Shown here: positions 1 through 64,000 of the stretch, one piece after another | Numbering within the stretch: the stretch's first letter is position 1 | Layout of the letters: every line of letters begins with the position of its first letter | DNA from: Pirellulales bacterium | GTDB taxonomy: Bacteria; Planctomycetota; Planctomycetia; Pirellulales; UBA1268 | Assembly (NCBI GenBank): GCA_041744595.1 | Contig: JBGTKO010000273.1 | Span: forward strand, 14,644-78,643 | DNA: 64,000 nt | Direction: 5' to 3' | Made by a program: the position numbers and the translations under genes | Notes under the pieces: model-generated | Seen by the model: only the letters and a program-made list of their open reading frames with translations | Database searches by the model: none | Told to the model about the DNA's origin: nothing

Positions 1-1017
1 GCCCTCGCGGGACCACGATTCCGAGGGCGTGATACGCAGGTGTATTTGCGGGACGGCCAGTTGTTAACCGGGCCGATCACCGCTCGTGGACTTCGGTTCG
101 CACTGACATCCGGACCGCACATCGATCTCGATTTTGCCATGGTGGATCGCATCGTCACGCGTGAGCAACCGGCCGCGGCCCCCCCCTATGCGGCCCTCCT
201 CGAAACTTTTGACGGAGACAGGCTCGCCCTCAACGCCGACACGGACCTGCACATCACCGTGGTGACGCCGTGGGGCAGCCGACGGCTTGCCCTGGGTGAT
301 ATCCGCTGGATCCGCAATGTGACGGATGAGCGGGCTGGCTTCGAAGTCTCCCTGACCGACGGCAGTCGCTTTCTCGCTTTCCTCGACGGCACGGCATTCA
401 AGGTCAACACGGTTGCCTTCGGTCCGCAGGAATTCCACACGAGTCAGATCAAGATGCTCAGCACCGAGGTTGTCACTCCGCCCGAAAGCAGGGACGACAA
501 ACGTGTGGATGAGCCCCACGTGGTCCTCGCTGGCGGGCAGGTGCTGGCCGGTCGCATCGATCTGAATGCGATATCACTCTTGACGCTGGGAGGAGTGATT
601 CCGGTGCCCCCTGAGCAGGTACAGATGATGCGAAACGTCACCGACGAGTCCGATTCGGTGCCCGGCCATTCGGGCGTGGTCTTCAGCGCTGAACTGTGGG
701 GCGGCGGCACGGTGGTTGGCCGCTATCAGGCTGCGTCCCTTCCTGTCCGTTTCGGGAGTGGCGTATGGCACCTTCCCGCGGGGACTATCTCCGAAGTGGC
801 CGTGCCGACTCCAGTCGTCTCCGAGGCGACCTCCATTCGCGCGATTCAGTTGGTTCGCGACCTAGGCGATCCCGACTGGAACCGCCGCGAGTCGGCCCAG
901 CGAGAGTTGACATCCCTGGGCCCCCTGGCTTCGGGTGCGCTTCGTGAAGCGAGCACCCAGAGCAAGGATGCCGAAGTCCGACGCCGAGCGAGCATGATCC
1001 TTGACCAGATCGATTGA
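1..1017 (+). CDS. Hypothetical repeat-domain protein with C-terminal HEAT-like repeat; 5' end probably outside the window
   Basis: ORF 40..1017 starts at GTG, but the frame stays open back to nt 1. It has five ~45-60 aa internal repeats (LRDGQLLTGPI, FDGDRLALNAD, LTDGSRFLAFLDG, LAGGQVLAGRIDL, LWGGGTVVGRY). The C-terminus DPDWNRRESAQRELTSLGPLASGALREA..DAEVRRRASMIL looks like a HEAT/PBS-lyase-type repeat. Confidence 0.6.
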   Translation, partial: ALAGPRFRGRDTQVYLRDGQLLTGPITARGLRFALTSGPHIDLDFAMVDRIVTREQPAAAPPYAALLETFDGDRLALNADTDLHITVVTPWGSRRLALGDIRWIRNVTDERAGFEVSLTDGSRFLAFLDGTAFKVNTVAFGPQEFHTSQIKMLSTEVVTPPESRDDKRVDEPHVVLAGGQVLAGRIDLNAISLLTLGGVIPVPPEQVQMMRNVTDESDSVPGHSGVVFSAELWGGGTVVGRYQAASLPVRFGSGVWHLPAGTISEVAVPTPVVSEATSIRAIQLVRDLGDPDWNRRESAQRELTSLGPLASGALREASTQSKDAEVRRRASMILDQID

Positions 1018-1034
1018 ATCCCAGCGAGTGTACG

Positions 1035-2888
1035 ATGCCCAGACGCACGCTGACATTTCGTGACGCAGCCCGCGGCGCGGCCCGGCGGCTGGCGCTCCGC
1101 ACCGGCGTCACCGTGTTGCATCAGACCTCAGCGTTGGTCTGTGGCGGCTTGGTCTTGGCCATGGTCGCGGTCTGGCTCCGCGGTGGATACCACACCCAGT
1201 GGCCCTGGGTCACTCTCGGCCTTGCCGTGTGGATGGTGGCGACAGCGATCCACGCGTGGTTCACCCGTCCTCCGCCACTCACGGCCCTCGCGGTGTGGGA
1301 CCACACGGCTGGCCGAGGCGAAGCATTCCTGTCGGCATACTGCTTTGAGGGCGAGACCTCACCCGATGCGGCGAAGCTGGTCCATCTCACGCGAGCCCGC
1401 GAGTCGCTCGCCGAGGCGTGGCCAGCTCTTTGGCGGGAACTGCCCTTGCCGCGATGCCGCCGCGTGCTCGCACTCCCGCCGCTCCTGGTGGGGCTCGCTG
1501 TCTCTGGGCTCCTCGTGGCCCCGCTGCCTCGTGACATGGTACCGCTCGATGCAACTGCTTTGGCTCGCACGCGGGAAGTGGGGAAGTCCCTCACCGACAG
1601 GCAAAAGGACATCAGTCGCCTTGACGGCATGACGCCGAAAGAGCGTGAGGCAGCCCGCGAACTCGAGCGTGCGATGAGTGACACCGCAGGGCGACTTGCC
1701 AAGAACGATACCCAGACGCCGGAGGGCGTGCTCTCCGAGCTCGACGCCCTGGCACGTCAGGCGGAGGCACTCGCCAAGGCGATGGGGGGCGATGCAAAGT
1801 CGCTCAGTGTCTCGATGATCGAGGAGCTCGAGCGGCATGCCGACACGACAGATTTTGGGGCGGCGATCCGCGCTTCCCAGACCGACAAAATAGCCGAGGA
1901 GGCCCGTGCCATTGCGGAGCGTCTCGAGTCGAAAACGCTGACGCTCGATGAGCAGCGGCGGTTCGAGGATGCGCTCGACCGGGCGATGAAGGCTGCCGAT
2001 GAAACCGATCGTGAGAACACCATCGGCGCGAAGCTTGAGGCCGCACATCACAACCTGAAGGCCGGCGAGCCTGACGAGGCCGGTGAGCGATTCGACGAGC
2101 TGGCCCAGCAATTCGATCGTGTTCACCAGCGACAACAAGCCGCCGAGCGGCTGGAGCAACTGGCACAGGAGCTCCGAGGCGGTGGGCAACGGATCATGCA
2201 GGCAGGTGAACAGGGTATAGAGCAGCTGGCCCAGGCGCCTGGTTTGGCGATACGTCCGATGCACGGCGGCGACAGGGACGATGACCACTCAATGCCGCAG
2301 GCCCTCATGCCGCTGGCCGATATGCCAGCCCCCGGATCTGGCGAGCCGCTGGATGCCGCGATGCTGGTGCCAAGCGGTGGTGCTCCTGTGCCCGGGGAGC
2401 CCGATGCCATGACGCTCGCCGGGGAGGGCGCGGCCGCTGGCGAGCCACCGGTGCCTGGCCTCGGACTGAACGAAAACCCTGTTCCCGGCGATGGCGGCGG
2501 GATGGCGCCAGGCATCGCACCAGTGCCAGGAGTCGTGGGTGGAGTCGTGGCTGGTAGCGCACCGATGCCTGGCGCCATGGCCGGCGGTCTCCAGGCGGGC
2601 CATGGCACAGCCAAGCTTGGGGCAGATCCCACCAAGCCTCATGAGGCCACCGGCACCGCGACGGTTGCCGCCGCTCCTGCCAATCCGGGGACATCGACGA
2701 CGCAGGTTATTGACGGCCGCCTTCATCGGGAAGATACCGTCCGCGCCCGTCGCGAGTCAGCCATGGCGTTCATCGCTGCCGAAGAAGAGGCCCTTCACGC
2801 TGAGCCACTACCCGCATCGCGACGCGAGCAGGTGCTCCGCTATTTCACCATGCTCAGGGAGCAACTGGAACATGATCACCGCCCTTGA
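1035..2888 (+). CDS. Membrane-anchored coiled-coil / Pro-Gly-rich hypothetical protein (upstream gene of the MoxR operon)
   Basis: ATG at 1035 lies inside ORF 1014..2888. There are two hydrophobic helices (VCGGLVLAMVAVWL, WVTLGLAVWMVATAIHAW). A long charged helical region follows (EREAARELERAM, AERLEQLAQELRGG), then a low-complexity PVPG/APMPG tract. The 3' end overlaps the moxR start by 17 nt. Confidence 0.65.
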   Translation: MPRRTLTFRDAARGAARRLALRTGVTVLHQTSALVCGGLVLAMVAVWLRGGYHTQWPWVTLGLAVWMVATAIHAWFTRPPPLTALAVWDHTAGRGEAFLSAYCFEGETSPDAAKLVHLTRARESLAEAWPALWRELPLPRCRRVLALPPLLVGLAVSGLLVAPLPRDMVPLDATALARTREVGKSLTDRQKDISRLDGMTPKEREAARELERAMSDTAGRLAKNDTQTPEGVLSELDALARQAEALAKAMGGDAKSLSVSMIEELERHADTTDFGAAIRASQTDKIAEEARAIAERLESKTLTLDEQRRFEDALDRAMKAADETDRENTIGAKLEAAHHNLKAGEPDEAGERFDELAQQFDRVHQRQQAAERLEQLAQELRGGGQRIMQAGEQGIEQLAQAPGLAIRPMHGGDRDDDHSMPQALMPLADMPAPGSGEPLDAAMLVPSGGAPVPGEPDAMTLAGEGAAAGEPPVPGLGLNENPVPGDGGGMAPGIAPVPGVVGGVVAGSAPMPGAMAGGLQAGHGTAKLGADPTKPHEATGTATVAAAPANPGTSTTQVIDGRLHREDTVRARRESAMAFIAAEEEALHAEPLPASRREQVLRYFTMLREQLEHDHRP

Positions 2889-3909
2889 TTCGCCCCCTCA
2901 GGCCATGAGCATCGACGAACTGTCGCGACGCATGGAGGGCTTTCGCACGCGATTCACCGCGCTGCGGGATGAGCTGGCGCGGGCGATCGTCGGCCACGAG
3001 GAACTGGTCACGGATTGCCTCATCGCCATCTTCAGCCAGGGGCACGTGCTGCTTGAGGGGGTGCCGGGGCTGGGCAAGACCTTTCTGGTCCGCATGTTTG
3101 CCAAGGTGCTGGGCATGAGTTTTGGGCGTGTCCAATGCACGCCCGACCTGATGCCCGCCGACATTCTCGGCACGCACATCGTGAACGAAAACGAGGATGG
3201 GCGGCGGGTGTTCGAGTTTGAGAAGGGGCCTGTCTTTCGCCACCTGCTCTTGGTCGACGAAATCAATCGGGCAACACCCAAAACCCAGGCTGCGATGCTC
3301 GAAGTCATGCAGGAGAGGAGCGTGACGGCCGGCCGTGAACGCTTCGAGCTGCCACGTCCGTTCTTCGTGCTCGCCACCCAGAACCCGCTGGAAATGGAGG
3401 GGACCTATCCTCTCCCCGAAGCCCAGCTCGATCGCTTTTTCTTCAAGCTGAAAGTCCCGTTCCCCGGCGTCAAGGAGCTCGTCGAGATTTCTAAGCGAAC
3501 GACGGGCTTCAACGAGGTCGATCTCAGCATGGTCATGGAGGCTGACGAACTGGTGCAGATGCAGGAACTGCTGACCCATGTGCCGGTGGCTGACCCGCTG
3601 ACGCACTACGCGGCGTCTTTGATCCTGGCAACGCATCCCGATGGTAGCAACACGTTGCCGAGCGTCGGGCGGTATGTGTCGTATGGGGCCAGCCCGCGTG
3701 GCCTTCAGGCATTGATTCGCGGGGCCCGAGCGAGGTGCTTGTTAGGGGGCCGCACCGCCGTGTCCCTCGACGATATACGCACGATCGCGCGGCCCGCCCT
3801 CCGCCACCGCGTGGTGCTCAATTTTGAGGGACAGGCCGAGTCGATCAACCCCGACACGATCGTGGACGATGTGATCAAGCACACGAGGCCGCCCGCCGCA
3901 ACCGCATGA
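2872..3909 (+). CDS. MoxR-family AAA+ ATPase
   Basis: Walker A GVPGLGKT, Walker B LLLVDEINRA and ATQNPLEMEGTYPLPEAQLDRF are typical of MoxR/AAA_3. The ATG at 2872 is in frame within ORF 2491..3909. The upstream part of that ORF is an Arg/Pro-rich shadow of the preceding gene. Confidence 0.95.
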   Translation: MITALDSPPQAMSIDELSRRMEGFRTRFTALRDELARAIVGHEELVTDCLIAIFSQGHVLLEGVPGLGKTFLVRMFAKVLGMSFGRVQCTPDLMPADILGTHIVNENEDGRRVFEFEKGPVFRHLLLVDEINRATPKTQAAMLEVMQERSVTAGRERFELPRPFFVLATQNPLEMEGTYPLPEAQLDRFFFKLKVPFPGVKELVEISKRTTGFNEVDLSMVMEADELVQMQELLTHVPVADPLTHYAASLILATHPDGSNTLPSVGRYVSYGASPRGLQALIRGARARCLLGGRTAVSLDDIRTIARPALRHRVVLNFEGQAESINPDTIVDDVIKHTRPPAATA

Positions 3910-6900
3910 GACTCCAGTGGATGTCACGCCCGATTCCCTTCCGTCGATCGCCAAGCCTTTGTGCGGTCGTCGTCGTCCTCCTCGCCGCTGCTGTCGCATG
4001 TGCCCAAAGCGGTGAGGCCCTGATGCAGCAGAGCCTTCCTCTGAGGAAGGCCCTTCATCATGACCCGACGTTGGCCGCCCCGCTCACTGCATTGGTGAAG
4101 CTGTACCGCGACGCCAATCAGGCGGATGCGTTGGTCGCGCTCTATCGCAAACACCTCGACCAGTGGCCGCAGGACGCCGGGGCGCGGATCGTGCTGCTTC
4201 GCGTCCTGCGGGCGATGGGCGACCCGGAAGCAGGTCCTGCCGCCAAAGCCACTGCCGAGCGGCTGCCTGAGGTGCCGTTCGTGCAGTATCTGCTCGCCGA
4301 ACAGTTGGACGCCGATGGTGACCCTGCTGCCCTCGACGCCCTGGATCGAGCGATCGGCCTGGAGACGTCCACCTCGCGAAAGCGGCAGTGGATCGACGAA
4401 TTACTGCCAAAGGCGGCGACCCAGCGACGCGACGATCTCCTCGACAAGTATCTCGACGTTCTCGCCGGCATGGTCGGCGATTCACCACAGGCGGTGGCGG
4501 AGGTCGCCTCAGTCATGATGCGGCACGCCCGCCATGCCGCCGCCTTGACGCTGCTGGACGATGGGCTCGATCGGCAGCCGGCCCCGGAAGTCATGGTGGA
4601 GATGGAGTTGCTCGCGGCCGACGCAGAGGTCGGGCTGAACCGAGCCGGCGACGCCGGTCGTCGACTCGAAGCACTGCTCGGAAAAGTTGCCCATGATTAC
4701 TGGCGACGGGATGAAATTCTCCGGCGGCGCATCGCGCTGGTCACCGACGCCAAGGAGCGTCATTCGATGATCGATCAGGCTCGCCAGCGACTCGCGGCTC
4801 GACAGGACAGCCCGGTGGCGGTATTGGACCTGGCGCGGCTGCTCGAGGGCTTTGAGATGCGACGTGACGCTCTGGACGTTCTGCTCGACGCGTCACCACG
4901 GCTGCCCGAATCGCCGCACATCGAAAACGCCACGCTCGCGCTCTTCGACGTGCTGCGGGATGATCGGGGCCGCGCCGAGTATTTGGCCAAGCGTCTCGAG
5001 CTCCAGCCCAATCGCGATGACCTTGCCGATCGCTATGCCCGAACGCTCTATGTGCTGGGCAGGCGGGACGAGGCGAAGCGGCTGCTGACGCCACGATTGG
5101 CGGCGATGGCTGAGGGACCGCGGCTGAACCGGCTCCTCGAGATGGCGAGGTTTGTCCGCCGCACGGCATTGCCCCGGGATGCCGTGGACCTGTTCACCCA
5201 GGCGGTCGCGATGGCGCCGGACCGACTCGATGTGCGTCGAGAGCTCGCGGAGGTGTATCTGGCACTCGACAGCCAACGCGAAGCCGCCGCACTCTTCGCC
5301 GAACCGCTCCCGCCAGACGCAACGATCGAAAACCTTCTCGATCTCGTGGGGCTGCTCATCGACAAGGGCATGTACCCCGAAGCACGTCGGGCCTTGCGGG
5401 CTCGGATCCCTGTCGAGCCGGTCAATCTGGAACTGCGTCTGCTGTTGCTCAAGGTCGAAGGTGAGTTGGGTGATGTCCGCAGCGGACGCGAGCTGAGCGC
5501 CGCCGCGCGGCCGCTTGCAGATACCGCCGCGCGATACCGAAGCTGGCTTGAAGCGACATTGCAGTTCCATGACGTATTCGATTCGGCGGACGTTTTTCTT
5601 GAAGAGGAGTTTCAGACGCTGCAGGGTGAGACGGCCACTCTGACGCCCGAAGACGTCGAGCGACGCATGGTGTTCGTGGACGTGGTCGACGCCGGGCCGA
5701 TGGCCGCTGCCGTGCATGCCATGCTTCGTCAGATGCTCTCCGAGCCGCCAGAGGGCACTCAGCCGCCGTGGCGGCCCTCGGTTCGACGGAGGCTGATTGC
5801 CCTGCTGACCGCAGCGTCTGCTCCCGAGGAGCGTGGCGAACTGAAGTCCCAACTCGAAGCCCTCGCCGACGAGGAACCGGCCGCGCGGCCTGAGGTTCAG
5901 GCACGACTGGTGGTGCTCATGGCGACTGAGGGGCGAAGCCAGGACATCGCGAGCCTCCTCCCGTCCATCGATCTCTCGGCCATTGATGATCCTCAGCTTC
6001 TCGAGAAACTGGTCGCCGTGCTCACGCAGTATGGTCACGTCGCCAGGCTCGGCGACGTGTACGAGCGGATCGCACGCGTCGATCCTGCCAACCGAGCGGC
6101 CTGGGAGCACTGGCTCTCGGCGCTGGCGATGCGGCGGGACGAGGATCGCCTTCGGCTTGCGATCCGTCGCTTGATGGTAGGCATCGATCGCATGCCGCTT
6201 TCCGAGGAGACGCAGGCGACGCTCGCACGTGGTCTGGAAGAATCCTACTGGCGGTCGATTGCACGCCTTCTGGCGATGGAAGGCGAAGCTCCCGCAGCCG
6301 ATGCGTTGGCGCTGCTCGATGCCGCAGGACGCATCAGCGGGTCGGATGCCCAGGCGATGTGGGTCACCTGGTGCCGCGGCCGCGTGCTCGAGCGGCTTGG
6401 CCGTTCTGATGAACGCGACCAGGCGCTCGCCGAGTTGGACCGTCTGGCGCGGGCGGGCCGGCCCGTTGATGCGAAGGCACCAGCTCGCGTGAGCTTTCCC
6501 AGCGGGCTCGGCATGTCGATCGACACGGCCAGACGCATGCTGACCGGTCCGTTGCCGTCGCACCAGAATTCGCCGGCGGATGCGTCGGGGGCTCCCCGCG
6601 GCCCGGTTCCCGATGACGGCCGTCTCGACGTGCTGTGGCGATTTGACTCACCAGGACAGGTCCCTGTGCTGGCGGTGCTCGACCCAGGCGACGGTCGACT
6701 GCTCCTCGTGGACGCCACGGGAACGATATGGGGGGTCAGTGCAGCCACCGGAAAAGTGCTTTGGCAAAGAGAACGGGCGATCCCTTCGGTGGCGTTGGGC
6801 CAAGCCAGTGTTGCGGGGACCGATCAGTATGGCCGTCCGTACCACGTCAACGGCCTCAACCGAGTCACACCGCCGCTGCTCGATGCCGATCGGCTCTACC

Positions 6901-8168
6901 ATGGAAGTGGTGGAGCGGTCGTGTGCCTGGCAGCTGATGACGGACGTGTGCTGTGGCAGACGCTCATGCTGACGGGTGGGCCTTCCGCTGGAGCAGGAAT
7001 CTCGCCGCTGAGTCTGACCGTACACGGTAGACACCTCTGGGCGTACGACCCTACGGACCACAAGCTGCTGGTCATCGATCGCGACACCGGCAAGCTCACG
7101 GACGAATGGGCGTTGACGGCCAGCCCATCGAGGTCGCCGGGAGCCGGGGCACCCATGGCCGCCTGTTGCGGTGCGTGGCGGCATGGCCCGACATGGCTTG
7201 TGTACGGCACCAGCGCCAGCATCGTCGATCTGGATCGCCGGGAAGAGGTCTGGTCATTCGCCTCTGCGGAGAGCGGCCAGTTTCCCCTGCGACTGGAGGC
7301 TCCCGCGGATCGCGGGAGCCCGGCGGTGACGATGAGACCTGGATCGGGTGGATCATCGGGAGCGCCGTCACCCTCGGGCTTTGTGGTTGGGCAATCTGCC
7401 GCGCCGTTCGGAAGGCCCGGTCACCCTGCCAGCGGCCCGGCTCCGGTTCGAATTGTGAATATGACACAGCCCAACCTCAACGCGAGCATGCCATCCCGTC
7501 AGACCCCCGTGGCGCTCACGCTTCCGGCCAACGCCTGGGCAAACCTGTCGAGCGTTGGAGGCCAGCCGCGTCTCGGAATCATGACCGGCGAGCGACTTCT
7601 GTTGGCGAGTGGGCAGGGCTCGGTGCTGCTTCCGCTCGATCTGCCCCTGTCGGGCACCTCGGTGGCTATCGGTGGCACATTCATCGGGCTGGAGGGTTCG
7701 CGGGCATGTTTTCTTGACGCCCAAGGGCTCAGCACGGTCATGCTGGAGACAGGGCAGGTCGAGCGAATTCCGTTGGGCGGCCCGCAGCACGGACAGGGAG
7801 TTCGGGGGGGAGTTGGGGGAACGCGGCGGGCCGCGGTGCTTGATGGCCCGCTGGCCTATGTCACGGAGCCAGGTGGCGTTACCGGTATCAATGTGGTCAC
7901 CGGACGACGTGTGTTTGAGGCATCCTGGCCGAAGGACGTGGTCGATGCCCCAGTCGCGCCAGGGCAGGGAGGACAGGCCACAGGGCGGGGAGGACAGGCC
8001 ACAAACGTCAATTACATGCTCGGCGGTATCAGCCTCATGGTGCCGGGCCAGGGGCACTGGGGCGCGATGATGCCGCCGGTCGATTGCATCACGGCTGGCG
8101 GGACGCTGATCACGAGCCCCGTGCCCGGCCGCATCCTCGCCGTGGGCGTCCTCCGCCAGGCACCATGA
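3906..8168 (+). CDS. Large secreted TPR-repeat protein with C-terminal PQQ/BamB-like beta-propeller
   Basis: ATGA overlap with the moxR stop. Signal-like N-terminus (LCAVVVVLLAAAVACAQS). About 850 aa of helical TPR-like repeats (ALVALYRKHLDQWPQDAGARIVLLRVLRAMGD etc.). Then propeller-type repeats (GTIWGVSAATGKVLWQRE, VVCLAADDGRVLWQT, LLVIDRDTGKLTDEW). Confidence 0.85.
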   Translation: MRLQWMSRPIPFRRSPSLCAVVVVLLAAAVACAQSGEALMQQSLPLRKALHHDPTLAAPLTALVKLYRDANQADALVALYRKHLDQWPQDAGARIVLLRVLRAMGDPEAGPAAKATAERLPEVPFVQYLLAEQLDADGDPAALDALDRAIGLETSTSRKRQWIDELLPKAATQRRDDLLDKYLDVLAGMVGDSPQAVAEVASVMMRHARHAAALTLLDDGLDRQPAPEVMVEMELLAADAEVGLNRAGDAGRRLEALLGKVAHDYWRRDEILRRRIALVTDAKERHSMIDQARQRLAARQDSPVAVLDLARLLEGFEMRRDALDVLLDASPRLPESPHIENATLALFDVLRDDRGRAEYLAKRLELQPNRDDLADRYARTLYVLGRRDEAKRLLTPRLAAMAEGPRLNRLLEMARFVRRTALPRDAVDLFTQAVAMAPDRLDVRRELAEVYLALDSQREAAALFAEPLPPDATIENLLDLVGLLIDKGMYPEARRALRARIPVEPVNLELRLLLLKVEGELGDVRSGRELSAAARPLADTAARYRSWLEATLQFHDVFDSADVFLEEEFQTLQGETATLTPEDVERRMVFVDVVDAGPMAAAVHAMLRQMLSEPPEGTQPPWRPSVRRRLIALLTAASAPEERGELKSQLEALADEEPAARPEVQARLVVLMATEGRSQDIASLLPSIDLSAIDDPQLLEKLVAVLTQYGHVARLGDVYERIARVDPANRAAWEHWLSALAMRRDEDRLRLAIRRLMVGIDRMPLSEETQATLARGLEESYWRSIARLLAMEGEAPAADALALLDAAGRISGSDAQAMWVTWCRGRVLERLGRSDERDQALAELDRLARAGRPVDAKAPARVSFPSGLGMSIDTARRMLTGPLPSHQNSPADASGAPRGPVPDDGRLDVLWRFDSPGQVPVLAVLDPGDGRLLLVDATGTIWGVSAATGKVLWQRERAIPSVALGQASVAGTDQYGRPYHVNGLNRVTPPLLDADRLYHGSGGAVVCLAADDGRVLWQTLMLTGGPSAGAGISPLSLTVHGRHLWAYDPTDHKLLVIDRDTGKLTDEWALTASPSRSPGAGAPMAACCGAWRHGPTWLVYGTSASIVDLDRREEVWSFASAESGQFPLRLEAPADRGSPAVTMRPGSGGSSGAPSPSGFVVGQSAAPFGRPGHPASGPAPVRIVNMTQPNLNASMPSRQTPVALTLPANAWANLSSVGGQPRLGIMTGERLLLASGQGSVLLPLDLPLSGTSVAIGGTFIGLEGSRACFLDAQGLSTVMLETGQVERIPLGGPQHGQGVRGGVGGTRRAAVLDGPLAYVTEPGGVTGINVVTGRRVFEASWPKDVVDAPVAPGQGGQATGRGGQATNVNYMLGGISLMVPGQGHWGAMMPPVDCITAGGTLITSPVPGRILAVGVLRQAP
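7960..8001 (+). repeat. Tandem 21-nt direct repeat x2 (one mismatch) inside the TPR/propeller CDS
   Basis: cagggcagggaggacaggcca (7960-7980) is followed directly by cagggcggggaggacaggcca (7981-8001). This encodes an in-frame 7-aa duplication, QGGQATG / RGGQATN. Confidence 0.9.
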
Positions 8169-9088
8169 CCATGAATGGCTCCGCCCCACATGCCGTGGAT
8201 CCGACGCTCTTTGACGCTCGCTTTCTGGGGCAGCTCCGCTCGCTGTTTTTCCAGCTCCGCAAGCGCCGGCAGATGCGACGTCGCGGCGTGCAGCCGACGC
8301 CCGCCACCGGCTTCACGAGGCAGTTCAAGGACCACCGCCAGTATGTGCGGGGCGACGACTATCGCGGCATCGACTGGCGGCTGTATGCCCGGCTGGAAAA
8401 GCTCTTCATTCGGCTCTTCGAGGAGATTCAGGAGTTCCACGTTCACATCCTTGTCGATGCCAGTGTCTCCATGATCGATCCGTATCCGGGGAAGCGGGGC
8501 GCGGCCCTCCGCATGGCGGCGGCGCTGGCGTACCTGGCCATGATCAGCCAGCACCGCGTATCAGTCATGAGCATGGCGACGGCCGTCGCGCGGCAGACGC
8601 CTCCCCTGAAAGGGCCCGGTCACATTCGCAGTCTGCTTCAGCAGTTGGCCGCGATCCCGTTTGACGGCGTGACCGATCTGGACAACGCCCTGGGCCACTT
8701 CCGCATCAACACTGATCGTCGGGGCATCGTGTTTGTCATCTCGGACCTGTTTGGACGATCGATCGAACAGGCTCAGCAGGCAATGACGCACGCGGCGCAC
8801 TGGCCGGCTGAAACGCACGTGATTCACATTATGGATCCGGCAGAACTGAACCCCGAGTTCCTGGGGGAATGGCAGTTGCTGGATGTGGAAACCCAGGAAA
8901 TGCGACGCTTCTGCCTTACCCGCCGAGACATGGATCGTTATGGGGAGCTGGTCACCGCCTTCCGGGACGGCCTTCAGAAGACATGCATGCAACGGGGCAT
9001 CGACTACATGCCGTGGACCACCGATCGATCCTTCGAAGACATGTTCCTCTCGCTCCTGTCGCGAGGCAGCGCCCTGGCTGGGCCGTAG
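8165..9088 (+). CDS. DUF58 domain protein (MoxR-associated, vWA-like fold)
   Basis: ATGA overlap with the preceding stop (8165-8168). Motif RQYVRGDDYRGIDWRLYARLEKLFIRLFEE is characteristic of DUF58, followed by VHILVDASVSM. This is the usual genomic partner of MoxR. Confidence 0.9.
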   Translation: MTMNGSAPHAVDPTLFDARFLGQLRSLFFQLRKRRQMRRRGVQPTPATGFTRQFKDHRQYVRGDDYRGIDWRLYARLEKLFIRLFEEIQEFHVHILVDASVSMIDPYPGKRGAALRMAAALAYLAMISQHRVSVMSMATAVARQTPPLKGPGHIRSLLQQLAAIPFDGVTDLDNALGHFRINTDRRGIVFVISDLFGRSIEQAQQAMTHAAHWPAETHVIHIMDPAELNPEFLGEWQLLDVETQEMRRFCLTRRDMDRYGELVTAFRDGLQKTCMQRGIDYMPWTTDRSFEDMFLSLLSRGSALAGP

Positions 9089-9137
9089 CAGCCAGCCAGG
9101 CGTGGATGTCGCGACCAACGACCCATGAGTCACTTTC

Positions 9138-10997
9138 GTGCGATTGCTTGATCCTCTGGCGTTGACGTGGCTGGCCGCTGCGGCGGTGCCCCTCGTGTTG
9201 TACCTGGTGCGGCCGAGGGCCCGGCGGCAGCATGTATCGACGCTTCTGTTCTTCCGAGCCCTCACGGTCGAGCATCAGGAATCCGCATGGCTTCGCCGGC
9301 TCAAACGCTTTCTGTCGCTCCTGCTGACGCTTGTCGTGATCGTCGCAACCGTGGCGGGGATCGCAGGGCTCGTCATCTCCCCGCCCAGCGGCGGGCTCCG
9401 CAGCGTGGTGATTGTGATTGATCGATCCGCATCGATGGCGGCGGTCGATGGCAGAGGTCGGACACGGGTGGACGACGCCCGACGCGATGCCATCGTTCGC
9501 GTGGCGGGGCTCCCAGGAGGTACGGCGGTGTCGGTCGTCGCGTACGACAATCGACCGGTTGTCATCTTGGCACGCAGCTACGACGAGCGCGCGATCATCC
9601 GCGCGATCGAGTCGATTCGTCCTCGGCCGATCGAAGGCGCCAGCATCGACGCGTTGCGGCTGGCGACGCAGATTGCCCAGATCGATACCCCTGCCGCGAT
9701 GTGGCATTACACCGACGCGGTCGCGACGACGGAAGCCAAGACCGGTGCGATGATCGCGATCGATCACGTATGCATGGCGCTCCCCTCGCCGGTCAACGTG
9801 GGGGTGACGGCGTTCGAAATGCGTCGTGCCCCGATGCAGAGAGACAAGCTCGAGGCGTTCGTGCAACTCGCGGCCACCGGGGAGCGGCCGGCCGAGGCCC
9901 ATGTCCGCGTTCGACGCAATCAAGAGCTCATCGCGATGCGCACCCTCACCATCGAAGCCGGTGGTCAAGAGCATCTGATCCTGCCGCTGAAAGCTGGCCG
10001 TGCGGGCGACGTGCTCTCCCTGGAGGTGACTGCTGCCGATGATGCCCTGGCACTCGACAATCATGTTGTTGCTCGTGTGCCGCCGGTCGAGCCGATCGAC
10101 GTGTTGTGGATCCGTCGAAAGCCAGACGCTGTCACTCAGTTCGCGTTGCAATCGGTCGGGCAGGATACGCAGGTGCGGGTATTCGCCGGCGGCCCCGACG
10201 CATGGCCGCCAGACAAGCCTGTCGATGTGGTCGTGTTTCAAAACTGGCTGCCCGACGTATGGCCCGATGATGTTGCAGTCATCGCGATCGATCCAGATCG
10301 CTCGGTGGGCCCGATCCACGTCGCGCCGATCAAGGGTTCCGGTTTGCCCGTTGAATCACCACGTGTCACACGCGGTCAGCACCCGGTGCTGTACGGTGTG
10401 GCATCAGGCCGTGTGTCCCTTCTGCAGAAGTCCGTGCTCGATGCCGATCCGGCGAGGTCGGGGCTCGAACCCTTGTGGGTGGGCCCGGCCGGCCCCTTGC
10501 TGGCCGTAGGCGAGGTCCACGGCCAGCGTGTTGTCATCATGCCGTTCTCCGCCGTCGAGTCAGAGAACCTTTGGCGCTTGCCGTCGTATCCCCTGCTCGT
10601 AGGCAATGCGATCTACTGGGCGACGCAACCGACCATGGACACGCTCAACGGCAACAATCACCGCGCCGGTGAGCTCATCGAGGCCAACGGCACACGGATC
10701 ACCTGGACAGGCCCGAAGGTTGGCCTTCCCGACGCCGGCGAGACGGCGATCACCGGAAAGTGGGCCGAGCTCGATCATATCGGGCTCTGGTCCACGGACG
10801 GCGGCGATCAGGGCAGCGCTGCCTTGCTGTCCGCGGGCGAGTCTCGGCTTCCAGCGGCTCCGACGGGGAGCTCGATTACAGAAATTGGGCCTGGATATCG
10901 CGGACTCTCCGGAGCCATGACCGTGCCACTGCTGTGGCTTGTGTTTGCCACGCTTCTCGTCGAGAGCTGGCTGTTTCATCGGCACTCGGTGTATTGA
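9138..10997 (+). CDS. BatA-like protein: aerotolerance-regulator N-terminal TM domain + vWA domain
   Basis: GTG start. The N-terminus LLDPLALTWLAAAAVPLVLYLVRPRARRQHVSTLLFF matches the BatA_N pattern. A second TM helix follows, then vWA/MIDAS VVIVIDRSASMAAVDGRGRTRVDDARRDAI. A C-terminal TM helix (VPLLWLVFATLLVESWLF) closes the protein. Confidence 0.85.
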   Translation: MRLLDPLALTWLAAAAVPLVLYLVRPRARRQHVSTLLFFRALTVEHQESAWLRRLKRFLSLLLTLVVIVATVAGIAGLVISPPSGGLRSVVIVIDRSASMAAVDGRGRTRVDDARRDAIVRVAGLPGGTAVSVVAYDNRPVVILARSYDERAIIRAIESIRPRPIEGASIDALRLATQIAQIDTPAAMWHYTDAVATTEAKTGAMIAIDHVCMALPSPVNVGVTAFEMRRAPMQRDKLEAFVQLAATGERPAEAHVRVRRNQELIAMRTLTIEAGGQEHLILPLKAGRAGDVLSLEVTAADDALALDNHVVARVPPVEPIDVLWIRRKPDAVTQFALQSVGQDTQVRVFAGGPDAWPPDKPVDVVVFQNWLPDVWPDDVAVIAIDPDRSVGPIHVAPIKGSGLPVESPRVTRGQHPVLYGVASGRVSLLQKSVLDADPARSGLEPLWVGPAGPLLAVGEVHGQRVVIMPFSAVESENLWRLPSYPLLVGNAIYWATQPTMDTLNGNNHRAGELIEANGTRITWTGPKVGLPDAGETAITGKWAELDHIGLWSTDGGDQGSAALLSAGESRLPAAPTGSSITEIGPGYRGLSGAMTVPLLWLVFATLLVESWLFHRHSVY

Positions 10998-11019
10998 ACG
11001 GGAGAGGTACGGAATAACA

Positions 11020-13719
11020 ATGGATTTCGAGCGACTCTGGGTGCTGTGGCTGATTGTCCCAGCGGCATCGCTGCTGGCAGTGCTCGCCTGGCGATCCCAT
11101 CGGGCCCTGTCGCATGGGCGACGGGTGACTTTGCTGGCGGTCCGTTGCGGCGCGGTCCTCGTTGCCGTCCTGGCGATCGCTGGTCCTGCATGGCATCAAA
11201 CGACGCATCGCGAGACGGTGATGTTTGTGTTGGATCACTCCCAGAGCCAGGGGGCCGAAAAGCTGCTCGAGCAGGCAAACCTTGCCACAGGGTTTGCCTC
11301 GCATCTGCCCCTCTCCACGGAGGTCGGGTATGTCTCGGCGGGGCAGACGCCGATTGTCCTGCGTCTCCCCGCGGCGACACGCCAGGCGCCCGAGATCGAT
11401 CCGCAGTGGGTCGAAAGAGAAGGTCACAACTCCGACATTGCCGAAGCCGTCGCATTAGCGCGAGGCTTGATGCCCACGGCTACGGCCCACCGCATCGTGG
11501 TCATCGGCGACGGCATGGAAACTCGGGGCGACCTGAAAGCTACGGCCAGGCAGGCTGCTTCCGCCGACGTGGTGATCGACGTGGTGCCATTTCCCGGGGA
11601 GGCCAAACCAGACGTGCGGGTCGCGTCGCTCCGTCCCAGTCGTACCCGCCTCCACGAGGGTGCCGAGCTCGAGTTGTTGGCCGATGTGGAAAGTTCGCTC
11701 GCCGGATCGGGCACGATCCGCCTGTTCGAGAATGGTATCGAGGTCGCGAACAAGCCTCTGGAGCTCGAGGTCGGTGAGCACATCACGGTCCCCTTCCGTC
11801 GCACGCCCGACCGACGCAATCTCTATACCTACCGCGCCGTCGTCGAGGGTTTTGCACAGGATGCAATCGCCAACAATGACCAGGCGCTCGGGATGGTCGA
11901 TGTGAGGGGGTTGCCCGTCCTGCTGTATATCGAGGGGGAAGACGGCGAGGCGGGCTACCTCGCCAAGGCCATGGCAAAGGAGGGCATCCGGCTGGTGGCC
12001 CGGCCGGCAACGGCGATTCCCACGAGTCTTGCCGACATGGCGGGCTACGATGGCGTGATTTTTTCCGATATCCCAGCGACGCAGTTGTCCGACCTGCAGA
12101 TGCTTGTGATCCGCGATTATGTCGAGCAGCTTGGCGGCGGATTTCTCATGATCGGCGGCAAGAATTCCTTCGGCGTTGGCGGGTACTACCGCACACCCAT
12201 CGAAGACATTCTGCCCGTCAAAATGAAGGCTCCTGACACGCAGGAAAAGGTTGCCACCGCCCTTGCGCTGGTGATCGATCGCTCCGGCTCGATGGGGGGC
12301 GACAAGCTCGAGCTGTGTAAGTCTGCGGCGATTGCGACCGTCGACCTTTTGCAGAGCAAGGACTACGTGGCGGTGATCGCATTTGATTCCAGTGCTCATA
12401 GTGTCGTGCCGATGACGCGGGTCACGTCCCCTGCGGCGATTGCCGCGCAGATCGCCACGTTGAACGTCGCCGGCGGCACGAACATCGAGCCGGGCATGGA
12501 AGAAGCTCGCAAAGCGCTTGCATCGGTGAATGCCAAGGTGAAGCACATGATCGTCCTCACGGATGGACAGACCGCCGGCGGCAACTACGAACAACTCGCA
12601 TCTCAAATCCACAATGACGGCGTGACGATTTCCACCGTGGGCGTGGGGGAGGGGGCGGCCCTTGGCCTGTTGCAGATGATTGCGAAGCTCGGCGGCGGCC
12701 AGTTTTATACGACCAACGACGCATCGCACCTCCCACGGATCTTCACGCAGGACGCGATGACGCACATGGGCAAGCTGATCCGGGAAGAGCCGTTCCTCCC
12801 CCGTGCCGTCGAACGCCACGAGGCAACCCGGGGCTGGCCTGCCGATGCAGCACCGCAACTGCTGGGATACGTCAAGACCCATCGCAAGGCTACGGCCCAG
12901 GTTCCGCTGGTCACAGACCTCGATGATCCACTGCTGGCGTCGTGGCGGTTTGGACTGGGGAAAGTGATGGCGTTTACCAGCGACTGCAAGAGCCGCTGGT
13001 CGGCACTGTGGATTGCGACCTGGCCGGAGGGTTACAGCCAGTTCTGGTCGCAAGTGCTGCGGGAAGTCGCGAGGCAGCCACAGGGACAACTGATGGATCT
13101 CCGATTGATCCACCACGGGGAAGCGGGAACGTCAGCCGCGGTGGCTGGGAGCGATGCGGGCATTGACATCATGGTTGACTTGATGGCCGATGCGTCGAAG
13201 TTTCGGCAGGGTGCCCGGGTCGAATATGAGGCGTTTGTGGTGCCAGCCAACGCGATCGAATCAACGCTCGAGCCGATCGGCAAAGGCGTGCTCGATCAGA
13301 TTGGCCCCGGACGCTATGCCGGCCACGTGACCACCGACGGGCCAGGCATGTATTTGGTCCGGGCGCGATCAGACAGCGAGGTCGTGTCTGCTGGTCTCGT
13401 GCAGAACGTGTCTGGGGAATCTGCGACGGGCAGGGTGCAGTCGTCGTTGCTGAAAGAGGTCGCCTCCCTGACCGGCGGCAGCGTCGTGCCGGCCGATGCG
13501 GCCGCGCTGCCGAGCTACGCCCGCGTCGGTCATGCTCGGTATGTCGAACTTCGGCCCGCGCTCTTGAAATTGCTGGTCCTGCTGTTCTTGGTCGACGTGG
13601 TCGTGCGCCGCTGGGAAGTGGTGCAAAGCGTGCGTGAAATGGCCCTTGCAGCATGGAATCGGCTTCGACGCCAGCCTGCAACGACGGGAAGTCGCTCCGA
13701 TGAGGTGGTGCAATCATGA
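11020..13719 (+). CDS. Multi-domain membrane protein: degenerate vWA, GATase1/ThuA-like domain, intact vWA, C-terminal TM anchor
   Basis: ATG at 11020 in frame within ORF 10939..13719. N-terminal TM helix. GATase1-like segment VLLYIEGEDGEAGYLAKAM..YDGVIFSDIP..FLMIGGKNSFG. vWA MIDAS LVIDRSGSMGGDKLELCKSAA..AGGTNIEPG..LTDGQT. Terminal TM helix LLKLLVLLFLVDVVV. Confidence 0.85.
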   Translation: MDFERLWVLWLIVPAASLLAVLAWRSHRALSHGRRVTLLAVRCGAVLVAVLAIAGPAWHQTTHRETVMFVLDHSQSQGAEKLLEQANLATGFASHLPLSTEVGYVSAGQTPIVLRLPAATRQAPEIDPQWVEREGHNSDIAEAVALARGLMPTATAHRIVVIGDGMETRGDLKATARQAASADVVIDVVPFPGEAKPDVRVASLRPSRTRLHEGAELELLADVESSLAGSGTIRLFENGIEVANKPLELEVGEHITVPFRRTPDRRNLYTYRAVVEGFAQDAIANNDQALGMVDVRGLPVLLYIEGEDGEAGYLAKAMAKEGIRLVARPATAIPTSLADMAGYDGVIFSDIPATQLSDLQMLVIRDYVEQLGGGFLMIGGKNSFGVGGYYRTPIEDILPVKMKAPDTQEKVATALALVIDRSGSMGGDKLELCKSAAIATVDLLQSKDYVAVIAFDSSAHSVVPMTRVTSPAAIAAQIATLNVAGGTNIEPGMEEARKALASVNAKVKHMIVLTDGQTAGGNYEQLASQIHNDGVTISTVGVGEGAALGLLQMIAKLGGGQFYTTNDASHLPRIFTQDAMTHMGKLIREEPFLPRAVERHEATRGWPADAAPQLLGYVKTHRKATAQVPLVTDLDDPLLASWRFGLGKVMAFTSDCKSRWSALWIATWPEGYSQFWSQVLREVARQPQGQLMDLRLIHHGEAGTSAAVAGSDAGIDIMVDLMADASKFRQGARVEYEAFVVPANAIESTLEPIGKGVLDQIGPGRYAGHVTTDGPGMYLVRARSDSEVVSAGLVQNVSGESATGRVQSSLLKEVASLTGGSVVPADAAALPSYARVGHARYVELRPALLKLLVLLFLVDVVVRRWEVVQSVREMALAAWNRLRRQPATTGSRSDEVVQS

Positions 13720-13746
13720 GCCGATGCCCATGCGCGGTGATCGGAT

Positions 13747-14022
13747 TCATACTTCTTGGCGGCAACACGATGGCATGACGAAGGAAGCCCGTGGAGATGC
13801 GGTCATTCGCACGACTTCGTGGGATGTGACTCCCTGGAGGACCAGGATGGTTGGTCGCAGCGATTTCCCCGCATCCACCAACTCGGCGGCTCGCTCCGAC
13901 ACGATCTCCGGTGAGAAGACCGCACAAGCGTTCCAGGTTACGAACCGCACTGGCTCGGCGGCGTCGGCAGGTATCGCAAGAAGCGTGGCCACCATGAGCG
14001 TCACACGGACGGCGGTTGGCAT
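13747..14022 (-). pseudogene. Possible truncated remnant of an endonuclease/exonuclease/phosphatase (EEP) family secreted protein
   Basis: The last 91 codons of minus ORF 13747..14562 read as a signal peptide MPTAVRVTLMVATLLAIPADA. Next come VRFVTWN and PTILVLQGV, which resemble the EEP N-terminal motifs (vtwN, LQEv), with Gly at the usual Glu position. The frame stops after 91 aa, against ~250-300 aa for the family. The upstream part of the ORF overlaps trhO and was discarded. Confidence 0.3.
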
Positions 14023-14100
14023 GAGCGAGTGATTCCGGCCCGAGGTGTCCTCAAAAGAATAGATTGGGCAACAGTGGTTCCGCAACAGGCAGATTTTCGC

Positions 14101-15966
14101 ATGACTTCGACTACCAATATCGCAGCCTACAAGTTCGCACCGCTCGAGAACCTGAAGGCCCTGCGCGAAAGCTTGCTCAAGAATTGCAAGGCATGGGCTC
14201 TCAAGGGGACGATCCTGCTGAGCACGGAGGGGATCAATCTGTTCTTGGCGGGATCGCGAGAATCGATTGACCGACTCCTCGCGGAACTTCAAACAATTCC
14301 CGGTCTCGGCAAATTGCCGGTGAAATTCAGCGAAAGCGATCACCAGCCGTTTACGCGGATGCTCGTGCGGATCAAGAAGGAAATCATTGCTTTTGGCGTC
14401 GAGGGGATTGATCCAGCCCGTTCTCCGTCGCCCAAACTCTCGCCTGGTGAACTCAAACAGTGGCTCGACGAAGGGCGGCCGGTCATGTTGCTGGATACAC
14501 GCAACGAGTACGAAGTGAAGCTCGGGACGTTTCGCAATGCCGTGACCCTCGGCATCGATCACTTTCGCGATTTTCCCGCCGCAGTGGCCCGGTTACCGGG
14601 GAAAATGAAGCATCAGCCGATCGTCATGTTTTGCACCGGTGGGATCCGTTGTGAAAAGGCCGGGCCGTACATGCAGCGGGAAGGGTTCGAGCAGGTCTAC
14701 CAACTCGACGGCGGTATCCTGAAATACTTCGAGGACGTCGGCGGGGCGCACTATGACGGGGAGTGCTTTGTCTTCGACAAGCGGGTGGGCGTTGATCCTG
14801 AACTGAGTGAAACCAGCAGCGATGTGTGCTTCGCGTGCCTTACTCCGCTGACGCCCGAAGACCTCCAGGATCCGCGATTTCAAAAGGGGATCAGTTGTCC
14901 CTACTGCCATGCGACGGCCGATGAGCAGCGGGCGCGGACGCTGGCGAAACGGCACGACCAACTCCGCCGGGCGACCCATCCACTTCCTGGCAGCATTCCC
15001 TATGACAACCAGCGACCGCTGAACGTGCCTGAGAGATGCGACGGGCTGACGCTGCTCGATTTCCTCTGCACGATTCTCCGGCATGTGCCACGAGACGAGT
15101 GGGCTTCCCTGATTGCCGCAGGACGCATACTGAACCGCGAGGGGGTGCCTGGTGCGGAGAAACAGGTCGTTCGCGCTGGCGAACAGTATGTGCACCTGCT
15201 GCCAGCAACAATCGAGAACGATGTCAATGCGAACATCGAGATTCTGGACGAAGACGAGTCGCTCATTATCGTCAACAAACCCGCGCCACTGCCGCTCCAC
15301 CCGAGCGGCCGATTCAATCGCAACACGCTGCAGTCGATCCTGCATACGGTGTACGCGCCGCAAAAGCCGCGGCCGGCCCATCGCCTTGATGCGAACACTG
15401 CCGGCCTGGTCGTGTTCGCTCGCACCCGTCATTTCGCCAGCCTGATCCAGCCGCAGTTCGCCGGTGGCGAAGTGGAAAAGGTGTACCTCGCCCGTGTGCA
15501 AGGCCATCCGCCGGGGGACACGTTCCGCTGCGAATTGCCCATCAGCGATGTCGCCGGCGATGTGGGGTCGCGCACGATCGATGAAGAAAACGGCCTGGAC
15601 GCGAAGACCTCATTTCGAGTGCTTGAGCGTTTCGCTGACGGCACCGCACTCCTTGAGGTACAACCGCTCACTGGCCGCACGAATCAGATCCGCGTTCATC
15701 TCTGGCACCTCGGGCTGCCGATCTGCGGAGAGCAGACCTATCTGCCTGGCAAGAAACTGGGAACGACGCAAACGCACGGAGTCAATGATCCGCCGCTTTG
15801 TTTGCAGGCTTCTCGACTTCGGTTCCTCCATCCGCTCACGCGGCAGCCGATTGAGTTTGCGGTGGCCCGTCTCGATTGGGCGGAGGAAGGGCCGGCCGCT
15901 CACGATAATCGCCACAAGCCTCCTCGCCCAAGCCACCACTCCCAGGAGGACGCTGATTCTGCGTGA
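14101..15966 (+). CDS. trhO: Fusion protein: TrhO/YceA rhodanese-type tRNA U34 hydroxylase + RluA-family pseudouridine synthase
   Basis: The N-terminal half is UPF0176/TrhO-like (NIAAYKF, GTILLSTEGINLFLAG, rhodanese loop FCTGGIRCEKA). A CxxC..CxxC ribbon follows (CFACLTP..CPYCH). The C-terminal half has RluA motifs (LIIVNKPAPLPLHPSG, catalytic HRLDANTAGLVVFAR, GRTNQIRVHL). Confidence 0.9.
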   Translation: MTSTTNIAAYKFAPLENLKALRESLLKNCKAWALKGTILLSTEGINLFLAGSRESIDRLLAELQTIPGLGKLPVKFSESDHQPFTRMLVRIKKEIIAFGVEGIDPARSPSPKLSPGELKQWLDEGRPVMLLDTRNEYEVKLGTFRNAVTLGIDHFRDFPAAVARLPGKMKHQPIVMFCTGGIRCEKAGPYMQREGFEQVYQLDGGILKYFEDVGGAHYDGECFVFDKRVGVDPELSETSSDVCFACLTPLTPEDLQDPRFQKGISCPYCHATADEQRARTLAKRHDQLRRATHPLPGSIPYDNQRPLNVPERCDGLTLLDFLCTILRHVPRDEWASLIAAGRILNREGVPGAEKQVVRAGEQYVHLLPATIENDVNANIEILDEDESLIIVNKPAPLPLHPSGRFNRNTLQSILHTVYAPQKPRPAHRLDANTAGLVVFARTRHFASLIQPQFAGGEVEKVYLARVQGHPPGDTFRCELPISDVAGDVGSRTIDEENGLDAKTSFRVLERFADGTALLEVQPLTGRTNQIRVHLWHLGLPICGEQTYLPGKKLGTTQTHGVNDPPLCLQASRLRFLHPLTRQPIEFAVARLDWAEEGPAAHDNRHKPPRPSHHSQEDADSA

Positions 15967-16044
15967 CGGTCAATACCGGGGGGCCGCTGGAAAGATGCGT
16001 TGCGAGCGTGACTTGGGAGTCCCCGCTGCCCCATGGAAACGCGG

Positions 16045-16596
16045 TCAACCGGCAATGGTGTGCGACTCCGATACCTTACCCTGACCGCCCCCCTTGGCAT
16101 CGAGCTTGTTGAAGGTCCACGCGATTTTGCCGAACGCGAAACTGACGAGTTCGACTGCTTGGTCCGACGCAATAGGTGGAGCGCTCGCAATCTCATGCCG
16201 GCACACGAGCACATCGGTCAGCTCGATCTCAGTCGTGACCCTCGGCTTGCCTCCCACCTCGGTGCAAACATGAAGCTGGACCTTCGACAGTTTCTGCCCG
16301 GTGGCACAGGCTTTCTGGGTCTTTGGTGACGATCCGTCAAACGGTTTGGCAATCGTCACCGGGCCGAACCGTGTGCTTCCCACCGGCTGGCCGGACGTGA
16401 TGAAAGATCCAGACGAGCGGACCACGGAGGCATGGAGCCCGATGATGGGACTCCAACCCGCATGCTGGGGATCGTCTGCCGACCCTTCGAAGTCTCCAAT
16501 CTTGACAAAGCCATCGACCCGCGTGAATGGCCCTGTCTCGCCAGTTACACGATCGCTCGGGGATGCCGAAGGTCGATCGGTTCCACTGCTTTCCAT
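16045..16596 (-). CDS. hcp: Hcp (TssD) family protein, paralogue with N-terminal extension
   Basis: The ATG at 16596 is preceded by GGGAG; the GTG at 16611 is an alternative. Hcp pattern VDGFVKIGDFEGSADDPQHAGWSPIIGLHASV, later LSKVQLHVCTEVGGKPRVTTEIELTDVLV and VELVSFAFGKIAWTF. About 24 extra N-terminal residues compared with the neighbouring hcp. Confidence 0.8.
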   Translation of the reverse strand: MESSGTDRPSASPSDRVTGETGPFTRVDGFVKIGDFEGSADDPQHAGWSPIIGLHASVVRSSGSFITSGQPVGSTRFGPVTIAKPFDGSSPKTQKACATGQKLSKVQLHVCTEVGGKPRVTTEIELTDVLVCRHEIASAPPIASDQAVELVSFAFGKIAWTFNKLDAKGGGQGKVSESHTIAG

Positions 16597-16668
16597 AAAT
16601 GATGCTCCCACCAGGAATCCTGCTCCCCCTGGAGGCGATTGTCAGCACCGCCGAGGGATGGAGACGGG

Positions 16669-16695
16669 TGCCGCCCTCGTAAAAGAGAGGCGGCA
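16669..16695 (-). other. GC-rich stem-loop in the hcp-hcp spacer (no U-tract)
   Basis: The arms tgccgcc (16669-75) and ggcggca (16689-95) pair, extended by ctc/gag with one bulge and a 6-nt loop. No T/U run follows on the transcribed strand, so it is not a canonical intrinsic terminator. Confidence 0.35.
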
Positions 16696-16733
16696 ACCCG
16701 TTGTCCATCCCCGCCTCCGGAGCCCACGAGGGC

Positions 16734-17228
16734 TCAAGACGTCTTGCTTTCCTTGACACTGAAGGTCGACGAGACATCGCCCTTCTTCGTACCCTTCTCG
16801 TCATCAAACTCGGTGAAGGTGTGCTTGGCCTCGGTCGGCATCATCACCACCACGAGCTCGGCATCCGGCTTCCCATCCACGCCGACAACACGGCACTCGG
16901 TCAGGAGTACGTTCTTCAGTTCCATTTCCGTGATCTTCTCGGGCTTGCCCTTGATCGTCTGCACGATGGCGACCTTGACATCCGAAATCGGCTCGCCACC
17001 GAGGGCTGCCTTCATGAGCTTCGGATACGCTTTGTCGAGCTTCAGCTTCACCGTGACCTTGTGATACGTATTCCCTGTCATCCGCGAGGACGACACCTGG
17101 GCGAAGCCGCCCTGCTGCACGTCGCGAAACGCGTCGGCATTAATCTCCGTCACCGGGCACCACTTCTCGAAACCGGTGGCCGTAGCCGAACCGTCGATAT
17201 CCTTCGCCTGAAAATAGCCCATCGCCAT
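16734..17228 (-). CDS. hcp: Hcp (TssD) family protein
   Basis: 164 aa starting MAMGYFQAKDIDGSATATGFEKWCPV. Central DKAYPKLMKAALGGEPISDVKVAIV and ITEMELKNVLLTEC match the Hcp1-family pattern. AAGGA-type SD upstream. Lower-GC, Lys-rich composition. Confidence 0.85.
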   Translation of the reverse strand: MAMGYFQAKDIDGSATATGFEKWCPVTEINADAFRDVQQGGFAQVSSSRMTGNTYHKVTVKLKLDKAYPKLMKAALGGEPISDVKVAIVQTIKGKPEKITEMELKNVLLTECRVVGVDGKPDAELVVVMMPTEAKHTFTEFDDEKGTKKGDVSSTFSVKESKTS

Positions 17229-17385
17229 AATGCACCCATCCTTTCTCTAAAAAGCGGTATTGAGAAACCTTCGATCTCACGAGCCTGGATACGCGACCGC
17301 GGACTTCAAAGTTCGCGAAGGCGTGATTGAAGGAGAACGTAGCAGGCAAATGTGCTGAAGCAAGCCGCACGACGCCAGGGGGGTG

Positions 17386-20073
17386 TCAGGAATTGGTGAG
17401 CGAGGGCTTTTCGTCGATCTCGTATCGGAAGCCGCCGGAGTCGGGCTCGAGACCGACCAGCACCTTTCCGACCGATTGGCCCTGAGCGAGGTTTGAAAGC
17501 AGCCGCGTGGACAATTCGGGGAGCATGGTCCCGGACAGAACGTGGTCGATGTTCCTGGCGCCACTATCGACCTCTCGGCAACGTCCCACGACGGCGGCCA
17601 CTACGTCCTCGTTCCAAGAAAAATTCGCGCCGTACGCAGCCTCGAGACGGCGGCCTACGGATTGGAGTTTCAACTCGCAGATCCCCTTCAGGACATCGTC
17701 CGAGAGCGGATAGTAGGGCAGGACGGTCAGCCGTCCCAGGAACGCCGGCTTGAACACCTTCAGCAAGTCACCGTGAAGAGCCTCAGCGAGGCCGGCGGCG
17801 TCAGGACGGGTGGCGGGGTCGCGGCAGAGCTTCATGACCGTGTCCGTACCGGCGTTGCTCGTCATGATGATCACAGTGTTCTTGAAGTCGATATCCCGTC
17901 CTTCGCCGTCCCGCAGCATCCCTTTGTCGAAGACCTGGTAGAAAATGTCTTGCACACCGGGGTGCGCCTTCTCCATCTCATCCAAGAGGACCACACCGTA
18001 GGGGCGGCGGCGGACGGCTTCAGTCAAAACGCCCCCCTCGCCATAGCCCACGTATCCGGGCGGGGATCCCATTAGGAGCGACACCTTGTGCTCCTCCTTG
18101 AACTCGCTCATGTTGATCACGGTCATGTGACTCTCGCCGCCGAACAGGAGCTCCGCCAGCGTGAGCGCGGTCTCGGTCTTTCCTACGCCGCTCGGCCCGG
18201 CGAGGAGGAAGACACCCACAGGCCGCCTTGGATCCGTGAGGCCTGCCCGGGAAGTCTTGATCCGCTCGGCAATCGTCTCGAGGGCATGGGACTGCCCGAC
18301 GATCCGCCCTTCCATACGCGACTTCAGTTCGAGCACGCCCCGGATTTCGTCGGACACCATTCGCCCGACCGGGATGCCTGTCCAGCCCGCGATCACCGCA
18401 GCGATCTGCTGGCCGTCCACGCATGGACTCACCAGCGGAGTTTCCCCCTGTTTCTCTGCCAGGATTCGCTCCAGGTCCGTAAGCCGCTCCTTCAGACGAC
18501 CCCGATCCGCTTCGGCCGCCGGGCCTTCGCCCTGTGCAGGCACTTCCGCGGCCGTCAGGAGCTGGCGACGGATATCACGAATTTCTGCCACCAGTCGTGA
18601 CTCTTCTTCAAAGCGACGTTCGAGCTCAGCCAACTCTCGCTCGTCGGTATCTTTGTCCTTTCTGAACTCCGCCAATCGTTTCGCATGATCGGCGCCGAGC
18701 TCTGCTTCTCGCTCCAGAATGGTGATGGCGGTCACCAGGGCATCGATACGTCGCCTGGCATCCTCGATTGCCGGAGGGACTGCTGCCTGCGCAATCGCGA
18801 CGCGAGCGCACGCGGTGTCAAGAAGGCTTACGGCCTTGTCCGGCAATTGCCGGCCGGACAGGTAGCGGCGAGAGAGCTTCACACTCTCAACCGCTGCTTC
18901 GTCAAGAATCGAAATGGCGTGGTGCTTCTCCAGCGTGCCGACCATGCCCCGGATCATTCGAATGGCCATCTCGTCATCCGGCTCTTCGATCTTCACGACT
19001 TGAAAGCGGCGGGCCAGCGCGGCATCCTTCTCGAAATACTTTTTGTATTCCGCCCAGGTCGTCGCGGCGATCGTGCGGAGCTCGCCACGTGCGAGTGCCG
19101 GTTTGAGCATGTTCGCCGCATCGCCTTGTCCCGCCTGTCCTCCCGCGCCGATGAGCGTGTGCGCCTCGTCAATGAACAGGATGATCGGCGAGGGACTCTT
19201 CTTAACCTCGTCGATGACGTTCTTGAGTCGATTCTCAAACTCGCCCTTCACTCCCGCTCCGGCTTGAAGGAGGCCGAGGTCGAGCGTTCGAAGCGACACA
19301 TTCTTGAGTGGTTCCGGCACGTCCCCGGCAGCGATTCGACAGGCGAATCCCTCCACAACGGCCGTCTTGCCGACGCCCGCCTCTCCCGTCAAAATCGGGT
19401 TGTTCTGCCGTCGACGGGTCAAGATATCGACGATCTGTCGCACCTCGGCCTCGCGGCCGAGCACAGGATCAATCTTTCCCGCCTTCGCCCGAGCCGTGAG
19501 ATCGATCGTGTACTGGTCCAGAGCCGGGGTCTTGGTGGGACCAGCCGCCGCTCCATCCGCGGCCGGCTCCCCCGTTTCGTTCGTGGCGAGTTCGGATTCA
19601 ATGGACCGCTGAAAGACCCTCGCAGCCTCGCGTGCCAAGACGTCGGGACCGATCTTTCGGAGCTCGTCACTGGCCGCGAGGGCCCTGGGGGCGATGGTTT
19701 CCTCTGTGAGCATTGCCTGAAGAAGCCGAGCGCCGCGTACGTCCGTCTCGGCGTGATCGACACTCGCGATGAGCCAGGCCTGACGGATCAGCACGCAGAC
19801 TTCCGGAGACAAGAGTGGGGGCCGCGCGTTACCGGTCTTGAAGTTTTCGACAACCTTCATGAGCCCTGCCATCACGCGTCCCTGGTCGACACCGAAGTGC
19901 CGGAAGAGAAGGCAGATGTCGTTGCCGGGCTGCTCGAGAAGTTTGATGAGCCAGTGCTCGATCTCGACGTTGTAGTTCGTCTTCGAAAGACAGAGCCCCG
20001 CCGCCGCCTCGAGGGCACGCTGGCACTGGGGGTTGAGCTTGCCAATCAGGCCGCGGAGATCAAGGCCAGCCAT
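17386..20073 (-). CDS. clpV: ClpV (TssH) AAA+ ATPase
   Basis: N-domain MAGLDLRGLIGKLNPQCQRALEAAAGLC..NVEIEHWLIKLLEQ. D1 Walker A GEAGVGKTAVVEG; D2 Walker A LLAGPSGVGKTETA. Start chosen at the ATG preceded by GGAAGGA; the ORF extends to 20097. Confidence 0.95.
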   Translation of the reverse strand: MAGLDLRGLIGKLNPQCQRALEAAAGLCLSKTNYNVEIEHWLIKLLEQPGNDICLLFRHFGVDQGRVMAGLMKVVENFKTGNARPPLLSPEVCVLIRQAWLIASVDHAETDVRGARLLQAMLTEETIAPRALAASDELRKIGPDVLAREAARVFQRSIESELATNETGEPAADGAAAGPTKTPALDQYTIDLTARAKAGKIDPVLGREAEVRQIVDILTRRRQNNPILTGEAGVGKTAVVEGFACRIAAGDVPEPLKNVSLRTLDLGLLQAGAGVKGEFENRLKNVIDEVKKSPSPIILFIDEAHTLIGAGGQAGQGDAANMLKPALARGELRTIAATTWAEYKKYFEKDAALARRFQVVKIEEPDDEMAIRMIRGMVGTLEKHHAISILDEAAVESVKLSRRYLSGRQLPDKAVSLLDTACARVAIAQAAVPPAIEDARRRIDALVTAITILEREAELGADHAKRLAEFRKDKDTDERELAELERRFEEESRLVAEIRDIRRQLLTAAEVPAQGEGPAAEADRGRLKERLTDLERILAEKQGETPLVSPCVDGQQIAAVIAGWTGIPVGRMVSDEIRGVLELKSRMEGRIVGQSHALETIAERIKTSRAGLTDPRRPVGVFLLAGPSGVGKTETALTLAELLFGGESHMTVINMSEFKEEHKVSLLMGSPPGYVGYGEGGVLTEAVRRRPYGVVLLDEMEKAHPGVQDIFYQVFDKGMLRDGEGRDIDFKNTVIIMTSNAGTDTVMKLCRDPATRPDAAGLAEALHGDLLKVFKPAFLGRLTVLPYYPLSDDVLKGICELKLQSVGRRLEAAYGANFSWNEDVVAAVVGRCREVDSGARNIDHVLSGTMLPELSTRLLSNLAQGQSVGKVLVGLEPDSGGFRYEIDEKPSLTNS

Positions 20074-20382
20074 GAACGTCATCCTTCCGGGGAACATGAA
20101 CAGTATTCGGTTGAACGGAATGCAGGCCGGCGATCGGCCCGCACGGGAGCCTGCACGGTACCGTGACGACGCCGGCCAGGCCAGTACCCCCTTTCCCCAA
20201 ATCTCGCGGCCCTTGGGTTCGTGAGAAATTCATGACGGTCCAGCGGTGGCGAGGGCGACAACGGGGCTGAATAGGCGAAAGATTGGACATCCCAGTGTCG
20301 CGAAGGGAAGGCCCAAAAAAGCAAGGACGTCGAGGCCACGTGACATCGCGATGCCGACGATCGGTCATGCTACACTCCAAAC
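20074..20382. promoter_or_regulatory. Divergent intergenic region between clpV-hcp (minus) and the DUF3540-vgrG spike operon (plus)
   Basis: A 309-nt non-coding gap between divergently oriented operons; promoters are inferred from gene arrangement only. No convincing -35/-10 or sigma-54 box could be identified by eye. Confidence 0.35.
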
Positions 20383-20958
20383 ATGTCGACCGCCTTTACC
20401 AACGCTCACCTCGCAGTGCATGAACTGCTTCGGGAGTCGCCTGATGGCCGGGACCGGCATCTCTCTTTTGGGCCTTCGACGGTGCTGGCGATCGAGGACC
20501 GTGACGTCCTGCTTGCCTCTGCCGACGGACCGAAACGGGCCCGGATGGCCATGGCACAATCGTATCGGCCGGCGGTCGGTGACGAAGTGCTCGCGGTCGG
20601 TCGGGGCGAAGAGTGGTTTGTGATCGGCCTCCTCTCAGGCAGCGGCGAGACAATGCTCACGGCACCGGGTGATGTGACCATCGCTGCTCCCATGGGGAGA
20701 GTTCAAGTGCTTGCCCGGGACGGAATTGTCCTCAAGGGTGGCCTCGTGACGATTCTGGCAGAGAAGCTGGAACTGACCGCGGGCCACTTGTTTGAGCGGT
20801 TATCGACCCTGACGCAGTGGGTCAGCGGCGCCGTCCAGCGGCGATTGGGGCGAGAGCGAACCCACGTCGAAGGAGACTCGGACCTCAAAGCCGGTCGTAT
20901 CGTCCAGATCGCGGATGCCGATGTCACGATCGATGGCCAACGCATCAACCTTGGTTAA
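20383..20958 (+). CDS. DUF3540-like T6SS-associated protein
   Basis: 191 aa with a beta-rich C-terminal half (DVTIAAPMGRVQVLARDGIVLKGGLVTILAEKLELTAG ... DADVTIDGQRINLG). The family call rests mainly on its position in the conserved DUF3540 / DUF4150 / vgrG / DUF2169 / pentapeptide module, plus size. Confidence 0.6.
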   Translation: MSTAFTNAHLAVHELLRESPDGRDRHLSFGPSTVLAIEDRDVLLASADGPKRARMAMAQSYRPAVGDEVLAVGRGEEWFVIGLLSGSGETMLTAPGDVTIAAPMGRVQVLARDGIVLKGGLVTILAEKLELTAGHLFERLSTLTQWVSGAVQRRLGRERTHVEGDSDLKAGRIVQIADADVTIDGQRINLG

Positions 20959-20999
20959 TCACACGGTATCCGCAGGGTCGTCGAGGAGCCAAGTCACGG

Positions 21000-21461
21000 A
21001 TGTCGTTCCCAGCCAGCAACAACGGTCCCGGTGGGCGTTCCATCGCATCGCAGGACGTCTGCAACACACCGCGGGTCGAACCAGCCATGTCCGTGGCTCC
21101 CCCTGCGGCAACGGAGGCGACCGAGGAGGTGCCGGTTTCTTACACGAGCACCGCGGTCTTCGCCATGGCGACGCTCCCCACCCTCGCGCATAAGGTCTTC
21201 ATCGTCGGGAAGCACGCTGTCACGACAAATACCGAGATTTGGATGAGCACCGGCAACGAGGAAGGGACCGGGGGTGGCGTCGTATCCGGGAGCGTCGCCG
21301 GGCCATGCCGGGTCAGGGCCGGAAGCCGCAAGGTGTTCATCGAAGGCCATGGGGCCGCCTACCTCGGCGTTTTGGTGGGCCACAACAACACGGCCAACAG
21401 CAACATGCCAACCGGCCAGCAGGAGCATGCCAGCCAGGGGAAGGTCTTCGTCGGGCCATGA
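21000..21461 (+). CDS. DUF4150 PAAR-like spike-tip protein (no toxin extension)
   Basis: ATG at 21000 in frame within ORF 20817..21461. Motifs DVCNTP, STGNEEGTGGGVVSGSVAGPC, AGSRKVFIEGHGAAYLG and HNN..N fit the DUF4150 pattern. 153 aa in total. Confidence 0.8.
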   Translation: MSFPASNNGPGGRSIASQDVCNTPRVEPAMSVAPPAATEATEEVPVSYTSTAVFAMATLPTLAHKVFIVGKHAVTTNTEIWMSTGNEEGTGGGVVSGSVAGPCRVRAGSRKVFIEGHGAAYLGVLVGHNNTANSNMPTGQQEHASQGKVFVGP

Positions 21462-21667
21462 ACACGAACCGATCGCTGCGACCGTCCGTTCGTAAACTCG
21501 CCTCCGTCATCGGCTCCCGCGATGATGGCTCACAATGGCCACACAGTCGCCGAGCGCCCGAGCCTTCTCACCACGCCATCGTGCGGTAGGATGTCTGACC
21601 GACTTGCCGGGTACTCGTGCAAAAGGCCTCCCGGCGAGCTCCCTTCACCGACGGAACCACGAACCGC

Positions 21668-23257
21668 ATGTCTCCGGCCCAGTCCAGCGACACGAGTATT
21701 GTCACTTCGGCCAAGGTCGTCACCGCAGCCGGTGCAGATGTTTTTCGCCTCACGAGGATGCGGTACACCGAGGCGCTCGGCGTCCCCTTCGAGTTGACGC
21801 TCGACCTCATTTCCAACGAAGCAAACCTCGACCCGGACAAACTTCTCGGCACGGCGGCCACCGTGAGCTTCACACTGCCGAACGGAGGCGAAAGATACTT
21901 CAGCGGGATCGTGGATCAATTCGAACAGCCGTTCATCCGGGGCAATACCGGGGTGTATCGGATGGTAGTAATCCCGTGGATCGGGCTTCTTCACCTCGGT
22001 TCCACCTGCCAGATTTTCCAGGGGAAGAAGCCACAGGACGTCGTGAAGGCCGTCTTCGATGCCCTCTCCTTCAAAGACTACAGCCTGTCTGGCCTGACGG
22101 GTTCCTATCCCGAGCTCCCGTTCTGCGTCCAATACAACGAGTCGTATCTCAACTTTGTCCAAAGGGTCACCCAGCGATACGGAATCTCTTATTTTTGTAA
22201 GCAGGAGAATCAGAAGCACACGGTCGTGTTTGCCGATAGCGCCTCAGGGTATTCGTCGTTCCCAGGCTACGACACGATTCCTTACAATGCAGCTGCCGAT
22301 GCATCCACCAGCACGGAACACATCGAGGAGTGGACTTGGCACAAGCGCGTGGCGTCGGGAAAGCAGGTCCTCAAGGACTACGACTACACAAACCCTTCCG
22401 CAACGCTCTTGAGCACCAAAACAGCGACGCACTCCTATCCGCACGGTGACCTCGAGCGGTTCGAGTATCCGGGGCATTACCACACGCAAAGCGAGGGCGA
22501 CACGCTGGCGCAAGTCTGCATGGACGAGGCGACTTGTGAGCAGTGGACGGCGACCGGTCGCGCTCGGTGCTGGGGGCTCTCGGCCGGGAGCACCTTTACC
22601 TTGGAGAAGTTTCCTCGATCCGATCAGAATCAGAAGTATCTCGTGACGTCGGTCGATATCGTCGTGGAGTCGCAGCCCTCGGCCGGGGGCTACTCCTGCG
22701 AGGCCCGATTCGCTGCAATTCCGGCCTCGGTCACGTTCCGTCCTGCTCGGACCGCCAGGGTGCCTCGGATTGCCGGCATGCAGACGGCGGATGTCGTCGG
22801 CCCTGCCGCCCAGCCGGCTAAGACGCCCTACTGCGACGTGTACGGGAACATCCGTGTCAAGTTCCGCTGGGACCGGACGTCCACGAAGAACGACACCTGT
22901 TCATGCTGGGTTCGCTACGCCCAGTTTTCCGCCGGCCCAGGATGGGGAGCCGTGTTTCTGCCCCGCGTAGGCTGCGAAGTCGCCATTGCGTTCGAGGAGG
23001 GCGACCCCGATCGCCCGATGGCCATCGGTGGTTTTTACAACGGCACCAACAGTCCGCCGCCGGAAGGGCTCGACGTGACGCCGGCCGACAAGAAAATACC
23101 GCCAACCCCTGCAACCGTGAAGAAGAACACGGCGTCGGTGATCAAAGACGACGGGGGGAACTTTTTCGCGATCAGCCCTGATGATGACGCGCAGTTGGTG
23201 ACTCTCTATTCGCCCATCGACCACACCAAACTCATGATCGGAAAAATTCCAAGTTGA
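21668..23257 (+). CDS. vgrG: VgrG (TssI) spike protein, short form
   Basis: gp27-like N-terminal region (FRLTRMRYTEALGVPFELTLDLIS, ERYFSGIVDQFEQ). gp5 OB-fold motif WVRYAQFSAGPGWGAVFLPRVGCEVAIAFEEGDPDRPMAIGGFYNG. It ends ~72 aa after that motif with tandem stops TGA TGA. The start is uncertain (21617 or 21668). Confidence 0.9.
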   Translation: MSPAQSSDTSIVTSAKVVTAAGADVFRLTRMRYTEALGVPFELTLDLISNEANLDPDKLLGTAATVSFTLPNGGERYFSGIVDQFEQPFIRGNTGVYRMVVIPWIGLLHLGSTCQIFQGKKPQDVVKAVFDALSFKDYSLSGLTGSYPELPFCVQYNESYLNFVQRVTQRYGISYFCKQENQKHTVVFADSASGYSSFPGYDTIPYNAAADASTSTEHIEEWTWHKRVASGKQVLKDYDYTNPSATLLSTKTATHSYPHGDLERFEYPGHYHTQSEGDTLAQVCMDEATCEQWTATGRARCWGLSAGSTFTLEKFPRSDQNQKYLVTSVDIVVESQPSAGGYSCEARFAAIPASVTFRPARTARVPRIAGMQTADVVGPAAQPAKTPYCDVYGNIRVKFRWDRTSTKNDTCSCWVRYAQFSAGPGWGAVFLPRVGCEVAIAFEEGDPDRPMAIGGFYNGTNSPPPEGLDVTPADKKIPPTPATVKKNTASVIKDDGGNFFAISPDDDAQLVTLYSPIDHTKLMIGKIPS

Positions 23258-23314
23258 TGAACGGGGCGGAAAGCCGTCGTTCGTCGCCACAACGGATCGA
23301 GGAGAAATAGTTCT

Positions 23315-23929
23315 ATGGCATACAAGTTGGACCAAGACAACTCGTCGAGCCAGTCGACGAGTTGGTTCGCGCAGCAATTTTCGAGCATCATCAAAGGGAG
23401 TACTTGGCTCGAGTCGCTCACCTTCTGGAAGCTTTCCAACGTGCTTGGCTGGTACCTGTCGAACTACCTGGCACTCAAAACGCAGTTGATGGTCGGCTTC
23501 GAGCGGAAGATCAACATGCTGTACAAGTACGAGTGGTACATGACGGCGCCCACGAAGACTCTGCTCAATGGGGAAACAAAGATCGACCTCGACAAGACCA
23601 AGAAACTGGTCCCCAAGCTCACACACACGGCTCTCCTTTTCACCTCGCTCGGCACCAGCCACAGCGTCGAGGCCGCGGAAAAACAGGTCAAGGCTGCGGC
23701 AGAGACGAAGCGCATCGCTGGAGGAACCACGGAAACTCATGGAACCCATACGATGACCGTCACCCTCGGCAACAGCACCGAGTCGATTGTGGTGGGAAAC
23801 AAGAACATCATGGCGACCGTCGTGATCATCGACGGAAAAACTGGAATCGCCTTGAGTTCTGGCGCTGGTTCGATTGCAATTTCTACAGCCTCCGTTGCCA
23901 TTTCCGGTCCGCTCATCAATCTCGGGTGA
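23315..23929 (+). CDS. Hypothetical protein, possible detached VgrG C-terminal beta-helix / spike extension
   Basis: AGGAG lies ~10 nt upstream of the ATG. The ORF is in the same reading frame as vgrG, 54 nt after its double stop. The C-terminal half is beta-repeat-like (HTMTVTLGNSTESIVVGNKNIMATVVIIDGKTGIALSSGAGSIAISTASVAISGPLINLG). G/C-ending codons are frequent despite the lower overall GC. The overlapping alternative frame is Arg/His-rich junk. Confidence 0.65.
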   Translation: MAYKLDQDNSSSQSTSWFAQQFSSIIKGSTWLESLTFWKLSNVLGWYLSNYLALKTQLMVGFERKINMLYKYEWYMTAPTKTLLNGETKIDLDKTKKLVPKLTHTALLFTSLGTSHSVEAAEKQVKAAAETKRIAGGTTETHGTHTMTVTLGNSTESIVVGNKNIMATVVIIDGKTGIALSSGAGSIAISTASVAISGPLINLG

Positions 23930-23967
23930 TCAACCCATTGGCGGTGGGTTTCGCTTCGCGCAATACG

Positions 23968-26571
23968 ATGAAGATCGTCAACCGCAATCCTGAGATTCTC
24001 ACCCTGAGTTGGCTCATGGGCCGATTCATGGGCCGGTTCGCCTCCAGAGCCACCTCCCCAGAGGCTCCGTTCGATGCCGCGTTCATCGTCAAGGCGACGT
24101 TGTCCCTGGCCGACGACGGCAGGTTGGTGCCCAGGGAGGAAGGTCCGCTTCAGCCGGAGGGGGACCGCCCGATGCCGGGCGAAGCTCCACTCGGCCTCGC
24201 CTATGCCTCCGACTTCGTCCCGGTGAAGCCAAGGGCAGAATACACGGTGGTCGGTACGGCCCATCGGCCTGCCACGTCGCCAGCCAACCGTTTTCACGCA
24301 GCCGTCGAGGTGGCCGGAATCAGGAAAGAACTGGTGATCTGTGGACCTCGCCCCTGGGAGCCGACCCTCTTCAGCTACCGCGCCGGAAGGCCCGGCTACG
24401 TCGATCGCGAGCCGCTGACCTACGCCGCCGCCCTCGGTGGGCCCGACGACGACGCGAACCCGATTGGGATCGGCCGAGCTCTGCCCCACGCCCCGCGGAT
24501 CGAAGCTGAGGGGCGGCCCGTCACTTCCCCGCATTCCGAGGAGGCGCCCGCAGGGTTCGGGCCGCTCGAGCGACGGTGGGAGCAGAGGAGAACGGCGCTC
24601 GGAAATTTTGGTTCCGGTTGGATCAAGGACCGATGGCCATGGCTGCCGGACGGGCTGGATTCGGAAGTGTTCATGGCAGCGCCCCCCGATCAGCGGCTCT
24701 CGGGGTTCCTTCGTGGTGACGAGTCCATCGCATTCGAGAACATTCTGCCGGACAGGCCCATGGTTCGAACCAAACTGCCGGGCGTGCGAGCGCGGCTGTT
24801 CGTGCTGCGAAAGATCGGCCCGCGATTGCACGATCCGGAGGGAGAGTTTACGGAGGTGCCTCTCGTGCTCGACACGCTCTGGGCAGACCTCGACTCCCGG
24901 GTCGTGGTCCTCGTCTGGCGGGGCATCACGGCTGTTCAGTCAATCGCCTTGCGGGACATCGCCAAGGTTCTGCTCTTCACCGAACCGCTTGATGCGACCG
25001 ACCATCCGCCGTTCCACTACCGGGCCTTGCTCGACGAGGGTGTCGAGCCGGAGGCGCTGCCCGATGCCGCCGCTCGTGCTGAGGCACGAAAAAAAGCCAA
25101 GGCCGAGGCCGAGGCGATGAAGGCCGAGATCAAGGAGTCGATCCGAGCCGGGATGACCTATCCCCCTGACCATCGCAAGGAGCTCGCAGCCTTTGCCGCG
25201 GATGTCAAGGACAAGTCGTCGCTTCTCAAGGACGGAACGAGCCTACCCGACCTCAGTCCGGCCCTCGCTGCCTATGACGACAAGGTGGCCAAGGTCGAGG
25301 CGGCCAGAGACCAGATTCTCGCATTGAAGCGGCCCACAAAGTCGAAGGTGGAAGCGATCTTGGCCGCGGCCAGCGGCCCGAGCGAGGATCCTGCGACACC
25401 GGAGGCACTTCGGAGACAGCTTTCCGAGATGCTCGATCAGGTGAAGGGACTTCCGAACCTTGCTTCGGACCACCAGGCAAAGCTCGAATCGGCGGTGCAG
25501 CAAACGATCGCCAAACAGGAGGAGCTCCTTGCGTTCCGGGAGCGGCTCGACTCGGAGCTCGCCGCGAATTCCGCGAAGATCGACGCTGCCTTGCCAGCAT
25601 GGGCCCTTCGCGAACCGGCCGACCCCGACCAGCCGGTGGACCCCGAGGCAGCTCGCCGCGAGGGCTTTGCCCATCAAAACCTGACCGAGTTTGACTTCTC
25701 CGGTCTTGACCTCGCCGGCGTCGATTTCCGTCACGCTATCGTGGTTGACGCCCTCTTCGTGGGCACGAACCTCACCGGGGCCGACTTCACGGCAGCCGAT
25801 CTGACGGGTGCCGATTTTTCGCGGGCCGATCTTTCGTTCGCGAATCTCGCCGGGGCTGATCTCACGAGCGCCACGCTCATCGGCGCACGGCTCGCCGGGG
25901 CGAACCTCGCCGGCGCGAAGCTGTCGGACCTCGACCTGGCGGGGCTCGATCTTTCGGGCATCGATGCTCCGCAGGCCGATTTTGCCCGTGCGAATCTCGA
26001 GAGGGCGTCACTCGAGCAAGCCAGGCTCGAACGAGCCAACTTTTCCGAGGCAACGCTGACCGGCGCTCGCTTTTTGGGCGCGAAGCTTGCCAATGCCTCC
26101 CTGGCTGGGGCCCACGCGGCCGGTGCCGACTTCTCGACCGCCGACCTGACCGCCATGCGGTCAGGTCAGGGGGCCGACTTCACGGACGCCATTTTCAGGC
26201 TGGCGAAGGCCGAGGGTTCCGTTTGGTCGGATTCGATCGTCGACCGGGCCGACTTTAGCGGTGCCATGCTCGACCGGGCCAACTTCACGTTCGCCTTCTG
26301 TCGCGGCACCCGGTTCTTCCGTTGCCACCTCACCGACGCGACGCTCGACGACGCTGTTCTCGTGGGCGCGATCCTGAGCCAATCCAGGCTCTTTCGGGCC
26401 AGCCTTTCTCGCGCTGACCTCACGCGGGCTCGGTGTGACGGGACGAACATGTTTTCTGCGAGCCTCTGGAGCGCCGTCCTCGTCGATACCGACCTCCGAG
26501 GAGCGAACCTGGGCCGTGCGGTGATGAATGGGGTCGTCCAAGAAGTGGCAACGGCGCAAGGGCAACCATGA
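23968..26571 (+). CDS. DUF2169 domain protein fused to a long pentapeptide-repeat domain
   Basis: ATG at 23968 in frame within ORF 23362..26571. DUF2169-like N-terminal ~450 aa (FDAAFIVKATLSL, AYASDFVPVKPRAEYTVVGTAH, FGPLERRWEQRR). Then a KAE-rich linker. Then ~300 aa of A(D/N)LxG pentapeptide repeats (ADFTAADLTGADFSRADLSFANLAGADLTSA...). Confidence 0.85.
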   Translation: MKIVNRNPEILTLSWLMGRFMGRFASRATSPEAPFDAAFIVKATLSLADDGRLVPREEGPLQPEGDRPMPGEAPLGLAYASDFVPVKPRAEYTVVGTAHRPATSPANRFHAAVEVAGIRKELVICGPRPWEPTLFSYRAGRPGYVDREPLTYAAALGGPDDDANPIGIGRALPHAPRIEAEGRPVTSPHSEEAPAGFGPLERRWEQRRTALGNFGSGWIKDRWPWLPDGLDSEVFMAAPPDQRLSGFLRGDESIAFENILPDRPMVRTKLPGVRARLFVLRKIGPRLHDPEGEFTEVPLVLDTLWADLDSRVVVLVWRGITAVQSIALRDIAKVLLFTEPLDATDHPPFHYRALLDEGVEPEALPDAAARAEARKKAKAEAEAMKAEIKESIRAGMTYPPDHRKELAAFAADVKDKSSLLKDGTSLPDLSPALAAYDDKVAKVEAARDQILALKRPTKSKVEAILAAASGPSEDPATPEALRRQLSEMLDQVKGLPNLASDHQAKLESAVQQTIAKQEELLAFRERLDSELAANSAKIDAALPAWALREPADPDQPVDPEAARREGFAHQNLTEFDFSGLDLAGVDFRHAIVVDALFVGTNLTGADFTAADLTGADFSRADLSFANLAGADLTSATLIGARLAGANLAGAKLSDLDLAGLDLSGIDAPQADFARANLERASLEQARLERANFSEATLTGARFLGAKLANASLAGAHAAGADFSTADLTAMRSGQGADFTDAIFRLAKAEGSVWSDSIVDRADFSGAMLDRANFTFAFCRGTRFFRCHLTDATLDDAVLVGAILSQSRLFRASLSRADLTRARCDGTNMFSASLWSAVLVDTDLRGANLGRAVMNGVVQEVATAQGQP

Positions 26572-28550
26572 GCATCGTCGTCCAAAGCGACCCACCTGCG
26601 TTTCCCGAGGGGCATGTCCCCCGCCACCTGGTCACGCCATCGGAGGCAAGCCGGCTTGCGACCCGTGGCGGGTCGTTGTCTGCCGGCGTGGTTCGAGGTG
26701 CCAATCTCTCCGGCCGTGACCTCACGGGCATCGACCTCCGGCATGCCGTATTGCAGGAGGTGAATCTGTCCCGGTGCAATCTCTCAGGCGCCGACCTGGC
26801 GTGGGCGATCCTTGTCGATTGCGATCTTTCGGGCGCTCGTGCCGAGGGCCTTGCCTGCGATCACACCGCATTTCAAGGGGGAACGCTGGCGAACGCGCGC
26901 CTGGTCACGTCCAGGATGACGAAGGTGATTTTCGGTTGCTCGCTCGCCGGGACGGTTTTCGAGGGCTGTCAGCTCGACTCGGTGGCGATCGTCAACACCT
27001 CGGGCGAAGGCATACGGTTTTCCGGATGCAGGTTTGAGACGGTGGCATTGAACGCCTTCCAAGCGAAGGCGGCGTGTTTCAGCGGGACGACGCTCCGCCG
27101 AGCCATGATCGACGGCTGTGACTTCACCGGTTCGACCTTTGAAGCGACTCGCTTCGAGGACTCGGTTGTCAGCGGCACCTGCTTTTCTGGCAGTGACTTC
27201 TCCGGTGTCTCGCAGCGGAAGACCATGTTCACGGGCTGCGACTTCTCCGGGAAGACCAAGCTGCCCGCCGTGTGCGACGAATGGTGGCTTTCAGCGTGTG
27301 ACTTCTCCGGCTGTGACCTCTCCGCCCGTTCATTCCGCGGATTGGTCGGCGGAGACTCCCTCTTCGTTCGGGCGAATCTTCGGTCGTCGGTCTTTGCCAG
27401 CGCCAATCTCTCGAAGGGAAAGCTCGCCGACGCGGATCTTACCGGAGCCGACCTCGCGAGAGCTGACCTCCGCGGCGCCGATCTCTCGCGATGCCGGTGC
27501 GACGAGGCCAATCTGGGCGGGTGCCTTCTCGGCGAGGCCGTGCTCACCGGCGCCTCGTTTGGGCGCTCGTCGCTGGCAGGTGCCTCCCTCGCAAAGGCCT
27601 CGTTCGAGCCGGCCGCGATCCACCAGGCCGACCTTTCCCGCACGCGGTACGAAGAGGCCGACTTCACGGGTGTCGATTTCTCCGACCGAGACCTGACCGG
27701 AATGGCGTTCGTCCGTTGCCGTCTCGACGGCGCCCGCTTCGATCGAGCCATGGTCAGCCAAACCGACTTTGAAGGCTCGTCCCTGAAGGGGGCTCGATTC
27801 GTCTCGGCGAAACTCGACAAACCCGTGTTTACCAATGCCGACCTGTCGCAGGCGGACTTGACGGATGCCAGGCTGGAGTGGGGTGACTTCCAGGGGGCCA
27901 CGCTCACCGGGATCATCTGGCGACGGACCCACCTCCATCGCACGTCATTCGACGGCCTGCCCTTCGATCCATCGGGAATCGAGGCCGCCGTATTCGACAC
28001 ATGCACCTTTCGTGCGGTGAACCTTTCCGGTGCGAAACTCGCAGGGCTCGACCTTCATGGGTCGATCTTTGCGGCGGCCGATCTCAGTGGCGCCGATCTC
28101 TCCCAAGCGAATGTCGCCTTCTGTAGCTTTGCCGGCGCGAAATTGGTGAGCGTCATGTTTGCACGCGCGACGGCGAACGGGAGCCTTTTTGACGGCGCCG
28201 ACCTCACGGGGGCCAACTTCACCCACGCGCGGCTCGAAGGAGCCAGCCTCGCGGGGTGCCAATGCCAGCAGGCCGACTTCGCGGACGCGGCGCTCTCCAC
28301 GACGAACTGGTCTGGAGCCCTCCTCGGGGGCGCGTCGCTTGCGGGCGCGAAGCTGGAATGGGCGAACCTCGCGCACGCAGACGTTGCGAATGCCAATTTC
28401 TCCAGAGCCGATTTGTCCGGGGCCAATCTCCATGGCGTGGACCAGGTTACGGCCATGTGGACCGGTGCATCGCTGGCGAAATCCCGTCCTACTGACCGAG
28501 ACCTTTTGGACGCGGAGCGCTGGTTTCCTCCACCGCTCGAGTCGAGCTGA
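26568..28550 (+). CDS. Pentapeptide-repeat protein (660 aa)
   Basis: ATGA overlap with the upstream stop. Nearly the whole product is pentapeptide repeats (GANLSGRDLTGIDLRHAVLQEVNLSRCNLSGADLAWAIL ... ANFSRADLSGANLHGV). Confidence 0.9.
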   Translation: MSIVVQSDPPAFPEGHVPRHLVTPSEASRLATRGGSLSAGVVRGANLSGRDLTGIDLRHAVLQEVNLSRCNLSGADLAWAILVDCDLSGARAEGLACDHTAFQGGTLANARLVTSRMTKVIFGCSLAGTVFEGCQLDSVAIVNTSGEGIRFSGCRFETVALNAFQAKAACFSGTTLRRAMIDGCDFTGSTFEATRFEDSVVSGTCFSGSDFSGVSQRKTMFTGCDFSGKTKLPAVCDEWWLSACDFSGCDLSARSFRGLVGGDSLFVRANLRSSVFASANLSKGKLADADLTGADLARADLRGADLSRCRCDEANLGGCLLGEAVLTGASFGRSSLAGASLAKASFEPAAIHQADLSRTRYEEADFTGVDFSDRDLTGMAFVRCRLDGARFDRAMVSQTDFEGSSLKGARFVSAKLDKPVFTNADLSQADLTDARLEWGDFQGATLTGIIWRRTHLHRTSFDGLPFDPSGIEAAVFDTCTFRAVNLSGAKLAGLDLHGSIFAAADLSGADLSQANVAFCSFAGAKLVSVMFARATANGSLFDGADLTGANFTHARLEGASLAGCQCQQADFADAALSTTNWSGALLGGASLAGAKLEWANLAHADVANANFSRADLSGANLHGVDQVTAMWTGASLAKSRPTDRDLLDAERWFPPPLESS

Positions 28551-28581
28551 ATCAGTGGTGCTGCCGCTTCCCCATAACCCT

Positions 28582-29040
28582 ATGCGACTCCTCCCGTATT
28601 ACGGCCGTCTGCTCGGTTGGTCAGGGTGCCTCGGAATTGCCTTTTCGGTTGGGGTCGTGGCGATCGGAGGGATCATGGCCACTGGTGAAGCGCCCTGGGC
28701 TCTCCCGCTGGTCATGGTGCCATGTGTCACCATGGTGGGCTGGTTCCTGTGGCGGCTGCTGCCGGCGGCCGAATCGCTCAGGATCGCGTCGGTCGGTGCG
28801 CCAGCTCGGGCAACCGTGGTCGAGGTCGGGGAGACAGGCGTGTCGGTGATGAACGCCTGGCTTGTGCGCTTCGTTCTGGATGTTCATTCTGGCGCTGCTG
28901 CCGACTACCGTGTGGCGTTCCGCGAACTCGTTCCGAAACTCGCCATCGGTCATTTTCGCCCAGGTGCTGACATCCCCGTCATGGTGGATCCCGATGATCC
29001 ACAAAGGGTTACGGTCCGAACACCAGCCTCATTCGATTGA
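28582..29040 (+). CDS. Small two-TM membrane protein with C-terminal beta-rich domain (accessory or immunity candidate)
   Basis: ATG at 28582 in frame within ORF 28159..29040. TM helices LLGWSGCLGIAFSVGVVAIGGIMA and WALPLVMVPCVTMVGWFLWRLL. No family recognised with confidence. Confidence 0.55.
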   Translation: MRLLPYYGRLLGWSGCLGIAFSVGVVAIGGIMATGEAPWALPLVMVPCVTMVGWFLWRLLPAAESLRIASVGAPARATVVEVGETGVSVMNAWLVRFVLDVHSGAAADYRVAFRELVPKLAIGHFRPGADIPVMVDPDDPQRVTVRTPASFD

Positions 29041-29124
29041 TGTACAACCACTTCAGGTCCCGATCCTGGCCGGGCCAAACCGGCCTCGACGACCAGGAAT
29101 CAGACAGTTGCGGAGGAAGCCGAC

Positions 29125-29646
29125 ATGCCAGATCTCTTCTCGATCTTGATGCAGCGGACGCTCAATTGGTTCAACCTCGGGGTGCCGCACATTCTGGAAG
29201 ATGTGCAAGATCAGATCGATAATGCAACGGATCAAATGGGTCAGGCGCCACCAGCGACTGGCCTCGTGGTCAACGTGGGGACCGTCTGCATGTGCGACAA
29301 AGGCCTCGCGCCTTCCTCCCCGTTGGTTGGCGTACCGACCGTGACGGCCCAGATGACTCCAGCGTTCAACGCCACGAACGCCGCACCCATCGTGAACATC
29401 CCGCCATTTGGCATGTGCACCTCCACAGCCAATCCGACGGTGGCGGCGGCCACGAGTGCCGCATTCGGCGTTCTCACGCCCATGCCCTGTGTCCCGCTCT
29501 TTTCCATTCCCATGTGGGCCGCCACGAGCACGAAGGTGTTCGTCGGCGGTATGCCTGCCGTCCTCGACAGGAGCACGCTGACATGCCTGTGGGGCGGGCA
29601 GATCAAGGTGATCACCACGGCCAACCAGATCGTCAAGGCAAACTGA
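29125..29646 (+). CDS. DUF4280 PAAR-like protein
   Basis: Pattern VCMCDKGLAPSSP ... NIPPFGMCTS ... PCVPLFSIPMW ... TLTCLWGGQIKV matches the conserved Cys/Gly skeleton of DUF4280. A ~45-aa N-terminal helical extension precedes it. Confidence 0.8.
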   Translation: MPDLFSILMQRTLNWFNLGVPHILEDVQDQIDNATDQMGQAPPATGLVVNVGTVCMCDKGLAPSSPLVGVPTVTAQMTPAFNATNAAPIVNIPPFGMCTSTANPTVAAATSAAFGVLTPMPCVPLFSIPMWAATSTKVFVGGMPAVLDRSTLTCLWGGQIKVITTANQIVKAN

Positions 29647-29652
29647 GGAGGA

Positions 29653-30420
29653 ATGATGAACCATCGCTTGAAGCGGAGCCTTTGGATCCGTGCCGCCGCC
29701 TGGGCCATGCTGGCGTTTTCCGCGTCGGCGTCCCATGCCGCGTATATCCTGACGGCAGTGAATACGCCCGTTACCGAGCAGTTCACGAGTTACGGCGGTC
29801 TCGAAGCACCGGCCAACTGGACGCTCGCCGGCTTGACTGCGCCGCCCTTCAATGGCCAGAGCAACGGATTTTCGACCGGAGGTGGGTTCTATTCGTACGG
29901 AGCTGATGCCAATACAAATCGGGCGCTCGGCTATCTCGGCAATAGCGGCTCGGCTCAGTCAATAACAAACACGGCGACCTTTACGAACTCCACGGGCGAG
30001 ACGATCACGCAGTTGGCTGTCAGCTTCGACGCCCAGCAGTGGCGCAGCGAAAACGGTGGTCGGATCAACGGCTGGGCGGTCAGCATTTCGACCGACGGAG
30101 GCATGATCTATGACCCCGTGAGCGTGGGCAATCTCAGCAGTTGGCAGTCCATCAATACGCTCCCCGAAGGCCCCGTCGACGGGTATACCCAGTTTTCGAC
30201 GCGGTCTGGCACGCTGACCGGGCTCACGATCGCGGATGGCACGAACTTCCTGCTGCGTTGGTCGTCGAACGAGGGTAGCGGGAGCGGCTGGTCCCAGGGC
30301 ATCGCCATCGACAACGTCTCGGTGACGGCCGTTCCCGAGCCGACCGCAACGGTGTTGGGTGGGCTCGCCGCGCTTGCCGCGGCAGGTGTCGCCCGCCGCT
30401 TCCGTCGCCGGGTGGTCTGA
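29653..30420 (+). CDS. PEP-CTERM sorting-domain secreted protein
   Basis: Signal peptide MNHRLKRSLWIRAAAWAMLAFSASASHA. A beta-sandwich-like body ends in GIAIDNVSV. The C-terminal VPEP motif, TM helix and basic tail (VPEPTATVLGGLAALAAAGVARRFRRRVV) follow. Confidence 0.8.
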   Translation: MMNHRLKRSLWIRAAAWAMLAFSASASHAAYILTAVNTPVTEQFTSYGGLEAPANWTLAGLTAPPFNGQSNGFSTGGGFYSYGADANTNRALGYLGNSGSAQSITNTATFTNSTGETITQLAVSFDAQQWRSENGGRINGWAVSISTDGGMIYDPVSVGNLSSWQSINTLPEGPVDGYTQFSTRSGTLTGLTIADGTNFLLRWSSNEGSGSGWSQGIAIDNVSVTAVPEPTATVLGGLAALAAAGVARRFRRRVV

Positions 30421-30432
30421 CCGTCGCCCTTT

Positions 30433-31596
30433 TCATTGCGCGGCGGCAAAGACGGCGTCTCCTCGGTCCTTGTCCGAGCGTTGTGACAACAGGAACGTGG
30501 TCCAGCCGAGGCGGCTCCCCGTGCCACGCTTCTCCTCCGGCATGCCACGGTGACCAAGCCTTGCCCGTGGCACGGCCGAGGCCCGCAGCCGCGGGCGGAC
30601 CCGAAGGTCAAACGCAGGGCCGACGTAGAGTCGGGCCAGGTCGGTCAGCCGCGTCAGTCCCGGCGAGCCCGGAAGCAGTTCGAGAAAGTCGTCCCACTCG
30701 AGAGGACCGACCTCCAGTTCCACCACACTCTGGACGTTCCATACCCGACAGCCAGCGATGGCCCCACCGCCGAGAACGGCATGCTGCCCCTCGGGGAGCG
30801 CGGTGCTCGCGAGTCGCGTCTGGTCGCCGGGTTCCAACTGGAGCCAGCGGCCCACGAATTGACGTGCCGCAACAGGGCGGCGCACCGCGTCGGAAAGGAG
30901 CAGTTCCAGGCCATCGGCCGATCGTGGAAATCGAGCGAAATGGCCGGCGTGGTACAGCACCACCGAATCGTCCACCGCCATCCTGTCACCCAGGCCACGC
31001 GTCCCCAATCCGACCAGGCATGCCATCGCGGCCACGATACCGGACCGCGGACGGACCGCCGAATCATCCCATCCGGCGGTGATACCGCGGAGCGCCGTGC
31101 GTTCCTCCTGAACCGCGACGCGGTGCTTGGACCACGCCCGATAGAACAGCGCGATGGCCCGCTGGTTGAAGACGTCGAGAAAATCCCGAAGGGTCGAGTC
31201 GTGGAGCAGCCGCATCCGATCGATGATGAGGGCGGTGTAGTGCAATGGGAGCACGCCGCACGGCCCGAAGAGCCCGAAGTTCGTGACTTCCAGTCGCGCG
31301 ACGGGTGCCGTGGCATCGGCGAGCGACTCGGAGTCCGGCCGGGCAAGCATGGCGGCGGTCACGCTTCCGGCCGGAAACCCCAGGGATGCCGCGCCTTGGA
31401 ACTCGATCTTGGACCATTCACCGACCCCTTGGACGGTGCGACCCAACTCCGACGGGGCAGGCATCTGGGCCCCTTGTGCCAGCCGGCGGACATGATCGTC
31501 CGTCAAACGAATGGCCTGGAAAAGTTCGAAGTCTGTGGGGGTCGCGATGAGCCGGTCGGTCAAACCAGCACGCGACTGCCTGTTCTCGGCGGCCAT
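30433..31596 (-). CDS. tssG: TssG baseplate subunit
   Basis: The ATG at 31596 is preceded by AAGGAG and overlaps the tssF 3' end by 37 nt. The N-terminal TDFELFQAIRL motif is typical of TssG. The ORF upstream of this ATG is Arg-rich junk. Confidence 0.85.
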   Translation of the reverse strand: MAAENRQSRAGLTDRLIATPTDFELFQAIRLTDDHVRRLAQGAQMPAPSELGRTVQGVGEWSKIEFQGAASLGFPAGSVTAAMLARPDSESLADATAPVARLEVTNFGLFGPCGVLPLHYTALIIDRMRLLHDSTLRDFLDVFNQRAIALFYRAWSKHRVAVQEERTALRGITAGWDDSAVRPRSGIVAAMACLVGLGTRGLGDRMAVDDSVVLYHAGHFARFPRSADGLELLLSDAVRRPVAARQFVGRWLQLEPGDQTRLASTALPEGQHAVLGGGAIAGCRVWNVQSVVELEVGPLEWDDFLELLPGSPGLTRLTDLARLYVGPAFDLRVRPRLRASAVPRARLGHRGMPEEKRGTGSRLGWTTFLLSQRSDKDRGDAVFAAAQ

Positions 31597-33434
31597 CGCC
31601 AGGGCTCCTTGCGGCTGTCCCGCTGCCGTGATGTCGCCACCATGCGGGTAAAGGAATTGATCGTCACATGGCTTGCAAGCAGACGCTCGATCAGGCTTGC
31701 GAACAAATACCCGGCGTGATCGGCAAAACGTTCGTCGTCCAGTTCGAGTTCCACCTCGCAGCCCTGCGCGATCCCTCCGCCGATCCCGGGCACGCGGGCT
31801 GCAACCCGCCTCCCGGAGATACGGCTGATTCCCTGAATCCAACGTTGCTTCTGGGCAAAATCGTCGAGATCATCGTGGAGGTACAGGGTCAACATCTGCC
31901 GGAGCGCCGCGGCAGCCTGTCCATCCCCCTGGTCCACGAGGGACAGGTGATTCAGGGAAAGGTGTGAAATAAGACGCCATGCGGTCCCGCGGCCCGGCTG
32001 GTGACGCAGGGGCCTGGTGGGACGGGCAAGGCACGCGATTCGGCCGACAGGGCCCACGCCGTCGCGCAACGTCAACCGCGGACGATCCACCGTGAACGGG
32101 AGCATGTTCGTGACATTGCGATTCGTACACAAGGCCTCTGCATGGACGGTCAGGTCTGCAATCGCCGTGGGGCCGACGAGGGGATCGATCAAACTGATCC
32201 AGACATCACTGCCGGTATCGACCGTGCCGTCCGGACGAGGCTCCCGGCGGATGCGGCGGGCGGCGGCGTAGCGGAGCCCCTCGAACTCTCCGCCTCGGCT
32301 GACGGTGATCGGGCTTGACTGTCCATAGAGGGGAAGGACCGTCCGCGGTCGCTCGCCGGGCCCACCGGCTCGGACGCCAAGCAGCGAGTAGACCTCGAGT
32401 CCCGCCGGACGGCGAGCGTCGGGCGTCAGGCAGTACTCCGATTCAGTGCCGGTCGTGCGGAGCGGATCGAGCCGCTGAGAAAAGAGGTTGACGACCGGAG
32501 TGCATCCGAGACGGACGGCCGACGCCGTGACGAGTCGTTCGAGTTCGCGGTGGGATTCAGTCAGGATGAACGAGAGACGGAGGCTGGGGCCGCAATCCTT
32601 CGGGATGGCTCCATTGAGACCCTGGACTTCGATAAACAGAAATCGCTGGGGGAGCGTGAAGGCCTCGGACAGGAGTCGGTATCCAGGCGACGTCCGCGAG
32701 TCTGCCGGAAGCGCGGCATCGTCTTGGTCGAAGCCGGAGGCCGTGATAGCTCGCGGTGGGAGCATGACGGCCTTCCCGGAGGCGGGGTCCTCGACCAGCA
32801 CGCCGAGGCACTTTGTCAGGATCAACTCGTAGAGTGCGAGGATCGATTGGCCGACACCGAGATGGAGATGAAATCGGAATCGATCGATCGGCATGTGGCC
32901 GACGGGAACGGTGGGGGCGAACGAGGCCAATTCCACCTGGAGCAAGGCTTCCGCGTGCGGAGGCGGGGCGGTCGGGAGATCGAAGGGGGGAACGGTCACG
33001 CGAGCGCCCCGTACCTCCAGGGGCCACAGGTCGAGGTCGAAGCAGGATCGGTAGAGGCAGGTTTCGTCCGCGACCGATTCCGTCTCGAGGACCGTTCCCC
33101 TCGGCACGCGGTGGCCGGCCACGAGCCCCGCCTGCTTGCGGTCGATTTCCATCTCCACGATCGTCATCGACGGGACGGGACGAAGATAGTGGGGATAGAG
33201 GAGGTCGAGGAGCGTGTCGGAGAGTTCTGGAAAGTCGTCATCCAGTCGGACATGGACACGGGCATTGAGATACGCGACTCCTTGCAGCAGCCGTTCGACG
33301 TGCGGGTCGCGGGACTCGTCGTGACCGAGGCTCAGGCGAGCAGCCACCTTCGGGTGTTCGCGGGCGAACTCTGCTGCCCGCTGGCGGAGTATGGCGAGCT
33401 CCCGTTCGTAGTAGGGCAGGAAGGGGTCACTCAT
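31560..33434 (-). CDS. tssF: TssF baseplate subunit
   Basis: The N-terminus MSDPFLPYYERELAILRQRAAEFAREHPKVAARL..DPHVERLLQGVAYLNARVH..FPELSDTLLDLLYPHYLRPVPS is the canonical TssF signature. 624 aa. Confidence 0.95.
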   Translation of the reverse strand: MSDPFLPYYERELAILRQRAAEFAREHPKVAARLSLGHDESRDPHVERLLQGVAYLNARVHVRLDDDFPELSDTLLDLLYPHYLRPVPSMTIVEMEIDRKQAGLVAGHRVPRGTVLETESVADETCLYRSCFDLDLWPLEVRGARVTVPPFDLPTAPPPHAEALLQVELASFAPTVPVGHMPIDRFRFHLHLGVGQSILALYELILTKCLGVLVEDPASGKAVMLPPRAITASGFDQDDAALPADSRTSPGYRLLSEAFTLPQRFLFIEVQGLNGAIPKDCGPSLRLSFILTESHRELERLVTASAVRLGCTPVVNLFSQRLDPLRTTGTESEYCLTPDARRPAGLEVYSLLGVRAGGPGERPRTVLPLYGQSSPITVSRGGEFEGLRYAAARRIRREPRPDGTVDTGSDVWISLIDPLVGPTAIADLTVHAEALCTNRNVTNMLPFTVDRPRLTLRDGVGPVGRIACLARPTRPLRHQPGRGTAWRLISHLSLNHLSLVDQGDGQAAAALRQMLTLYLHDDLDDFAQKQRWIQGISRISGRRVAARVPGIGGGIAQGCEVELELDDERFADHAGYLFASLIERLLASHVTINSFTRMVATSRQRDSRKEPWRWPPRTGSRVLV

Positions 33435-33446
33435 GGTCTGGGGTCG

Positions 33447-34004
33447 TCATCCAATCGATTCGACGAGAAAGCCACCTTCGGCAGGGTCAACGGCCGAGGA
33501 GAGGAGTACAGGCTCTTCCAAAGCATCGACAACCAGAAGAGCCTCAATGGTAAACCGCAGGCGACGATCGAGTGGCTGCCGCCCCTCCTGGTGGTGGGCT
33601 GGCGTGACACGGACGTGGTGGAGCCGGGACTCGAACGTCCGCAGGACGTCCGCGATCATGGCACAAAGACTCTCCAACTCGTGTGCCTCCCGGATTTCCA
33701 GGCTCTGGAGGTCGGGGAGTCCGTAGTTGACAAGGGACGCCGTGAGCTCCTGGCACCCAGGAGGAAGTTCGTTCAACGGCCGCCGTGCGTTGAGCAGATT
33801 TTGGACGTCACGGCAGATGCCGCGTTTGATCGTCCGGAGCACCGCAGACTCGTACCCGCGGGGTTCGGCTCGGGCCTCCGGCTGGTCATCGAGCAAGCGA
33901 TCGAGGATGCTCGGCAGGAGTTCCGTGTGATTGACGGACGCCTGATGGCTCGATCGCGTGTCAGTGTTGGGAGGCATGGCAAACCCGCGCGTGGGGGAGG
34001 GCAA
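33447..34004 (-). CDS. tssE: TssE (gp25-like baseplate protein)
   Basis: LLPSILDRLLDD near the N-terminus and RTIKRGICRDVQNLLNARR fit the TssE/GPW_gp25 pattern. The start is uncertain (M1 or M10). Confidence 0.85.
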   Translation of the reverse strand: MPSPTRGFAMPPNTDTRSSHQASVNHTELLPSILDRLLDDQPEARAEPRGYESAVLRTIKRGICRDVQNLLNARRPLNELPPGCQELTASLVNYGLPDLQSLEIREAHELESLCAMIADVLRTFESRLHHVRVTPAHHQEGRQPLDRRLRFTIEALLVVDALEEPVLLSSAVDPAEGGFLVESIG

Positions 34005-34018
34005 TCCAAGGACAATAC

Positions 34019-34831
34019 TCAGGCCTGAGCGAAGGTAAGTCGATGGATCTCAAGCATATCGAGGGCTTGCTCTCCATCGAGAACGAATGTCCGCCGGCCG
34101 ACGCCACGAACGTAGCCGGCTTCGTCACCGAGCCAGTCCGTTCGTCGCCCGAGCCTCGTCGCATCATCAGCTCCGTCCAGTGTGCCATACACCGCAGGCA
34201 GGTGGACTTCGGCGTCGAACGCATCCCGAACGACCATGTGTGCCTTCCGCCAGATCAAGTCGAGCGGCCGGGCAGGGGGGGAGAACTCGACCGACACGAC
34301 CGATCGCATCGAGATCCAATAGTACTTGCCGGTGTGGGTAAGGACTTCAAACACATCGGCGGTCACATCGTCCAAATCACGGAAGTCCAGAAATTCGCGG
34401 TCCGGCTGGTCGGGTCCGCCAAGTTTTCCGGGCAGCATTGATCGAGCCGTCTCGGCACCCGCCGATGCGACGGCTGCCGCCGATGCGTCGCCGGACCTGA
34501 GGAGCACAAAGGCTCGCAGCCGCGCCTCACTGGACTGCGCGACACCATCCAAGAACTCCGGCACCCGGCCTTCGTCGAAGAACTGACGCCGGGCCGCTTC
34601 GGCTCGAAGGAGCTGTCGGAGCGGCACGGCGGACACGGCCGCCTGGGGTTCGAGCTCGATGATCGCGTCGAGTTGCCCATCAGCTCGATCATGATCTCCC
34701 GCCACAACCAGCAGCTCAGAAAGCAGCCACCGGTGTTGGAGGTCTGAGGGAGCAGATCGCACGCGTGTCTCTGCGGCAGCAATTGCTCCGCGCACGTCAC
34801 CGTTGCGAAGCATGTCACCGGGGGTATTCAT
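34019..34831 (-). CDS. tagJ: TagJ / ImpE-family T6SS accessory protein
   Basis: TPR-like N-terminus (MLRNGDVRGAIAAAETRVRSAPSD..). ImpE C-terminal signature FEVLTHTGKYYWISMRSVVSVEFSPPARPLDLIWRKAHMVV..VHLPAVYG. Confidence 0.85.
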   Translation of the reverse strand: MNTPGDMLRNGDVRGAIAAAETRVRSAPSDLQHRWLLSELLVVAGDHDRADGQLDAIIELEPQAAVSAVPLRQLLRAEAARRQFFDEGRVPEFLDGVAQSSEARLRAFVLLRSGDASAAAVASAGAETARSMLPGKLGGPDQPDREFLDFRDLDDVTADVFEVLTHTGKYYWISMRSVVSVEFSPPARPLDLIWRKAHMVVRDAFDAEVHLPAVYGTLDGADDATRLGRRTDWLGDEAGYVRGVGRRTFVLDGEQALDMLEIHRLTFAQA

Positions 34832-34874
34832 GGGTCATGTCCTTGTCGAGGGGGGGAAGCAGGGAAAAGGGATT

Positions 34875-36467
34875 TCAGCGACGACCCTGTCGGATCATCG
34901 TGGTCACGAGTCTGAATGTTGCATCGACCCGATCGAGTTGAAAGTGAGGCTGGAGGCGGGCGATGACGCGAAAGGAACCGGCTGTTCCGGGCTCCTCGCG
35001 AACCTCCACATGGGCCTCCCGAAGCGGAAGACGGGCTCGTACCTCCGCTGAAGCCTGATCATCCGGCGTCACATAGCGGTTGATCCACTCGCTGAGATAC
35101 CTCTCGAGTTCTCCTGCCTCGGCAAACCCGCCGACTTTGTCCCGCATCATGACTTTGAGGTAGTGGGCGAATCGCGACACGCACAGCACATACTGAAGCA
35201 TGGCCGAAATTCGGGCGTTTGCCGTTGCCGTTGGCCGATCGTAGCGCTCCGGTTCGTGAAGCGACATGTTGCTGTGGAAGACAGCCCTCCCGTCAGTCCC
35301 CGCTGCAGACAACGGAATCAAGCCCGCTTCCTCCAGTTGAGCCTGCGTTTCCTCCGTGACGGCAATTTCCACCGGGCCGCGACGGGCCTCACCAGGCCTC
35401 AGGCCGAGGAATTCATCCACAGGCAACGTGGTAACCTCGCCACCTCCAGGCCGCCCGCGGGATCCGCCTCGGATATCGGCGAACCAGCCGGAGCGGCCGA
35501 ATTCCCGCATCACGACAGCCGCGAATGGCCATCCGGCACGGATCCATAGCCTCGAATCCCGTCCCATGGCATCGACAGCCTCTCGATAGCGGAACCCACG
35601 CTCACGAAACGTCTGTTCGGGAGTGGCAGCGCCGGCTCCAATCCAGCCGTCGTAGGGCAGCCGACCAAGGACCTGGGGCAGCGTAAGCCCCACGAAACGG
35701 CTCTCCTCCCGGGAGCGTAACGCCCGCCACTTCACGAACTCAGGGCGTTGCTGGTATTGCCTCAGATCACGGAAACTGTTGAGGCGATCAAAACTGTCGA
35801 TGCCCATCAACTCCGGCGAGGCAGTGGCCACCAAAGGAGCAAATGCCGCGGCTGCGACCTCGGCCAGGCCAGTGAGCAAATTGACGTCGTCTGGGTGCGG
35901 ACCAAATGTGAAATCTGTCACGAGCAGGCCGTAGGGTGTGCCGCCTGGGGTTCCAAACTCCTCCTCGTACACCTTTCGCCAAATCGCGGAGCGATCGAAT
36001 TCGACCGCGTGTTCCCGGTCGCGAATGAGTTCGCGTTTCGTCACGGGAAGGATTCGCACCACGATCTGTCCGCTGCCATCGCCGGACGTGTCGGCCATCG
36101 CGGCCTCGTTGACTGTCCAGTGCAATCCTCGCCAGGACGACTCGAGCGATTGAAACCGGGGGTGGTGCAGCACGGAATCCAGCTGCCGCGAAAGCACACC
36201 ATCCAAAGCCGCGATGTCCTCGCCGATGGAATCACAGAGATGCTCCCGGCTGACGCGTTCGCCAGGCCGCACCCGAACCGCTGCCCAGGCCCGGAGGGTC
36301 GCCGGGAGGGTCGTCGCCGTGAGCAAATCCTCTACCGGTCCGCCTCGCGACGGGCGACCGATCCCTGTCGAGGCAATCCACTTCGGGAGTGTCTCGGTCG
36401 TCGTCGCGACAGTGACATCGACTGGCGACATCACACCGTCGCCCGTCGGCATCATGGCCATGGCCAA
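34875..36467 (-). CDS. tssC: TssC-like contractile sheath large subunit, divergent paralogue
   Basis: LSRQLDSVLHHPRFQSLESSWRGLHWTV and VEFDRSAIWRKVYEEEFGTPGGTPYGLLVTDFTF parallel the adjacent canonical tssC. The core is roughly half identical by eye. The first ~90 aa are unrelated. Confidence 0.85.
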   Translation of the reverse strand: MAMAMMPTGDGVMSPVDVTVATTTETLPKWIASTGIGRPSRGGPVEDLLTATTLPATLRAWAAVRVRPGERVSREHLCDSIGEDIAALDGVLSRQLDSVLHHPRFQSLESSWRGLHWTVNEAAMADTSGDGSGQIVVRILPVTKRELIRDREHAVEFDRSAIWRKVYEEEFGTPGGTPYGLLVTDFTFGPHPDDVNLLTGLAEVAAAAFAPLVATASPELMGIDSFDRLNSFRDLRQYQQRPEFVKWRALRSREESRFVGLTLPQVLGRLPYDGWIGAGAATPEQTFRERGFRYREAVDAMGRDSRLWIRAGWPFAAVVMREFGRSGWFADIRGGSRGRPGGGEVTTLPVDEFLGLRPGEARRGPVEIAVTEETQAQLEEAGLIPLSAAGTDGRAVFHSNMSLHEPERYDRPTATANARISAMLQYVLCVSRFAHYLKVMMRDKVGGFAEAGELERYLSEWINRYVTPDDQASAEVRARLPLREAHVEVREEPGTAGSFRVIARLQPHFQLDRVDATFRLVTTMIRQGRR

Positions 36468-36491
36468 CTCCCTCGTTCAGCGGCAGCCGAA

Positions 36492-37994
36492 TCAGCCGCC
36501 CTTCGCGAACGCCGGAATCTTCGCGACCATTCGCATGCTCGTGGTCAATTCCTCGAGTTGCAACCAGGGACGAAGCCATGCCACCGCGTTGTAACTTCCA
36601 GGAGCCCCGGGCACCTCCTCGACCTTGATCGTGGCCTCGGCGAGTGGGTACCGTGCCTTGATGTCATCCGAGGGATGTGGATCGGTGGTCACGTAGTTGG
36701 AGATCCAGCGGGTAAGCCAGTCTTCACAATCCTGCCGCTCCATGAAGGATCCGATCTTGTCCCGGGCAATCACCTTGAGGAAATGAGCGATCCTCGAGGT
36801 CGCCATCATGTACGGGAGCCGAGCGGAGATGGCCGCGTTTGCCGTCGCCTCCGGTCGGTCGTACTTTTTCGCCTTCTGGACCGTTTGGGATCCGAAGAAA
36901 ACGGCGTAATCCGTGTTCTTGTAGTGACACAGCGGAAGAAAGCCGAGTTTGGAAAGCTCAGCCTCGCGACGATCCGTGATGGCAATCTCGGTCGGGCACT
37001 TGAGCGACTTGTCTCCGTCGTCGGCCATGAAGACGTGAGCCGGAAGTCCTTCGACACGGCCTCCGTTCTCTGCACCACGAATCGCCGTGCACCAGCCGGT
37101 CTTGGCAAACGCTTCAGTCAAACGCGTGCCGAGCACATAGGAGGTATTCATCCAGGCATACTGATCGTGGGGCACGGGCTTGGCGTTCCCCTGTTCGTCG
37201 AGCTCAACCTCCTCGTAGTCAAACTCCTCGACAGGCTTGGTGTTCCTGCCATAGGGCAAACGCGACAGCGATCGAGGCATCGTCAGCACCACGAATCGAG
37301 CGTCGTCCGAGTCACGGAAACTCCGCCATTTCACGTACGACTCGTCAAGAAAGATCTTCTCGAGATCTCGCGGCTTTGACAGCTCGGAAAAGCTTTCGAG
37401 GCCGAGCAATTCCGGGGCGGCAGCAGAGACGAACGGACAGAAGCCGGCTGCGGAAATCTGTGACATCTTTGCCAGCAGATCGACGTCTTCGGGGTGGTTC
37501 GTGAACTCGTAGTCGCCAATCAGCGCCCCGTATGGTTCGCCACCGGGGGAACCGAATTCCGCCTCATAGATTTTCTTGAACGTTTGGCTCTGATCGAATT
37601 CAACAGCTTTGTCGAGGTCCTTGAAAATCTCCCTCTTGGAAGCGTTCATGACCCGCAGCTTCAGTTGAGCGCTCGTCTCGGAGTTCATCACCAGGTGGTG
37701 AAGCCCTCGCCAGGAGCCTTCCAGCTTCTGGAACGACGGATGGTGCATCACTGCCGCGAGCTGACGAGACAGGGCTGCGTCAATGGCTCCGATCGCCAAG
37801 CTGATGGTGCGGGACACGTTCTTGTCGAATCGAACGGTGCCCTGGAGGGATTGCTCGACGAGCGATCGGATGAGCTCGTCCCGCCGCGGTTTCTCGACCG
37901 CCTTGGGCATGACTTGGGTGATCTGGTCGAGGAGGCTCGTGGTTGCCCCTGCCGCCGCGACCGACTGCTGCCGTTCCGCTTCACCAGTGCTCAT
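36492..37994 (-). CDS. tssC: TssC contractile sheath large subunit
   Basis: [62 protein letters not shown] and a canonical C-terminus. 4-nt ATGA overlap with tssB. Confidence 0.95.
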
Positions 37995-38551
37995 GCGGCA
38001 CCTCCTTCGGGATTCCCGTCTTGGTCACCGCCCGCTGCCGGTGTGGCACCCGCGTCGCCGAGACCCATCTCGCCCGCCAGCTTTCTGAGTTGATCGTCGC
38101 TCTGAAGAATCTTCTCGAGCTCTGACTCGAGCCCATCGGCACGGTCGATCGCACTGAGCAGTTCGCGGAGACGATTCCGGGTATCGAGAAGCTTTCGGAG
38201 TGGGTCGATCTGTTCGACGACCCGTGCTGGCTCGAAGTCTTCGATGGACGAGAACGACAGTTTGACCGGCATCTCCGTGCCGTCGTCGGCCAGGGTATTG
38301 GCCACGCGAAACTCGAGACCCGGCGTCATTCGTCGCATCACTTCGTCGAATGAGTCGCGATCGATCGACACAAACTTGCGATCCTTGAGCGGCTTCAGGG
38401 GCTCGGTCGGGTTTCCCGAGAAATCCCCCATGACACCCACGACGAAGGGGAGATCCTTGACGACCACCGCCCCCTCGGTTTCCACCTCGTAGGTGATATG
38501 CACCCGCGGCTTGCGGACTCGGCTGAGCTTCTGTTGAACCGATTCAGGCAT
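37991..38551 (-). CDS. tssB: TssB contractile sheath small subunit
   Basis: The ATG at 38551 is preceded by [50 protein letters not shown] is the canonical TssB/VipA N-terminus. Confidence 0.95.
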
Positions 38552-38717
38552 GATGCACCTCGTAGGAGCCTTTCCCCAGCAGCGGGAACGGGTCAATCCT
38601 TCGGCGTGGAGAACAGCTGCTGGATACCGTCCGCAGATCGTCGTGCACCCGAGGCCTTCCGTCAAGGTGCCCATGGGAAGCGGAGAAAAGTTAACCTGAT
38701 CCTCATGTCGAAACTGC

Positions 38718-39857
38718 TTACGTCGAGGGAGGGCCTGTGCCGATTCCGACGAATTTGAAGAGGGATTCGAGGGCCGAGCTGTCGCCGATCACTTCGCGGA
38801 AGTACTCAGCCCGTGGAAGCCTGCCAAGCCGCACGACATTCCTGATCTGGGTCGCCAAGAGGCTGTGTGGGTCGTGCTGCTCGAAATAGCCGGCGATCCG
38901 CTCGAGCTGCACAAAGGCCTCTTCTCGAGTCCCTGGCGATGGAGCGTTCAGACTCCCGGCGCTGACGGCCGCGACAGCCTTCCCTGGGGCTCCATCTTCT
39001 GGTGCACGTGGGTGCTCTGCCACATGGGGCGCGATGGTCCGAAGCGCCGTCCCGAAGTCCTCGAAAAACTGGCGGACGGAAGAACCTGGGATGGTCGCTA
39101 GACCATTCGAGGCAGTGGAAACCGCTTCGCAGAGTCCCTCCCAGGCATCGCGGGTCGCGGCCAGCAATTGGGAAGTCGCAGAAAAATGCTCCGGAGGCGT
39201 GGCTGCAACCGCCGCCGCAAAGTCGGCCGGGGCGATCGCTCCTCGGGACACGGCCATCGAGAGTTTCTCCGGATCGTTCTCCGAAACCAGCTCTTGACTG
39301 CTCTTCCAGTGGCACAGGCCGTACGTTTCCCCATCGCGGTTGCGAGTGAGCGGGACTCGAAGGAGTGCCGGAGCCAACAGCCCCTCCGACTCCAGGCCGG
39401 CAAGCCGAATGAGAGGCCCGGCCCGCTCCTCGACCATGGCGGCCTCGTCAGCAGGACCGTCATCCGGGTCGGGAATCGGATAGAGGTCAGTCCACCAATT
39501 CTTGATGAGTGTCCGTGCCACATGACAGCCGAACCCGAGGCCAGCCAGTCCGTCCGTCCGCACCAGCGACTCCAGCAGGAGTGATGCCACCGCTGTATCC
39601 CGCGACACTTCGCGTATCGTGGTCACCGACTCGTCCCGTAGTTGCCTCCACAGCGATACCGCGGCAGGCCAACCTCCTTCCGTTGCATCGCCATCGTCGG
39701 CGCGACGCTCGATTCTTCGGGCCTCTTCGCGGAGGTCCCTGAGCTTGGCACGTAGCTTTCTGCCCGCGTCGTCTGCCTGCAGGTTCACGCCGCAGGGGTG
39801 CGGTCCCGGCAGCGGAATTTTCAGAGTCTCCAGGTCGAACTCGAAGGGCAAGTCCAT
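38718..39857 (-). CDS. tssA: TssA (ImpA_N family)
   Basis: The ATG at 39857 gives [46 protein letters not shown], which fits the ImpA_N pattern. The C-terminal [36 protein letters not shown] resembles the conserved TssA C-terminus. Confidence 0.8.
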
Positions 39858-39903
39858 AACGCACCTTTCATGATTGCAGGACGGGGCACCGCCCGGAGTG
39901 GCG

Positions 39904-41253
39904 TCACCTCCACCAGCGGCCAACGGTAATTGCCGCGGCCGCAAGTGCCAGCGCGACATTCAAAACGAAGAGAACGCCCGCAGCCCGCGTTCGGCCGCGA
40001 TCGGCACCCCGCTTGGCCGGTGTCCACTCCAACTCACCCTGGAGGGTCGCGACGTACTCAAACAGGCCCTTGATGAATCCGCGACGTTGCCCTTGCGATG
40101 GCGCGGAGGCCAGCCAAGCCCCTGCGAACAAGGGGCCGTCCACAGCACCGGACCCACCGTTGCAAAGCCCGTTCAGGACTGCCTCGAGCCGCGGGAGGAC
40201 ATCCAACCGGACCGCCACCAGAAGCTCACACAACGAACGGTTGAATGAAGGCTGGGCAACCGCCCGTCGGTCGAGCAACTGCTGCGCTACCGTATCGGTC
40301 AGCCCGCCGGCCGCATACCTGGCAACCAACGCGGGAAGCCCATGGGTGAGCGGCGTGTTCGGCTTGATCGCTTGCCCAACTCGCTGGGCTCTGGCCGCTG
40401 GTGGCAACTGCTCCATGAACACATCGAATCCGGGGAGTTTCTCGATTGCTCCAGCCACCACCACGACCGGAGCCCGGAGACCCGTTCTCTTGGTGACAAG
40501 TGTGAGATCCTCGCCGACAGCAGCACCCACTGCCGAGTACCCTTCTGCCGAAACCGTCGCGACGATCGGTACGGTCACCACCACGCCGTTGATCGCCGCG
40601 ACGGGCTGCCGCGCGGTCGCCAGGCATTGGCATACCGATGCCAAACGATCAGATGCCGTGTCCTGCTCGCTGCGGCTGATCGCCGGCTCGACGCCCTCTC
40701 GAAGCTTTCCAGCGACCGAGCAGATTTGGCCGGCGGTCGAGAGACACACGTAGATGCCATCGACTCCCGCGTACACGTGAAGGGGACTGGCCCCAGAGGG
40801 CGAACCGAAAACGAGGAGCGGTATCGGACACTCCTGCATGACGTTTCGCTCACCCTCGTTGCCGTCGCAGCCCAGCACGAGAAACAAGGGAGTGGACCGT
40901 AGGTCGATCTGCTGACGGTCCATCTCAGCTCGCGCCGCCCACCACGCAGCTTCGATGTCGGGCCATCGGGCCACGTCTTCCTGAAACCACAGCCGGGCAG
41001 CCTGATACACCAACACGGGGACGAGCACCATGAGCACCAGGAGCACGATTCCCTTGCCTGGGCTCCACCAGGCCCGGAACAGATGGGATCCACCCACGGT
41101 GAACATGGCCACGACTGCCAGCGTGACGATGAGTACCTGGAAGGCTGCCACGGCCCAGGCGGCCCGTGCGGGCAAGGACATCGACAGGTATCCGCGGACC
41201 ATCCTCGAGAATGCCGTCGCAGGGAGCATGAGGATGTCGAAGAGAGTCTTCAT
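39904..41253 (-). CDS. tssM: TssM/IcmF-like inner-membrane protein comprising only the N-terminal TM1-TM2 / cytoplasmic domain / TM3 module
   Basis: TM helices at aa ~30-52 and ~67-90. TPLFLVLGCDGNEGER sits where TssM has LPWYLLIGxxGxGKT; STAGQ sits at the DTAGR position. Further matches are LRAPVVVVAGAIEKLPGF and GAWLASAP..GFIKGLFEYV. The third TM helix GVLFVLNVALALAAAAITVG is followed by a stop 6 residues later. Confidence 0.8.
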   Translation of the reverse strand: MKTLFDILMLPATAFSRMVRGYLSMSLPARAAWAVAAFQVLIVTLAVVAMFTVGGSHLFRAWWSPGKGIVLLVLMVLVPVLVYQAARLWFQEDVARWPDIEAAWWAARAEMDRQQIDLRSTPLFLVLGCDGNEGERNVMQECPIPLLVFGSPSGASPLHVYAGVDGIYVCLSTAGQICSVAGKLREGVEPAISRSEQDTASDRLASVCQCLATARQPVAAINGVVVTVPIVATVSAEGYSAVGAAVGEDLTLVTKRTGLRAPVVVVAGAIEKLPGFDVFMEQLPPAARAQRVGQAIKPNTPLTHGLPALVARYAAGGLTDTVAQQLLDRRAVAQPSFNRSLCELLVAVRLDVLPRLEAVLNGLCNGGSGAVDGPLFAGAWLASAPSQGQRRGFIKGLFEYVATLQGELEWTPAKRGADRGRTRAAGVLFVLNVALALAAAAITVGRWWR

Positions 41254-41275
41254 GGACTGGTACCGGGTGCCGTTG

Positions 41276-41893
41276 TCATGCCAACCAGAATGCCCACCAT
41301 GCCGTCACGAGGAGCGTTCCACAGACCACGAGGAAGACGAGCAAATGCGTGAGTAATCGTTGGCTCCCATAGAGCGGAGGGGCCCCGGCCAGCGGAACCA
41401 CCTGGACCGGCAACGTGGGACGGTCCTCGCCAGGTCGGACGAAATGGGCATTCGTCCTGAGCCACGCTTCGAGCCGGTCCGGTTGATCCCGGAGGATGCC
41501 CCGAAAACCCATCAGGACGCCGAGGACATAGATATGAATCACGTCGGAAACCGGGAGAGAGGCCGCGATCTCGGCGTTCGAGAAGTACGCCGTCGCGCGG
41601 TGTCGCGAGCCAAAGAGATCGACCTCGAGTGCATGGTTTTCCCACCATGACCGTCCGGCCCACTCGACATCCACGATCAACATTTCGTCCACGAGCGCGG
41701 CCAGGGCAAAACTCGTCAACCGCCACTCATCGCTCCGCGGTCCCCGCAGCCGCGACTCTGCCGTGTCGAAGACACGCCGAAGTGCCGCCCGCTCGATCTC
41801 CGCCGACTGGGTCGCGCCTCGCTGGGCACGATCAACGAGTTCAATGATGCGACGCAGGAGCGGCAGCGTCGCGGCGGCGAATTCTGGATGCAT
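41276..41893 (-). CDS. tssL: TssL / DotU-family membrane protein
   Basis: DotU-like cytoplasmic domain (LAALVDEMLI, HIYVLGVLMGFRGILRDQPDRLEAW). Single C-terminal TM helix LLTHLLVFLVVCGTLLVTAWWAFWLA. No periplasmic OmpA/peptidoglycan-binding extension. Confidence 0.85.
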   Translation of the reverse strand: MHPEFAAATLPLLRRIIELVDRAQRGATQSAEIERAALRRVFDTAESRLRGPRSDEWRLTSFALAALVDEMLIVDVEWAGRSWWENHALEVDLFGSRHRATAYFSNAEIAASLPVSDVIHIYVLGVLMGFRGILRDQPDRLEAWLRTNAHFVRPGEDRPTLPVQVVPLAGAPPLYGSQRLLTHLLVFLVVCGTLLVTAWWAFWLA

Positions 41894-41914
41894 GTCCGAA
41901 CCCGACCGTTTCGA

Positions 41915-43381
41915 CTACCTCGGCACCGCAAAAAGCGCGAATTCGAGTGTCGCGACGCGGCCCTCGAATGTGACCTCGAGCCGCCGACGGCCCGCAAGCT
42001 GCTCAGGATTCAGGATCGAAGAATCCCTGACCCGAATGGCAAGATTTTGCGTCACTTGAACGGACTTGTACGCAGGCGAATCGGCACCGATTCTATAGTA
42101 AATCCACCCGCTGCTGGCAGGCAATGCCCGCGGAGCACGATCCGGAGCATGGAGCTCCAGCCCCGGTAGCCCCAGCCGGAACAATCGGTCCACCTCATCG
42201 CTGCTGCCGAGCTTCCAGTCGAGGTGCGCGTTACCCGAAAGAAGTCGGTGACAATCCTCCTCAGTGAGGTCGCCCCGAAGGACCCCCACATACATCTGCC
42301 AATCGGTCTGGAGCCATTTGGGCTCGAGCGACACCGAAAGCGAGGCAAGCCCACTCCCCAGGAAGTACCGCTGTTCGTATTCGAGTGCCGCAACGCGACC
42401 GATGAGCGCCTCAATCTTCAGTTTGACCGTCCGGAAAATGCCCGCCAAATCATCGTGATCGTAGGGGGGCAATTCATCGAGGAGCCGGCGTGGTTCAAAG
42501 ACTGCCAACTGGCCCACGACCCGACAGAGCTCGCCGTATGCGGTCCGCGGATGGATTCCAGGCGAGAACGCGATCACCCGCAGCACGGCTTGAGACTCGA
42601 GCAATTTCGAGAGCATCATGAGCCGGTCCAGATCCCCCGGCTCGGAGCTCGAAAAGCCGACACGCCGAGTCACGGCCTGTTCGGCAAGCACTTCCACCTT
42701 CCGGCTGATCAGGTCATAGGTGCCACGGACGATGTCCCTCCCGAGAGGAGGCCATGCGTCGATAGCGAGCAGCGGAGGGACATATTCTGGATCCAGCTCT
42801 GGTGAGCCTTCACGATTGCCCGCCCGCCTCACCTGAGCGATCGGAAGGAGTTCGAAGCCGGAGAGGTCGTCGGTCGATAGTTTCAGCACCACATTGAGTC
42901 GGCAGAACTCGACCTCTTGATCGTTTCCGCCAGCCGTTTCGTCCTGGAGCGATTGTCGCACAACGTGGGAGCGTGATCGGTCGAGCGGCCCAGGCGGTGC
43001 CACGTTTGCAGACGAGGGATCGAATCGGGGAACGGCGAGGTACACCCTCAAACGGTCCACGTCATTCAGTTCTTCGCCCAACGATGCCGCGAGCTTGGCC
43101 ACATCGTCGGCCGCTTGCCGCAGACCGAGCCGGTCGGGTTCTTGGCCAGGTTCGAGCCAGACGAGAGTTCCATCCCGAAGTCGTGCCTGGCAACTCCGGA
43201 GCTCAAACTGTCGGTTGGCGAGCGCACCGGGGTCAATCTCGAGTCGCACAATCCCGTAGCAGCACGGATCCGACGCCACGGTCGCCGCCGAAAGCCGCTC
43301 ATTCCACGACCTGTCATGGGCCTGGAAATGGTGGGGTCTGAGAAAGAGACCTTCCGACCAGTGAACAGGCAGATGACGCAT
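41915..43381 (-). CDS. tssK: TssK baseplate protein
   Basis: The ATG at 43381 gives MRHLPVHWSEGLFLRPHHFQAHDR, the canonical TssK N-terminus. 488 aa. The ORF upstream of this ATG is implausible. Confidence 0.9.
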   Translation of the reverse strand: MRHLPVHWSEGLFLRPHHFQAHDRSWNERLSAATVASDPCCYGIVRLEIDPGALANRQFELRSCQARLRDGTLVWLEPGQEPDRLGLRQAADDVAKLAASLGEELNDVDRLRVYLAVPRFDPSSANVAPPGPLDRSRSHVVRQSLQDETAGGNDQEVEFCRLNVVLKLSTDDLSGFELLPIAQVRRAGNREGSPELDPEYVPPLLAIDAWPPLGRDIVRGTYDLISRKVEVLAEQAVTRRVGFSSSEPGDLDRLMMLSKLLESQAVLRVIAFSPGIHPRTAYGELCRVVGQLAVFEPRRLLDELPPYDHDDLAGIFRTVKLKIEALIGRVAALEYEQRYFLGSGLASLSVSLEPKWLQTDWQMYVGVLRGDLTEEDCHRLLSGNAHLDWKLGSSDEVDRLFRLGLPGLELHAPDRAPRALPASSGWIYYRIGADSPAYKSVQVTQNLAIRVRDSSILNPEQLAGRRRLEVTFEGRVATLEFALFAVPR

Positions 43382-43639
43382 GGCTTCCAATGGCAGTCGC
43401 GGTTTGCCAGACGCGGCAGGCGAATGCCCGCAAGGCCATGACGGATGAAACGACGACGGATGAATCGACAGATCACAATCAGGGATGGTACCAATGCATC
43501 GGGACTCGGTAAACTCCCGCAGCATGCGGCACAGTGATTGAGTCGCTTATTCATCGCCAGCCCAGTTCCATCGGCTTTCCACTGCCTCGTCCACGTCATG
43601 GATTCCACATCGTTTGGACGCTCGCACGAGGCCGGCAGC
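43382..43639. promoter_or_regulatory. Divergent intergenic region between the tssK core operon (minus) and the giant-protein operon (plus)
   Basis: The non-coding gap is 156-285 nt, depending on the start chosen for the giant gene. Promoters are inferred from arrangement only; no motif is claimed. Confidence 0.35.
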
Positions 43640-46600
43640 ATGGCGGAGTCGGGCGAGCCGCGATCAATGAGTTGGCGGCCGGAGCAGCCATCGAACCGCC
43701 GTTGGCGGGGCGGGCGATGGTTCGCTATTGCCGGCCTGATCGTGGTTGTGATTCTCGTTGTGGTCCTGATCGTGAACCTCGTGCTTGCCCCACTCCACGC
43801 GTGGCGAACGGGGCTCGTGATGCTCGCGTTCGACGCCTATGAGCCGAGGATGTTCGAGCCGGTTCCCTTCTGCCGCGAGGACATCGCGGCGTTGTCTTCT
43901 CGGCTCGGCGGCGATGACGAGGCCGCCGGCATCCTTCCCCCACTCGAGTTCGAGGGGCTCGATTCGGCCGAGGTAGTCAGGGCTTCGCTCGGACCGCGGT
44001 GCGGGCAACTCGGCATGCGGCGGAAGGATGTGCTCGTGGCCTACGTTCGGGGCCAAACATTCGTGGTCCCGCCGCGGTTCAACACGGAGGGTAGCCCGCG
44101 GAATGACCCCTTGACTGGACGGCCCTGCCTGTTCGCAGCCGACTGTAGTGTTCGTGGACAAGTGGTCACTGGAGTCGTCCCGATCAGGGAGGTGGTCGAA
44201 GCGATCGGATCGGCCACGAACTACACGACATTGGTGGCGATCGATATGGGCAGCCTGGGATGGGATCCACGATTGGGAATCGTTTCGCCACTTGTGCCAG
44301 CGTGCCTTGATGATGAATTCACTCCGCCGCAGGAGCAGGCAACGTTTGCCAACTGGGTCATCGGATCCCACGACACGTTTGAAGCGTCCTGGGCCAGCGG
44401 CCCGGACAGGCGAACGTTTTTCTCACGGGCAATGGAACTGGCTTTGGCGGGAGAAGCCGACAAAGCCCCCTGGGGGGACCAGGATGGGATTGTCGAGCTC
44501 GACGAATTGGCCCGGTTCGTCACGGCTTTGACCAGCGAGTGGGTCAGCCGAGCGAGCGGGGGTCGGTACACCCAAAGACCCGTCGTTTGGAAGATCGGCA
44601 CGGGACGTGTCCCACTAGCGGCAATTCCCCAGGGAATCGCCATCGTGAGAGTCCAGCGGCTTTCGCCTCCCGAGTCCAAGCCCCTGAAGAACAAGCCGTC
44701 CGAGGCCCCGAAGGACGGCCCCGCGCCCACCACAACCAGTGCGATACCGGGCTGGCTGCTGAAAGGCCGCCGGCAGTTCCCAATGATGTCTGCAGCCCTC
44801 CTTCAGTCGGATTCTGGGAAGCCCGCGAAGAACGAGGGGGCGAAGAAGGAGCAGGACGATCAGAAGCAGGCGAATGACACGAAGGAGACGAGAGCCAAGG
44901 CCGAGCCACCAAAAGATGGCTCAGCGACGGTGCCGGCCGGCGGTTCGAAGGCTGCGACTGCCTCGACGGATCCTGGCGGAAAAGCGACCGCCGTCGATCC
45001 GAAAGAATCGATGCCAGCCGAGCCGCAACCCCCTCCGGTCCCGCCGACGCTTTGGGAGTTGGTGGATATTGGCACGCGGAGAACCGACGGGCCGGACTCG
45101 ACGGCTCTGCCGATCGACTATGCGTCTCACATCTGGAGGACTGTCGTCGCCCAATCGGCCGCCGTGACCGTGCGGCTTGACCGCGCGTCTGATGAGTCGG
45201 AACGCGAACAGGCCAGTCGTGGTCGTGACGGACTTTGGAACGGACTTGCAGAACTCTTCTCGCCGAAAGCTCTCGGGCTGGGCCCCGTCCCACCGGTAGA
45301 CGTGGTGACTGTTGTCGAAAGACTGAATCGAGCCAAACGGGCTGCCACGGCGGGAGGATTTTTTGATCGTTGGTCAGTGGCTCCAGCCAGATTTCGGACC
45401 GCGGTTGCCACTCGCAACGACACCGCTGAACGGCTCTTGGCCACCTCCGACCTGATGGCACGGGTCGCGCTCGGGGCTGGTACTCCCAGAATCGAGCCGC
45501 GAATCCTTCTTGACTGTAGCAGGCAGGTGGCCTCGCTTTCGACGGCGATTGCCCGGCTGGCCGACTTCGAAGAGGACGTGACACTGTCTCAATCCGACAG
45601 TCTGGAATCAATCAGTCGAGCCGTTGCCACGGAGCGGTCGTCACTCGATGCGGTTAACGCATCGATGGTCGAGGGAATGGTTGATCGCTCGGTTGCCACG
45701 GGCGTGTCCCTCGACGGCAACGTAGCCACGGCCGCCCTTCGAGTGCCTGGGCTCGGAGCCAAAACCCGTCGCTCGCTCTTTCCAGTGCTGGGTTCGGGAG
45801 AGTCACGGGAGATGGTCGCGGGAGTCTCACTGCTGACTCCTATTGGGCCTCTCGCCGTTGACACATCACCCCGACGGGTGTCCAGTGAAAGAGCAGAGAA
45901 TGTTCGCGCGCATTGTGACCTGCTGCTTCGGGCCATGGAGGCCGCCGGGTTGACGCCGATCGGTTCGGACCGTGTTCCAGGGCCGCTTGTCTGGCCTCTC
46001 GAGCGAATGGCAGCGGTTCGGCGAGCCGCCGAGCTCGTCACCAAGCCGCTGAACGATGGCGAACGAGTCAAAATGATGCTCTCGCTTGCCGGCCGGCTTG
46101 CTCATCTCTACGCCGAGATTGCCGACTCCGCCGACGGTGTTGCTCGTGAGACGCAAGAGCTTGCCGCCGTCGATCGCATAGCCTCGCTCTTTCGCGTGGT
46201 CAGCCACCGTGATGTGATGCGAATCGGGGAGCTCCCCGATATCCGTCTACCGCGTTGGCACAAACCGGATCGCCTCGGATTGCGGCTCGAATCAGTGGAG
46301 GACGGCTTTCACGACACCGATGCTCCGCTGGCGGTCACGGTTGTCACGGCCGGGGCGGCGATGCCTGCCGATGATGCCGTTGTCCGATTTCGGTACGACC
46401 CGGCCGATTTCACGCTCTCCACGACGTCCGGGGACCCGCTGCTCGTCGATCGCGTCTATCGGTCAGGTGACCTCCCCTTCCGTTCCGACGGGCTCGCACT
46501 CCACCTCACTGCAAACCGTCAGGCAAACACCGCATCCGATCGCCTGGATACGGAACTGACGATTATCGTCGAATCAGGGGGCCGCCGAGACGTGGCTTCG

Positions 46601-48583
46601 AAGCGATTCAGTCTGCCCGACGAGCGGTCGATACGACTGGCGGCTCGCCGCTTGCCCCTCATGATGGCGGCGGCTGAATGGACCTACTCGATGGCTCGAC
46701 CATCCCTGGGAGGAAGCCCATTAGAATGGCGGGAGGCACTCCTCCCTTTGACCGTGCCGGCAGGGCGACCCTCCGCCTTGGCAATGACCCTCGAGAATGG
46801 CGCGGAGATCGACCGCGAGGTGAGCGTCGCGGTGTATTCGATCCCGTCCGGCCCCGAACCGGGCAGTCGGGCTCGGGCGTGGCACCTCTTCCGGCAGCGG
46901 TTGCTCGAGGGTGCCGAGCCTTCGGCCAAACTCCTCGGCCGGATCGAATCGCTCATCGTACCTGCCAGTGGTGGCCAGTCGCTGATCGCTCTACCACCTC
47001 CCGCTCCGCCCGAGCCTCTTCCGCCGCCGCCAGAGGCCGGGCCGGCCGCAGGAGCAGCCCTGGAACTCGTGCCGCAGCCTGTTGGTCCAGACCTCGCCGT
47101 GGCGGTTCAGGAACGAACAAAAGGGGAGCCGCCTCGTTCTTGGCTCCATCGCGTCGGACTGCTGACCTCCCATCCCCGTGACGTGCTGGTTGCAACCGCG
47201 ACATGGCGCCGTGACACCAGGACGATTGCCATCGAGATCGGCCCGCGTGACGGTGCGCCGCTCACAGAGCTGACGCGATGCCGTCTTGTGCCACTGCCGG
47301 CGGCACCCGTCGCGGGGCAGCAGTCGATTGCCATCCGACGTGAGGCAGTTGTCCTGACGCCGGAAAGTCCCCGCCAGTCGATGCTCGCCGACTGGAACGG
47401 CGCGGAACGCGATGCACGTGCTTGGCTTGCGGTTTCCGTCGATGGATATCCCCGTGCCTTTGTGTTCGGTGTGGAATGTTCGGCTGCTTCTGCAGGGCAG
47501 TCCCAACAACCGCTCTCTGATTGGCGTGCGATCGCGATCCGTGAGCCTCGGCAAGCGGAACAGGAGCTCAAGGCACCGTTGCCGACAATCCCACTGACAC
47601 TTCAGGTAGACGCCCCTCCGGATTCGGCCGTCGCTCCCTTCACCGGAGACCGCGATACGACCGATGAGCTCCCGACCGCTCCCCTCCTTTCGGTCCTGCT
47701 TCGAGAGCGAGACCAGGAGGCAGGGCCAGCCCGATCCGAGGCCATCGTCTGGTCGGCCGCTGCGGATCGGCAGATCGAATTCGTTCCCGCGCCACCAAGA
47801 CCAGACGCAACGCTCGTCGTCGAACCACGGGTGACCGATTGGTCGATCGCCCCGTCCAGCAACGGGTATGTCGATGTTGATGTCCTGGTGGAGGCGCGCC
47901 TGAGCATCCCTGGCGTTCAGGCACCGTTGACCGACCGCCGCCGCCTTCGGCTCGACGGTAAGCCTCCGCGGATCGAACTGCCGCCCCTCATGAACGCCCA
48001 GGTCGGCCGTCCGCTGACCGTGCCTGTTCTCGTGCTCGATGATCCACGGGAGGCTTTCGGGGCAACGTCGGGGATCGACCTTCCGGGCGTTACGGGTGTG
48101 CAACGCGTGGACTGGGCGATCGACCTCGCGGGCACCGGCAAGCCCGAAGCCTGGCAGCCTGCGGTGGGGCTGGGTGAGGGACGGTACGAGCTTCGCGTCG
48201 ATACCAAGCAACTCCCGCCGGGCCGCCAGACTCCCGTCCTCGTACGGGCGGTCGATCGGGTCGGGAACATGGCGGAACCGTCGCGGGTCTGGATCGAGAC
48301 GCGGGCATTGGCCGCAAAAAATGGCATTCGGGGCCGCGTGATGCTCAACGGTCGCGGAGAGGCGGGCGTCAGCGTTCAACTCGATGGCCCTGCGGCCCCG
48401 GCTCCAACAACTTCTGGCAAGGACGGATCATTCCAGTTTGACCAACTTGATGCCGGCAGTTACACGGTGCGAGCCTCAGGGGCCGTTCGGAATCGTCTCT
48501 ACCGGGCGGACCCGCAGCCTGTGGTCGTCGATCCGCCGCCTGCCGAGCCTCCCCGCATCACGATCGAACTAAAGCCGAAGTGA
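43640..48583 (+). CDS. Giant single-pass membrane protein: degenerate caspase-like domain, long unassigned region, C-terminal CarboxypepD_reg-like domain
   Basis: The start is uncertain: TTG 43538, ATG 43598, ATG 43640 (preceded by GAGG) or ATG 43667. Basic stretch then TM helix (RRWRGGRWFAIAGLIVVVILVVVLIVNLVLA). The caspase-fold-like segment DVLVAYVRGQ..TLVAIDMGSLGW..FFSRAMELALAGEADKAPWGDQDGIVELDELARFV lacks the catalytic His and Cys. C-terminus GIRGRVMLNGRGEAGVSVQLDG..DGSFQFDQLDAGSYTVRA. Confidence 0.8.
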   Translation: MAESGEPRSMSWRPEQPSNRRWRGGRWFAIAGLIVVVILVVVLIVNLVLAPLHAWRTGLVMLAFDAYEPRMFEPVPFCREDIAALSSRLGGDDEAAGILPPLEFEGLDSAEVVRASLGPRCGQLGMRRKDVLVAYVRGQTFVVPPRFNTEGSPRNDPLTGRPCLFAADCSVRGQVVTGVVPIREVVEAIGSATNYTTLVAIDMGSLGWDPRLGIVSPLVPACLDDEFTPPQEQATFANWVIGSHDTFEASWASGPDRRTFFSRAMELALAGEADKAPWGDQDGIVELDELARFVTALTSEWVSRASGGRYTQRPVVWKIGTGRVPLAAIPQGIAIVRVQRLSPPESKPLKNKPSEAPKDGPAPTTTSAIPGWLLKGRRQFPMMSAALLQSDSGKPAKNEGAKKEQDDQKQANDTKETRAKAEPPKDGSATVPAGGSKAATASTDPGGKATAVDPKESMPAEPQPPPVPPTLWELVDIGTRRTDGPDSTALPIDYASHIWRTVVAQSAAVTVRLDRASDESEREQASRGRDGLWNGLAELFSPKALGLGPVPPVDVVTVVERLNRAKRAATAGGFFDRWSVAPARFRTAVATRNDTAERLLATSDLMARVALGAGTPRIEPRILLDCSRQVASLSTAIARLADFEEDVTLSQSDSLESISRAVATERSSLDAVNASMVEGMVDRSVATGVSLDGNVATAALRVPGLGAKTRRSLFPVLGSGESREMVAGVSLLTPIGPLAVDTSPRRVSSERAENVRAHCDLLLRAMEAAGLTPIGSDRVPGPLVWPLERMAAVRRAAELVTKPLNDGERVKMMLSLAGRLAHLYAEIADSADGVARETQELAAVDRIASLFRVVSHRDVMRIGELPDIRLPRWHKPDRLGLRLESVEDGFHDTDAPLAVTVVTAGAAMPADDAVVRFRYDPADFTLSTTSGDPLLVDRVYRSGDLPFRSDGLALHLTANRQANTASDRLDTELTIIVESGGRRDVASKRFSLPDERSIRLAARRLPLMMAAAEWTYSMARPSLGGSPLEWREALLPLTVPAGRPSALAMTLENGAEIDREVSVAVYSIPSGPEPGSRARAWHLFRQRLLEGAEPSAKLLGRIESLIVPASGGQSLIALPPPAPPEPLPPPPEAGPAAGAALELVPQPVGPDLAVAVQERTKGEPPRSWLHRVGLLTSHPRDVLVATATWRRDTRTIAIEIGPRDGAPLTELTRCRLVPLPAAPVAGQQSIAIRREAVVLTPESPRQSMLADWNGAERDARAWLAVSVDGYPRAFVFGVECSAASAGQSQQPLSDWRAIAIREPRQAEQELKAPLPTIPLTLQVDAPPDSAVAPFTGDRDTTDELPTAPLLSVLLRERDQEAGPARSEAIVWSAAADRQIEFVPAPPRPDATLVVEPRVTDWSIAPSSNGYVDVDVLVEARLSIPGVQAPLTDRRRLRLDGKPPRIELPPLMNAQVGRPLTVPVLVLDDPREAFGATSGIDLPGVTGVQRVDWAIDLAGTGKPEAWQPAVGLGEGRYELRVDTKQLPPGRQTPVLVRAVDRVGNMAEPSRVWIETRALAAKNGIRGRVMLNGRGEAGVSVQLDGPAAPAPTTSGKDGSFQFDQLDAGSYTVRASGAVRNRLYRADPQPVVVDPPPAEPPRITIELKPK

Positions 48584-48888
48584 CGTCTGGGCCGGCCGTT
48601 GGAATGCCCACCATCGCCAGGCGTGACCCGATGACCGATACGGCCGGCGCAGACGGAGATCTTGTCTCCCCGACCAAGTTGAATTCCGACAAGGCCGATA
48701 CCCTGATTGGGTTTCTGGGGTAGCCGATGGTCTGCGCGGGCAACAAAGGTGGACAAAATGTCCTACCCGCCGTCGCACGGTGCGCGGAGTCGATTCTCCG
48801 TGTAGGACCCGACGAAAGCGGCCTCAGGCACTCCTTCGCGGGCCGCGAAGCACCGCTTCGGCGGGATGCCACGCAGAGGAGACAGAGC

Positions 48889-50019
48889 GTGTGGGGTCGC
48901 AGCACCATCGGGAGTCTCGTCATGGCGGCAGCCATGGTTGCCGGCGCCTGTCGTGTCTCCCATGGGCAGCAGCCGACACTCTGGAGCTTTCTCGGAATTG
49001 GCGCGGCACAAAACTCTTCCGATCCAGCCATTGCGGCTGCCGCCAAGGCAAAAGCGGCGAAACACAAAATATGCTGTCAAAAGAAAGCCCTCCGGTACCT
49101 AGCCTCGATGGGATGCACCCCAGAGCACCCTGAGGTCGCCGAGGCGATTCTGGCTGCCATGGGGGATCCCGAAGAACCGGTTCGGTACGAGGCAGTGAAG
49201 GCGGTCCTTCAGACTGCTGGTGACTGTATGTCTCCCGAGCAGAAGCGGGCGATGCGGCAGGCACTGGGGTTCCATGAGTACTGTTCCATGCAAAAACAGA
49301 AGTGCGAGAAGGCCATCCATGCCTGCCTCGAACGGCTGTGCGGAAAAGCGGCGCCTAAGCCTCACAAAAAACTCTCGGACATGCTGCCTTTCCGGCAGTC
49401 ATGCGAGGACCCTTGCAAAAAAGAGCCGGATCATTGCGCTCGACGGGGAATCTGCTGCACTCCGGAGATTCGCGAGAAACTCCGGCAACTCGCATATGGC
49501 CGCGATGAAGCTGGCTGTTTTCTCGAACCCAGTGAACGGGTGCGGACCGCAGCCGAGCAGGCACTCGAGGCGTGCCAAGCCTGCTGTGGGAAGCGTGGTT
49601 CAGCGTCGGGAGGTCAGGGTGGGGCGGGGGCGAACGCCTGGCGGGAAATGCCTCCAGCGGAGACCCACGAAACAGACGCCACGAGGGCTATCGACGGCAG
49701 CCGTTCACCGGCACCGGGTTGGCCCGGCATATCCGTGGAGTGCGAGCGAGCGCACGGAGGCGTATCACCGATGGGTCCGTTCGGGATTCCTCATATACGC
49801 GAGATCGACGACCGTCCGTTGAACCAGAATCCGATGAACCAGAATCCGGTCCCCACTCCGCCTGAACCGACTTTGGAGTTTCCAGCGACTTCTCCCGTGG
49901 AGCCGTTGCCGCAGCCGCCGCCTACGCCTCCGCCGAGTCAATCCGCCGAGGCTGCCGATCCCTCAAGCGCACCCCAGACCTGGTTCCGGACTTCGTCCCT
50001 GTTCCGCTGGAGACGCTAG
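48889..50019 (+). CDS. Secreted Cys-rich HEAT-like protein with Pro-rich tail
   Basis: A GTG at 48889 preceded by GGAG gives a plausible signal peptide (WGRSTIGSLVMAAAMVAGACRVSHG). Alternative starts are ATG 48727 and ATG 48922. About 18 Cys (KICCQKKALRYLASMGC, CCTPEIREKL, ACQACCGKRG). HEAT-like DPEEPVRYEAVKAVL. Tail NQNPMNQNPVPTPPEP..PQPPPTPPPS. Confidence 0.65.
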   Translation: MWGRSTIGSLVMAAAMVAGACRVSHGQQPTLWSFLGIGAAQNSSDPAIAAAAKAKAAKHKICCQKKALRYLASMGCTPEHPEVAEAILAAMGDPEEPVRYEAVKAVLQTAGDCMSPEQKRAMRQALGFHEYCSMQKQKCEKAIHACLERLCGKAAPKPHKKLSDMLPFRQSCEDPCKKEPDHCARRGICCTPEIREKLRQLAYGRDEAGCFLEPSERVRTAAEQALEACQACCGKRGSASGGQGGAGANAWREMPPAETHETDATRAIDGSRSPAPGWPGISVECERAHGGVSPMGPFGIPHIREIDDRPLNQNPMNQNPVPTPPEPTLEFPATSPVEPLPQPPPTPPPSQSAEAADPSSAPQTWFRTSSLFRWRR

Positions 50020-50051
50020 GTGTTCGTCGCTTCCCGACGCGCCTTCCCGCC

Positions 50052-53000
50052 ATGAGCGATCCAACAGAACGATCCGACGATCCTCAGCCACCTCGCTGGC
50101 AAACGGGCCCGCGACGAGGTCCGACGTCATCCCCTCGCGGGACTGGAGAGTCCTGGCGAGTTGCCTCCGAGCAGTCGAGCGGACGGCGAAGCGTGTGGGT
50201 CTGGTTGGGGCGGATCCTCGCGTCCGTTCTTTCCGTGGTCTTGCTGGGGACGCTCATCTGGCTCCTTCTCTCGCTGCGTCATCCCGTGCCGCTCGTCGGC
50301 GGCTTTGCAACAGCGTACCGGGCCCCGCTACCGCCGCGGGCATTGACAGCCGAGGATCGGAGAACCCTGGAGCGGCTCGCGACGGCGGGGGGTGGCCTCT
50401 TTGAACCTCCGTCAGTTGCCTGGTTCGATGCCAGTGATCAACTGGCCAACTCGGCACAGACGCGGCCATGGGACACCCTCACGAAATCCGTTCGGATGGT
50501 TCGGCCAGGCGGCCCAGACAACGACATGGTTGTCGTGTACCTCGGGATGGTCGGCACACTCGACCATGAGGGACAACCCTGCCTCGCCATGCCTGCCGAT
50601 GGGGAAGGTCCAGGCATCCGTGTGGCGGAGCTCCTTACCGACCTGCGGGATGCTACTCCGGCAAGTGCGGGCCTCCTCGTGGTCCTGGATGGGTGTGAGG
50701 CTGGCCTCGGCTGGCCGCTCGGCATTGCTGACGGCTCTTTCGCGCCCGCGGTCGAAGCGATGGCCCGCTCGAGCACGATCCCGCGGACGTGGGTGCTGGT
50801 GTCTGCCGGCGCGGGCGAGCGATCGCACGGTGACCCGGAAGATGGTGGCAGCCTCTTTGCGACGTCTTTCGCCGAAGCGATCGTTGGAGCTGCTGATCGT
50901 GCTCCGTTCGGAAACGGTGATGGTCTGGTGCAGTTGCGGGAGCTTGCCACGTTTCTCAGCAGTGAAGTCCCGCGGCGGAGCCGGCTCCAGTTTGGCAGCA
51001 CCCAGACGCCCCTTTTGATTCCGGCGTTCAATGATGCGCGGGGCGAAGATCCGGCCATCGCATGGGCGATCGACCAACCAGCCACCGGACTGGTGGGCGG
51101 CCTTCGCCGTTGGTTTTGGGGCTCATGGGGGCTCGAAACGGACGCATCCAGTCGTCGTTCGGCAAGCGTCAACTCGATCGACGCGCGAGGTCCTCGCTGG
51201 TGGCTCGCCGAGCGGTGGGCTGCAGCCTCGCGACTTCGTGCCGAAGCGGTCCATGGCCATCCGAATCGCTGGCAACGGTACCAGCAGCTCTTGATGCGGG
51301 CGGAGCATTTGCTGCGGTGTGGTGCCGCAGCCAGCGAGGAGCGGATTCGCACGGAAACCCTCGTCGAGCGGCTGGAGGTGGAGCTAAAAACCGCAACGCT
51401 GGTCGATGCCTCACGGCTTCCCTCGGTACGGATCAATGAGTGGAGCTCGACCCCTGCCGAGATGGAAATCGCGGCTGCGTGGCGGCGGGACTTCGCGGAG
51501 ACCTTGGCGTCCGTCCAATCCACGCCACAGAAACTCGTGCCGCCATCGACGTATCCCAGGGCGGAATGGATCGGTCGGTGTCGAGCCGCGTGCGATTGGC
51601 TTGAAATCGAGGCTCCCCGGAATCCGCTGACACCAGACGGTCTTCAGGCGTGGCTGGCGAGCCTGGGCCGATCGGGGCCCGATCGGCTTCCGGAACCGAT
51701 TGAGGTTCATACCGCACGCATGGTCGCGAGGCATCTCGACGACGGTGTCTGGCTGTCAGCACCCGATCTGCCAGGTCGACTCCTGCGTCTGGTTGGCATG
51801 TCACGGCGGGCAGCACTCCCCGACGACGTGAGGAGCGACCGCGCCATCGCGCTTGTCGCGAACCGGAAGGCCCTCGACGAGGAACTTCGCCGAGCGATCG
51901 ACTTGATGCTCCTGGCCGATCCCGACTCGGTTTCCGAGGCGCGGCAGGTGGCGGCGATGCTCGAGTCCCGCTACGAGGAGATCATTCGTCTGGGAGTGGC
52001 TGCCTCAACCACCGTCCGATTGCTCGACACGGTCGATGATGAGCTTCCCTGGCTTGCGGCCTGGTGGGTCAGTGAAGCCCGTGCTGCCGTTCGAGGGGAT
52101 GGGGCTCAGCCGCCCGCTGTCGAATGGTTGGAGTTGCTCGACTCGGTCGCTGATCTTCGACAGGTTGTTGATCGGAGCCTCGGCGTGCGAGCAGAAGAAG
52201 CAGTGATCGCTTCGATTGACGAAACGGTCGCGGTGCTCGACGAGGCCCGCAGTCGCACCGAGGAAGCTCTCCAGAGCCTCACTGGCGGCTACGAGGCGGC
52301 CTGTTCCGAACTGGTCAACGCCGCGTCGGATAGCCCCGTCACCCTCGGGCGGATCCGCCGTATCCTCGATATCCCGCTGCTCCGTGGCCGACGACGGATT
52401 GCCTTATGGGAGCGAGCAGAAGCCCTGCGGGTCATTCCTGTTCCGGCACCGAGCCCGACGGAAGGCACGCTGCCGGAACCAGATCTTCGGACGGCAACGG
52501 CCGGCTGGATTTCTTGGAAGGACACGGTTGTCCATCCGGTGGTCCCGATCCTCGCGGGTGACGTCGGGGGCGCAGCGTCGCTTCCTACGGAAGCGGACGA
52601 TGTGGCGGTCGCCGTGGCCCGACAAGTCGATGCCATCAATCGACAGGTTTCGCTCCTCCCCGAAACACTCGGCCGCTTGGGGAAGGAGCGGGCCGCTGCG
52701 ACGCTGGCCGATCCCGACAAGACTCGAGCCGATCCCTATCTCGAGTCGGGTGATCTCCTCGCGAGGCGACTTGCTTCAGTGACCTGCTTCCGGAACGTGC
52801 CGGATGTGCCATCGTCGGTTCATGTCAACTTTGTCGCAGCTTGGCATGATCGGCTGACGACAGCCGCCTCCGATGCGATCGACGATTTCTGGACGGGCGT
52901 CGAACCTGGGGACGGACCTTGGTACGCCGAGACAGCCGAGGAATTTCTCACGGCAGCTTCCGAACTCGTCAGTCGTTCCGGTGTGTCCCACGGCACGATG

Positions 53001-55193
53001 ATCCGCCGGGCAGTCGAGGCCCGTCTCCGAAGCCTGTCCGCGGTCGGCATGTTCGGCACCGTCAAGGTCGCTCCCGAGGTGCTCACCCTCTATCCGTCGC
53101 TGATCGCTGCCGATTCCCCGACAAGCCGCACTTCGCTGCGGACGACCCGGGGAGTTCCATCCGGGCTGGCGGCCTTGTGGTTCGCCGAATCACTCAGTGG
53201 CATCCCCATCGGTATGGTTCACCGAGTCGGAAATCGTTCTCCCGACGCGGTCGATATCTGGGTGCCGTTGAATGTTGAAGCAGATGGGGGCGAGTCTGGG
53301 GTGTCCTGGAAGGTGGTCGCCGCGCCGACGCTGCCCGGAAATGTGAGCGGACCGAAGGTCATCGACATGATCGTTTGGTTTCGAGGGCACCGCGTCGTGG
53401 TTCCTCTCCCCGTGCTCACAGCGGGAGATGTCCGCACTGTCGAGTGGCAACCGGCCGAACCACGGCCGCCGACGGTCACCGTACGTGGGACCGTGCCCCG
53501 CCAGCGTTCTGTCGCGATTGTCTTCGACTGTTCGGGCAGCATGGGGCAGCGGCTCCTCGACGGTCGCACGCGACTGACAGCGGGCCGCGATGCACTCATG
53601 GGCGTGCTTGAATCCATGTCCAAGGAGGGGGGATGGAACGTATCGCTTTGGCTCTACGGTCATCGGACCGAGTGGTCTCGGAGCCGGGGCGGTCGATACA
53701 CGGCTGGGTTTACGGAGGAGGGCAAGCGGCAGCGGGATACAGCAATCGCCGATGGCAAGCCGTTTCGTTTGGTCCCCGGCAACGATGTCGAGCGAGTCCT
53801 CGACATGCAGCCACTTTCACCGGTTCAGCTCATGCAGATCCGAACCATTCTTGACAGTCAGCGGCCTGGAGGCGAGACACCTCTGTACCGCGCGATCGAC
53901 GAGGTTTTGCGGATCGACTTCGCGACCGCCAATCCGGCACCGGGGCATGTGGTGGTCGTGACCGATGGGGCAAACGAACAGAGCGGCGGCACCATCACGA
54001 CGGCTTCTGACGTGCAGCGGTCCCTGTCACTCGTCAACGTCGGTCGTCGGGAGGAGGATCTCATCCGTATCGATGTGATCGGTTTCGACATGCCTTTTGG
54101 CGGGGACGGCAGGCAGATTCGGATGCAAGATCTCCAGTGTATGGCGGAGGAGAGCAAGGGGGCCTACTTCGACGCGACCGATCCGCGGCGTCTCACGGCG
54201 GCTCTGGAGCGATCGATGCGGTCGCTCCGTTGGCAAGTCCAGAGCCCTGTAACGGGGCGATTGACAGCTTCCTTGGGTGACCCTATCACGCTCCCTCTCC
54301 CCGCCCGAGGCTCTGCCAACACCTACGATGTGCAGATGGAAGCGGGCCAGTTTCCCCGACGTGTGATCGTGTCAGGCGGTGAGGCTTTGGAATTGTTCTT
54401 GGCCACCTCCGGTCGGCTCGAGTTTCGTCGCTATACGGGGGGCTTCGAGCAGGGGCTTCGTGATTCCCATGCCGACCTGCCTGACCCCGCGGATCCAACG
54501 CGGCGCTGGTTCATCGGGGCGCACATGACCCACCGGGAAGGGGCCGATGTCCGATTTCCGATCTCGGTCCAGAACAACTCGGCCGATGGATTTTCGCCGC
54601 GGCCAACGGCCGCGTGGATCGAGGTCACTCCGCGAGGAGATGGAGGGCCGATCGAGCCAGCATACGTGTTCTACGATTTGACGTTCGAGCCGGGGCGACC
54701 AGTTCCGGTGCTGCAACTTCGGGCGACCGACTGGCCTGCCGGTGCCACGATGGCTGAGGTGCGAGCCTGGGTTCGATTTATCGACTGCCCGCCGACGATC
54801 ACGGTCCCGCTATCCTCACTCCCGATCGCGACCGATTCTGTTGTGCCCGTTCCCGGGCTCGAGGGCACCTCCCTTCGCATCCGCGTATCGCGCCACACCG
54901 GCGACAATGAGCTGCGTGTGACGGTCATCGAAGAGCATCCCCCTGCGGTGGATCAGTCAACGCGAAGGCTACGAATCGAAGTGCGGCCCGGTTGCCGGCA
55001 TGCGGTCCATGTCTCCGAACCTGGGGCCGCGAGGATCCGACACGAATTCGTCGTCGGACTTGTCGATGGGTTGCTTCCAGGTGACGTATCCCTCCTGGTA
55101 ACCGATCGCGAGGACATCATTCGCAATGCGGTGGGACCACGTTTCCGTGGTGGGCCAAGCGAACCCTTGATCGTTCCCGTGTCACCGCGGTGA
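50052..55193 (+). CDS. Giant single-pass membrane protein, related to 43640..48583 through a paralogous N-terminal domain: caspase-like domain (Cys kept, His not evident) and C-proximal vWA domain
   Basis: TM helix VWVWLGRILASVLSVVLLGTLIWLLLSL. Caspase-like DMVVVYLGMVG..GLLVVLDGCEAGLGW..LFATSFAEAIVGAADRAPFGNGDGLVQLRELATFL is colinear with the first giant. vWA with intact MIDAS (VAIVFDCSGSMG, GGETPLYRAI, VVVVTDGANEQSG). Confidence 0.85.
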   Translation: MSDPTERSDDPQPPRWQTGPRRGPTSSPRGTGESWRVASEQSSGRRSVWVWLGRILASVLSVVLLGTLIWLLLSLRHPVPLVGGFATAYRAPLPPRALTAEDRRTLERLATAGGGLFEPPSVAWFDASDQLANSAQTRPWDTLTKSVRMVRPGGPDNDMVVVYLGMVGTLDHEGQPCLAMPADGEGPGIRVAELLTDLRDATPASAGLLVVLDGCEAGLGWPLGIADGSFAPAVEAMARSSTIPRTWVLVSAGAGERSHGDPEDGGSLFATSFAEAIVGAADRAPFGNGDGLVQLRELATFLSSEVPRRSRLQFGSTQTPLLIPAFNDARGEDPAIAWAIDQPATGLVGGLRRWFWGSWGLETDASSRRSASVNSIDARGPRWWLAERWAAASRLRAEAVHGHPNRWQRYQQLLMRAEHLLRCGAAASEERIRTETLVERLEVELKTATLVDASRLPSVRINEWSSTPAEMEIAAAWRRDFAETLASVQSTPQKLVPPSTYPRAEWIGRCRAACDWLEIEAPRNPLTPDGLQAWLASLGRSGPDRLPEPIEVHTARMVARHLDDGVWLSAPDLPGRLLRLVGMSRRAALPDDVRSDRAIALVANRKALDEELRRAIDLMLLADPDSVSEARQVAAMLESRYEEIIRLGVAASTTVRLLDTVDDELPWLAAWWVSEARAAVRGDGAQPPAVEWLELLDSVADLRQVVDRSLGVRAEEAVIASIDETVAVLDEARSRTEEALQSLTGGYEAACSELVNAASDSPVTLGRIRRILDIPLLRGRRRIALWERAEALRVIPVPAPSPTEGTLPEPDLRTATAGWISWKDTVVHPVVPILAGDVGGAASLPTEADDVAVAVARQVDAINRQVSLLPETLGRLGKERAAATLADPDKTRADPYLESGDLLARRLASVTCFRNVPDVPSSVHVNFVAAWHDRLTTAASDAIDDFWTGVEPGDGPWYAETAEEFLTAASELVSRSGVSHGTMIRRAVEARLRSLSAVGMFGTVKVAPEVLTLYPSLIAADSPTSRTSLRTTRGVPSGLAALWFAESLSGIPIGMVHRVGNRSPDAVDIWVPLNVEADGGESGVSWKVVAAPTLPGNVSGPKVIDMIVWFRGHRVVVPLPVLTAGDVRTVEWQPAEPRPPTVTVRGTVPRQRSVAIVFDCSGSMGQRLLDGRTRLTAGRDALMGVLESMSKEGGWNVSLWLYGHRTEWSRSRGGRYTAGFTEEGKRQRDTAIADGKPFRLVPGNDVERVLDMQPLSPVQLMQIRTILDSQRPGGETPLYRAIDEVLRIDFATANPAPGHVVVVTDGANEQSGGTITTASDVQRSLSLVNVGRREEDLIRIDVIGFDMPFGGDGRQIRMQDLQCMAEESKGAYFDATDPRRLTAALERSMRSLRWQVQSPVTGRLTASLGDPITLPLPARGSANTYDVQMEAGQFPRRVIVSGGEALELFLATSGRLEFRRYTGGFEQGLRDSHADLPDPADPTRRWFIGAHMTHREGADVRFPISVQNNSADGFSPRPTAAWIEVTPRGDGGPIEPAYVFYDLTFEPGRPVPVLQLRATDWPAGATMAEVRAWVRFIDCPPTITVPLSSLPIATDSVVPVPGLEGTSLRIRVSRHTGDNELRVTVIEEHPPAVDQSTRRLRIEVRPGCRHAVHVSEPGAARIRHEFVVGLVDGLLPGDVSLLVTDREDIIRNAVGPRFRGGPSEPLIVPVSPR

Positions 55194-55376
55194 AAATGGT
55201 GAGCTTTGCGCTCGGCAAAATCGCCTGGGCCATCGACCAACTCGACAAGAAGGGGCCGCCCAAGCCGCGCCCGCCTCGCATCTTGCCAGCATGACTCGAA
55301 CGATCTTGACGGCTGCACGTCCGGGTCGCTAATCCTCCAGGCGTTGCCATGCCCCGGCTTTGCCCCCCAGGCCGCC

Positions 55377-56417
55377 ATGAAGTCGAGACAGCGAGGCTGT
55401 GCCGCACCAACCCTGTCTTGGCTGCCTCGGCGGTCACGGCCTCCGGTATGTCTCCATCTCTCGGCAGCAGGGCTGATGGTTTTGTCCCTGGGGTTCCGCG
55501 CGGCCGTTCGGGCTAACGACATCGATCTCCTGCCGCCGGTCATGGCCGACCTCGTGGAACTGCCACCGTCTATCACGGAGCAACGGGGAGCCTGGACCGA
55601 TCCTGCAGTCTCGAGCCCGCGGCCATGGACGCGGTTGCTCGCCACCATCATGCCCGTGAGCGAGGACCGCTGGCGGTCACTCGAGCCGACGACCATTCGG
55701 GATCCAGGGCCCGATACGGCAGATTTCCCAAATAGCCCCTTTACGCTTCCTCGGGGTGGCATCTACATCGAGACGAGCCCGGTCTATTACGAGAGTGCCG
55801 TTCGAGACGCGAGCCCCGCCACCTACACATGGGAGTACCTGCTTCGTTTCGGACTGACCGACAACTTCGAGTTTCGACTCTACGGCAACGGGCTGACCGT
55901 CCTCATTCCACCCGTTGGTGCGCCGCCGGGCAGTGGAGACGTCGGTTTTGCTCCGCTGGTGTTCGATGGCAAAGTTCATCTCTGGGATCAGCCGAAGGGG
56001 GGCTGGATGCCGGCCACTGGCATCGAGGTGTATGTTCAAAGTGATTTCGCCAGCGAGTTCCTCCAGCAGGGCACGCAGCCTGGTGTGATGATGCTCTTCG
56101 ATTGGAAGATCACCGAGTCGGTCACATTCGAGTTGAACGCCGGCGTTGTAAGTCAAGTGACTCGGCGAGACACGCTTGTGTACTCCGAGGCTATCCAGTT
56201 CTCGCTGGGCCGTGACTTTGGCGAGGATCTCGAGCTTTTCATTCATGGATTCCAAGGACAGGCGGCCTTGCCGCGAGGCGTGTCCGAATCGGCGATCGGC
56301 GGGGGATTCAAGCGGTCCTTCGGTGACCGCTTGGCCCTCTTTGGCAGTTGGAATGCCGGATTTGATCGGGTCGGTCCAGCCACGATCTTCTACGTGGGGG
56401 GCGCCGGCGCGTTCTAA
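55377..56417 (+). CDS. Putative outer-membrane beta-barrel protein (MetA-pathway/transporter-like family)
   Basis: ATG at 55377 in frame within ORF 55206..56417, with a signal-like N-terminus. SPFTLPRGGIYIETSPVYY, alternating beta-strand pattern (YLLRFGLTDNFEFRLYGNG, GIEVYVQSDF, FELNAGVVSQV). C-terminal aromatic ending YVGGAGAF. Confidence 0.65.
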   Translation: MKSRQRGCAAPTLSWLPRRSRPPVCLHLSAAGLMVLSLGFRAAVRANDIDLLPPVMADLVELPPSITEQRGAWTDPAVSSPRPWTRLLATIMPVSEDRWRSLEPTTIRDPGPDTADFPNSPFTLPRGGIYIETSPVYYESAVRDASPATYTWEYLLRFGLTDNFEFRLYGNGLTVLIPPVGAPPGSGDVGFAPLVFDGKVHLWDQPKGGWMPATGIEVYVQSDFASEFLQQGTQPGVMMLFDWKITESVTFELNAGVVSQVTRRDTLVYSEAIQFSLGRDFGEDLELFIHGFQGQAALPRGVSESAIGGGFKRSFGDRLALFGSWNAGFDRVGPATIFYVGGAGAF

Positions 56418-56461
56418 GCCTGCCTGAAATCCACCGATGGCTCTCGTCCGCTCACGGCCCA

Positions 56462-57355
56462 GTGCCCACGTTCATCGTACTCCTCATGGCCGTCCTCTGG
56501 ACGCGGTGTCCCGGTCGACTCTCCAGCTTCATGGAGCCATGGACCTTCGTGCTCCTTCTCGGCACGGTCGCTGCAACAGGCATTCCACAGGATGCATCAG
56601 GACAGGCTCCCTTGGAAGATCTCTTCGAGTGGCGAGCCCGGGATCCAAACGAATCATTCGAGTCTCCGGCGAGACTCCTCAAGCCGGCCTGGCTCGCGGA
56701 CCACGGCGCCGGGATCGTGGGCTGGGTGGAGTTCGGAATCGGCAGCAACAGCCTGGGCAGTGACTTTAATGGCCCCGTCGCGCTCAATGATCGGGCCTGG
56801 CAGGGAATGCTCCAGCAGCTCGGACTGATCGGCCATAAACCGCTCACCGATGAATTCGCATGGGGAGCCCGAGTCGATCTCCTCTATGGCACAGACTGGT
56901 GGACCGCCGTCGCCCGCGGCTCGAGAGCGAGGATCGTCAACGTCAGTTCGCCTTCGCCCTGACCACCGGCAACGAATACACGCCGCGAATCGACGACTCC
57001 GGCCAGCCGGCTCCGCCAAGCGTCGGCAATCTGACCATGTACACCGTCTATGGCGTTGTCGGGATCACCGAGCGGATCACCTGTGCCATCGAGCATTCGA
57101 ACGCCTGGCAGTTCCATGCCGACACCGGGTTCGCCAATGCAGGACAGCTCCCCGGGCTTGCCCAGGGGCCTGAATTGGGTCGCCAATCCCAATTGGACCG
57201 TCCGGCCACAGCTCCGCTACGACTGGTTCACACCCGACGCGTATGGTTCTGGCGCCTTGCCATTCGGTACGATCAGCACGCGAACGAATGGCGTGGTCAC
57301 GGGAGATGCTTATGGGCAGCTTTACGGTGGCTGTGACGTCGTCGCCCAGTTCTAG
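56462..57355 (+). pseudogene. Porin-like outer-membrane beta-barrel gene disrupted by two compensating frameshifts or stops
   Basis: Frame of 56462: signal peptide, then WVEFGIGSNSLGSDFNG and ARVDLLYGTDWWTAVARG, then stops at 56960 and ~57032. The same frame resumes with GLNWVANPNWTVRPQLRYDWF...GGCDVVAQF (terminal Phe). The middle part (~56940-57165) reads sensibly only in the frame of ORF 56860..57336 (FAFALTTGNEYTP..LTMYTVYGVVGI). Confidence 0.45.
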
Positions 57356-57376
57356 CCAATGGCGGACTGTGGGCGT

Positions 57377-57916
57377 TCATTCTGCCGCAACCACATCGAC
57401 CTCCATCGCTGCAAGTCGTTTGTAGATGTGGAGTTGGTCTTTGAGGAGCCAACCGTCGAAACCGAGTCGCTCGATGGGCACCCACAGGGCGACCCAGCCA
57501 GCGATCACGAACGCTTCCCCCACGATGTCATTGAGGTAGCTGTCGGGATAGAGTCGGCTCAACACGGAGTGGAGGGTCAGGAGGATGGTCATCATGGTCA
57601 GTCCGAGGGAAAGCCAACGGATCATCCGGATTCTGTTTCGTTTGTGTTTCCGTTCCAGCAAGCCGGCCTCGTAGCTGAAGAAGTTGCGGACGGCTTCCTG
57701 TGTCTCGGCCTCGGTCGCCTCGGGGTCCGTGCCATCGGTCACGCTGACCTGGAGGCAGAGCGGCGCCTTCGCCGGCGCGTCAGACGCCCATTGGACGATG
57801 TGCTCGACAGCACGGGGATCGAGATCCCTCTGACGAAAGGGGGAAGGGTCGAGGGCGCTATAGAGTGCATCGAGGGAGTCCACGCGGACGTCGATACGAA
57901 AGGGTTTGTGATCCAT
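57377..57916 (-). CDS. Hypothetical two-TM membrane protein downstream of the Ca2+/H+ antiporter gene
   Basis: 179 aa with a soluble N-terminal half. TM helices IRWLSLGLTMMTILLTLHSVL and IVGEAFVIAGWVALWVPI. The overlapping plus-strand ORF has an implausible composition. Confidence 0.55.
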   Translation of the reverse strand: MDHKPFRIDVRVDSLDALYSALDPSPFRQRDLDPRAVEHIVQWASDAPAKAPLCLQVSVTDGTDPEATEAETQEAVRNFFSYEAGLLERKHKRNRIRMIRWLSLGLTMMTILLTLHSVLSRLYPDSYLNDIVGEAFVIAGWVALWVPIERLGFDGWLLKDQLHIYKRLAAMEVDVVAAE

Positions 57917-58028
57917 CGAGACAGGCTACGCGGGGTACATCATGCATGAAGGAACGACAGAGATCTGCTGCCAACGCCGCCTCGTGCAATGCCAGCACCC
58001 GGAGTTCCCCGCCTGGCTGAACGGGCAC

Positions 58029-59162
58029 TCAGGGCTGGCCCAACACGGATGGAACCGTGCTCGTGCGGTCCATCTGCATGGCGGCGTCAGGGACGTGGTA
58101 GAAGCCGACGGCGAGGATAACGTAGGTGGCCAACAGCAGAAAGCCCTCGATCCACGTGGTCCGCCCGTCGGAAATGATCTCGCGGGCGAGGAAGATCGAT
58201 AACACGATGGCTACCACCTCGAACACCGAGAAGCACAGATTCATCGGCTCGCCCATCGCGATGCCGCCAAGAACGAGCAGCGGAGCCACGAGGAGCACCA
58301 TCTGGATCGTGGAACCGACCGTCGCGGCGAGCACCAGTTCTTGGCGACCTGCCCGAGCGAAACGGATCGCCGTGAAAACCTCGCCGACGCCGCCGACGCC
58401 TCCCAGGAGTACGATGCCGCTGAACGTGTCGGAGAGGCCCAGGGAACGGGCCGTAGGAACCAGCGCATCGGCAAGTGCATCGCTGACGAGCGCCAGCCCG
58501 CAAGCTCCCAGGACGAGCGCCGCCGCTGGTCTCCAGATCGGAATGGCCGGATCGACGAGATCCTCTCGTCCTTCCGGCGTGATGCTGTCATGTCGGCGAC
58601 CGAGAAGGTTGACCGTGACGTTCATCACATAGATTGCCAGAAAGATGAACGACAACTCCACCGAGAGGCCCCTTGAGGCATCGGGTGCGTGGAGGCGAAA
58701 CACGGCGGGGACGATGAAACAACATCCACACATGAGGAGCATCGAGCCGCTCATCTTGAGCCGCTTCCGATCGAACCGGCTGCTACCATGCTTGAGTCCC
58801 CCTATGAGGAGGGCAGCTCCGAGCCCCACGAGGAGGTTCACGAGAATCGAGCCGGTAAGCGAGGCCTTCACTACCGAACTGAGGCCGTTCCGCAAAGCCA
58901 CCAAGCCAATGATCAGCTCGGGCGCATTGGTCAGCGTGGAATTGAGAAGTCCGCCGATGACGGGACCGAATCGCGAGGCGAGCCGTTCCGTCGCTGTGCC
59001 CATGAATTCCACCAGAGGCACGATTGCTGCAAGCGCAACCGCGAACACGAGCGTGGGCGAGGCCTCGACGCCTCGCAGGATGAGGACCACGGGCACCAAC
59101 AGGAGCATGAAGCGAATGAACATGGTGCATGAAGCTACCATCAGAACCGCAGGATTGCCCAT
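58029..59162 (-). CDS. Ca2+/H+ antiporter (CaCA family, Cax/ChaA-like)
   Basis: Alpha-repeat motifs GGLLNSTLTNAPELIIGLVALRNG and a second repeat LLGGVGGVGEVFTAIRFARAG. About 11 hydrophobic helices. The start is uncertain (59162, 59141 or 59123; the ORF runs to 59270). Confidence 0.85.
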   Translation of the reverse strand: MGNPAVLMVASCTMFIRFMLLLVPVVLILRGVEASPTLVFAVALAAIVPLVEFMGTATERLASRFGPVIGGLLNSTLTNAPELIIGLVALRNGLSSVVKASLTGSILVNLLVGLGAALLIGGLKHGSSRFDRKRLKMSGSMLLMCGCCFIVPAVFRLHAPDASRGLSVELSFIFLAIYVMNVTVNLLGRRHDSITPEGREDLVDPAIPIWRPAAALVLGACGLALVSDALADALVPTARSLGLSDTFSGIVLLGGVGGVGEVFTAIRFARAGRQELVLAATVGSTIQMVLLVAPLLVLGGIAMGEPMNLCFSVFEVVAIVLSIFLAREIISDGRTTWIEGFLLLATYVILAVGFYHVPDAAMQMDRTSTVPSVLGQP

Positions 59163-59609
59163 CAAAAACCCGATTCGAACAAAGTTCAAACAGTTCGGGC
59201 AAACGGGAAAATCCATGCGATTGGACTGATGCTCAAAAGGCCCCAAAGGCTCAGGGCATTTTCTGCTCACGCGACCGGCTCCACGATCGCGGCAGTGATC
59301 TCCTCCGAGAGAGCAACCACTGGAACTCGGCTCTGGCTCGAACTATTCTTCGGAACGAGGATGATTGGATGCCTCGAGAAAAATGGTCACGGGCGCGCTC
59401 GACCGGCAGCGAATAGATCGATCACAAACCCTATCCCTTGGTGAGAGGCTTCGATGAGACGACCAGCTTGCCATGCCGCCACGAGTTGGAACCTCGAGAA
59501 ATTCACGATTCCACCTGCGAGGGGGCAGGCTTCCATGATGCAAGGCGGGATCGGTCCTGGTCGGTCAATGAACGGTTCCTGATGTCTGGACGGCGGAGAC
59601 TGACTCGGT

Positions 59610-60575
59610 ATGACGATCCTCTTTCTTCTGCTCGGGATGGCGATGCTCATGGAGGGCGGTCGCCGGCTCGTCGATGCCGCGAGTATCTTCGCCAAACGTC
59701 TGGGCGTTCCTCCGCTGCTCGTCGGTCTCACGCTTGTCGCGTGGGGAACGTCGGCGCCCGAGTTGGCGCTCAACCTCTCGGCCGCCTTCCAGGATCGCTC
59801 CTCGCTCGTCTTTGGGAACATTGTCGGGGCGAACATCTGCAACCTGGGCCTCGTGCTCGGCGTGTGCGCGATCGTGCATCCGTTGAGCTGTGAAGTGAGC
59901 ATCGTCCGACGCGAGATGCCGCTGACGCTGATCATGCTTGGCGGCATGGGGTTGCTCGCGCTCGCGCCGCTCCCCACGCCGTGGCATCTTGGTCGCGTCG
60001 AAGGGGCCGTTCTCCTCGGGGCGTTCCTGCTCTACACGATTGCCACGATCCGCTCCGCATATGACGTCACCGAGCCACCGACAGACGCCGCCGCGGAAGA
60101 GCCGTCTGGCTCCGAAGCAGAGCGGCCCACGTGGCTGCTCCTGACATTTTTCTTCGTTGGCGTCGCATTGCTGACAGTCGGCGGCAACGTCGCTTCCGAG
60201 GCGGCGTGCCAGTTGGCACGTCAGCTCGGCATGAGCGACAAGACGATCGGCCTGACCATCCTGGCCATTGGCACGACGCTGCCGGAACTGGCGACTTCGG
60301 TCATGGCGATCCGAGCACGACAAGTTGATCTGGCCGTCGGAAACGCCCTCGGTTCCTGCCTCGTCAACGTAGGCCTCGTCTGTAGCATCGCGACGATGAT
60401 CGCCCCCTACGACCTCCCGCATGGGGCCGCCCGAGCCCTTCTGGTCATGATCGGATTGGCAGTCGTGCTCGTCGTGATGATGCGGCTTGAGCGCGGCTAC
60501 GTCCGACGGCCCGCGGGAGTCATTCTTCTCGCGGCGTATGTCGCCTCGGTGGCCTATGAGCTCGTCGCTGGGTAA
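59610..60575 (+). CDS. Na+/Ca2+ exchanger family protein (YrbG-like CaCA)
   Basis: Alpha-1 motif LVAWGTSAPELALNLSAA and alpha-2 motif ILAIGTTLPELATSVMAIR. 321 aa with ~10 TM helices. Confidence 0.9.
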   Translation: MTILFLLLGMAMLMEGGRRLVDAASIFAKRLGVPPLLVGLTLVAWGTSAPELALNLSAAFQDRSSLVFGNIVGANICNLGLVLGVCAIVHPLSCEVSIVRREMPLTLIMLGGMGLLALAPLPTPWHLGRVEGAVLLGAFLLYTIATIRSAYDVTEPPTDAAAEEPSGSEAERPTWLLLTFFFVGVALLTVGGNVASEAACQLARQLGMSDKTIGLTILAIGTTLPELATSVMAIRARQVDLAVGNALGSCLVNVGLVCSIATMIAPYDLPHGAARALLVMIGLAVVLVVMMRLERGYVRRPAGVILLAAYVASVAYELVAG

Positions 60576-60584
60576 GGCACGGGC

Positions 60585-60884
60585 CTATGGAACGACGAGT
60601 TTGCCGAGCTCTTCCACGATCCCCGATCGGATCTTTCCGGCGAACAGGCTCGCGAGCAATGGCACCGAGAGTTTAGCGACAAGCTCCGTTGATCGGACAT
60701 CGATCTCACCGTTGAACTTCATTCCCTTCACCACCAGAAATATTCGCAGCCGATCGTCGCCCTCCCATGTGGTCTGGAGCTGGCTGATGCTTCCGGCATG
60801 TTCCGACCGCGCTCGCGCCGCGGCCTCATCGAGCCGGTGGCGAACTTCGTCCTTCGCGAGGCTGTGGGGTATCCTGACTTCCAA
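60585..60884 (-). CDS. Polyhydroxyalkanoic-acid-system family protein (small, PHA_gran_rgn-like)
   Basis: 99 aa with a TTG start after AGAAAG. The pattern EVRIPHSLAKDEVRHRLDEAA...TTWEGDDRLRIFLVVKGMKFNGEIDVRSTELVAKLSVPLLASLFAGKIRSGIVEEL matches my memory of this family. Confidence 0.6.
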   Translation of the reverse strand: MEVRIPHSLAKDEVRHRLDEAAARARSEHAGSISQLQTTWEGDDRLRIFLVVKGMKFNGEIDVRSTELVAKLSVPLLASLFAGKIRSGIVEELGKLVVP

Positions 60885-60951
60885 CGTCTTTCTCTCGCGT
60901 ATACCGTCTCGCGACCTGACCGGTCTCTGGGCTCAACACGTCATCGCCACT

Positions 60952-61302
60952 TCAGGTGGCGGCTGACTCCGGGCTCGGTGCTCCGCTGAGGATCGCATCG
61001 ACCTTGTTCCGGGCCGCCCGCGAACCATCGATCAGCCCATGGACGAACGGGTTGTTCTGCGGCACTGAAAGGGCAACGAGAGCCATCGGGAATACAACCC
61101 CGTACGCCACCGCGTACGACGTCGTGTAGAGAACACGATTGGCGAAAAGGCCAACCTTCGGGAGGGCCTTCCCGGCTGCATCGCGTGCCGCGGTCGCACC
61201 CTGGCTGACAGACTCTGCCGCCGACTGCATGGCGTCGGCGACCGCCCCAAGGGCGTCGTGTCCGGTGTTGCTTGCTGCGTCAGCAGTTTGTTGCTCGGTC
61301 AT
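60952..61302 (-). CDS. Small hypothetical membrane protein
   Basis: The ATG at 61302 is preceded by GGAGAG. An Ala-rich N-terminal half is followed by one or two hydrophobic helices (VLYTTSYAVAYGVVFPMALVALSV). Confidence 0.55.
   Translation of the reverse strand: MTEQQTADAASNTGHDALGAVADAMQSAAESVSQGATAARDAAGKALPKVGLFANRVLYTTSYAVAYGVVFPMALVALSVPQNNPFVHGLIDGSRAARNKVDAILSGAPSPESAAT

Positions 61303-64000: not shown

Follow-up and report, generated by a model that had tools for sequence, protein, structure and literature searches.

The T6SS locus in the 64-kb stretch of planctomycete DNA analysed here (the window) encodes a TssM that is an inner-membrane and cytoplasmic module only, made up of a TM hairpin, an IcmF-related_N domain whose nucleotide-binding motif is degenerate, and a third TM helix. 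Judging from sequence comparisons, this short TssM is the trait of a whole lineage of systems and belongs to a large family that extends beyond one genome. The explanation that we favour, with a confidence that is evenly balanced, is that this planctomycete T6SS lineage has a re-partitioned membrane complex, in which two giant proteins, G1 and G2, together with the smaller p430, would supply the periplasmic part.

The short TssM

The short TssM, a protein of 449 aa, is the product of the ORF at 39904..41253 on the minus strand. By hydropathy, TM1 spans residues 35-53, TM2 68-86 and TM3 424-442, with the cytoplasmic IcmF-related_N domain between the second and the third helix. The C-terminus reads ...AAAAITVGRWWR-TGA, and the stop codon lies at 39906-39904. 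An earlier interpretation made from the DNA letters alone (hereafter the sequence-only reading) held that TssM stops right after TM3, and this is confirmed; it counted six residues past the helix, whereas its own TM3 boundary leaves four (RWWR, followed by the stop). The ATG of tssA is found at 39857 (MDLPFEF...), 46 nt past the tssM stop, and, as that reading had it, no split-off periplasmic half lies beside tssM. In-frame read-through of the stop reaches the next one after 11 codons and reveals no TssM-like sequence.

The sole Pfam match of the short TssM is IcmF-related_N (PF14331; residues 202-389, E 1e-13). The whole-TssM model TIGR03348, an NCBIfam equivalog, gives 25.7 bits, which is below its cut-off of 388.15, and the alignment is limited to profile positions 193-370 of 1168. 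When the profile of the short-TssM family was compared by hhalign with the full-length TssM of Azospirillum (1192 aa), positions 199-300 were aligned with 195-296 at a probability of 91%. It follows that the ORF runs colinear with the N-terminal third of TssM, as had been proposed. A PDB sequence search with the short-TssM profile returned nothing useful.

In TssM generally, the cytoplasmic domain has a Walker A nucleotide-binding motif, GxxxxGK[ST]. At this position the window protein has LVLGCDGNEGER, and GK[ST] is absent; the family consensus at the site is LVLGxDGG, with no GK[ST] in any of the 22 aligned sequences. Thus, of the cytoplasmic P-loop-type domain that the sequence-only reading described, the domain stands (PF14331) and the P-loop does not, the motif being degenerate. 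An ATPase activity has been reported for TssM (PMC3346141).

Conservation of the short form

Close homologues of the short TssM form 38 clusters, with lengths of 398-527 aa. Alignment of 22 of the 38, at identities down to 30%, showed that they end 2-6 residues past TM3 with a conserved, W-W-R-like tail, the one exception being a 30%-identity outlier with a longer tail. A profile search against 1.84 billion representatives, in which each match stands for a cluster at 50% identity, produced 2074 matches at E<=0.001, of which 667 reach E<=1e-30. Lengths in the best 150 of these clusters are 210-639 aa, and the profile match reaches nearly to their C-terminus. All taxon-labelled members are Planctomycetota, the complete genome CP043547.1 among them, and the GTDB species loci are labelled Planctomycetota in 19 cases out of 19. 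More distant members of the family are mostly metagenomic proteins.

It could be asked whether the short form is an artefact or a product of decay, because the stop was introduced in sequencing, because it is a nonsense mutation of one strain or because the locus is degenerating and no longer functional. Nothing was found in favour of this possibility, which we regard as practically ruled out: aligned homologues from independent assemblies end alike (22 aligned, with the single longer-tailed outlier), the read-through region is not TssM-like, the core genes are intact, and TssK, TssC1 and ClpV are highly conserved across loci (~70%, ~85% and ~73%, respectively). That the stop at 39904 is an error of assembly or a nonsense mutation peculiar to the strain, which would have refuted the sequence-only reading, is excluded by the homologue clusters that end in the same way and by hundreds more short forms; comparison of orthologous loci, likewise, finds the short form conserved. 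That it is lineage-wide had been missed.

The closest proteobacterial relative by TssC is Azospirillum (67.7% identity), which has a full-length TssM of 1192 aa in a locus with tandem tssC genes and the order tssK-dotU-tssM, as in the planctomycete locus. Because this relative, with its like arrangement, keeps the full-length protein, the planctomycete short form is probably derived.

The surrounding T6SS genes

Inside the T6SS cluster, the order tssK-tssL-tssM is present. TssL/DotU (41276..41893, minus strand; 205 aa) matches PF09850 (E 2e-17) and has a C-terminal TM at 180-198; it ends 7 residues past this helix and has no periplasmic domain. The baseplate subunit TssK (41915..43525, minus strand; T6SS_VasE) is 536 aa as listed, and its real start is probably later, since its homologues have ~488 aa. 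On the other side of tssM, TssA (38718..39857, minus strand) matches ImpA_N, and the minus strand also carries TssB (37991-38674), TssC1 (36492-37994), TssC2 (34875-36467), ImpE/TagJ (34019-34831), TssE (33447-34004), TssF (31560-33434), TssG (30433-31842), ClpV (17386-20097), Hcp2 (16734-17228) and Hcp (16045-16611). On the plus strand are TvpC/DUF3540 (20383-20958), a Tox-PAAR-like protein (20817-21461), VgrG (21617-23257), TvpAB (23362-26571), TvpB (26568-28550) and DUF4280 (29125-29646). The domain matches agree with the earlier statement that the other core genes are intact.

No periplasmic TssM domain or TssJ detected in the window

Neither PF06761 (IcmF-related) nor PF06744 (IcmF_C) nor TssJ/SciN found a match in the window ORFs scanned, which took in both giants and the main small ORFs that lie between T6SS genes; the absence of these three signatures, giants included, had been anticipated. 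For TssJ (T6SS-SciN fold), the search behind this negative Pfam result covered the 64-kb window only. When all ORF starts from 13 to 60 kb were scanned for a lipobox, two matched, that of the p430 gene and that of a 79-aa ORF inside G2, with p430 as the only candidate gene. The window copy of p430 fits a loose lipobox (..MVAGAC), yet eight homologues are without the Cys and have SPase-I-type signal peptides, and p430 was rejected as a TssJ-like lipoprotein. The claim that the locus has no tssJ is thus upheld by both the Pfam and the lipobox scans of the window. Loss of TssJ alone is not rare, a point that the sequence-only reading had missed: in a survey of 1096 genomes from outside Acinetobacter that carry tssM and tssB, 27.5% lacked TssJ (PMC10564176). 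The unusual point is the missing periplasmic domain of TssM, rather than the missing TssJ.

A TssM periplasmic domain hidden in G1 or G2 was sought without success with Pfam and NCBIfam, with phmmer and hmmsearch against the PDB (sequence and profile), and with hhalign against the full-length Azospirillum TssM. When AlphaFold models of both C-terminal parts were submitted to Foldseek, no TssM chain was present among the 50 best matches listed. The sequence-only reading had treated the giants as such hiding places, not as linked partners. Its inference that the envelope is crossed in some other way is supported, every refutation that it listed having been tested and come out negative.

The periplasmic half of TssM, perhaps along with a TssJ, might be the product of genes at another site in the genome and associate with the short TssM in trans. 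Room for this is left by the nature of the data, which comprise 64 kb of genome and 10-kb flanks in relatives, not whole genomes, and T6SS genes can scatter. We nevertheless consider it improbable: a gene of this kind adjoins short tssM in none of ~35 loci, the C-terminus of TssM is a conserved, finished end, and a stand-alone periplasmic fragment would need its own export signal. In addition, hundreds of clusters retain the short form, and any split must therefore be ancient and stable.

Architecture of G1, p430 and G2

G1 (43640..48583, plus strand; 1647 aa) is divergent from tssK. From N- to C-terminus it comprises a TM helix, a conserved ~300-aa domain with a paralogue in G2, a linker rich in Pro and Ala, a helical region (~45107-46222) and ~7-8 tandem beta-sandwich (Ig-like) domains (~46280-48580), the last of which is CarboxypepD_reg-like. 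The p430 gene (48889..50019, plus strand) encodes a secreted protein that is rich in Cys, has HEAT-like repeats and ends in a Pro-rich tail; its start codon is uncertain, the ORF being open from 48727, and the SPase-I signal peptides of its homologues are of the AxA|Q type. G2 (50052..55193, plus strand; 1713 aa) consists of a TM helix, its version of the paralogous N-domain, a helical region (~51720-53042), beta-sandwiches, a VWA domain (~53505-54224) with an intact MIDAS motif, DCSGS, and more beta-sandwiches. Among the homologues of G2, the MIDAS residues do not vary. Each giant has one N-terminal TM, preceded by an Arg-rich tail, and both are predicted to be type II inner-membrane proteins.

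The N-terminal regions of G1 and G2 are homologous (hhalign probability 99.3%, E 3.7e-20). Sequence motifs had suggested that these domains are caspase-like (Peptidase_C14/CHAT), an idea that was rejected: Pfam returned nothing at E<=5, and both hhalign against an Azospirillum caspase-family protein and a PDB profile search were negative. For G1, p430 and G2, no curated NCBIfam or Pfam family was found beyond CarboxypepD_reg, HEAT and VWA, in libraries that possibly hold no TssN-R models.

The model of the C-terminal 1158 aa of G1 (pLDDT 81.8) shows the helical region followed by tandem beta-sandwiches, and its best PDB matches are the MG domains of alpha-2-macroglobulin and complement and Ig arrays, with the grappling-hook protein GhpA also present. 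That of the C-terminal 1157 aa of G2 (pLDDT 76.8) is helical, then made of beta-sandwiches with the VWA domain inserted, and is best matched by VWA-bearing pilus-tip adhesins and integrin headpieces. The fold class of the C-terminal half is accordingly that of MG/Ig-repeat proteins (alpha-2-macroglobulin, GhpA) for G1 and that of VWA pilus-tip adhesins (PitA, SpaC, PilB) for G2. The whole-chain TM-scores, however, are only 0.1-0.2, with 8-13% identity, which is a likeness of domain type and not family membership; moreover, unlike these proteins, both giants are anchored in the inner membrane and linked to T6SS.

Directly after G2 lies a gene for an outer-membrane beta-barrel-like protein, OMP (55206..56417, plus strand), which matches Phenol_MetA_deg (PF13557) with 26.5 bits against a cut-off of 22 and has no curated NCBIfam match. 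It was rejected as a conserved outer-membrane partner, as a homologue occurs in 0 of 36 related loci, the relatives passing from G2 straight to housekeeping genes. Because of this absence, its membership of the system is doubtful, and it is retained only as a weak candidate specific to the window.

Linkage of the giants to tssK-tssL-tssM

A divergent G1-(p430)-G2 operon faces tssK-tssL-short tssM in every one of the ~25 related loci whose sequence extends upstream of tssK. Across these loci G1 has ~1650 aa and G2 ~1700 aa; p430 lies between them in most, and is absent there in one sub-clade (L001, L003, L005). The same locus architecture is found around even the remotest homologues of G1 (E 1e-32, coverage 19%), and the eight contexts that were reached by way of G1 or G2 all proved to be T6SS loci. 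Two distant short-TssM loci, L029 (Planctomycetales bacterium 10988) and L030, contain tssK-tssL-short tssM and no G1 or G2 within 10 kb. Thus, the invariable linkage holds within the clade of the window, and the short TssM is older or broader than the G1/G2 module, other solutions being in existence. In L029 and L030, a protein with a C-terminal beta-barrel-like domain adjoins tssK. It is not detectably homologous to the OMP of the window: BLASTP was not significant, and only weak matches to PF13557 are in common.

Possible roles of the giants

In the re-partitioned complex that we favour, the short TssM and TssL would form an inner-membrane docking platform to which the TssK baseplate still docks. 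G1, p430 and G2 would assemble around this platform as the periplasm-spanning part, a step inferred from synteny and topology only, and would take over the roles that the TssM periplasmic domain and TssJ have in proteobacteria. A precedent exists in Bacteroidota, whose T6SS(iii) has a membrane complex of non-homologous proteins, TssNQOPR (PMC10781749). The periplasmic role of G1, p430 and G2 remains an inference from synteny, topology and fold class, without physical or genetic evidence of a link to TssM or TssL, and the proposed platform and scaffold leave the opening of the outer membrane unexplained. That no outer-membrane component is conserved with the G1/p430/G2 module counts against this explanation. 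VWA domains and Ig arrays are also typical of adhesins, and an accessory or contact role fits as well as a structural one.

Anchoring might, alternatively, be confined to the inner membrane. The TssM/TssL platform would hold the baseplate with no standing trans-envelope conduit, the spike would breach peptidoglycan and outer membrane at each firing, and G1, p430 and G2 would be accessory, with tasks such as contact sensing, adhesion, positioning or the spacing of the wide planctomycetal periplasm, without substituting for a channel. We think this unlikely, while taking it seriously. No conserved outer-membrane partner was found, the C-terminus of G2 is similar to VWA tip adhesins and integrin headpieces, the array of G1 looks like generic Ig/MG repeats, including those of GhpA, and the distant short-TssM loci have no G1 or G2 nearby; contact-triggered accessory periplasmic factors are known, such as TslA of Acinetobacter (PMC13584744). 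On the other hand, the giants are tied to tssK-tssL-tssM and not to effector or vgrG modules, strictly so in a clade in which TssM identity goes down to ~37%, and both are anchored in the inner membrane with a common membrane-proximal paralogous domain, which suits a structural assembly at the platform.

Large size, Ig-like arrays and a VWA/MIDAS like those of adhesins could also mean that G1 and G2 are not machine parts at all, being instead cargo or surface adhesins that the T6SS helps to export or display. This we find very improbable. The N-terminal TM anchors and the positive-inside pattern predict retention in the inner membrane; they contain no delivery domain of the PAAR, VgrG, Hcp or MIX type; the giants are never linked to the vgrG/Tvp module, which is sited elsewhere or variably across loci; and ~1700 aa far exceeds the Hcp lumen.

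Comparison with known systems

The window locus shares with canonical T6SS(i), built on TssJ-TssL-TssM (EAEC Sci1; the Azospirillum plasmid NZ_CP032325.1, nearest by TssC), the core TssA, B, C, E, F, G, K and L, Hcp, VgrG and ClpV, the order tssK-tssL-tssM, a DotU-type TssL and a TssM module colinear with residues ~1-400 of the full-length protein; tandem tssC paralogues are found in both the Azospirillum and the window locus. It differs in that its TssM is without the ~700-residue periplasmic part (PF06761 and PF06744) and has a degenerate Walker A, and in that it has no TssJ. Conversely, the Azospirillum locus is without the divergent giant-protein operon that adjoins tssK in the planctomycete locus.

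As in T6SS(iii) of Bacteroidota, the trans-envelope part would come from lineage-specific proteins unrelated to TssJ and TssM (PMC10781749). The TssNQOPR genes are syntenic with tssK and undetected outside T6SS loci (PMC10781749). Unlike the window system, T6SS(iii) has neither TssL nor TssM, and TssN docks TssK; the window keeps TssL and the N-module of TssM and is in this respect a hybrid. The TssJ-less complex of Acinetobacter, with TsmK and a TssM GS-linker (PMC10564176), resembles the window system in the absence of TssJ, for which lineage-specific envelope proteins compensate there. Its TssM, however, is full length, with a periplasmic domain that reaches the outer membrane; the window TssM has no such domain and therefore no GS-linker position.

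A further proposal, which we put forward tentatively and somewhat less firmly than the re-partitioned complex itself, is that these systems constitute a distinct Planctomycetota T6SS class, combining the ancestral TssL and TssM-N platform with a lineage-specific periplasmic scaffold, and thereby a third independent solution to crossing a diderm envelope, after TssJLM and TssNQOPR. The scaffold would consist of two paralogous 1,700-residue proteins anchored in the inner membrane and a secreted Cys-rich HEAT-like protein. Its putative parts are a helical stalk and Ig-like arrays, with a MIDAS VWA head on one of the giants, and it may be adapted to the unusually wide planctomycetal periplasm.

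Implications

The TssJLM membrane complex is treated as the defining core of T6SS(i), and the cell envelope of Planctomycetota is atypical. To our knowledge, the only well-studied exception is that of Bacteroidota, a wholesale replacement. We found no description of the short-TssM/giant-protein arrangement in the searchable literature, subscription-only papers being outside its scope, nor, as far as that literature shows, any experimental study of a planctomycetal T6SS; a 2025 review of Planctomycetota does not mention T6SS, and a 2026 review of T6SS accessory factors does not mention Planctomycetes. T6SS detection schemes that need a full-length TssM and TssJ will under-call or mis-score such systems. 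G1, p430 and G2 are uncharacterised, strictly linked candidates for a new envelope-spanning assembly. A lineage with only the cytoplasmic and inner-membrane half of TssM suggests that the two halves may be separable modules, which would point to docking as the conserved function and envelope crossing as the exchangeable one.

The truncated TssM

The short TssM is a 449-aa product encoded on the minus strand (39904..41253), whose three membrane segments lie, according to a 19-residue hydropathy scan, at residues 35-53, 68-86 and 424-442. The gene ends in ...ATT ACC GTT GGC CGC TGG TGG AGG TGA and the protein in ITVGRWWR, four residues beyond the third helix (TM3). This confirms the sequence-only reading that TssM stops straight after TM3, except that its count of six residues has to be corrected to four (RWWR). 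The read-through frame meets a second stop after 11 codons, and the ATG of tssA (MDLPFEF...) lies 46 nt 3' of the tssM stop. The sole Pfam match is IcmF-related_N (PF14331; residues 202-389, E 1e-13). The full-TssM equivalog TIGR03348 scores 25.7 bits, short of its cut-off of 388, over profile positions 193-370 of 1168, and the family profile pairs with residues 195-296 of the 1192-aa Azospirillum TssM (91% probability). These matches show the short TssM to be colinear with the N-terminal third of TssM, as had been proposed, with nothing beyond. The cytoplasmic domain is thus present (PF14331), but its description as P-loop-type holds only in part, the Walker-A position being degenerate (LVLGCDGNEGER in the window, LVLGxDGG in the family). 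TssL (DotU) terminates 7 residues past its own TM; TssM and TssL of this system have essentially no periplasmic mass.

The stop stems neither from mis-assembly nor from a strain-specific mutation. No near-identical genome to that of the window (~63% GC) exists in the GTDB-species set, where the best match is 51% identical. A word-indexed search recovered 38 homologue clusters (398-527 aa, down to about 32% identity), and in all but one of the 22 that were aligned, the exception being a 30%-identity outlier, the protein stops 2-6 residues past TM3, usually with a W-W-R/K motif. An artefact is so poorly supported by this common end point that we give it practically no weight. An exhaustive profile search of 1.84 billion cluster representatives gave 2074 matches at E<=0.001, of which 1066 reach E<=1e-10 and 667 reach E<=1e-30. 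In the best 150 of the 2074 (210-639 aa), the match stops only a few residues short of the C-terminus, and longer members carry an insertion within the cytoplasmic domain, as seen in the sequence from L029 (a locus of Planctomycetales bacterium 10988). The named members belong to Planctomycetota: QGJ71932.1, encoded in that bacterium's complete genome, and MAG proteins labelled by NCBI 'IcmF/TssM N-terminal domain-containing protein'. When one genome per GTDB species was scanned, 19 loci emerged, and every one is labelled Planctomycetota, Pirellulales or Planctomycetia. The short form is ancient and conserved.

The T6SS locus and its missing parts

The minus-strand operon reads tssK, tssL, short tssM, tssA, tssB, tssC1, tssC2, impE/tagJ, tssE, tssF, tssG. 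To its left lie a separate DUF4280 PAAR-like ORF (29125-29646), ClpV, two Hcp genes and a class III Tvp spike-assembly set (20383-28550: DUF3540, TvpC-like; Tox-PAAR-like; VgrG; DUF2169-pentapeptide, TvpAB-like; 660-aa pentapeptide, TvpB-like), which is complete and matches the published scheme (PMC13373197). The core is complete, as first read, save for the periplasmic half of TssM and TssJ. The two TssC (VipB) paralogues (34875-36467 and 36492-37994) are ~38% identical to each other; the tandem pair is kept in all related planctomycete loci and in an Azospirillum plasmid T6SS (L034), and the sheath may be heteromeric. Farther left, 2491-13719 encodes a MoxR AAA ATPase, DUF58/VWA, BatA-like VWA and 926-aa VWA proteins and a 1420-aa TPR/PQQ-repeat protein, a Bat/aerotolerance-like operon that appears unrelated to the T6SS.

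The missing half of TssM could be encoded separately. Neither IcmF-related, IcmF_C nor SciN was matched in the window's large ORFs or in the main small ORFs of the T6SS gaps, tssA follows tssM directly, and the two giant proteins encoded divergently from tssK, G1 (43640-48583, +, 1647 aa) and G2 (50052-55193, +, 1713 aa), carry no such domain by Pfam; their family profiles align with full-length TssM in hhalign at probabilities of only 0.1% and 1%. On the 64-kb window and the 10-kb flanks seen in relatives, a separately encoded half is judged improbable. When all possible ORF starts from 13 to 60 kb were scanned for a lipobox, two starts turned up, and only one of them is a candidate gene: p430, the 430-aa gene between G1 and G2. 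In its homologues the N-terminus is an ordinary cleavable signal peptide (...AHA|QTT, ...ARA|QTG) and the lipobox-like Cys is not kept, which rules out a TssJ-type lipoprotein and indicates a putative periplasmic protein. The absence of tssJ from the locus is borne out, and with neither part detected in the scanned ORFs, the suggestion that the envelope is crossed otherwise than through canonical TssM/TssJ is supported.

The G1-p430-G2 module

When the window genes were compared by tblastn with all fetched loci (L numbers), each locus whose sequence extends upstream of tssK had a G1 homologue right beside tssK in divergent orientation. G2 directly follows G1 in one sub-clade (L001, L003, L005), and the order G1, p430 homologue, G2 is found in L008, L015, L019, L020, L024, L026-28, L031-33 and L035-36. 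Conversely, searching outward from homologues of G1 or G2 led to T6SS loci of the same layout in 8/8 cases, the two most distant relatives of G1 among them. In the window's clade, both giants are strictly co-located with tssKLM, as is p430 in most loci. Beyond G2 the genes vary. In the window, G2 is directly followed by a beta-barrel-like OMP (55206-56417, +; Phenol_MetA_deg, 26.5 bits) with no tblastn counterpart in the other fetched loci; it lies within the ~6 kb of extra genes that separate G2 from EcsC (61444-62493) and are missing from L032, where EcsC directly follows G2.

In four loci short tssM and tssA are separated by an ECF-type sigma-70 gene (L026 4804-5978, L027 5474-6139, L035 4829-5967, L036 4730-5886), beside a ~150-aa gene in three of them (L026, L035, L036); the window has neither. 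The sigma-70 gene may encode a dedicated regulator.

G1 and G2 each have a single N-terminal hydrophobic helix with an Arg-rich tail in front, from which the positive-inside rule predicts an N-in, C-out topology; with p430, they are predicted to be extracytoplasmic. Their first ~300 residues are mutually homologous (hhalign 99.3%, E 3.7e-20), defining a membrane-proximal domain (G1 43775-44740, G2 50280-51200, +) that matched no Pfam family and no PDB sequence. A caspase-like reading of this domain (motifs VELDELARFV and LVQLRELATFL) was supported by no test, and the Azospirillum 722-aa 'caspase family protein' (L034 37052-39220) has no detectable similarity to G1.

In G1 a Pro/Ala-rich low-complexity linker follows. 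AlphaFold2, run on an alignment of 37 sequences, modelled the C-terminal 1158 residues of G1 (mean pLDDT 81.8) as ~370 residues of long helices, then ~7-8 beta-sandwich domains, the last a weak CarboxypepD_reg match. Foldseek against the PDB returned alpha-2-macroglobulin/complement MG domains, Ig-domain arrays and GhpA (grappling-hook) fragments, with TssM absent among the 50 best matches listed. The last 1157 residues of G2 (11 sequences; pLDDT 76.8) are modelled as ~440 helical residues, beta-sandwiches, a VWA domain and further beta-sandwiches; the best structural matches are integrin headpieces and pilus-tip adhesins that carry a VWA domain (PitA, SpaC, PilB), and the MIDAS residues D-C-S-G-S...T...D are invariant across the alignment. 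p430 has weak HEAT-repeat matches, many cysteines and a Pro-rich tail.

We infer, at no better than even chances, that short TssM and TssL would still dock TssK at the inner membrane, and that G1, p430 and G2 would build the periplasmic part. The main rival, set beside the adhesin and integrin matches on the one hand and the strict co-location with tssKLM on the other, holds that no standing conduit exists and that the giants are accessory, adhesin-like or contact-sensing; we consider it possible, though doubtful. That G1 and G2, with their predicted membrane anchors, are cargo is poorly supported and more improbable still than a separately encoded TssM half.

Comparison with other systems

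Planctomycetota are among the T6SS-positive phyla in surveys (bioRxiv 10.64898/2026.06.16.732483). T6SSs without TssJ are known: Acinetobacter compensates with TsmK and a GS-linker within TssM, and in the same study TssJ is also missing from 27.5% of the 1096 other genomes that have tssM and tssB (PMC10564176). TssM is full-length in Acinetobacter, whereas the window's lacks the periplasmic half. In Bacteroidota, TssJLM is replaced by TssNQOPR (PMC10781749), whereas the window system retains TssL and the N-terminal part of TssM. The arrangement is thus a hybrid of the two ideas, TssL and TssM-N being kept without the periplasmic half; it was not found described in the searchable literature. 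The nearest proteobacterial T6SS by TssC (67.7% identity), that of the Azospirillum plasmid, likewise has tandem tssC genes and the order tssK-dotU-tssM, but its TssM is full-length.

Outer-membrane barrels end in an aromatic residue. Two distant loci, L029 (complete genome CP043547.1) and L030, whose TssM is ~25-30% identical to the window's, retain tssK-tssL-short tssM, and G1 and G2 were not found within 10 kb in either. Truncation of TssM thus extends beyond the loci that have the G1/G2 module. In L030, 18687-20456 encodes one 589-aa product with both VipA (TssB) and VipB (TssC) Pfam matches, which may be a fused sheath subunit. The tssK neighbour of each locus (L029 5806-7401; L030 4260-7634) has a C-terminal beta-barrel-like domain, 36% identical between them over ~270 residues, and ends in an aromatic residue; PF13557 matches this domain weakly in L029 and not at all in the L030 protein, in which a signal peptide and ~800 residues of acidic repeats (recurring YSDSLIKR) precede it. 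These neighbours are possible alternative outer-membrane partners, and different sub-lineages appear to pair the short TssM with different envelope proteins.

Follow-up and report, generated by a model that had tools for sequence, protein, structure and literature searches.

Two giant membrane-anchored proteins as candidate periplasm-spanning components of a type VI secretion system with a truncated TssM in Planctomycetota

The locus studied here raises the question of how a type VI secretion system (T6SS) could cross the periplasm when its TssM has lost the periplasmic domain. In canonical systems the TssM periplasmic domain and TssJ make up the part of the membrane complex that spans the periplasm. 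The window, a stretch of 64,000 nucleotides from a Pirellulales bacterium, carries a full T6SS cluster (about 16,000-43,500), and an earlier reading of its sequence alone had proposed four genes next to tssK as an alternative trans-envelope module. Two of these genes encode giant proteins, here called G1 and G2. Because the pairing of giants with a short TssM recurs across Planctomycetota, there is a strong case for regarding them as candidates for a T6SS envelope complex of a third kind, hitherto undescribed. We found no publication describing such a giant-based envelope complex.

The TssM of this cluster (39904-41253) has TM helices at residues 27-45, 68-86 and 424-442. Only 7 residues follow TM3, and the protein therefore has no periplasmic domain; its sole Pfam match, IcmF-related_N, is the cytoplasmic domain. 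With three TM helices and IcmF-related_N present but the large periplasmic domain after TM3 absent, it is a truncated member of the TssM/IcmF family. Such a short TssM is the rule in the clade, all 38 TssM relatives found being likewise truncated (398-527 aa). TssL has a TM helix at residues 180-198 of 205, which makes it a protein with a C-terminal anchor and no periplasmic extension. No TssJ-type Pfam match was found among the scanned ORFs of the window (at least 100 aa). For the ORFs examined, the claim that this T6SS lacks both a periplasmic TssM and TssJ thus holds. The unit of giant genes was also correctly placed as divergent from tssK. As tssK homologues are 488 aa long, tssK probably starts at Met49 (nt 43381), giving the same length, and the intergenic gap to G1 would then be 258 nt. 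The features of the region are collected in the table.

Table. Features of the truncated T6SS membrane core and of the adjacent giant-gene unit (window coordinates)
Feature	Position (nt)	Strand	Residues	Length or basis
short tssM	39904..41253	-		449 aa; Pfam IcmF-related_N PF14331 at 1e-13
tssL (DotU)	41276..41893	-		205 aa; Pfam DotU at 2e-17
tssK	41915..43525	-		Pfam T6SS_VasE at 2.4e-70; divergent from G1
G1 ORF	43538/43640-48583	+		1,647 aa from ATG at 43640
G1 TM helix	43727-43783	+	30-48	single strong hydrophobic helix
G1 N-domain, predicted caspase-fold pseudoenzyme	43802..44644	+	about 55-335	BLASTP/HMM against G2; fold via G2 model
G1 helical region	45047..46231	+	about 470-864	helical at residues 1-395 of AlphaFold2 model md0e17458fa23
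G1 beta-sandwich (Ig-like) domain series	46283..48580	+	about 882-1647	AlphaFold2 model and Foldseek
Mid	ORF 48727-50019; probable 48889..50019	+		GTG start; Pfam HEAT_2
G2 ORF	50052..55193	+		1,713 aa
G2 TM helix	50214-50270	+	55-73	single strong hydrophobic helix
G2 N-domain, predicted caspase-fold pseudoenzyme	50277..51071	+	about 76-340	model m4697ccb8886c
G2 long helical region and Ig-like beta-sandwich	51192..53420	+		secondary structure of model
G2 VWA domain	53511..54197	+		Pfam VWA PF00092 at 3.5e-5
G2 conserved C-terminal region	54219..55190	+	about 1390-1713	alignment A1
beta-barrel, Phenol_MetA_deg family	ORF 55206-56417; probable 55377..56417	+		Pfam PF13557 at 7.8e-6

Both giant ORFs exist as described. 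G1, put at about 1,650 aa by the sequence-only reading, has 1,647 aa from its ATG, which agrees with the protein-database record P0050, and for G2 the 1,713 aa given earlier are correct. Each protein begins with an Arg-rich tail ahead of its TM helix, and the tails have a conserved (S/G)W(R/K) motif in common (SWR in G1, ESWR in G2). The TM helix is followed by over 1,590 residues predicted to be periplasmic in G1 and by about 1,640 in G2. Prediction confirmed in this way the proposed layout, in which a basic N-terminus and a single TM helix precede over 1,550 extracytoplasmic residues, and the positive-inside rule suggests that both giants are oriented N-in. Forty homologues of G1 were of similar size (1,457-1,788 aa), and nearly all of them keep the tail and TM layout. 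At E<=1e-30 the giant family comprises 974 clusters; of the best 150 listed, most were 1,600-1,800 aa long with the match beginning near residue 75-90.

The N-domains that follow the TM helices had been called paralogous by eye, and this similarity proved better than chance. G1 and G2 matched each other in BLASTP at E=2e-7 (32% identity over 144 aa), and an HMM of the N-domain of one giant matched the other giant family at 1e-38 to 1e-57. Past the N-domain there was little similarity, as had been stated, with a weak profile-profile probability of 26% in hhalign. In the AlphaFold2 model of G2 (m4697ccb8886c, residues 76-1140, pLDDT 72), the N-domain matched Sf-caspase-1 (1m72) with Foldseek at E=5.8e-5 and a target TM-score of 0.58, and further matches were caspase-4, MALT1 and metacaspase-9. 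One homologue also had a Pfam Peptidase_C14 match at 1.2e-3. According to the model, the N-domain common to the giants would thus have a caspase/hemoglobinase fold. Conservation does not extend to the His-Cys dyad of catalysis: the corresponding residues are V167 and C215 in G2, G1 has neither His nor Cys there, and both occur together in just 6 of the 131 distinct N-domains of the family.

In G1 the N-domain is followed by a Pro/Lys/Ala-rich low-complexity linker (residues about 340-470). The remainder was covered by the AlphaFold2 model of residues 470-1647; the G1 and G2 models were built from shallow alignments of 10-11 sequences and are of moderate confidence (pLDDT 72-75). Foldseek with the G1 model returned ectodomains of cadherin, DSCAM, alpha-2-macroglobulin and SdrD at E=3e-9 to 1e-5. 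The C-terminal end of G1 holds a CarboxypepD_reg or prealbumin-like domain (residues 1563-1614), for which the Pfam match (PF13620 at 1.7e-6) was below threshold in G1 and above threshold in the Singulisphaera orthologue. In G2 the helical region (residues about 381-998) and the Ig-like beta-sandwich (about 1002-1123) gave only weak STAT-like and Ig-like matches among the top 50 listed by Foldseek. The VWA domain of G2 scored 24.5 bits against a Pfam cut-off of 23.8, and VWA matches were found in 8 of 10 homologues. Its MIDAS-type residues D1159, S1161, S1163, T1276 and D1305 are invariant in the alignment, which places the domain in the VWA family. The C-terminal region of G2 has family-specific invariant motifs such as FSPRP..W, and the region with this motif was one of the patterns used in finding related loci.

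Neither giant resembled TssM. No Pfam match to IcmF-related or IcmF_C was obtained at E<=1, TssM was absent from PDB sequence searches with the giants as single sequences or profiles, and it was also absent among the top 50 listed Foldseek matches of the modelled regions (G2 residues 76-1140; G1 residues 470-1647). Pfam likewise gave no TssM or TssJ match for any protein of the four-gene unit. On the evidence of Pfam, PDB sequences and Foldseek on the modelled regions, the giants were rejected as members of the TssM/IcmF family; in view of the lack of TssM or TssJ likeness, a substitution would therefore be by analogy and not by descent.

The other two genes of the unit fared differently from the giants. 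Mid, encoded between them, was confirmed as a secreted, Cys-rich, HEAT-like protein, with a sub-threshold Pfam HEAT_2 match (4.4e-4) and 21 Cys residues. Alignment with 12 homologues revealed a signal-peptide-like N-terminal helix, conserved clusters of Cys, the motif TLWSFLGI and a tail rich in Pro; considered as a TssJ, Mid has no conserved lipobox in the alignment with its homologues. The GTG at 48889, downstream of GAGGAG, is its probable start. Mid is a frequent companion of the giants and dispensable: it was missing or relocated in L017 as well as in L011, L014, L022 and L074-L077, and none of the loci named after L017 had Mid between G1 and G2. The last gene, with a probable start at the ATG at 55377, scored 26.5 bits with the Pfam model Phenol_MetA_deg, above its cut-off of 22, in agreement with its earlier description as an outer-membrane beta-barrel. 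Homologues of the barrel were found in none of the 126 related loci (searched with tblastn and phmmer in L001-L073 and with phmmer in L074-L126). It lies within a stretch of roughly 6 kb that is missing from L001 and L002, where ecsC directly follows G2. The barrel was therefore rejected as part of the conserved module and is an unrelated neighbour of it. With the barrel not conserved and Mid dispensable, the four genes do not form one conserved unit, and no conserved outer-membrane component was identified in it.

The sequence-only reading had named co-occurrence with short-TssM loci as a check, and in the comparison the giants were tightly linked to such loci but the barrel was absent and Mid variable. 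In loci retrieved using short TssM alone, a giant was located beside tssK in 30 of the 30 metagenome contigs that reach past the 5' end of tssK. The same arrangement occurred in two further locus types (four loci, L074-L077, via P0019 and P0037). In the forward direction, T6SS genes were detected in 25 of 64 genome loci retrieved via G2, the loci without detected T6SS genes being mostly on truncated contigs. No T6SS gene was present within flanks of about 4-10 kb per side of the giants in L029, L032, L057 and L061, and L043, L049, L051 and L055 likewise seemed to lack one, judged by HMM only. Both giants turn up again in MAGs of Isosphaeraceae and Gemmataceae and in Singulisphaera sp. GP187. 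In distant families of planctomycetes, too, the pair lies within T6SS clusters or next to them. Singulisphaera sp. GP187 has the gene order VgrG, DUF6931, G2-like (VWA), G1-like (CarboxypepD_reg above threshold), tssM (538 aa), tssL and tssK, and in a Gemmata MAG (L062) the giants abut tssB/C/E/F. The giants adjoin tssK-tssL-tssM(short) wherever this could be checked. Gene neighbourhood thus speaks in part for the proposed alternative trans-envelope module as far as the giants are concerned, but the barrel is not part of it and the role itself is deduced.

Gene arrangement, topology and domain make-up partly support a role of the giants as a trans-envelope substitute. The reading that we favour, by a modest preference, is that G1 and G2, often with Mid, are dedicated T6SS envelope components of Planctomycetota, and that they most likely supply the periplasm-spanning part in trans. 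They would stand in for the TssM periplasmic domain and TssJ of canonical systems. The paralogous pseudo-caspase domains may pair G1 with G2 near the inner membrane, with the (S/G)W(R/K) motif of the tails and the TM helices contacting the core formed by TssL and TssM. Periplasm and peptidoglycan could be crossed by the helical and Ig-like regions, and the MIDAS site of the G2 VWA domain and the prealbumin-like C-terminal domain of G1 may bind a partner in the outer envelope. Such binding would fix and open the envelope at the place where the baseplate docks. We give about even chances to the idea that this amounts to a third, hybrid architecture of the T6SS membrane complex, with TssL and a TssM cut after TM3 as the docking core and the pseudo-caspase giants as the trans-periplasmic part, one of them with a VWA/MIDAS module at its end, the other with an Ig-like series. 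If true, the hybrid complex may have arisen to suit the planctomycete periplasm, which is unusual and variable in width.

The same gene linkage would be expected if the giants were T6SS accessory (Tag-type) factors and not the conduit, acting in the periplasm as a sensor or regulator that clears the system for firing, or as a tether that draws inner and outer membrane towards each other at the site of firing. The needle would then pass through the envelope with no TssM/TssJ-like channel, and a tether would suit a possibly unusually wide periplasm. Domains of the pseudo-caspase and VWA types typically serve in binding or as scaffolds, the Pseudomonas T6SS kinase PpkA has a VWA domain in the periplasm, and Foldseek on the models recognised no channel-like element in the giants. 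Variation in the T6SS core is also often offset by accessory factors (PMC13584744). However, the cytoplasmic part of the giants is only about 30-55 residues long and has no signalling domain, and two length-conserved proteins of ~1,650 aa across the class would be costly for a mere regulator. The linkage is moreover specific to the tssK-tssL-tssM block, the place of membrane-complex genes. We regard this explanation as a serious but clearly less probable one.

It seems unlikely to us that the giants have no functional dependence on the T6SS and only neighbour it as surface or general envelope proteins of Planctomycetota, with roles for instance in periplasm architecture, adhesion or matrix binding. 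This explanation would account for the copies in L029, L032, L057 and L061 and for the large size of the family (974 clusters), and adhesins typically have VWA domains and Ig-like domains in tandem. Yet it fits poorly with the reverse linkage in all 30 evaluable contigs and two further locus types, with giants situated between VgrG and tssM/L/K or abutting tssB/C in distant families despite reordered genes, and with an N-terminal inner-membrane anchor, which is unusual for a surface adhesin. We consider it very improbable that the giants are active periplasmic proteases, alpha-2-macroglobulin-like protease traps, or T6SS cargo or effectors, even if the predicted caspase fold, the Foldseek matches to MG domains of the alpha-2-macroglobulin family, a size resembling that of bacterial alpha-2-macroglobulins and the nearby VgrG in some loci would suit one or another of these roles. 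The His/Cys dyad of a protease is missing in the giants of the window and rare in the family (6/131), and the thioester CxEQ motif of a trap was not found in G1, Mid or G2. The alpha-2-macroglobulin matches were no better than those to cadherin and Ig domains, had low TM-scores and are generically Ig-like. In their conserved N-terminal TM anchor, their uniform length and their conservation from order to order, the giants also differ from strain-variable effectors.

The dedicated envelope components that we favour can be compared with several known systems. As in the canonical T6SS-i TssJ-TssL-TssM complex, homologues of tssK, tssL and tssM are present and adjacent, and TssM retains three TM helices and the cytoplasmic IcmF-related_N. 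Unlike in T6SS-i, the TssM periplasmic domain is gone, no TssJ was found among the scanned ORFs, and the giants have no sequence similarity to TssM or TssJ and, in the two modelled regions, no similarity of fold. Accessory factors are known to offset altered core parts, such as TsmK in loci without tssJ and TagL with an 'ancestral' TssL (review PMC13584744). The giants resemble these in that a core variation is accompanied by a dedicated extra gene of the locus. However, the proteins are unrelated, the companions here are two giant paralogues, and the loss concerns the entire TssM periplasmic domain, beyond TssJ or a peptidoglycan-binding module. With caspases, metacaspases and paracaspases (C14, clan CD) the giants share the predicted fold of the N-domain and, in one homologue, a weak Peptidase_C14 match, whereas their N-domain has no conserved dyad, is predicted to be periplasmic and membrane-proximal, and is fused to about 1,300 further residues.

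To our knowledge, TssNQOPR of Bacteroidota is the sole known alternative T6SS membrane complex. None of the four proteins of the unit matched an NCBIfam family at E<=1, and in Pfam only generic domains were found, so membership in the TssN/O/P/Q/R families was not indicated; both libraries contain TssN-R models. The Bacteroidota T6SS-iii membrane complex TssN-TssQ-TssO-TssP-TssR consists of lineage-specific envelope proteins from T6SS loci without canonical periplasmic parts; TssQ and TssO have a single-pass N-terminal TM and elongated helical periplasmic regions, TssP has Ig/PKD-like domains and TssR a vWA domain (PMC10781749). G1 and G2 appear to combine the same kinds of modules, a resemblance in architecture and possibly in working that does not speak for common descent. 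In contrast to the Bacteroidota system, which is without tssJ, tssL and tssM, TssL and a truncated TssM are retained here, and no lipoprotein was identified. The modules are here fused into two proteins of ~1,650-1,700 aa, and these carry a putative caspase-fold domain that is not reported for TssNQOPR.

A full set of T6SS genes was found with Pfam within the window, which has a G+C content of about 63%. The window TssM is 449 aa long with TM helices at residues 27-45, 68-86 and 424-442, and the cytoplasmic IcmF-related_N domain was its sole Pfam match. As only 7 residues follow its third TM helix, TssL ends at its C-terminal TM helix and no match to the TssJ family was found with Pfam, the sequence-only reading was right, for the window ORFs scanned, in taking this T6SS to lack periplasmic TssM and TssJ. 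The tssC paralogues are arranged in tandem, and since relatives also have the duplication (e.g. loci L084, L088 and L092), it seems to be fixed in this type of T6SS. The proteins of the VgrG neighbourhood (20383-28550) are probably spike-loading adaptors or cargo. The tssK ORF exceeds its 488-aa homologues by 48 codons and its start is likely Met49 (nt 43381), in which case the divergent intergenic region is 258 nt.

Coordinates of the T6SS cluster, the divergent genes and their surroundings in the window
Feature	Position (nt)	Strand	Remarks
MoxR AAA+/DUF58/BatA/VWA-GATase1-like operon	2491-13719	+	Upstream of T6SS cluster
TPR/PQQ-repeat protein	3906-8168		1,420 aa; inside MoxR AAA+ operon
Hcp	16045-16611	-	Pfam
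ClpV	17386-20097	-	Pfam
DUF3540	20383-20958	+	Pfam
PAAR-like	20817-21461	+	Pfam
VgrG	21617-23257	+	Pfam
DUF2169-pentapeptide fusion	23362-26571	+	Pfam; 1,069 aa
Pentapeptide-repeat protein	26568-28550	+	Pfam; 660 aa
ORF between pentapeptide genes and tssG	29653-30420	+	255 aa; weak C-terminal PEP-CTERM match, E=0.0044, below threshold
TssG	30433-31842	-	Pfam
TssF	31560-33434	-	Pfam
TssE	33447-34004	-	Pfam
TagJ/ImpE	34019-34831	-	Pfam
TssC, one copy	34875-36467	-	Pfam; VipB and VipB_2 domains
TssC, other copy	36492-37994	-	Pfam; VipB and VipB_2 domains
TssB	37991-38674	-	Pfam
TssA	38718-39959	-	Pfam
TssM	39904-41253	-	Pfam
TssL	41276-41893	-	Pfam
TssK	41915-43525	-	Pfam
G1	43640-48583	+	1,647 aa; 29-residue Arg-rich tail, single TM helix at residues 30-48
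(S/G)W(R/K) motif of G1	43664-43678		Residues about 9-13
Mid	48727-50019	+	Probable GTG start at 48889, preceded by GAGGAG
G2	50052-55193	+	1,713 aa; 54-residue Arg-rich tail, TM helix at residues 55-73
(S/G)W(R/K) motif of G2	50148-50159		Residues about 33-36
Stretch between G2 stop and ecsC	55194-61443		Barrel, small ORFs, Na/Ca exchanger
Barrel	55206-56417	+	Phenol_MetA_deg type, over Pfam threshold; likely start ATG 55377
Na/Ca exchanger	58029-59270
ecsC	61444-62493

Divergently from tssK, the positions of the four ORFs described earlier were confirmed, namely two giant single-pass membrane proteins (G1 and G2), a protein encoded between them (Mid) and a barrel. By the positive-inside rule, more than 1,550 residues of each giant are predicted to lie in the periplasm. 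The extracytoplasmic N-terminal regions of the giants had been called paralogous by eye, and BLASTP (E=2e-7, 32% identity over 144 aa) together with HMMs from one giant family matching the other at 1e-38 to 1e-57 show that this paralogy is real. Profile-profile comparison of G2 76-1140 with G1 470-1647 gave a match of just 26% probability, only in helical parts; paralogy past the N-domain is therefore not established, in line with the earlier failure to see obvious similarity there. An (S/G)W(R/K) motif, conserved in both Arg-rich tails about 20-30 residues upstream of the TM helix, may serve for docking to a cytoplasmic component of the T6SS.

An AlphaFold2 model was made for G2 residues 76-1140 (pLDDT 72, pTM 0.65). 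Foldseek matched its N-domain to caspases, MALT1 and metacaspase-9, with 1m72 as the top match (E=5.8e-5, target TM-score 0.58), and one homologue touched Pfam Peptidase_C14 (1.2e-3). The positions of the His/Cys dyad are Val/Cys in G2 and hold neither residue in G1, and both His and Cys were present in only 6 of the 131 distinct family N-domains. Because the dyad is not conserved, an active caspase was rejected and we read the shared N-domain as a pseudo-caspase, which would be a further example of a caspase-fold pseudoenzyme put to structural use in a protein predicted to be periplasmic. In the model the N-domain is followed by about 620 helical residues and then an Ig-like sandwich. The G2 VWA domain was just over the Pfam threshold, its MIDAS-type residues (D1159, S1161, S1163, T1276, D1305) are invariant, and the C-terminal region past it is conserved.

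The AlphaFold2 model of G1 residues 470-1647 (pLDDT 74.5) showed about 395 helical residues and then a series of beta-sandwich domains, which Foldseek matched to cadherin, DSCAM, SdrD and alpha-2-macroglobulin-type ectodomains (E=3e-9 to 1e-5). The C-terminal end of G1 is a CarboxypepD_reg/prealbumin-like domain. A thioester motif was not found in the giants, and an alpha-2-macroglobulin was rejected on this ground. No TssM-like fold was among the top 50 Foldseek matches listed for the two models. Against PDB sequences, G1 and G2 yielded nothing beyond marginal VWA and prealbumin-like matches, whether searched as single sequences or as profiles, and NCBIfam had no match for G1, Mid, G2 or the barrel.

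By word-indexed search G2 had 11 relatives and G1 had 40, almost all of them unnamed proteins of 1,450-1,790 aa. When the G2 76-1140 profile was scanned against 1.84 billion representative proteins, 974 clusters (50% identity) matched at E<=1e-30; most of the best 150 were 1,600-1,800 aa long and were matched from about residue 75-90 onwards. The G2-type family is large and uniform. A scan restricted to a single genome for each species yielded 64 loci, almost all from Planctomycetota (Pirellulales, Planctomycetaceae, Isosphaeraceae, Gemmataceae, Singulisphaera), and the ORFs of the loci were searched with tblastn and iterated HMMs (HMMER alignments). The Pirellulales-type layout has tssM-tssL-tssK facing G1-(Mid)-G2; tssM-tssL-tssK facing G1-Mid-G2 was retained with the homologues P0002 and P0007, which have 46% and 37% identity to G2. 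In the Isosphaeraceae/Gemmataceae-type layout a G2-like gene is followed directly by a G1-like gene, and the pair adjoins VgrG and/or tssM-tssL-tssK (L047, L059, L060) or tssB/C/E/F (L062).

Locus L047 comes from an apparent isolate genome, Singulisphaera sp. GP187 (NZ_FSRB01000002.1: 1801344-1824937), a possible experimental model. It contains VgrG, DUF6931, the G2-like and G1-like genes, tssM, tssL and tssK. The VWA domain is kept in the G2-like protein and an above-threshold C-terminal CarboxypepD_reg in the G1-like protein, and the TssM (538 aa) has the N-domain only. At its edge this locus has an IS110-family transposase. Some records call for care. Six MAG loci titled 'Candidatus Kuenenia' (L015, L016, L019, L020, L024, L028) have 65-68% G+C, which we take to be at odds with that genus, and planctomycete-type giants turn up under the titles Alcaligenaceae (L049) and Solirubrobacteraceae (L073); these titles are probably labelling or binning errors. 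Giant genes broken into several overlapping ORFs in MFD-named MAG loci (L034, L036, L038, L041, L043, L055, L073) seem more likely to reflect assembly indel errors than real pseudogenes.

Read from the GTG, Mid begins with a signal-peptide-like stretch and contains a HEAT-like segment, and its TLWSFLGI motif and Cys clusters are conserved. This agrees with its earlier description as a secreted Cys-rich HEAT-like protein. It is frequent among the related loci and missing or moved in several. The Pfam match of the fourth ORF agrees with its earlier prediction as an outer-membrane beta-barrel. No barrel homologue was found in the 126 loci with tblastn and phmmer/HMM searches, and we rejected its membership of the giants' module. 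Since ecsC adjoins G2 in L001/L002 but lies about 6.2 kb away in the window, and this stretch is absent from L001/L002, the barrel lies in a variable insert. Scans of 43300-57500 were uninformative: they gave no promoter-like site, and terminator-like sites were no more frequent than expected from shuffling.

For the reverse test, metagenome loci were fetched by short TssM alone, and contigs reaching past the tssK 5' end were evaluable. A giant was found beyond the tssK 5' end in all 30 evaluable contigs, and L074-L077 also have a giant next to tssK, with G1 followed directly by G2 without Mid between. The TssM relatives were all 398-527 aa long (38/38). For the two giants, the conserved neighbourhood with short-TssM T6SS that the sequence-only reading proposed to check is supported. 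That the giants are T6SS-independent envelope proteins is improbable in our judgement. In favour of this reading, full-length family members in L029, L032, L057 and L061 had no T6SS genes in their flanks (about 4-10 kb per side), the L032 giant having polyketide synthase genes on one side and planctomycete cytochrome genes on the other and those of L057 and L061 lying among housekeeping genes. The four-gene envelope unit proposed earlier is partly supported, with function read from gene neighbourhood, topology and domain make-up: the giants stand as a conserved T6SS-linked core that Mid optionally accompanies, and the barrel is dropped.

On the same grounds we lean towards the giants being the periplasm-spanning part of a T6SS envelope complex. 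The scanned window ORFs lack the periplasmic part of the canonical membrane complex, and two length-conserved proteins with a predicted inner-membrane anchor adjoin the tssK-tssL-tssM block wherever assessable. In such a complex G1 and G2 would pair near the membrane through their paralogous pseudo-caspase domains, and their tails and TM helices would touch the TssL/TssM core. Spanning the periplasm would fall to the helical and Ig-like parts, and the MIDAS site and the G1 terminal domain would bind an outer partner, possibly via Mid. The main rival, in which the giants are accessory regulators or membrane tethers and not the conduit, we hold to be rather unlikely. The domains of the giants, caspase-like fold included, are binding and spacer modules, not enzymes, and a role as proteases, protease traps or cargo is very improbable.

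If the giants do form the periplasm-spanning part, a planctomycete half-TssM with two giants would mean that the T6SS periplasmic part is evolutionarily replaceable piecewise. A large uncharacterised family would gain a function, the giants would be markers for T6SS detection in Planctomycetota genomes, and the finding would bear on the working of contractile weapons in bacteria with an enlarged periplasm. Annotation rules demanding TssJ and full-length TssM may miss such T6SS. To our knowledge, T6SS envelope crossing has been worked out only for TssJLM and the Bacteroidota TssNQOPR. TssJLM and TssNOPQR are the only compositions of the membrane complex named in a 2026 review on T6SS accessory factors, where Planctomycetota go unmentioned (PMC13584744). 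In the full-text literature searched we found only mentions of T6SS genes in Planctomycetes and no planctomycete T6SS envelope complex, an absence that is no proof of its being unpublished. Because Pfam and NCBIfam gave no family-level match for the proteins of the unit, common descent of the giants with TssNQOPR is not indicated. This only known alternative membrane complex is built of the same kinds of parts as the giants (PMC10781749), and an envelope-complex reading of the giants is therefore plausible.
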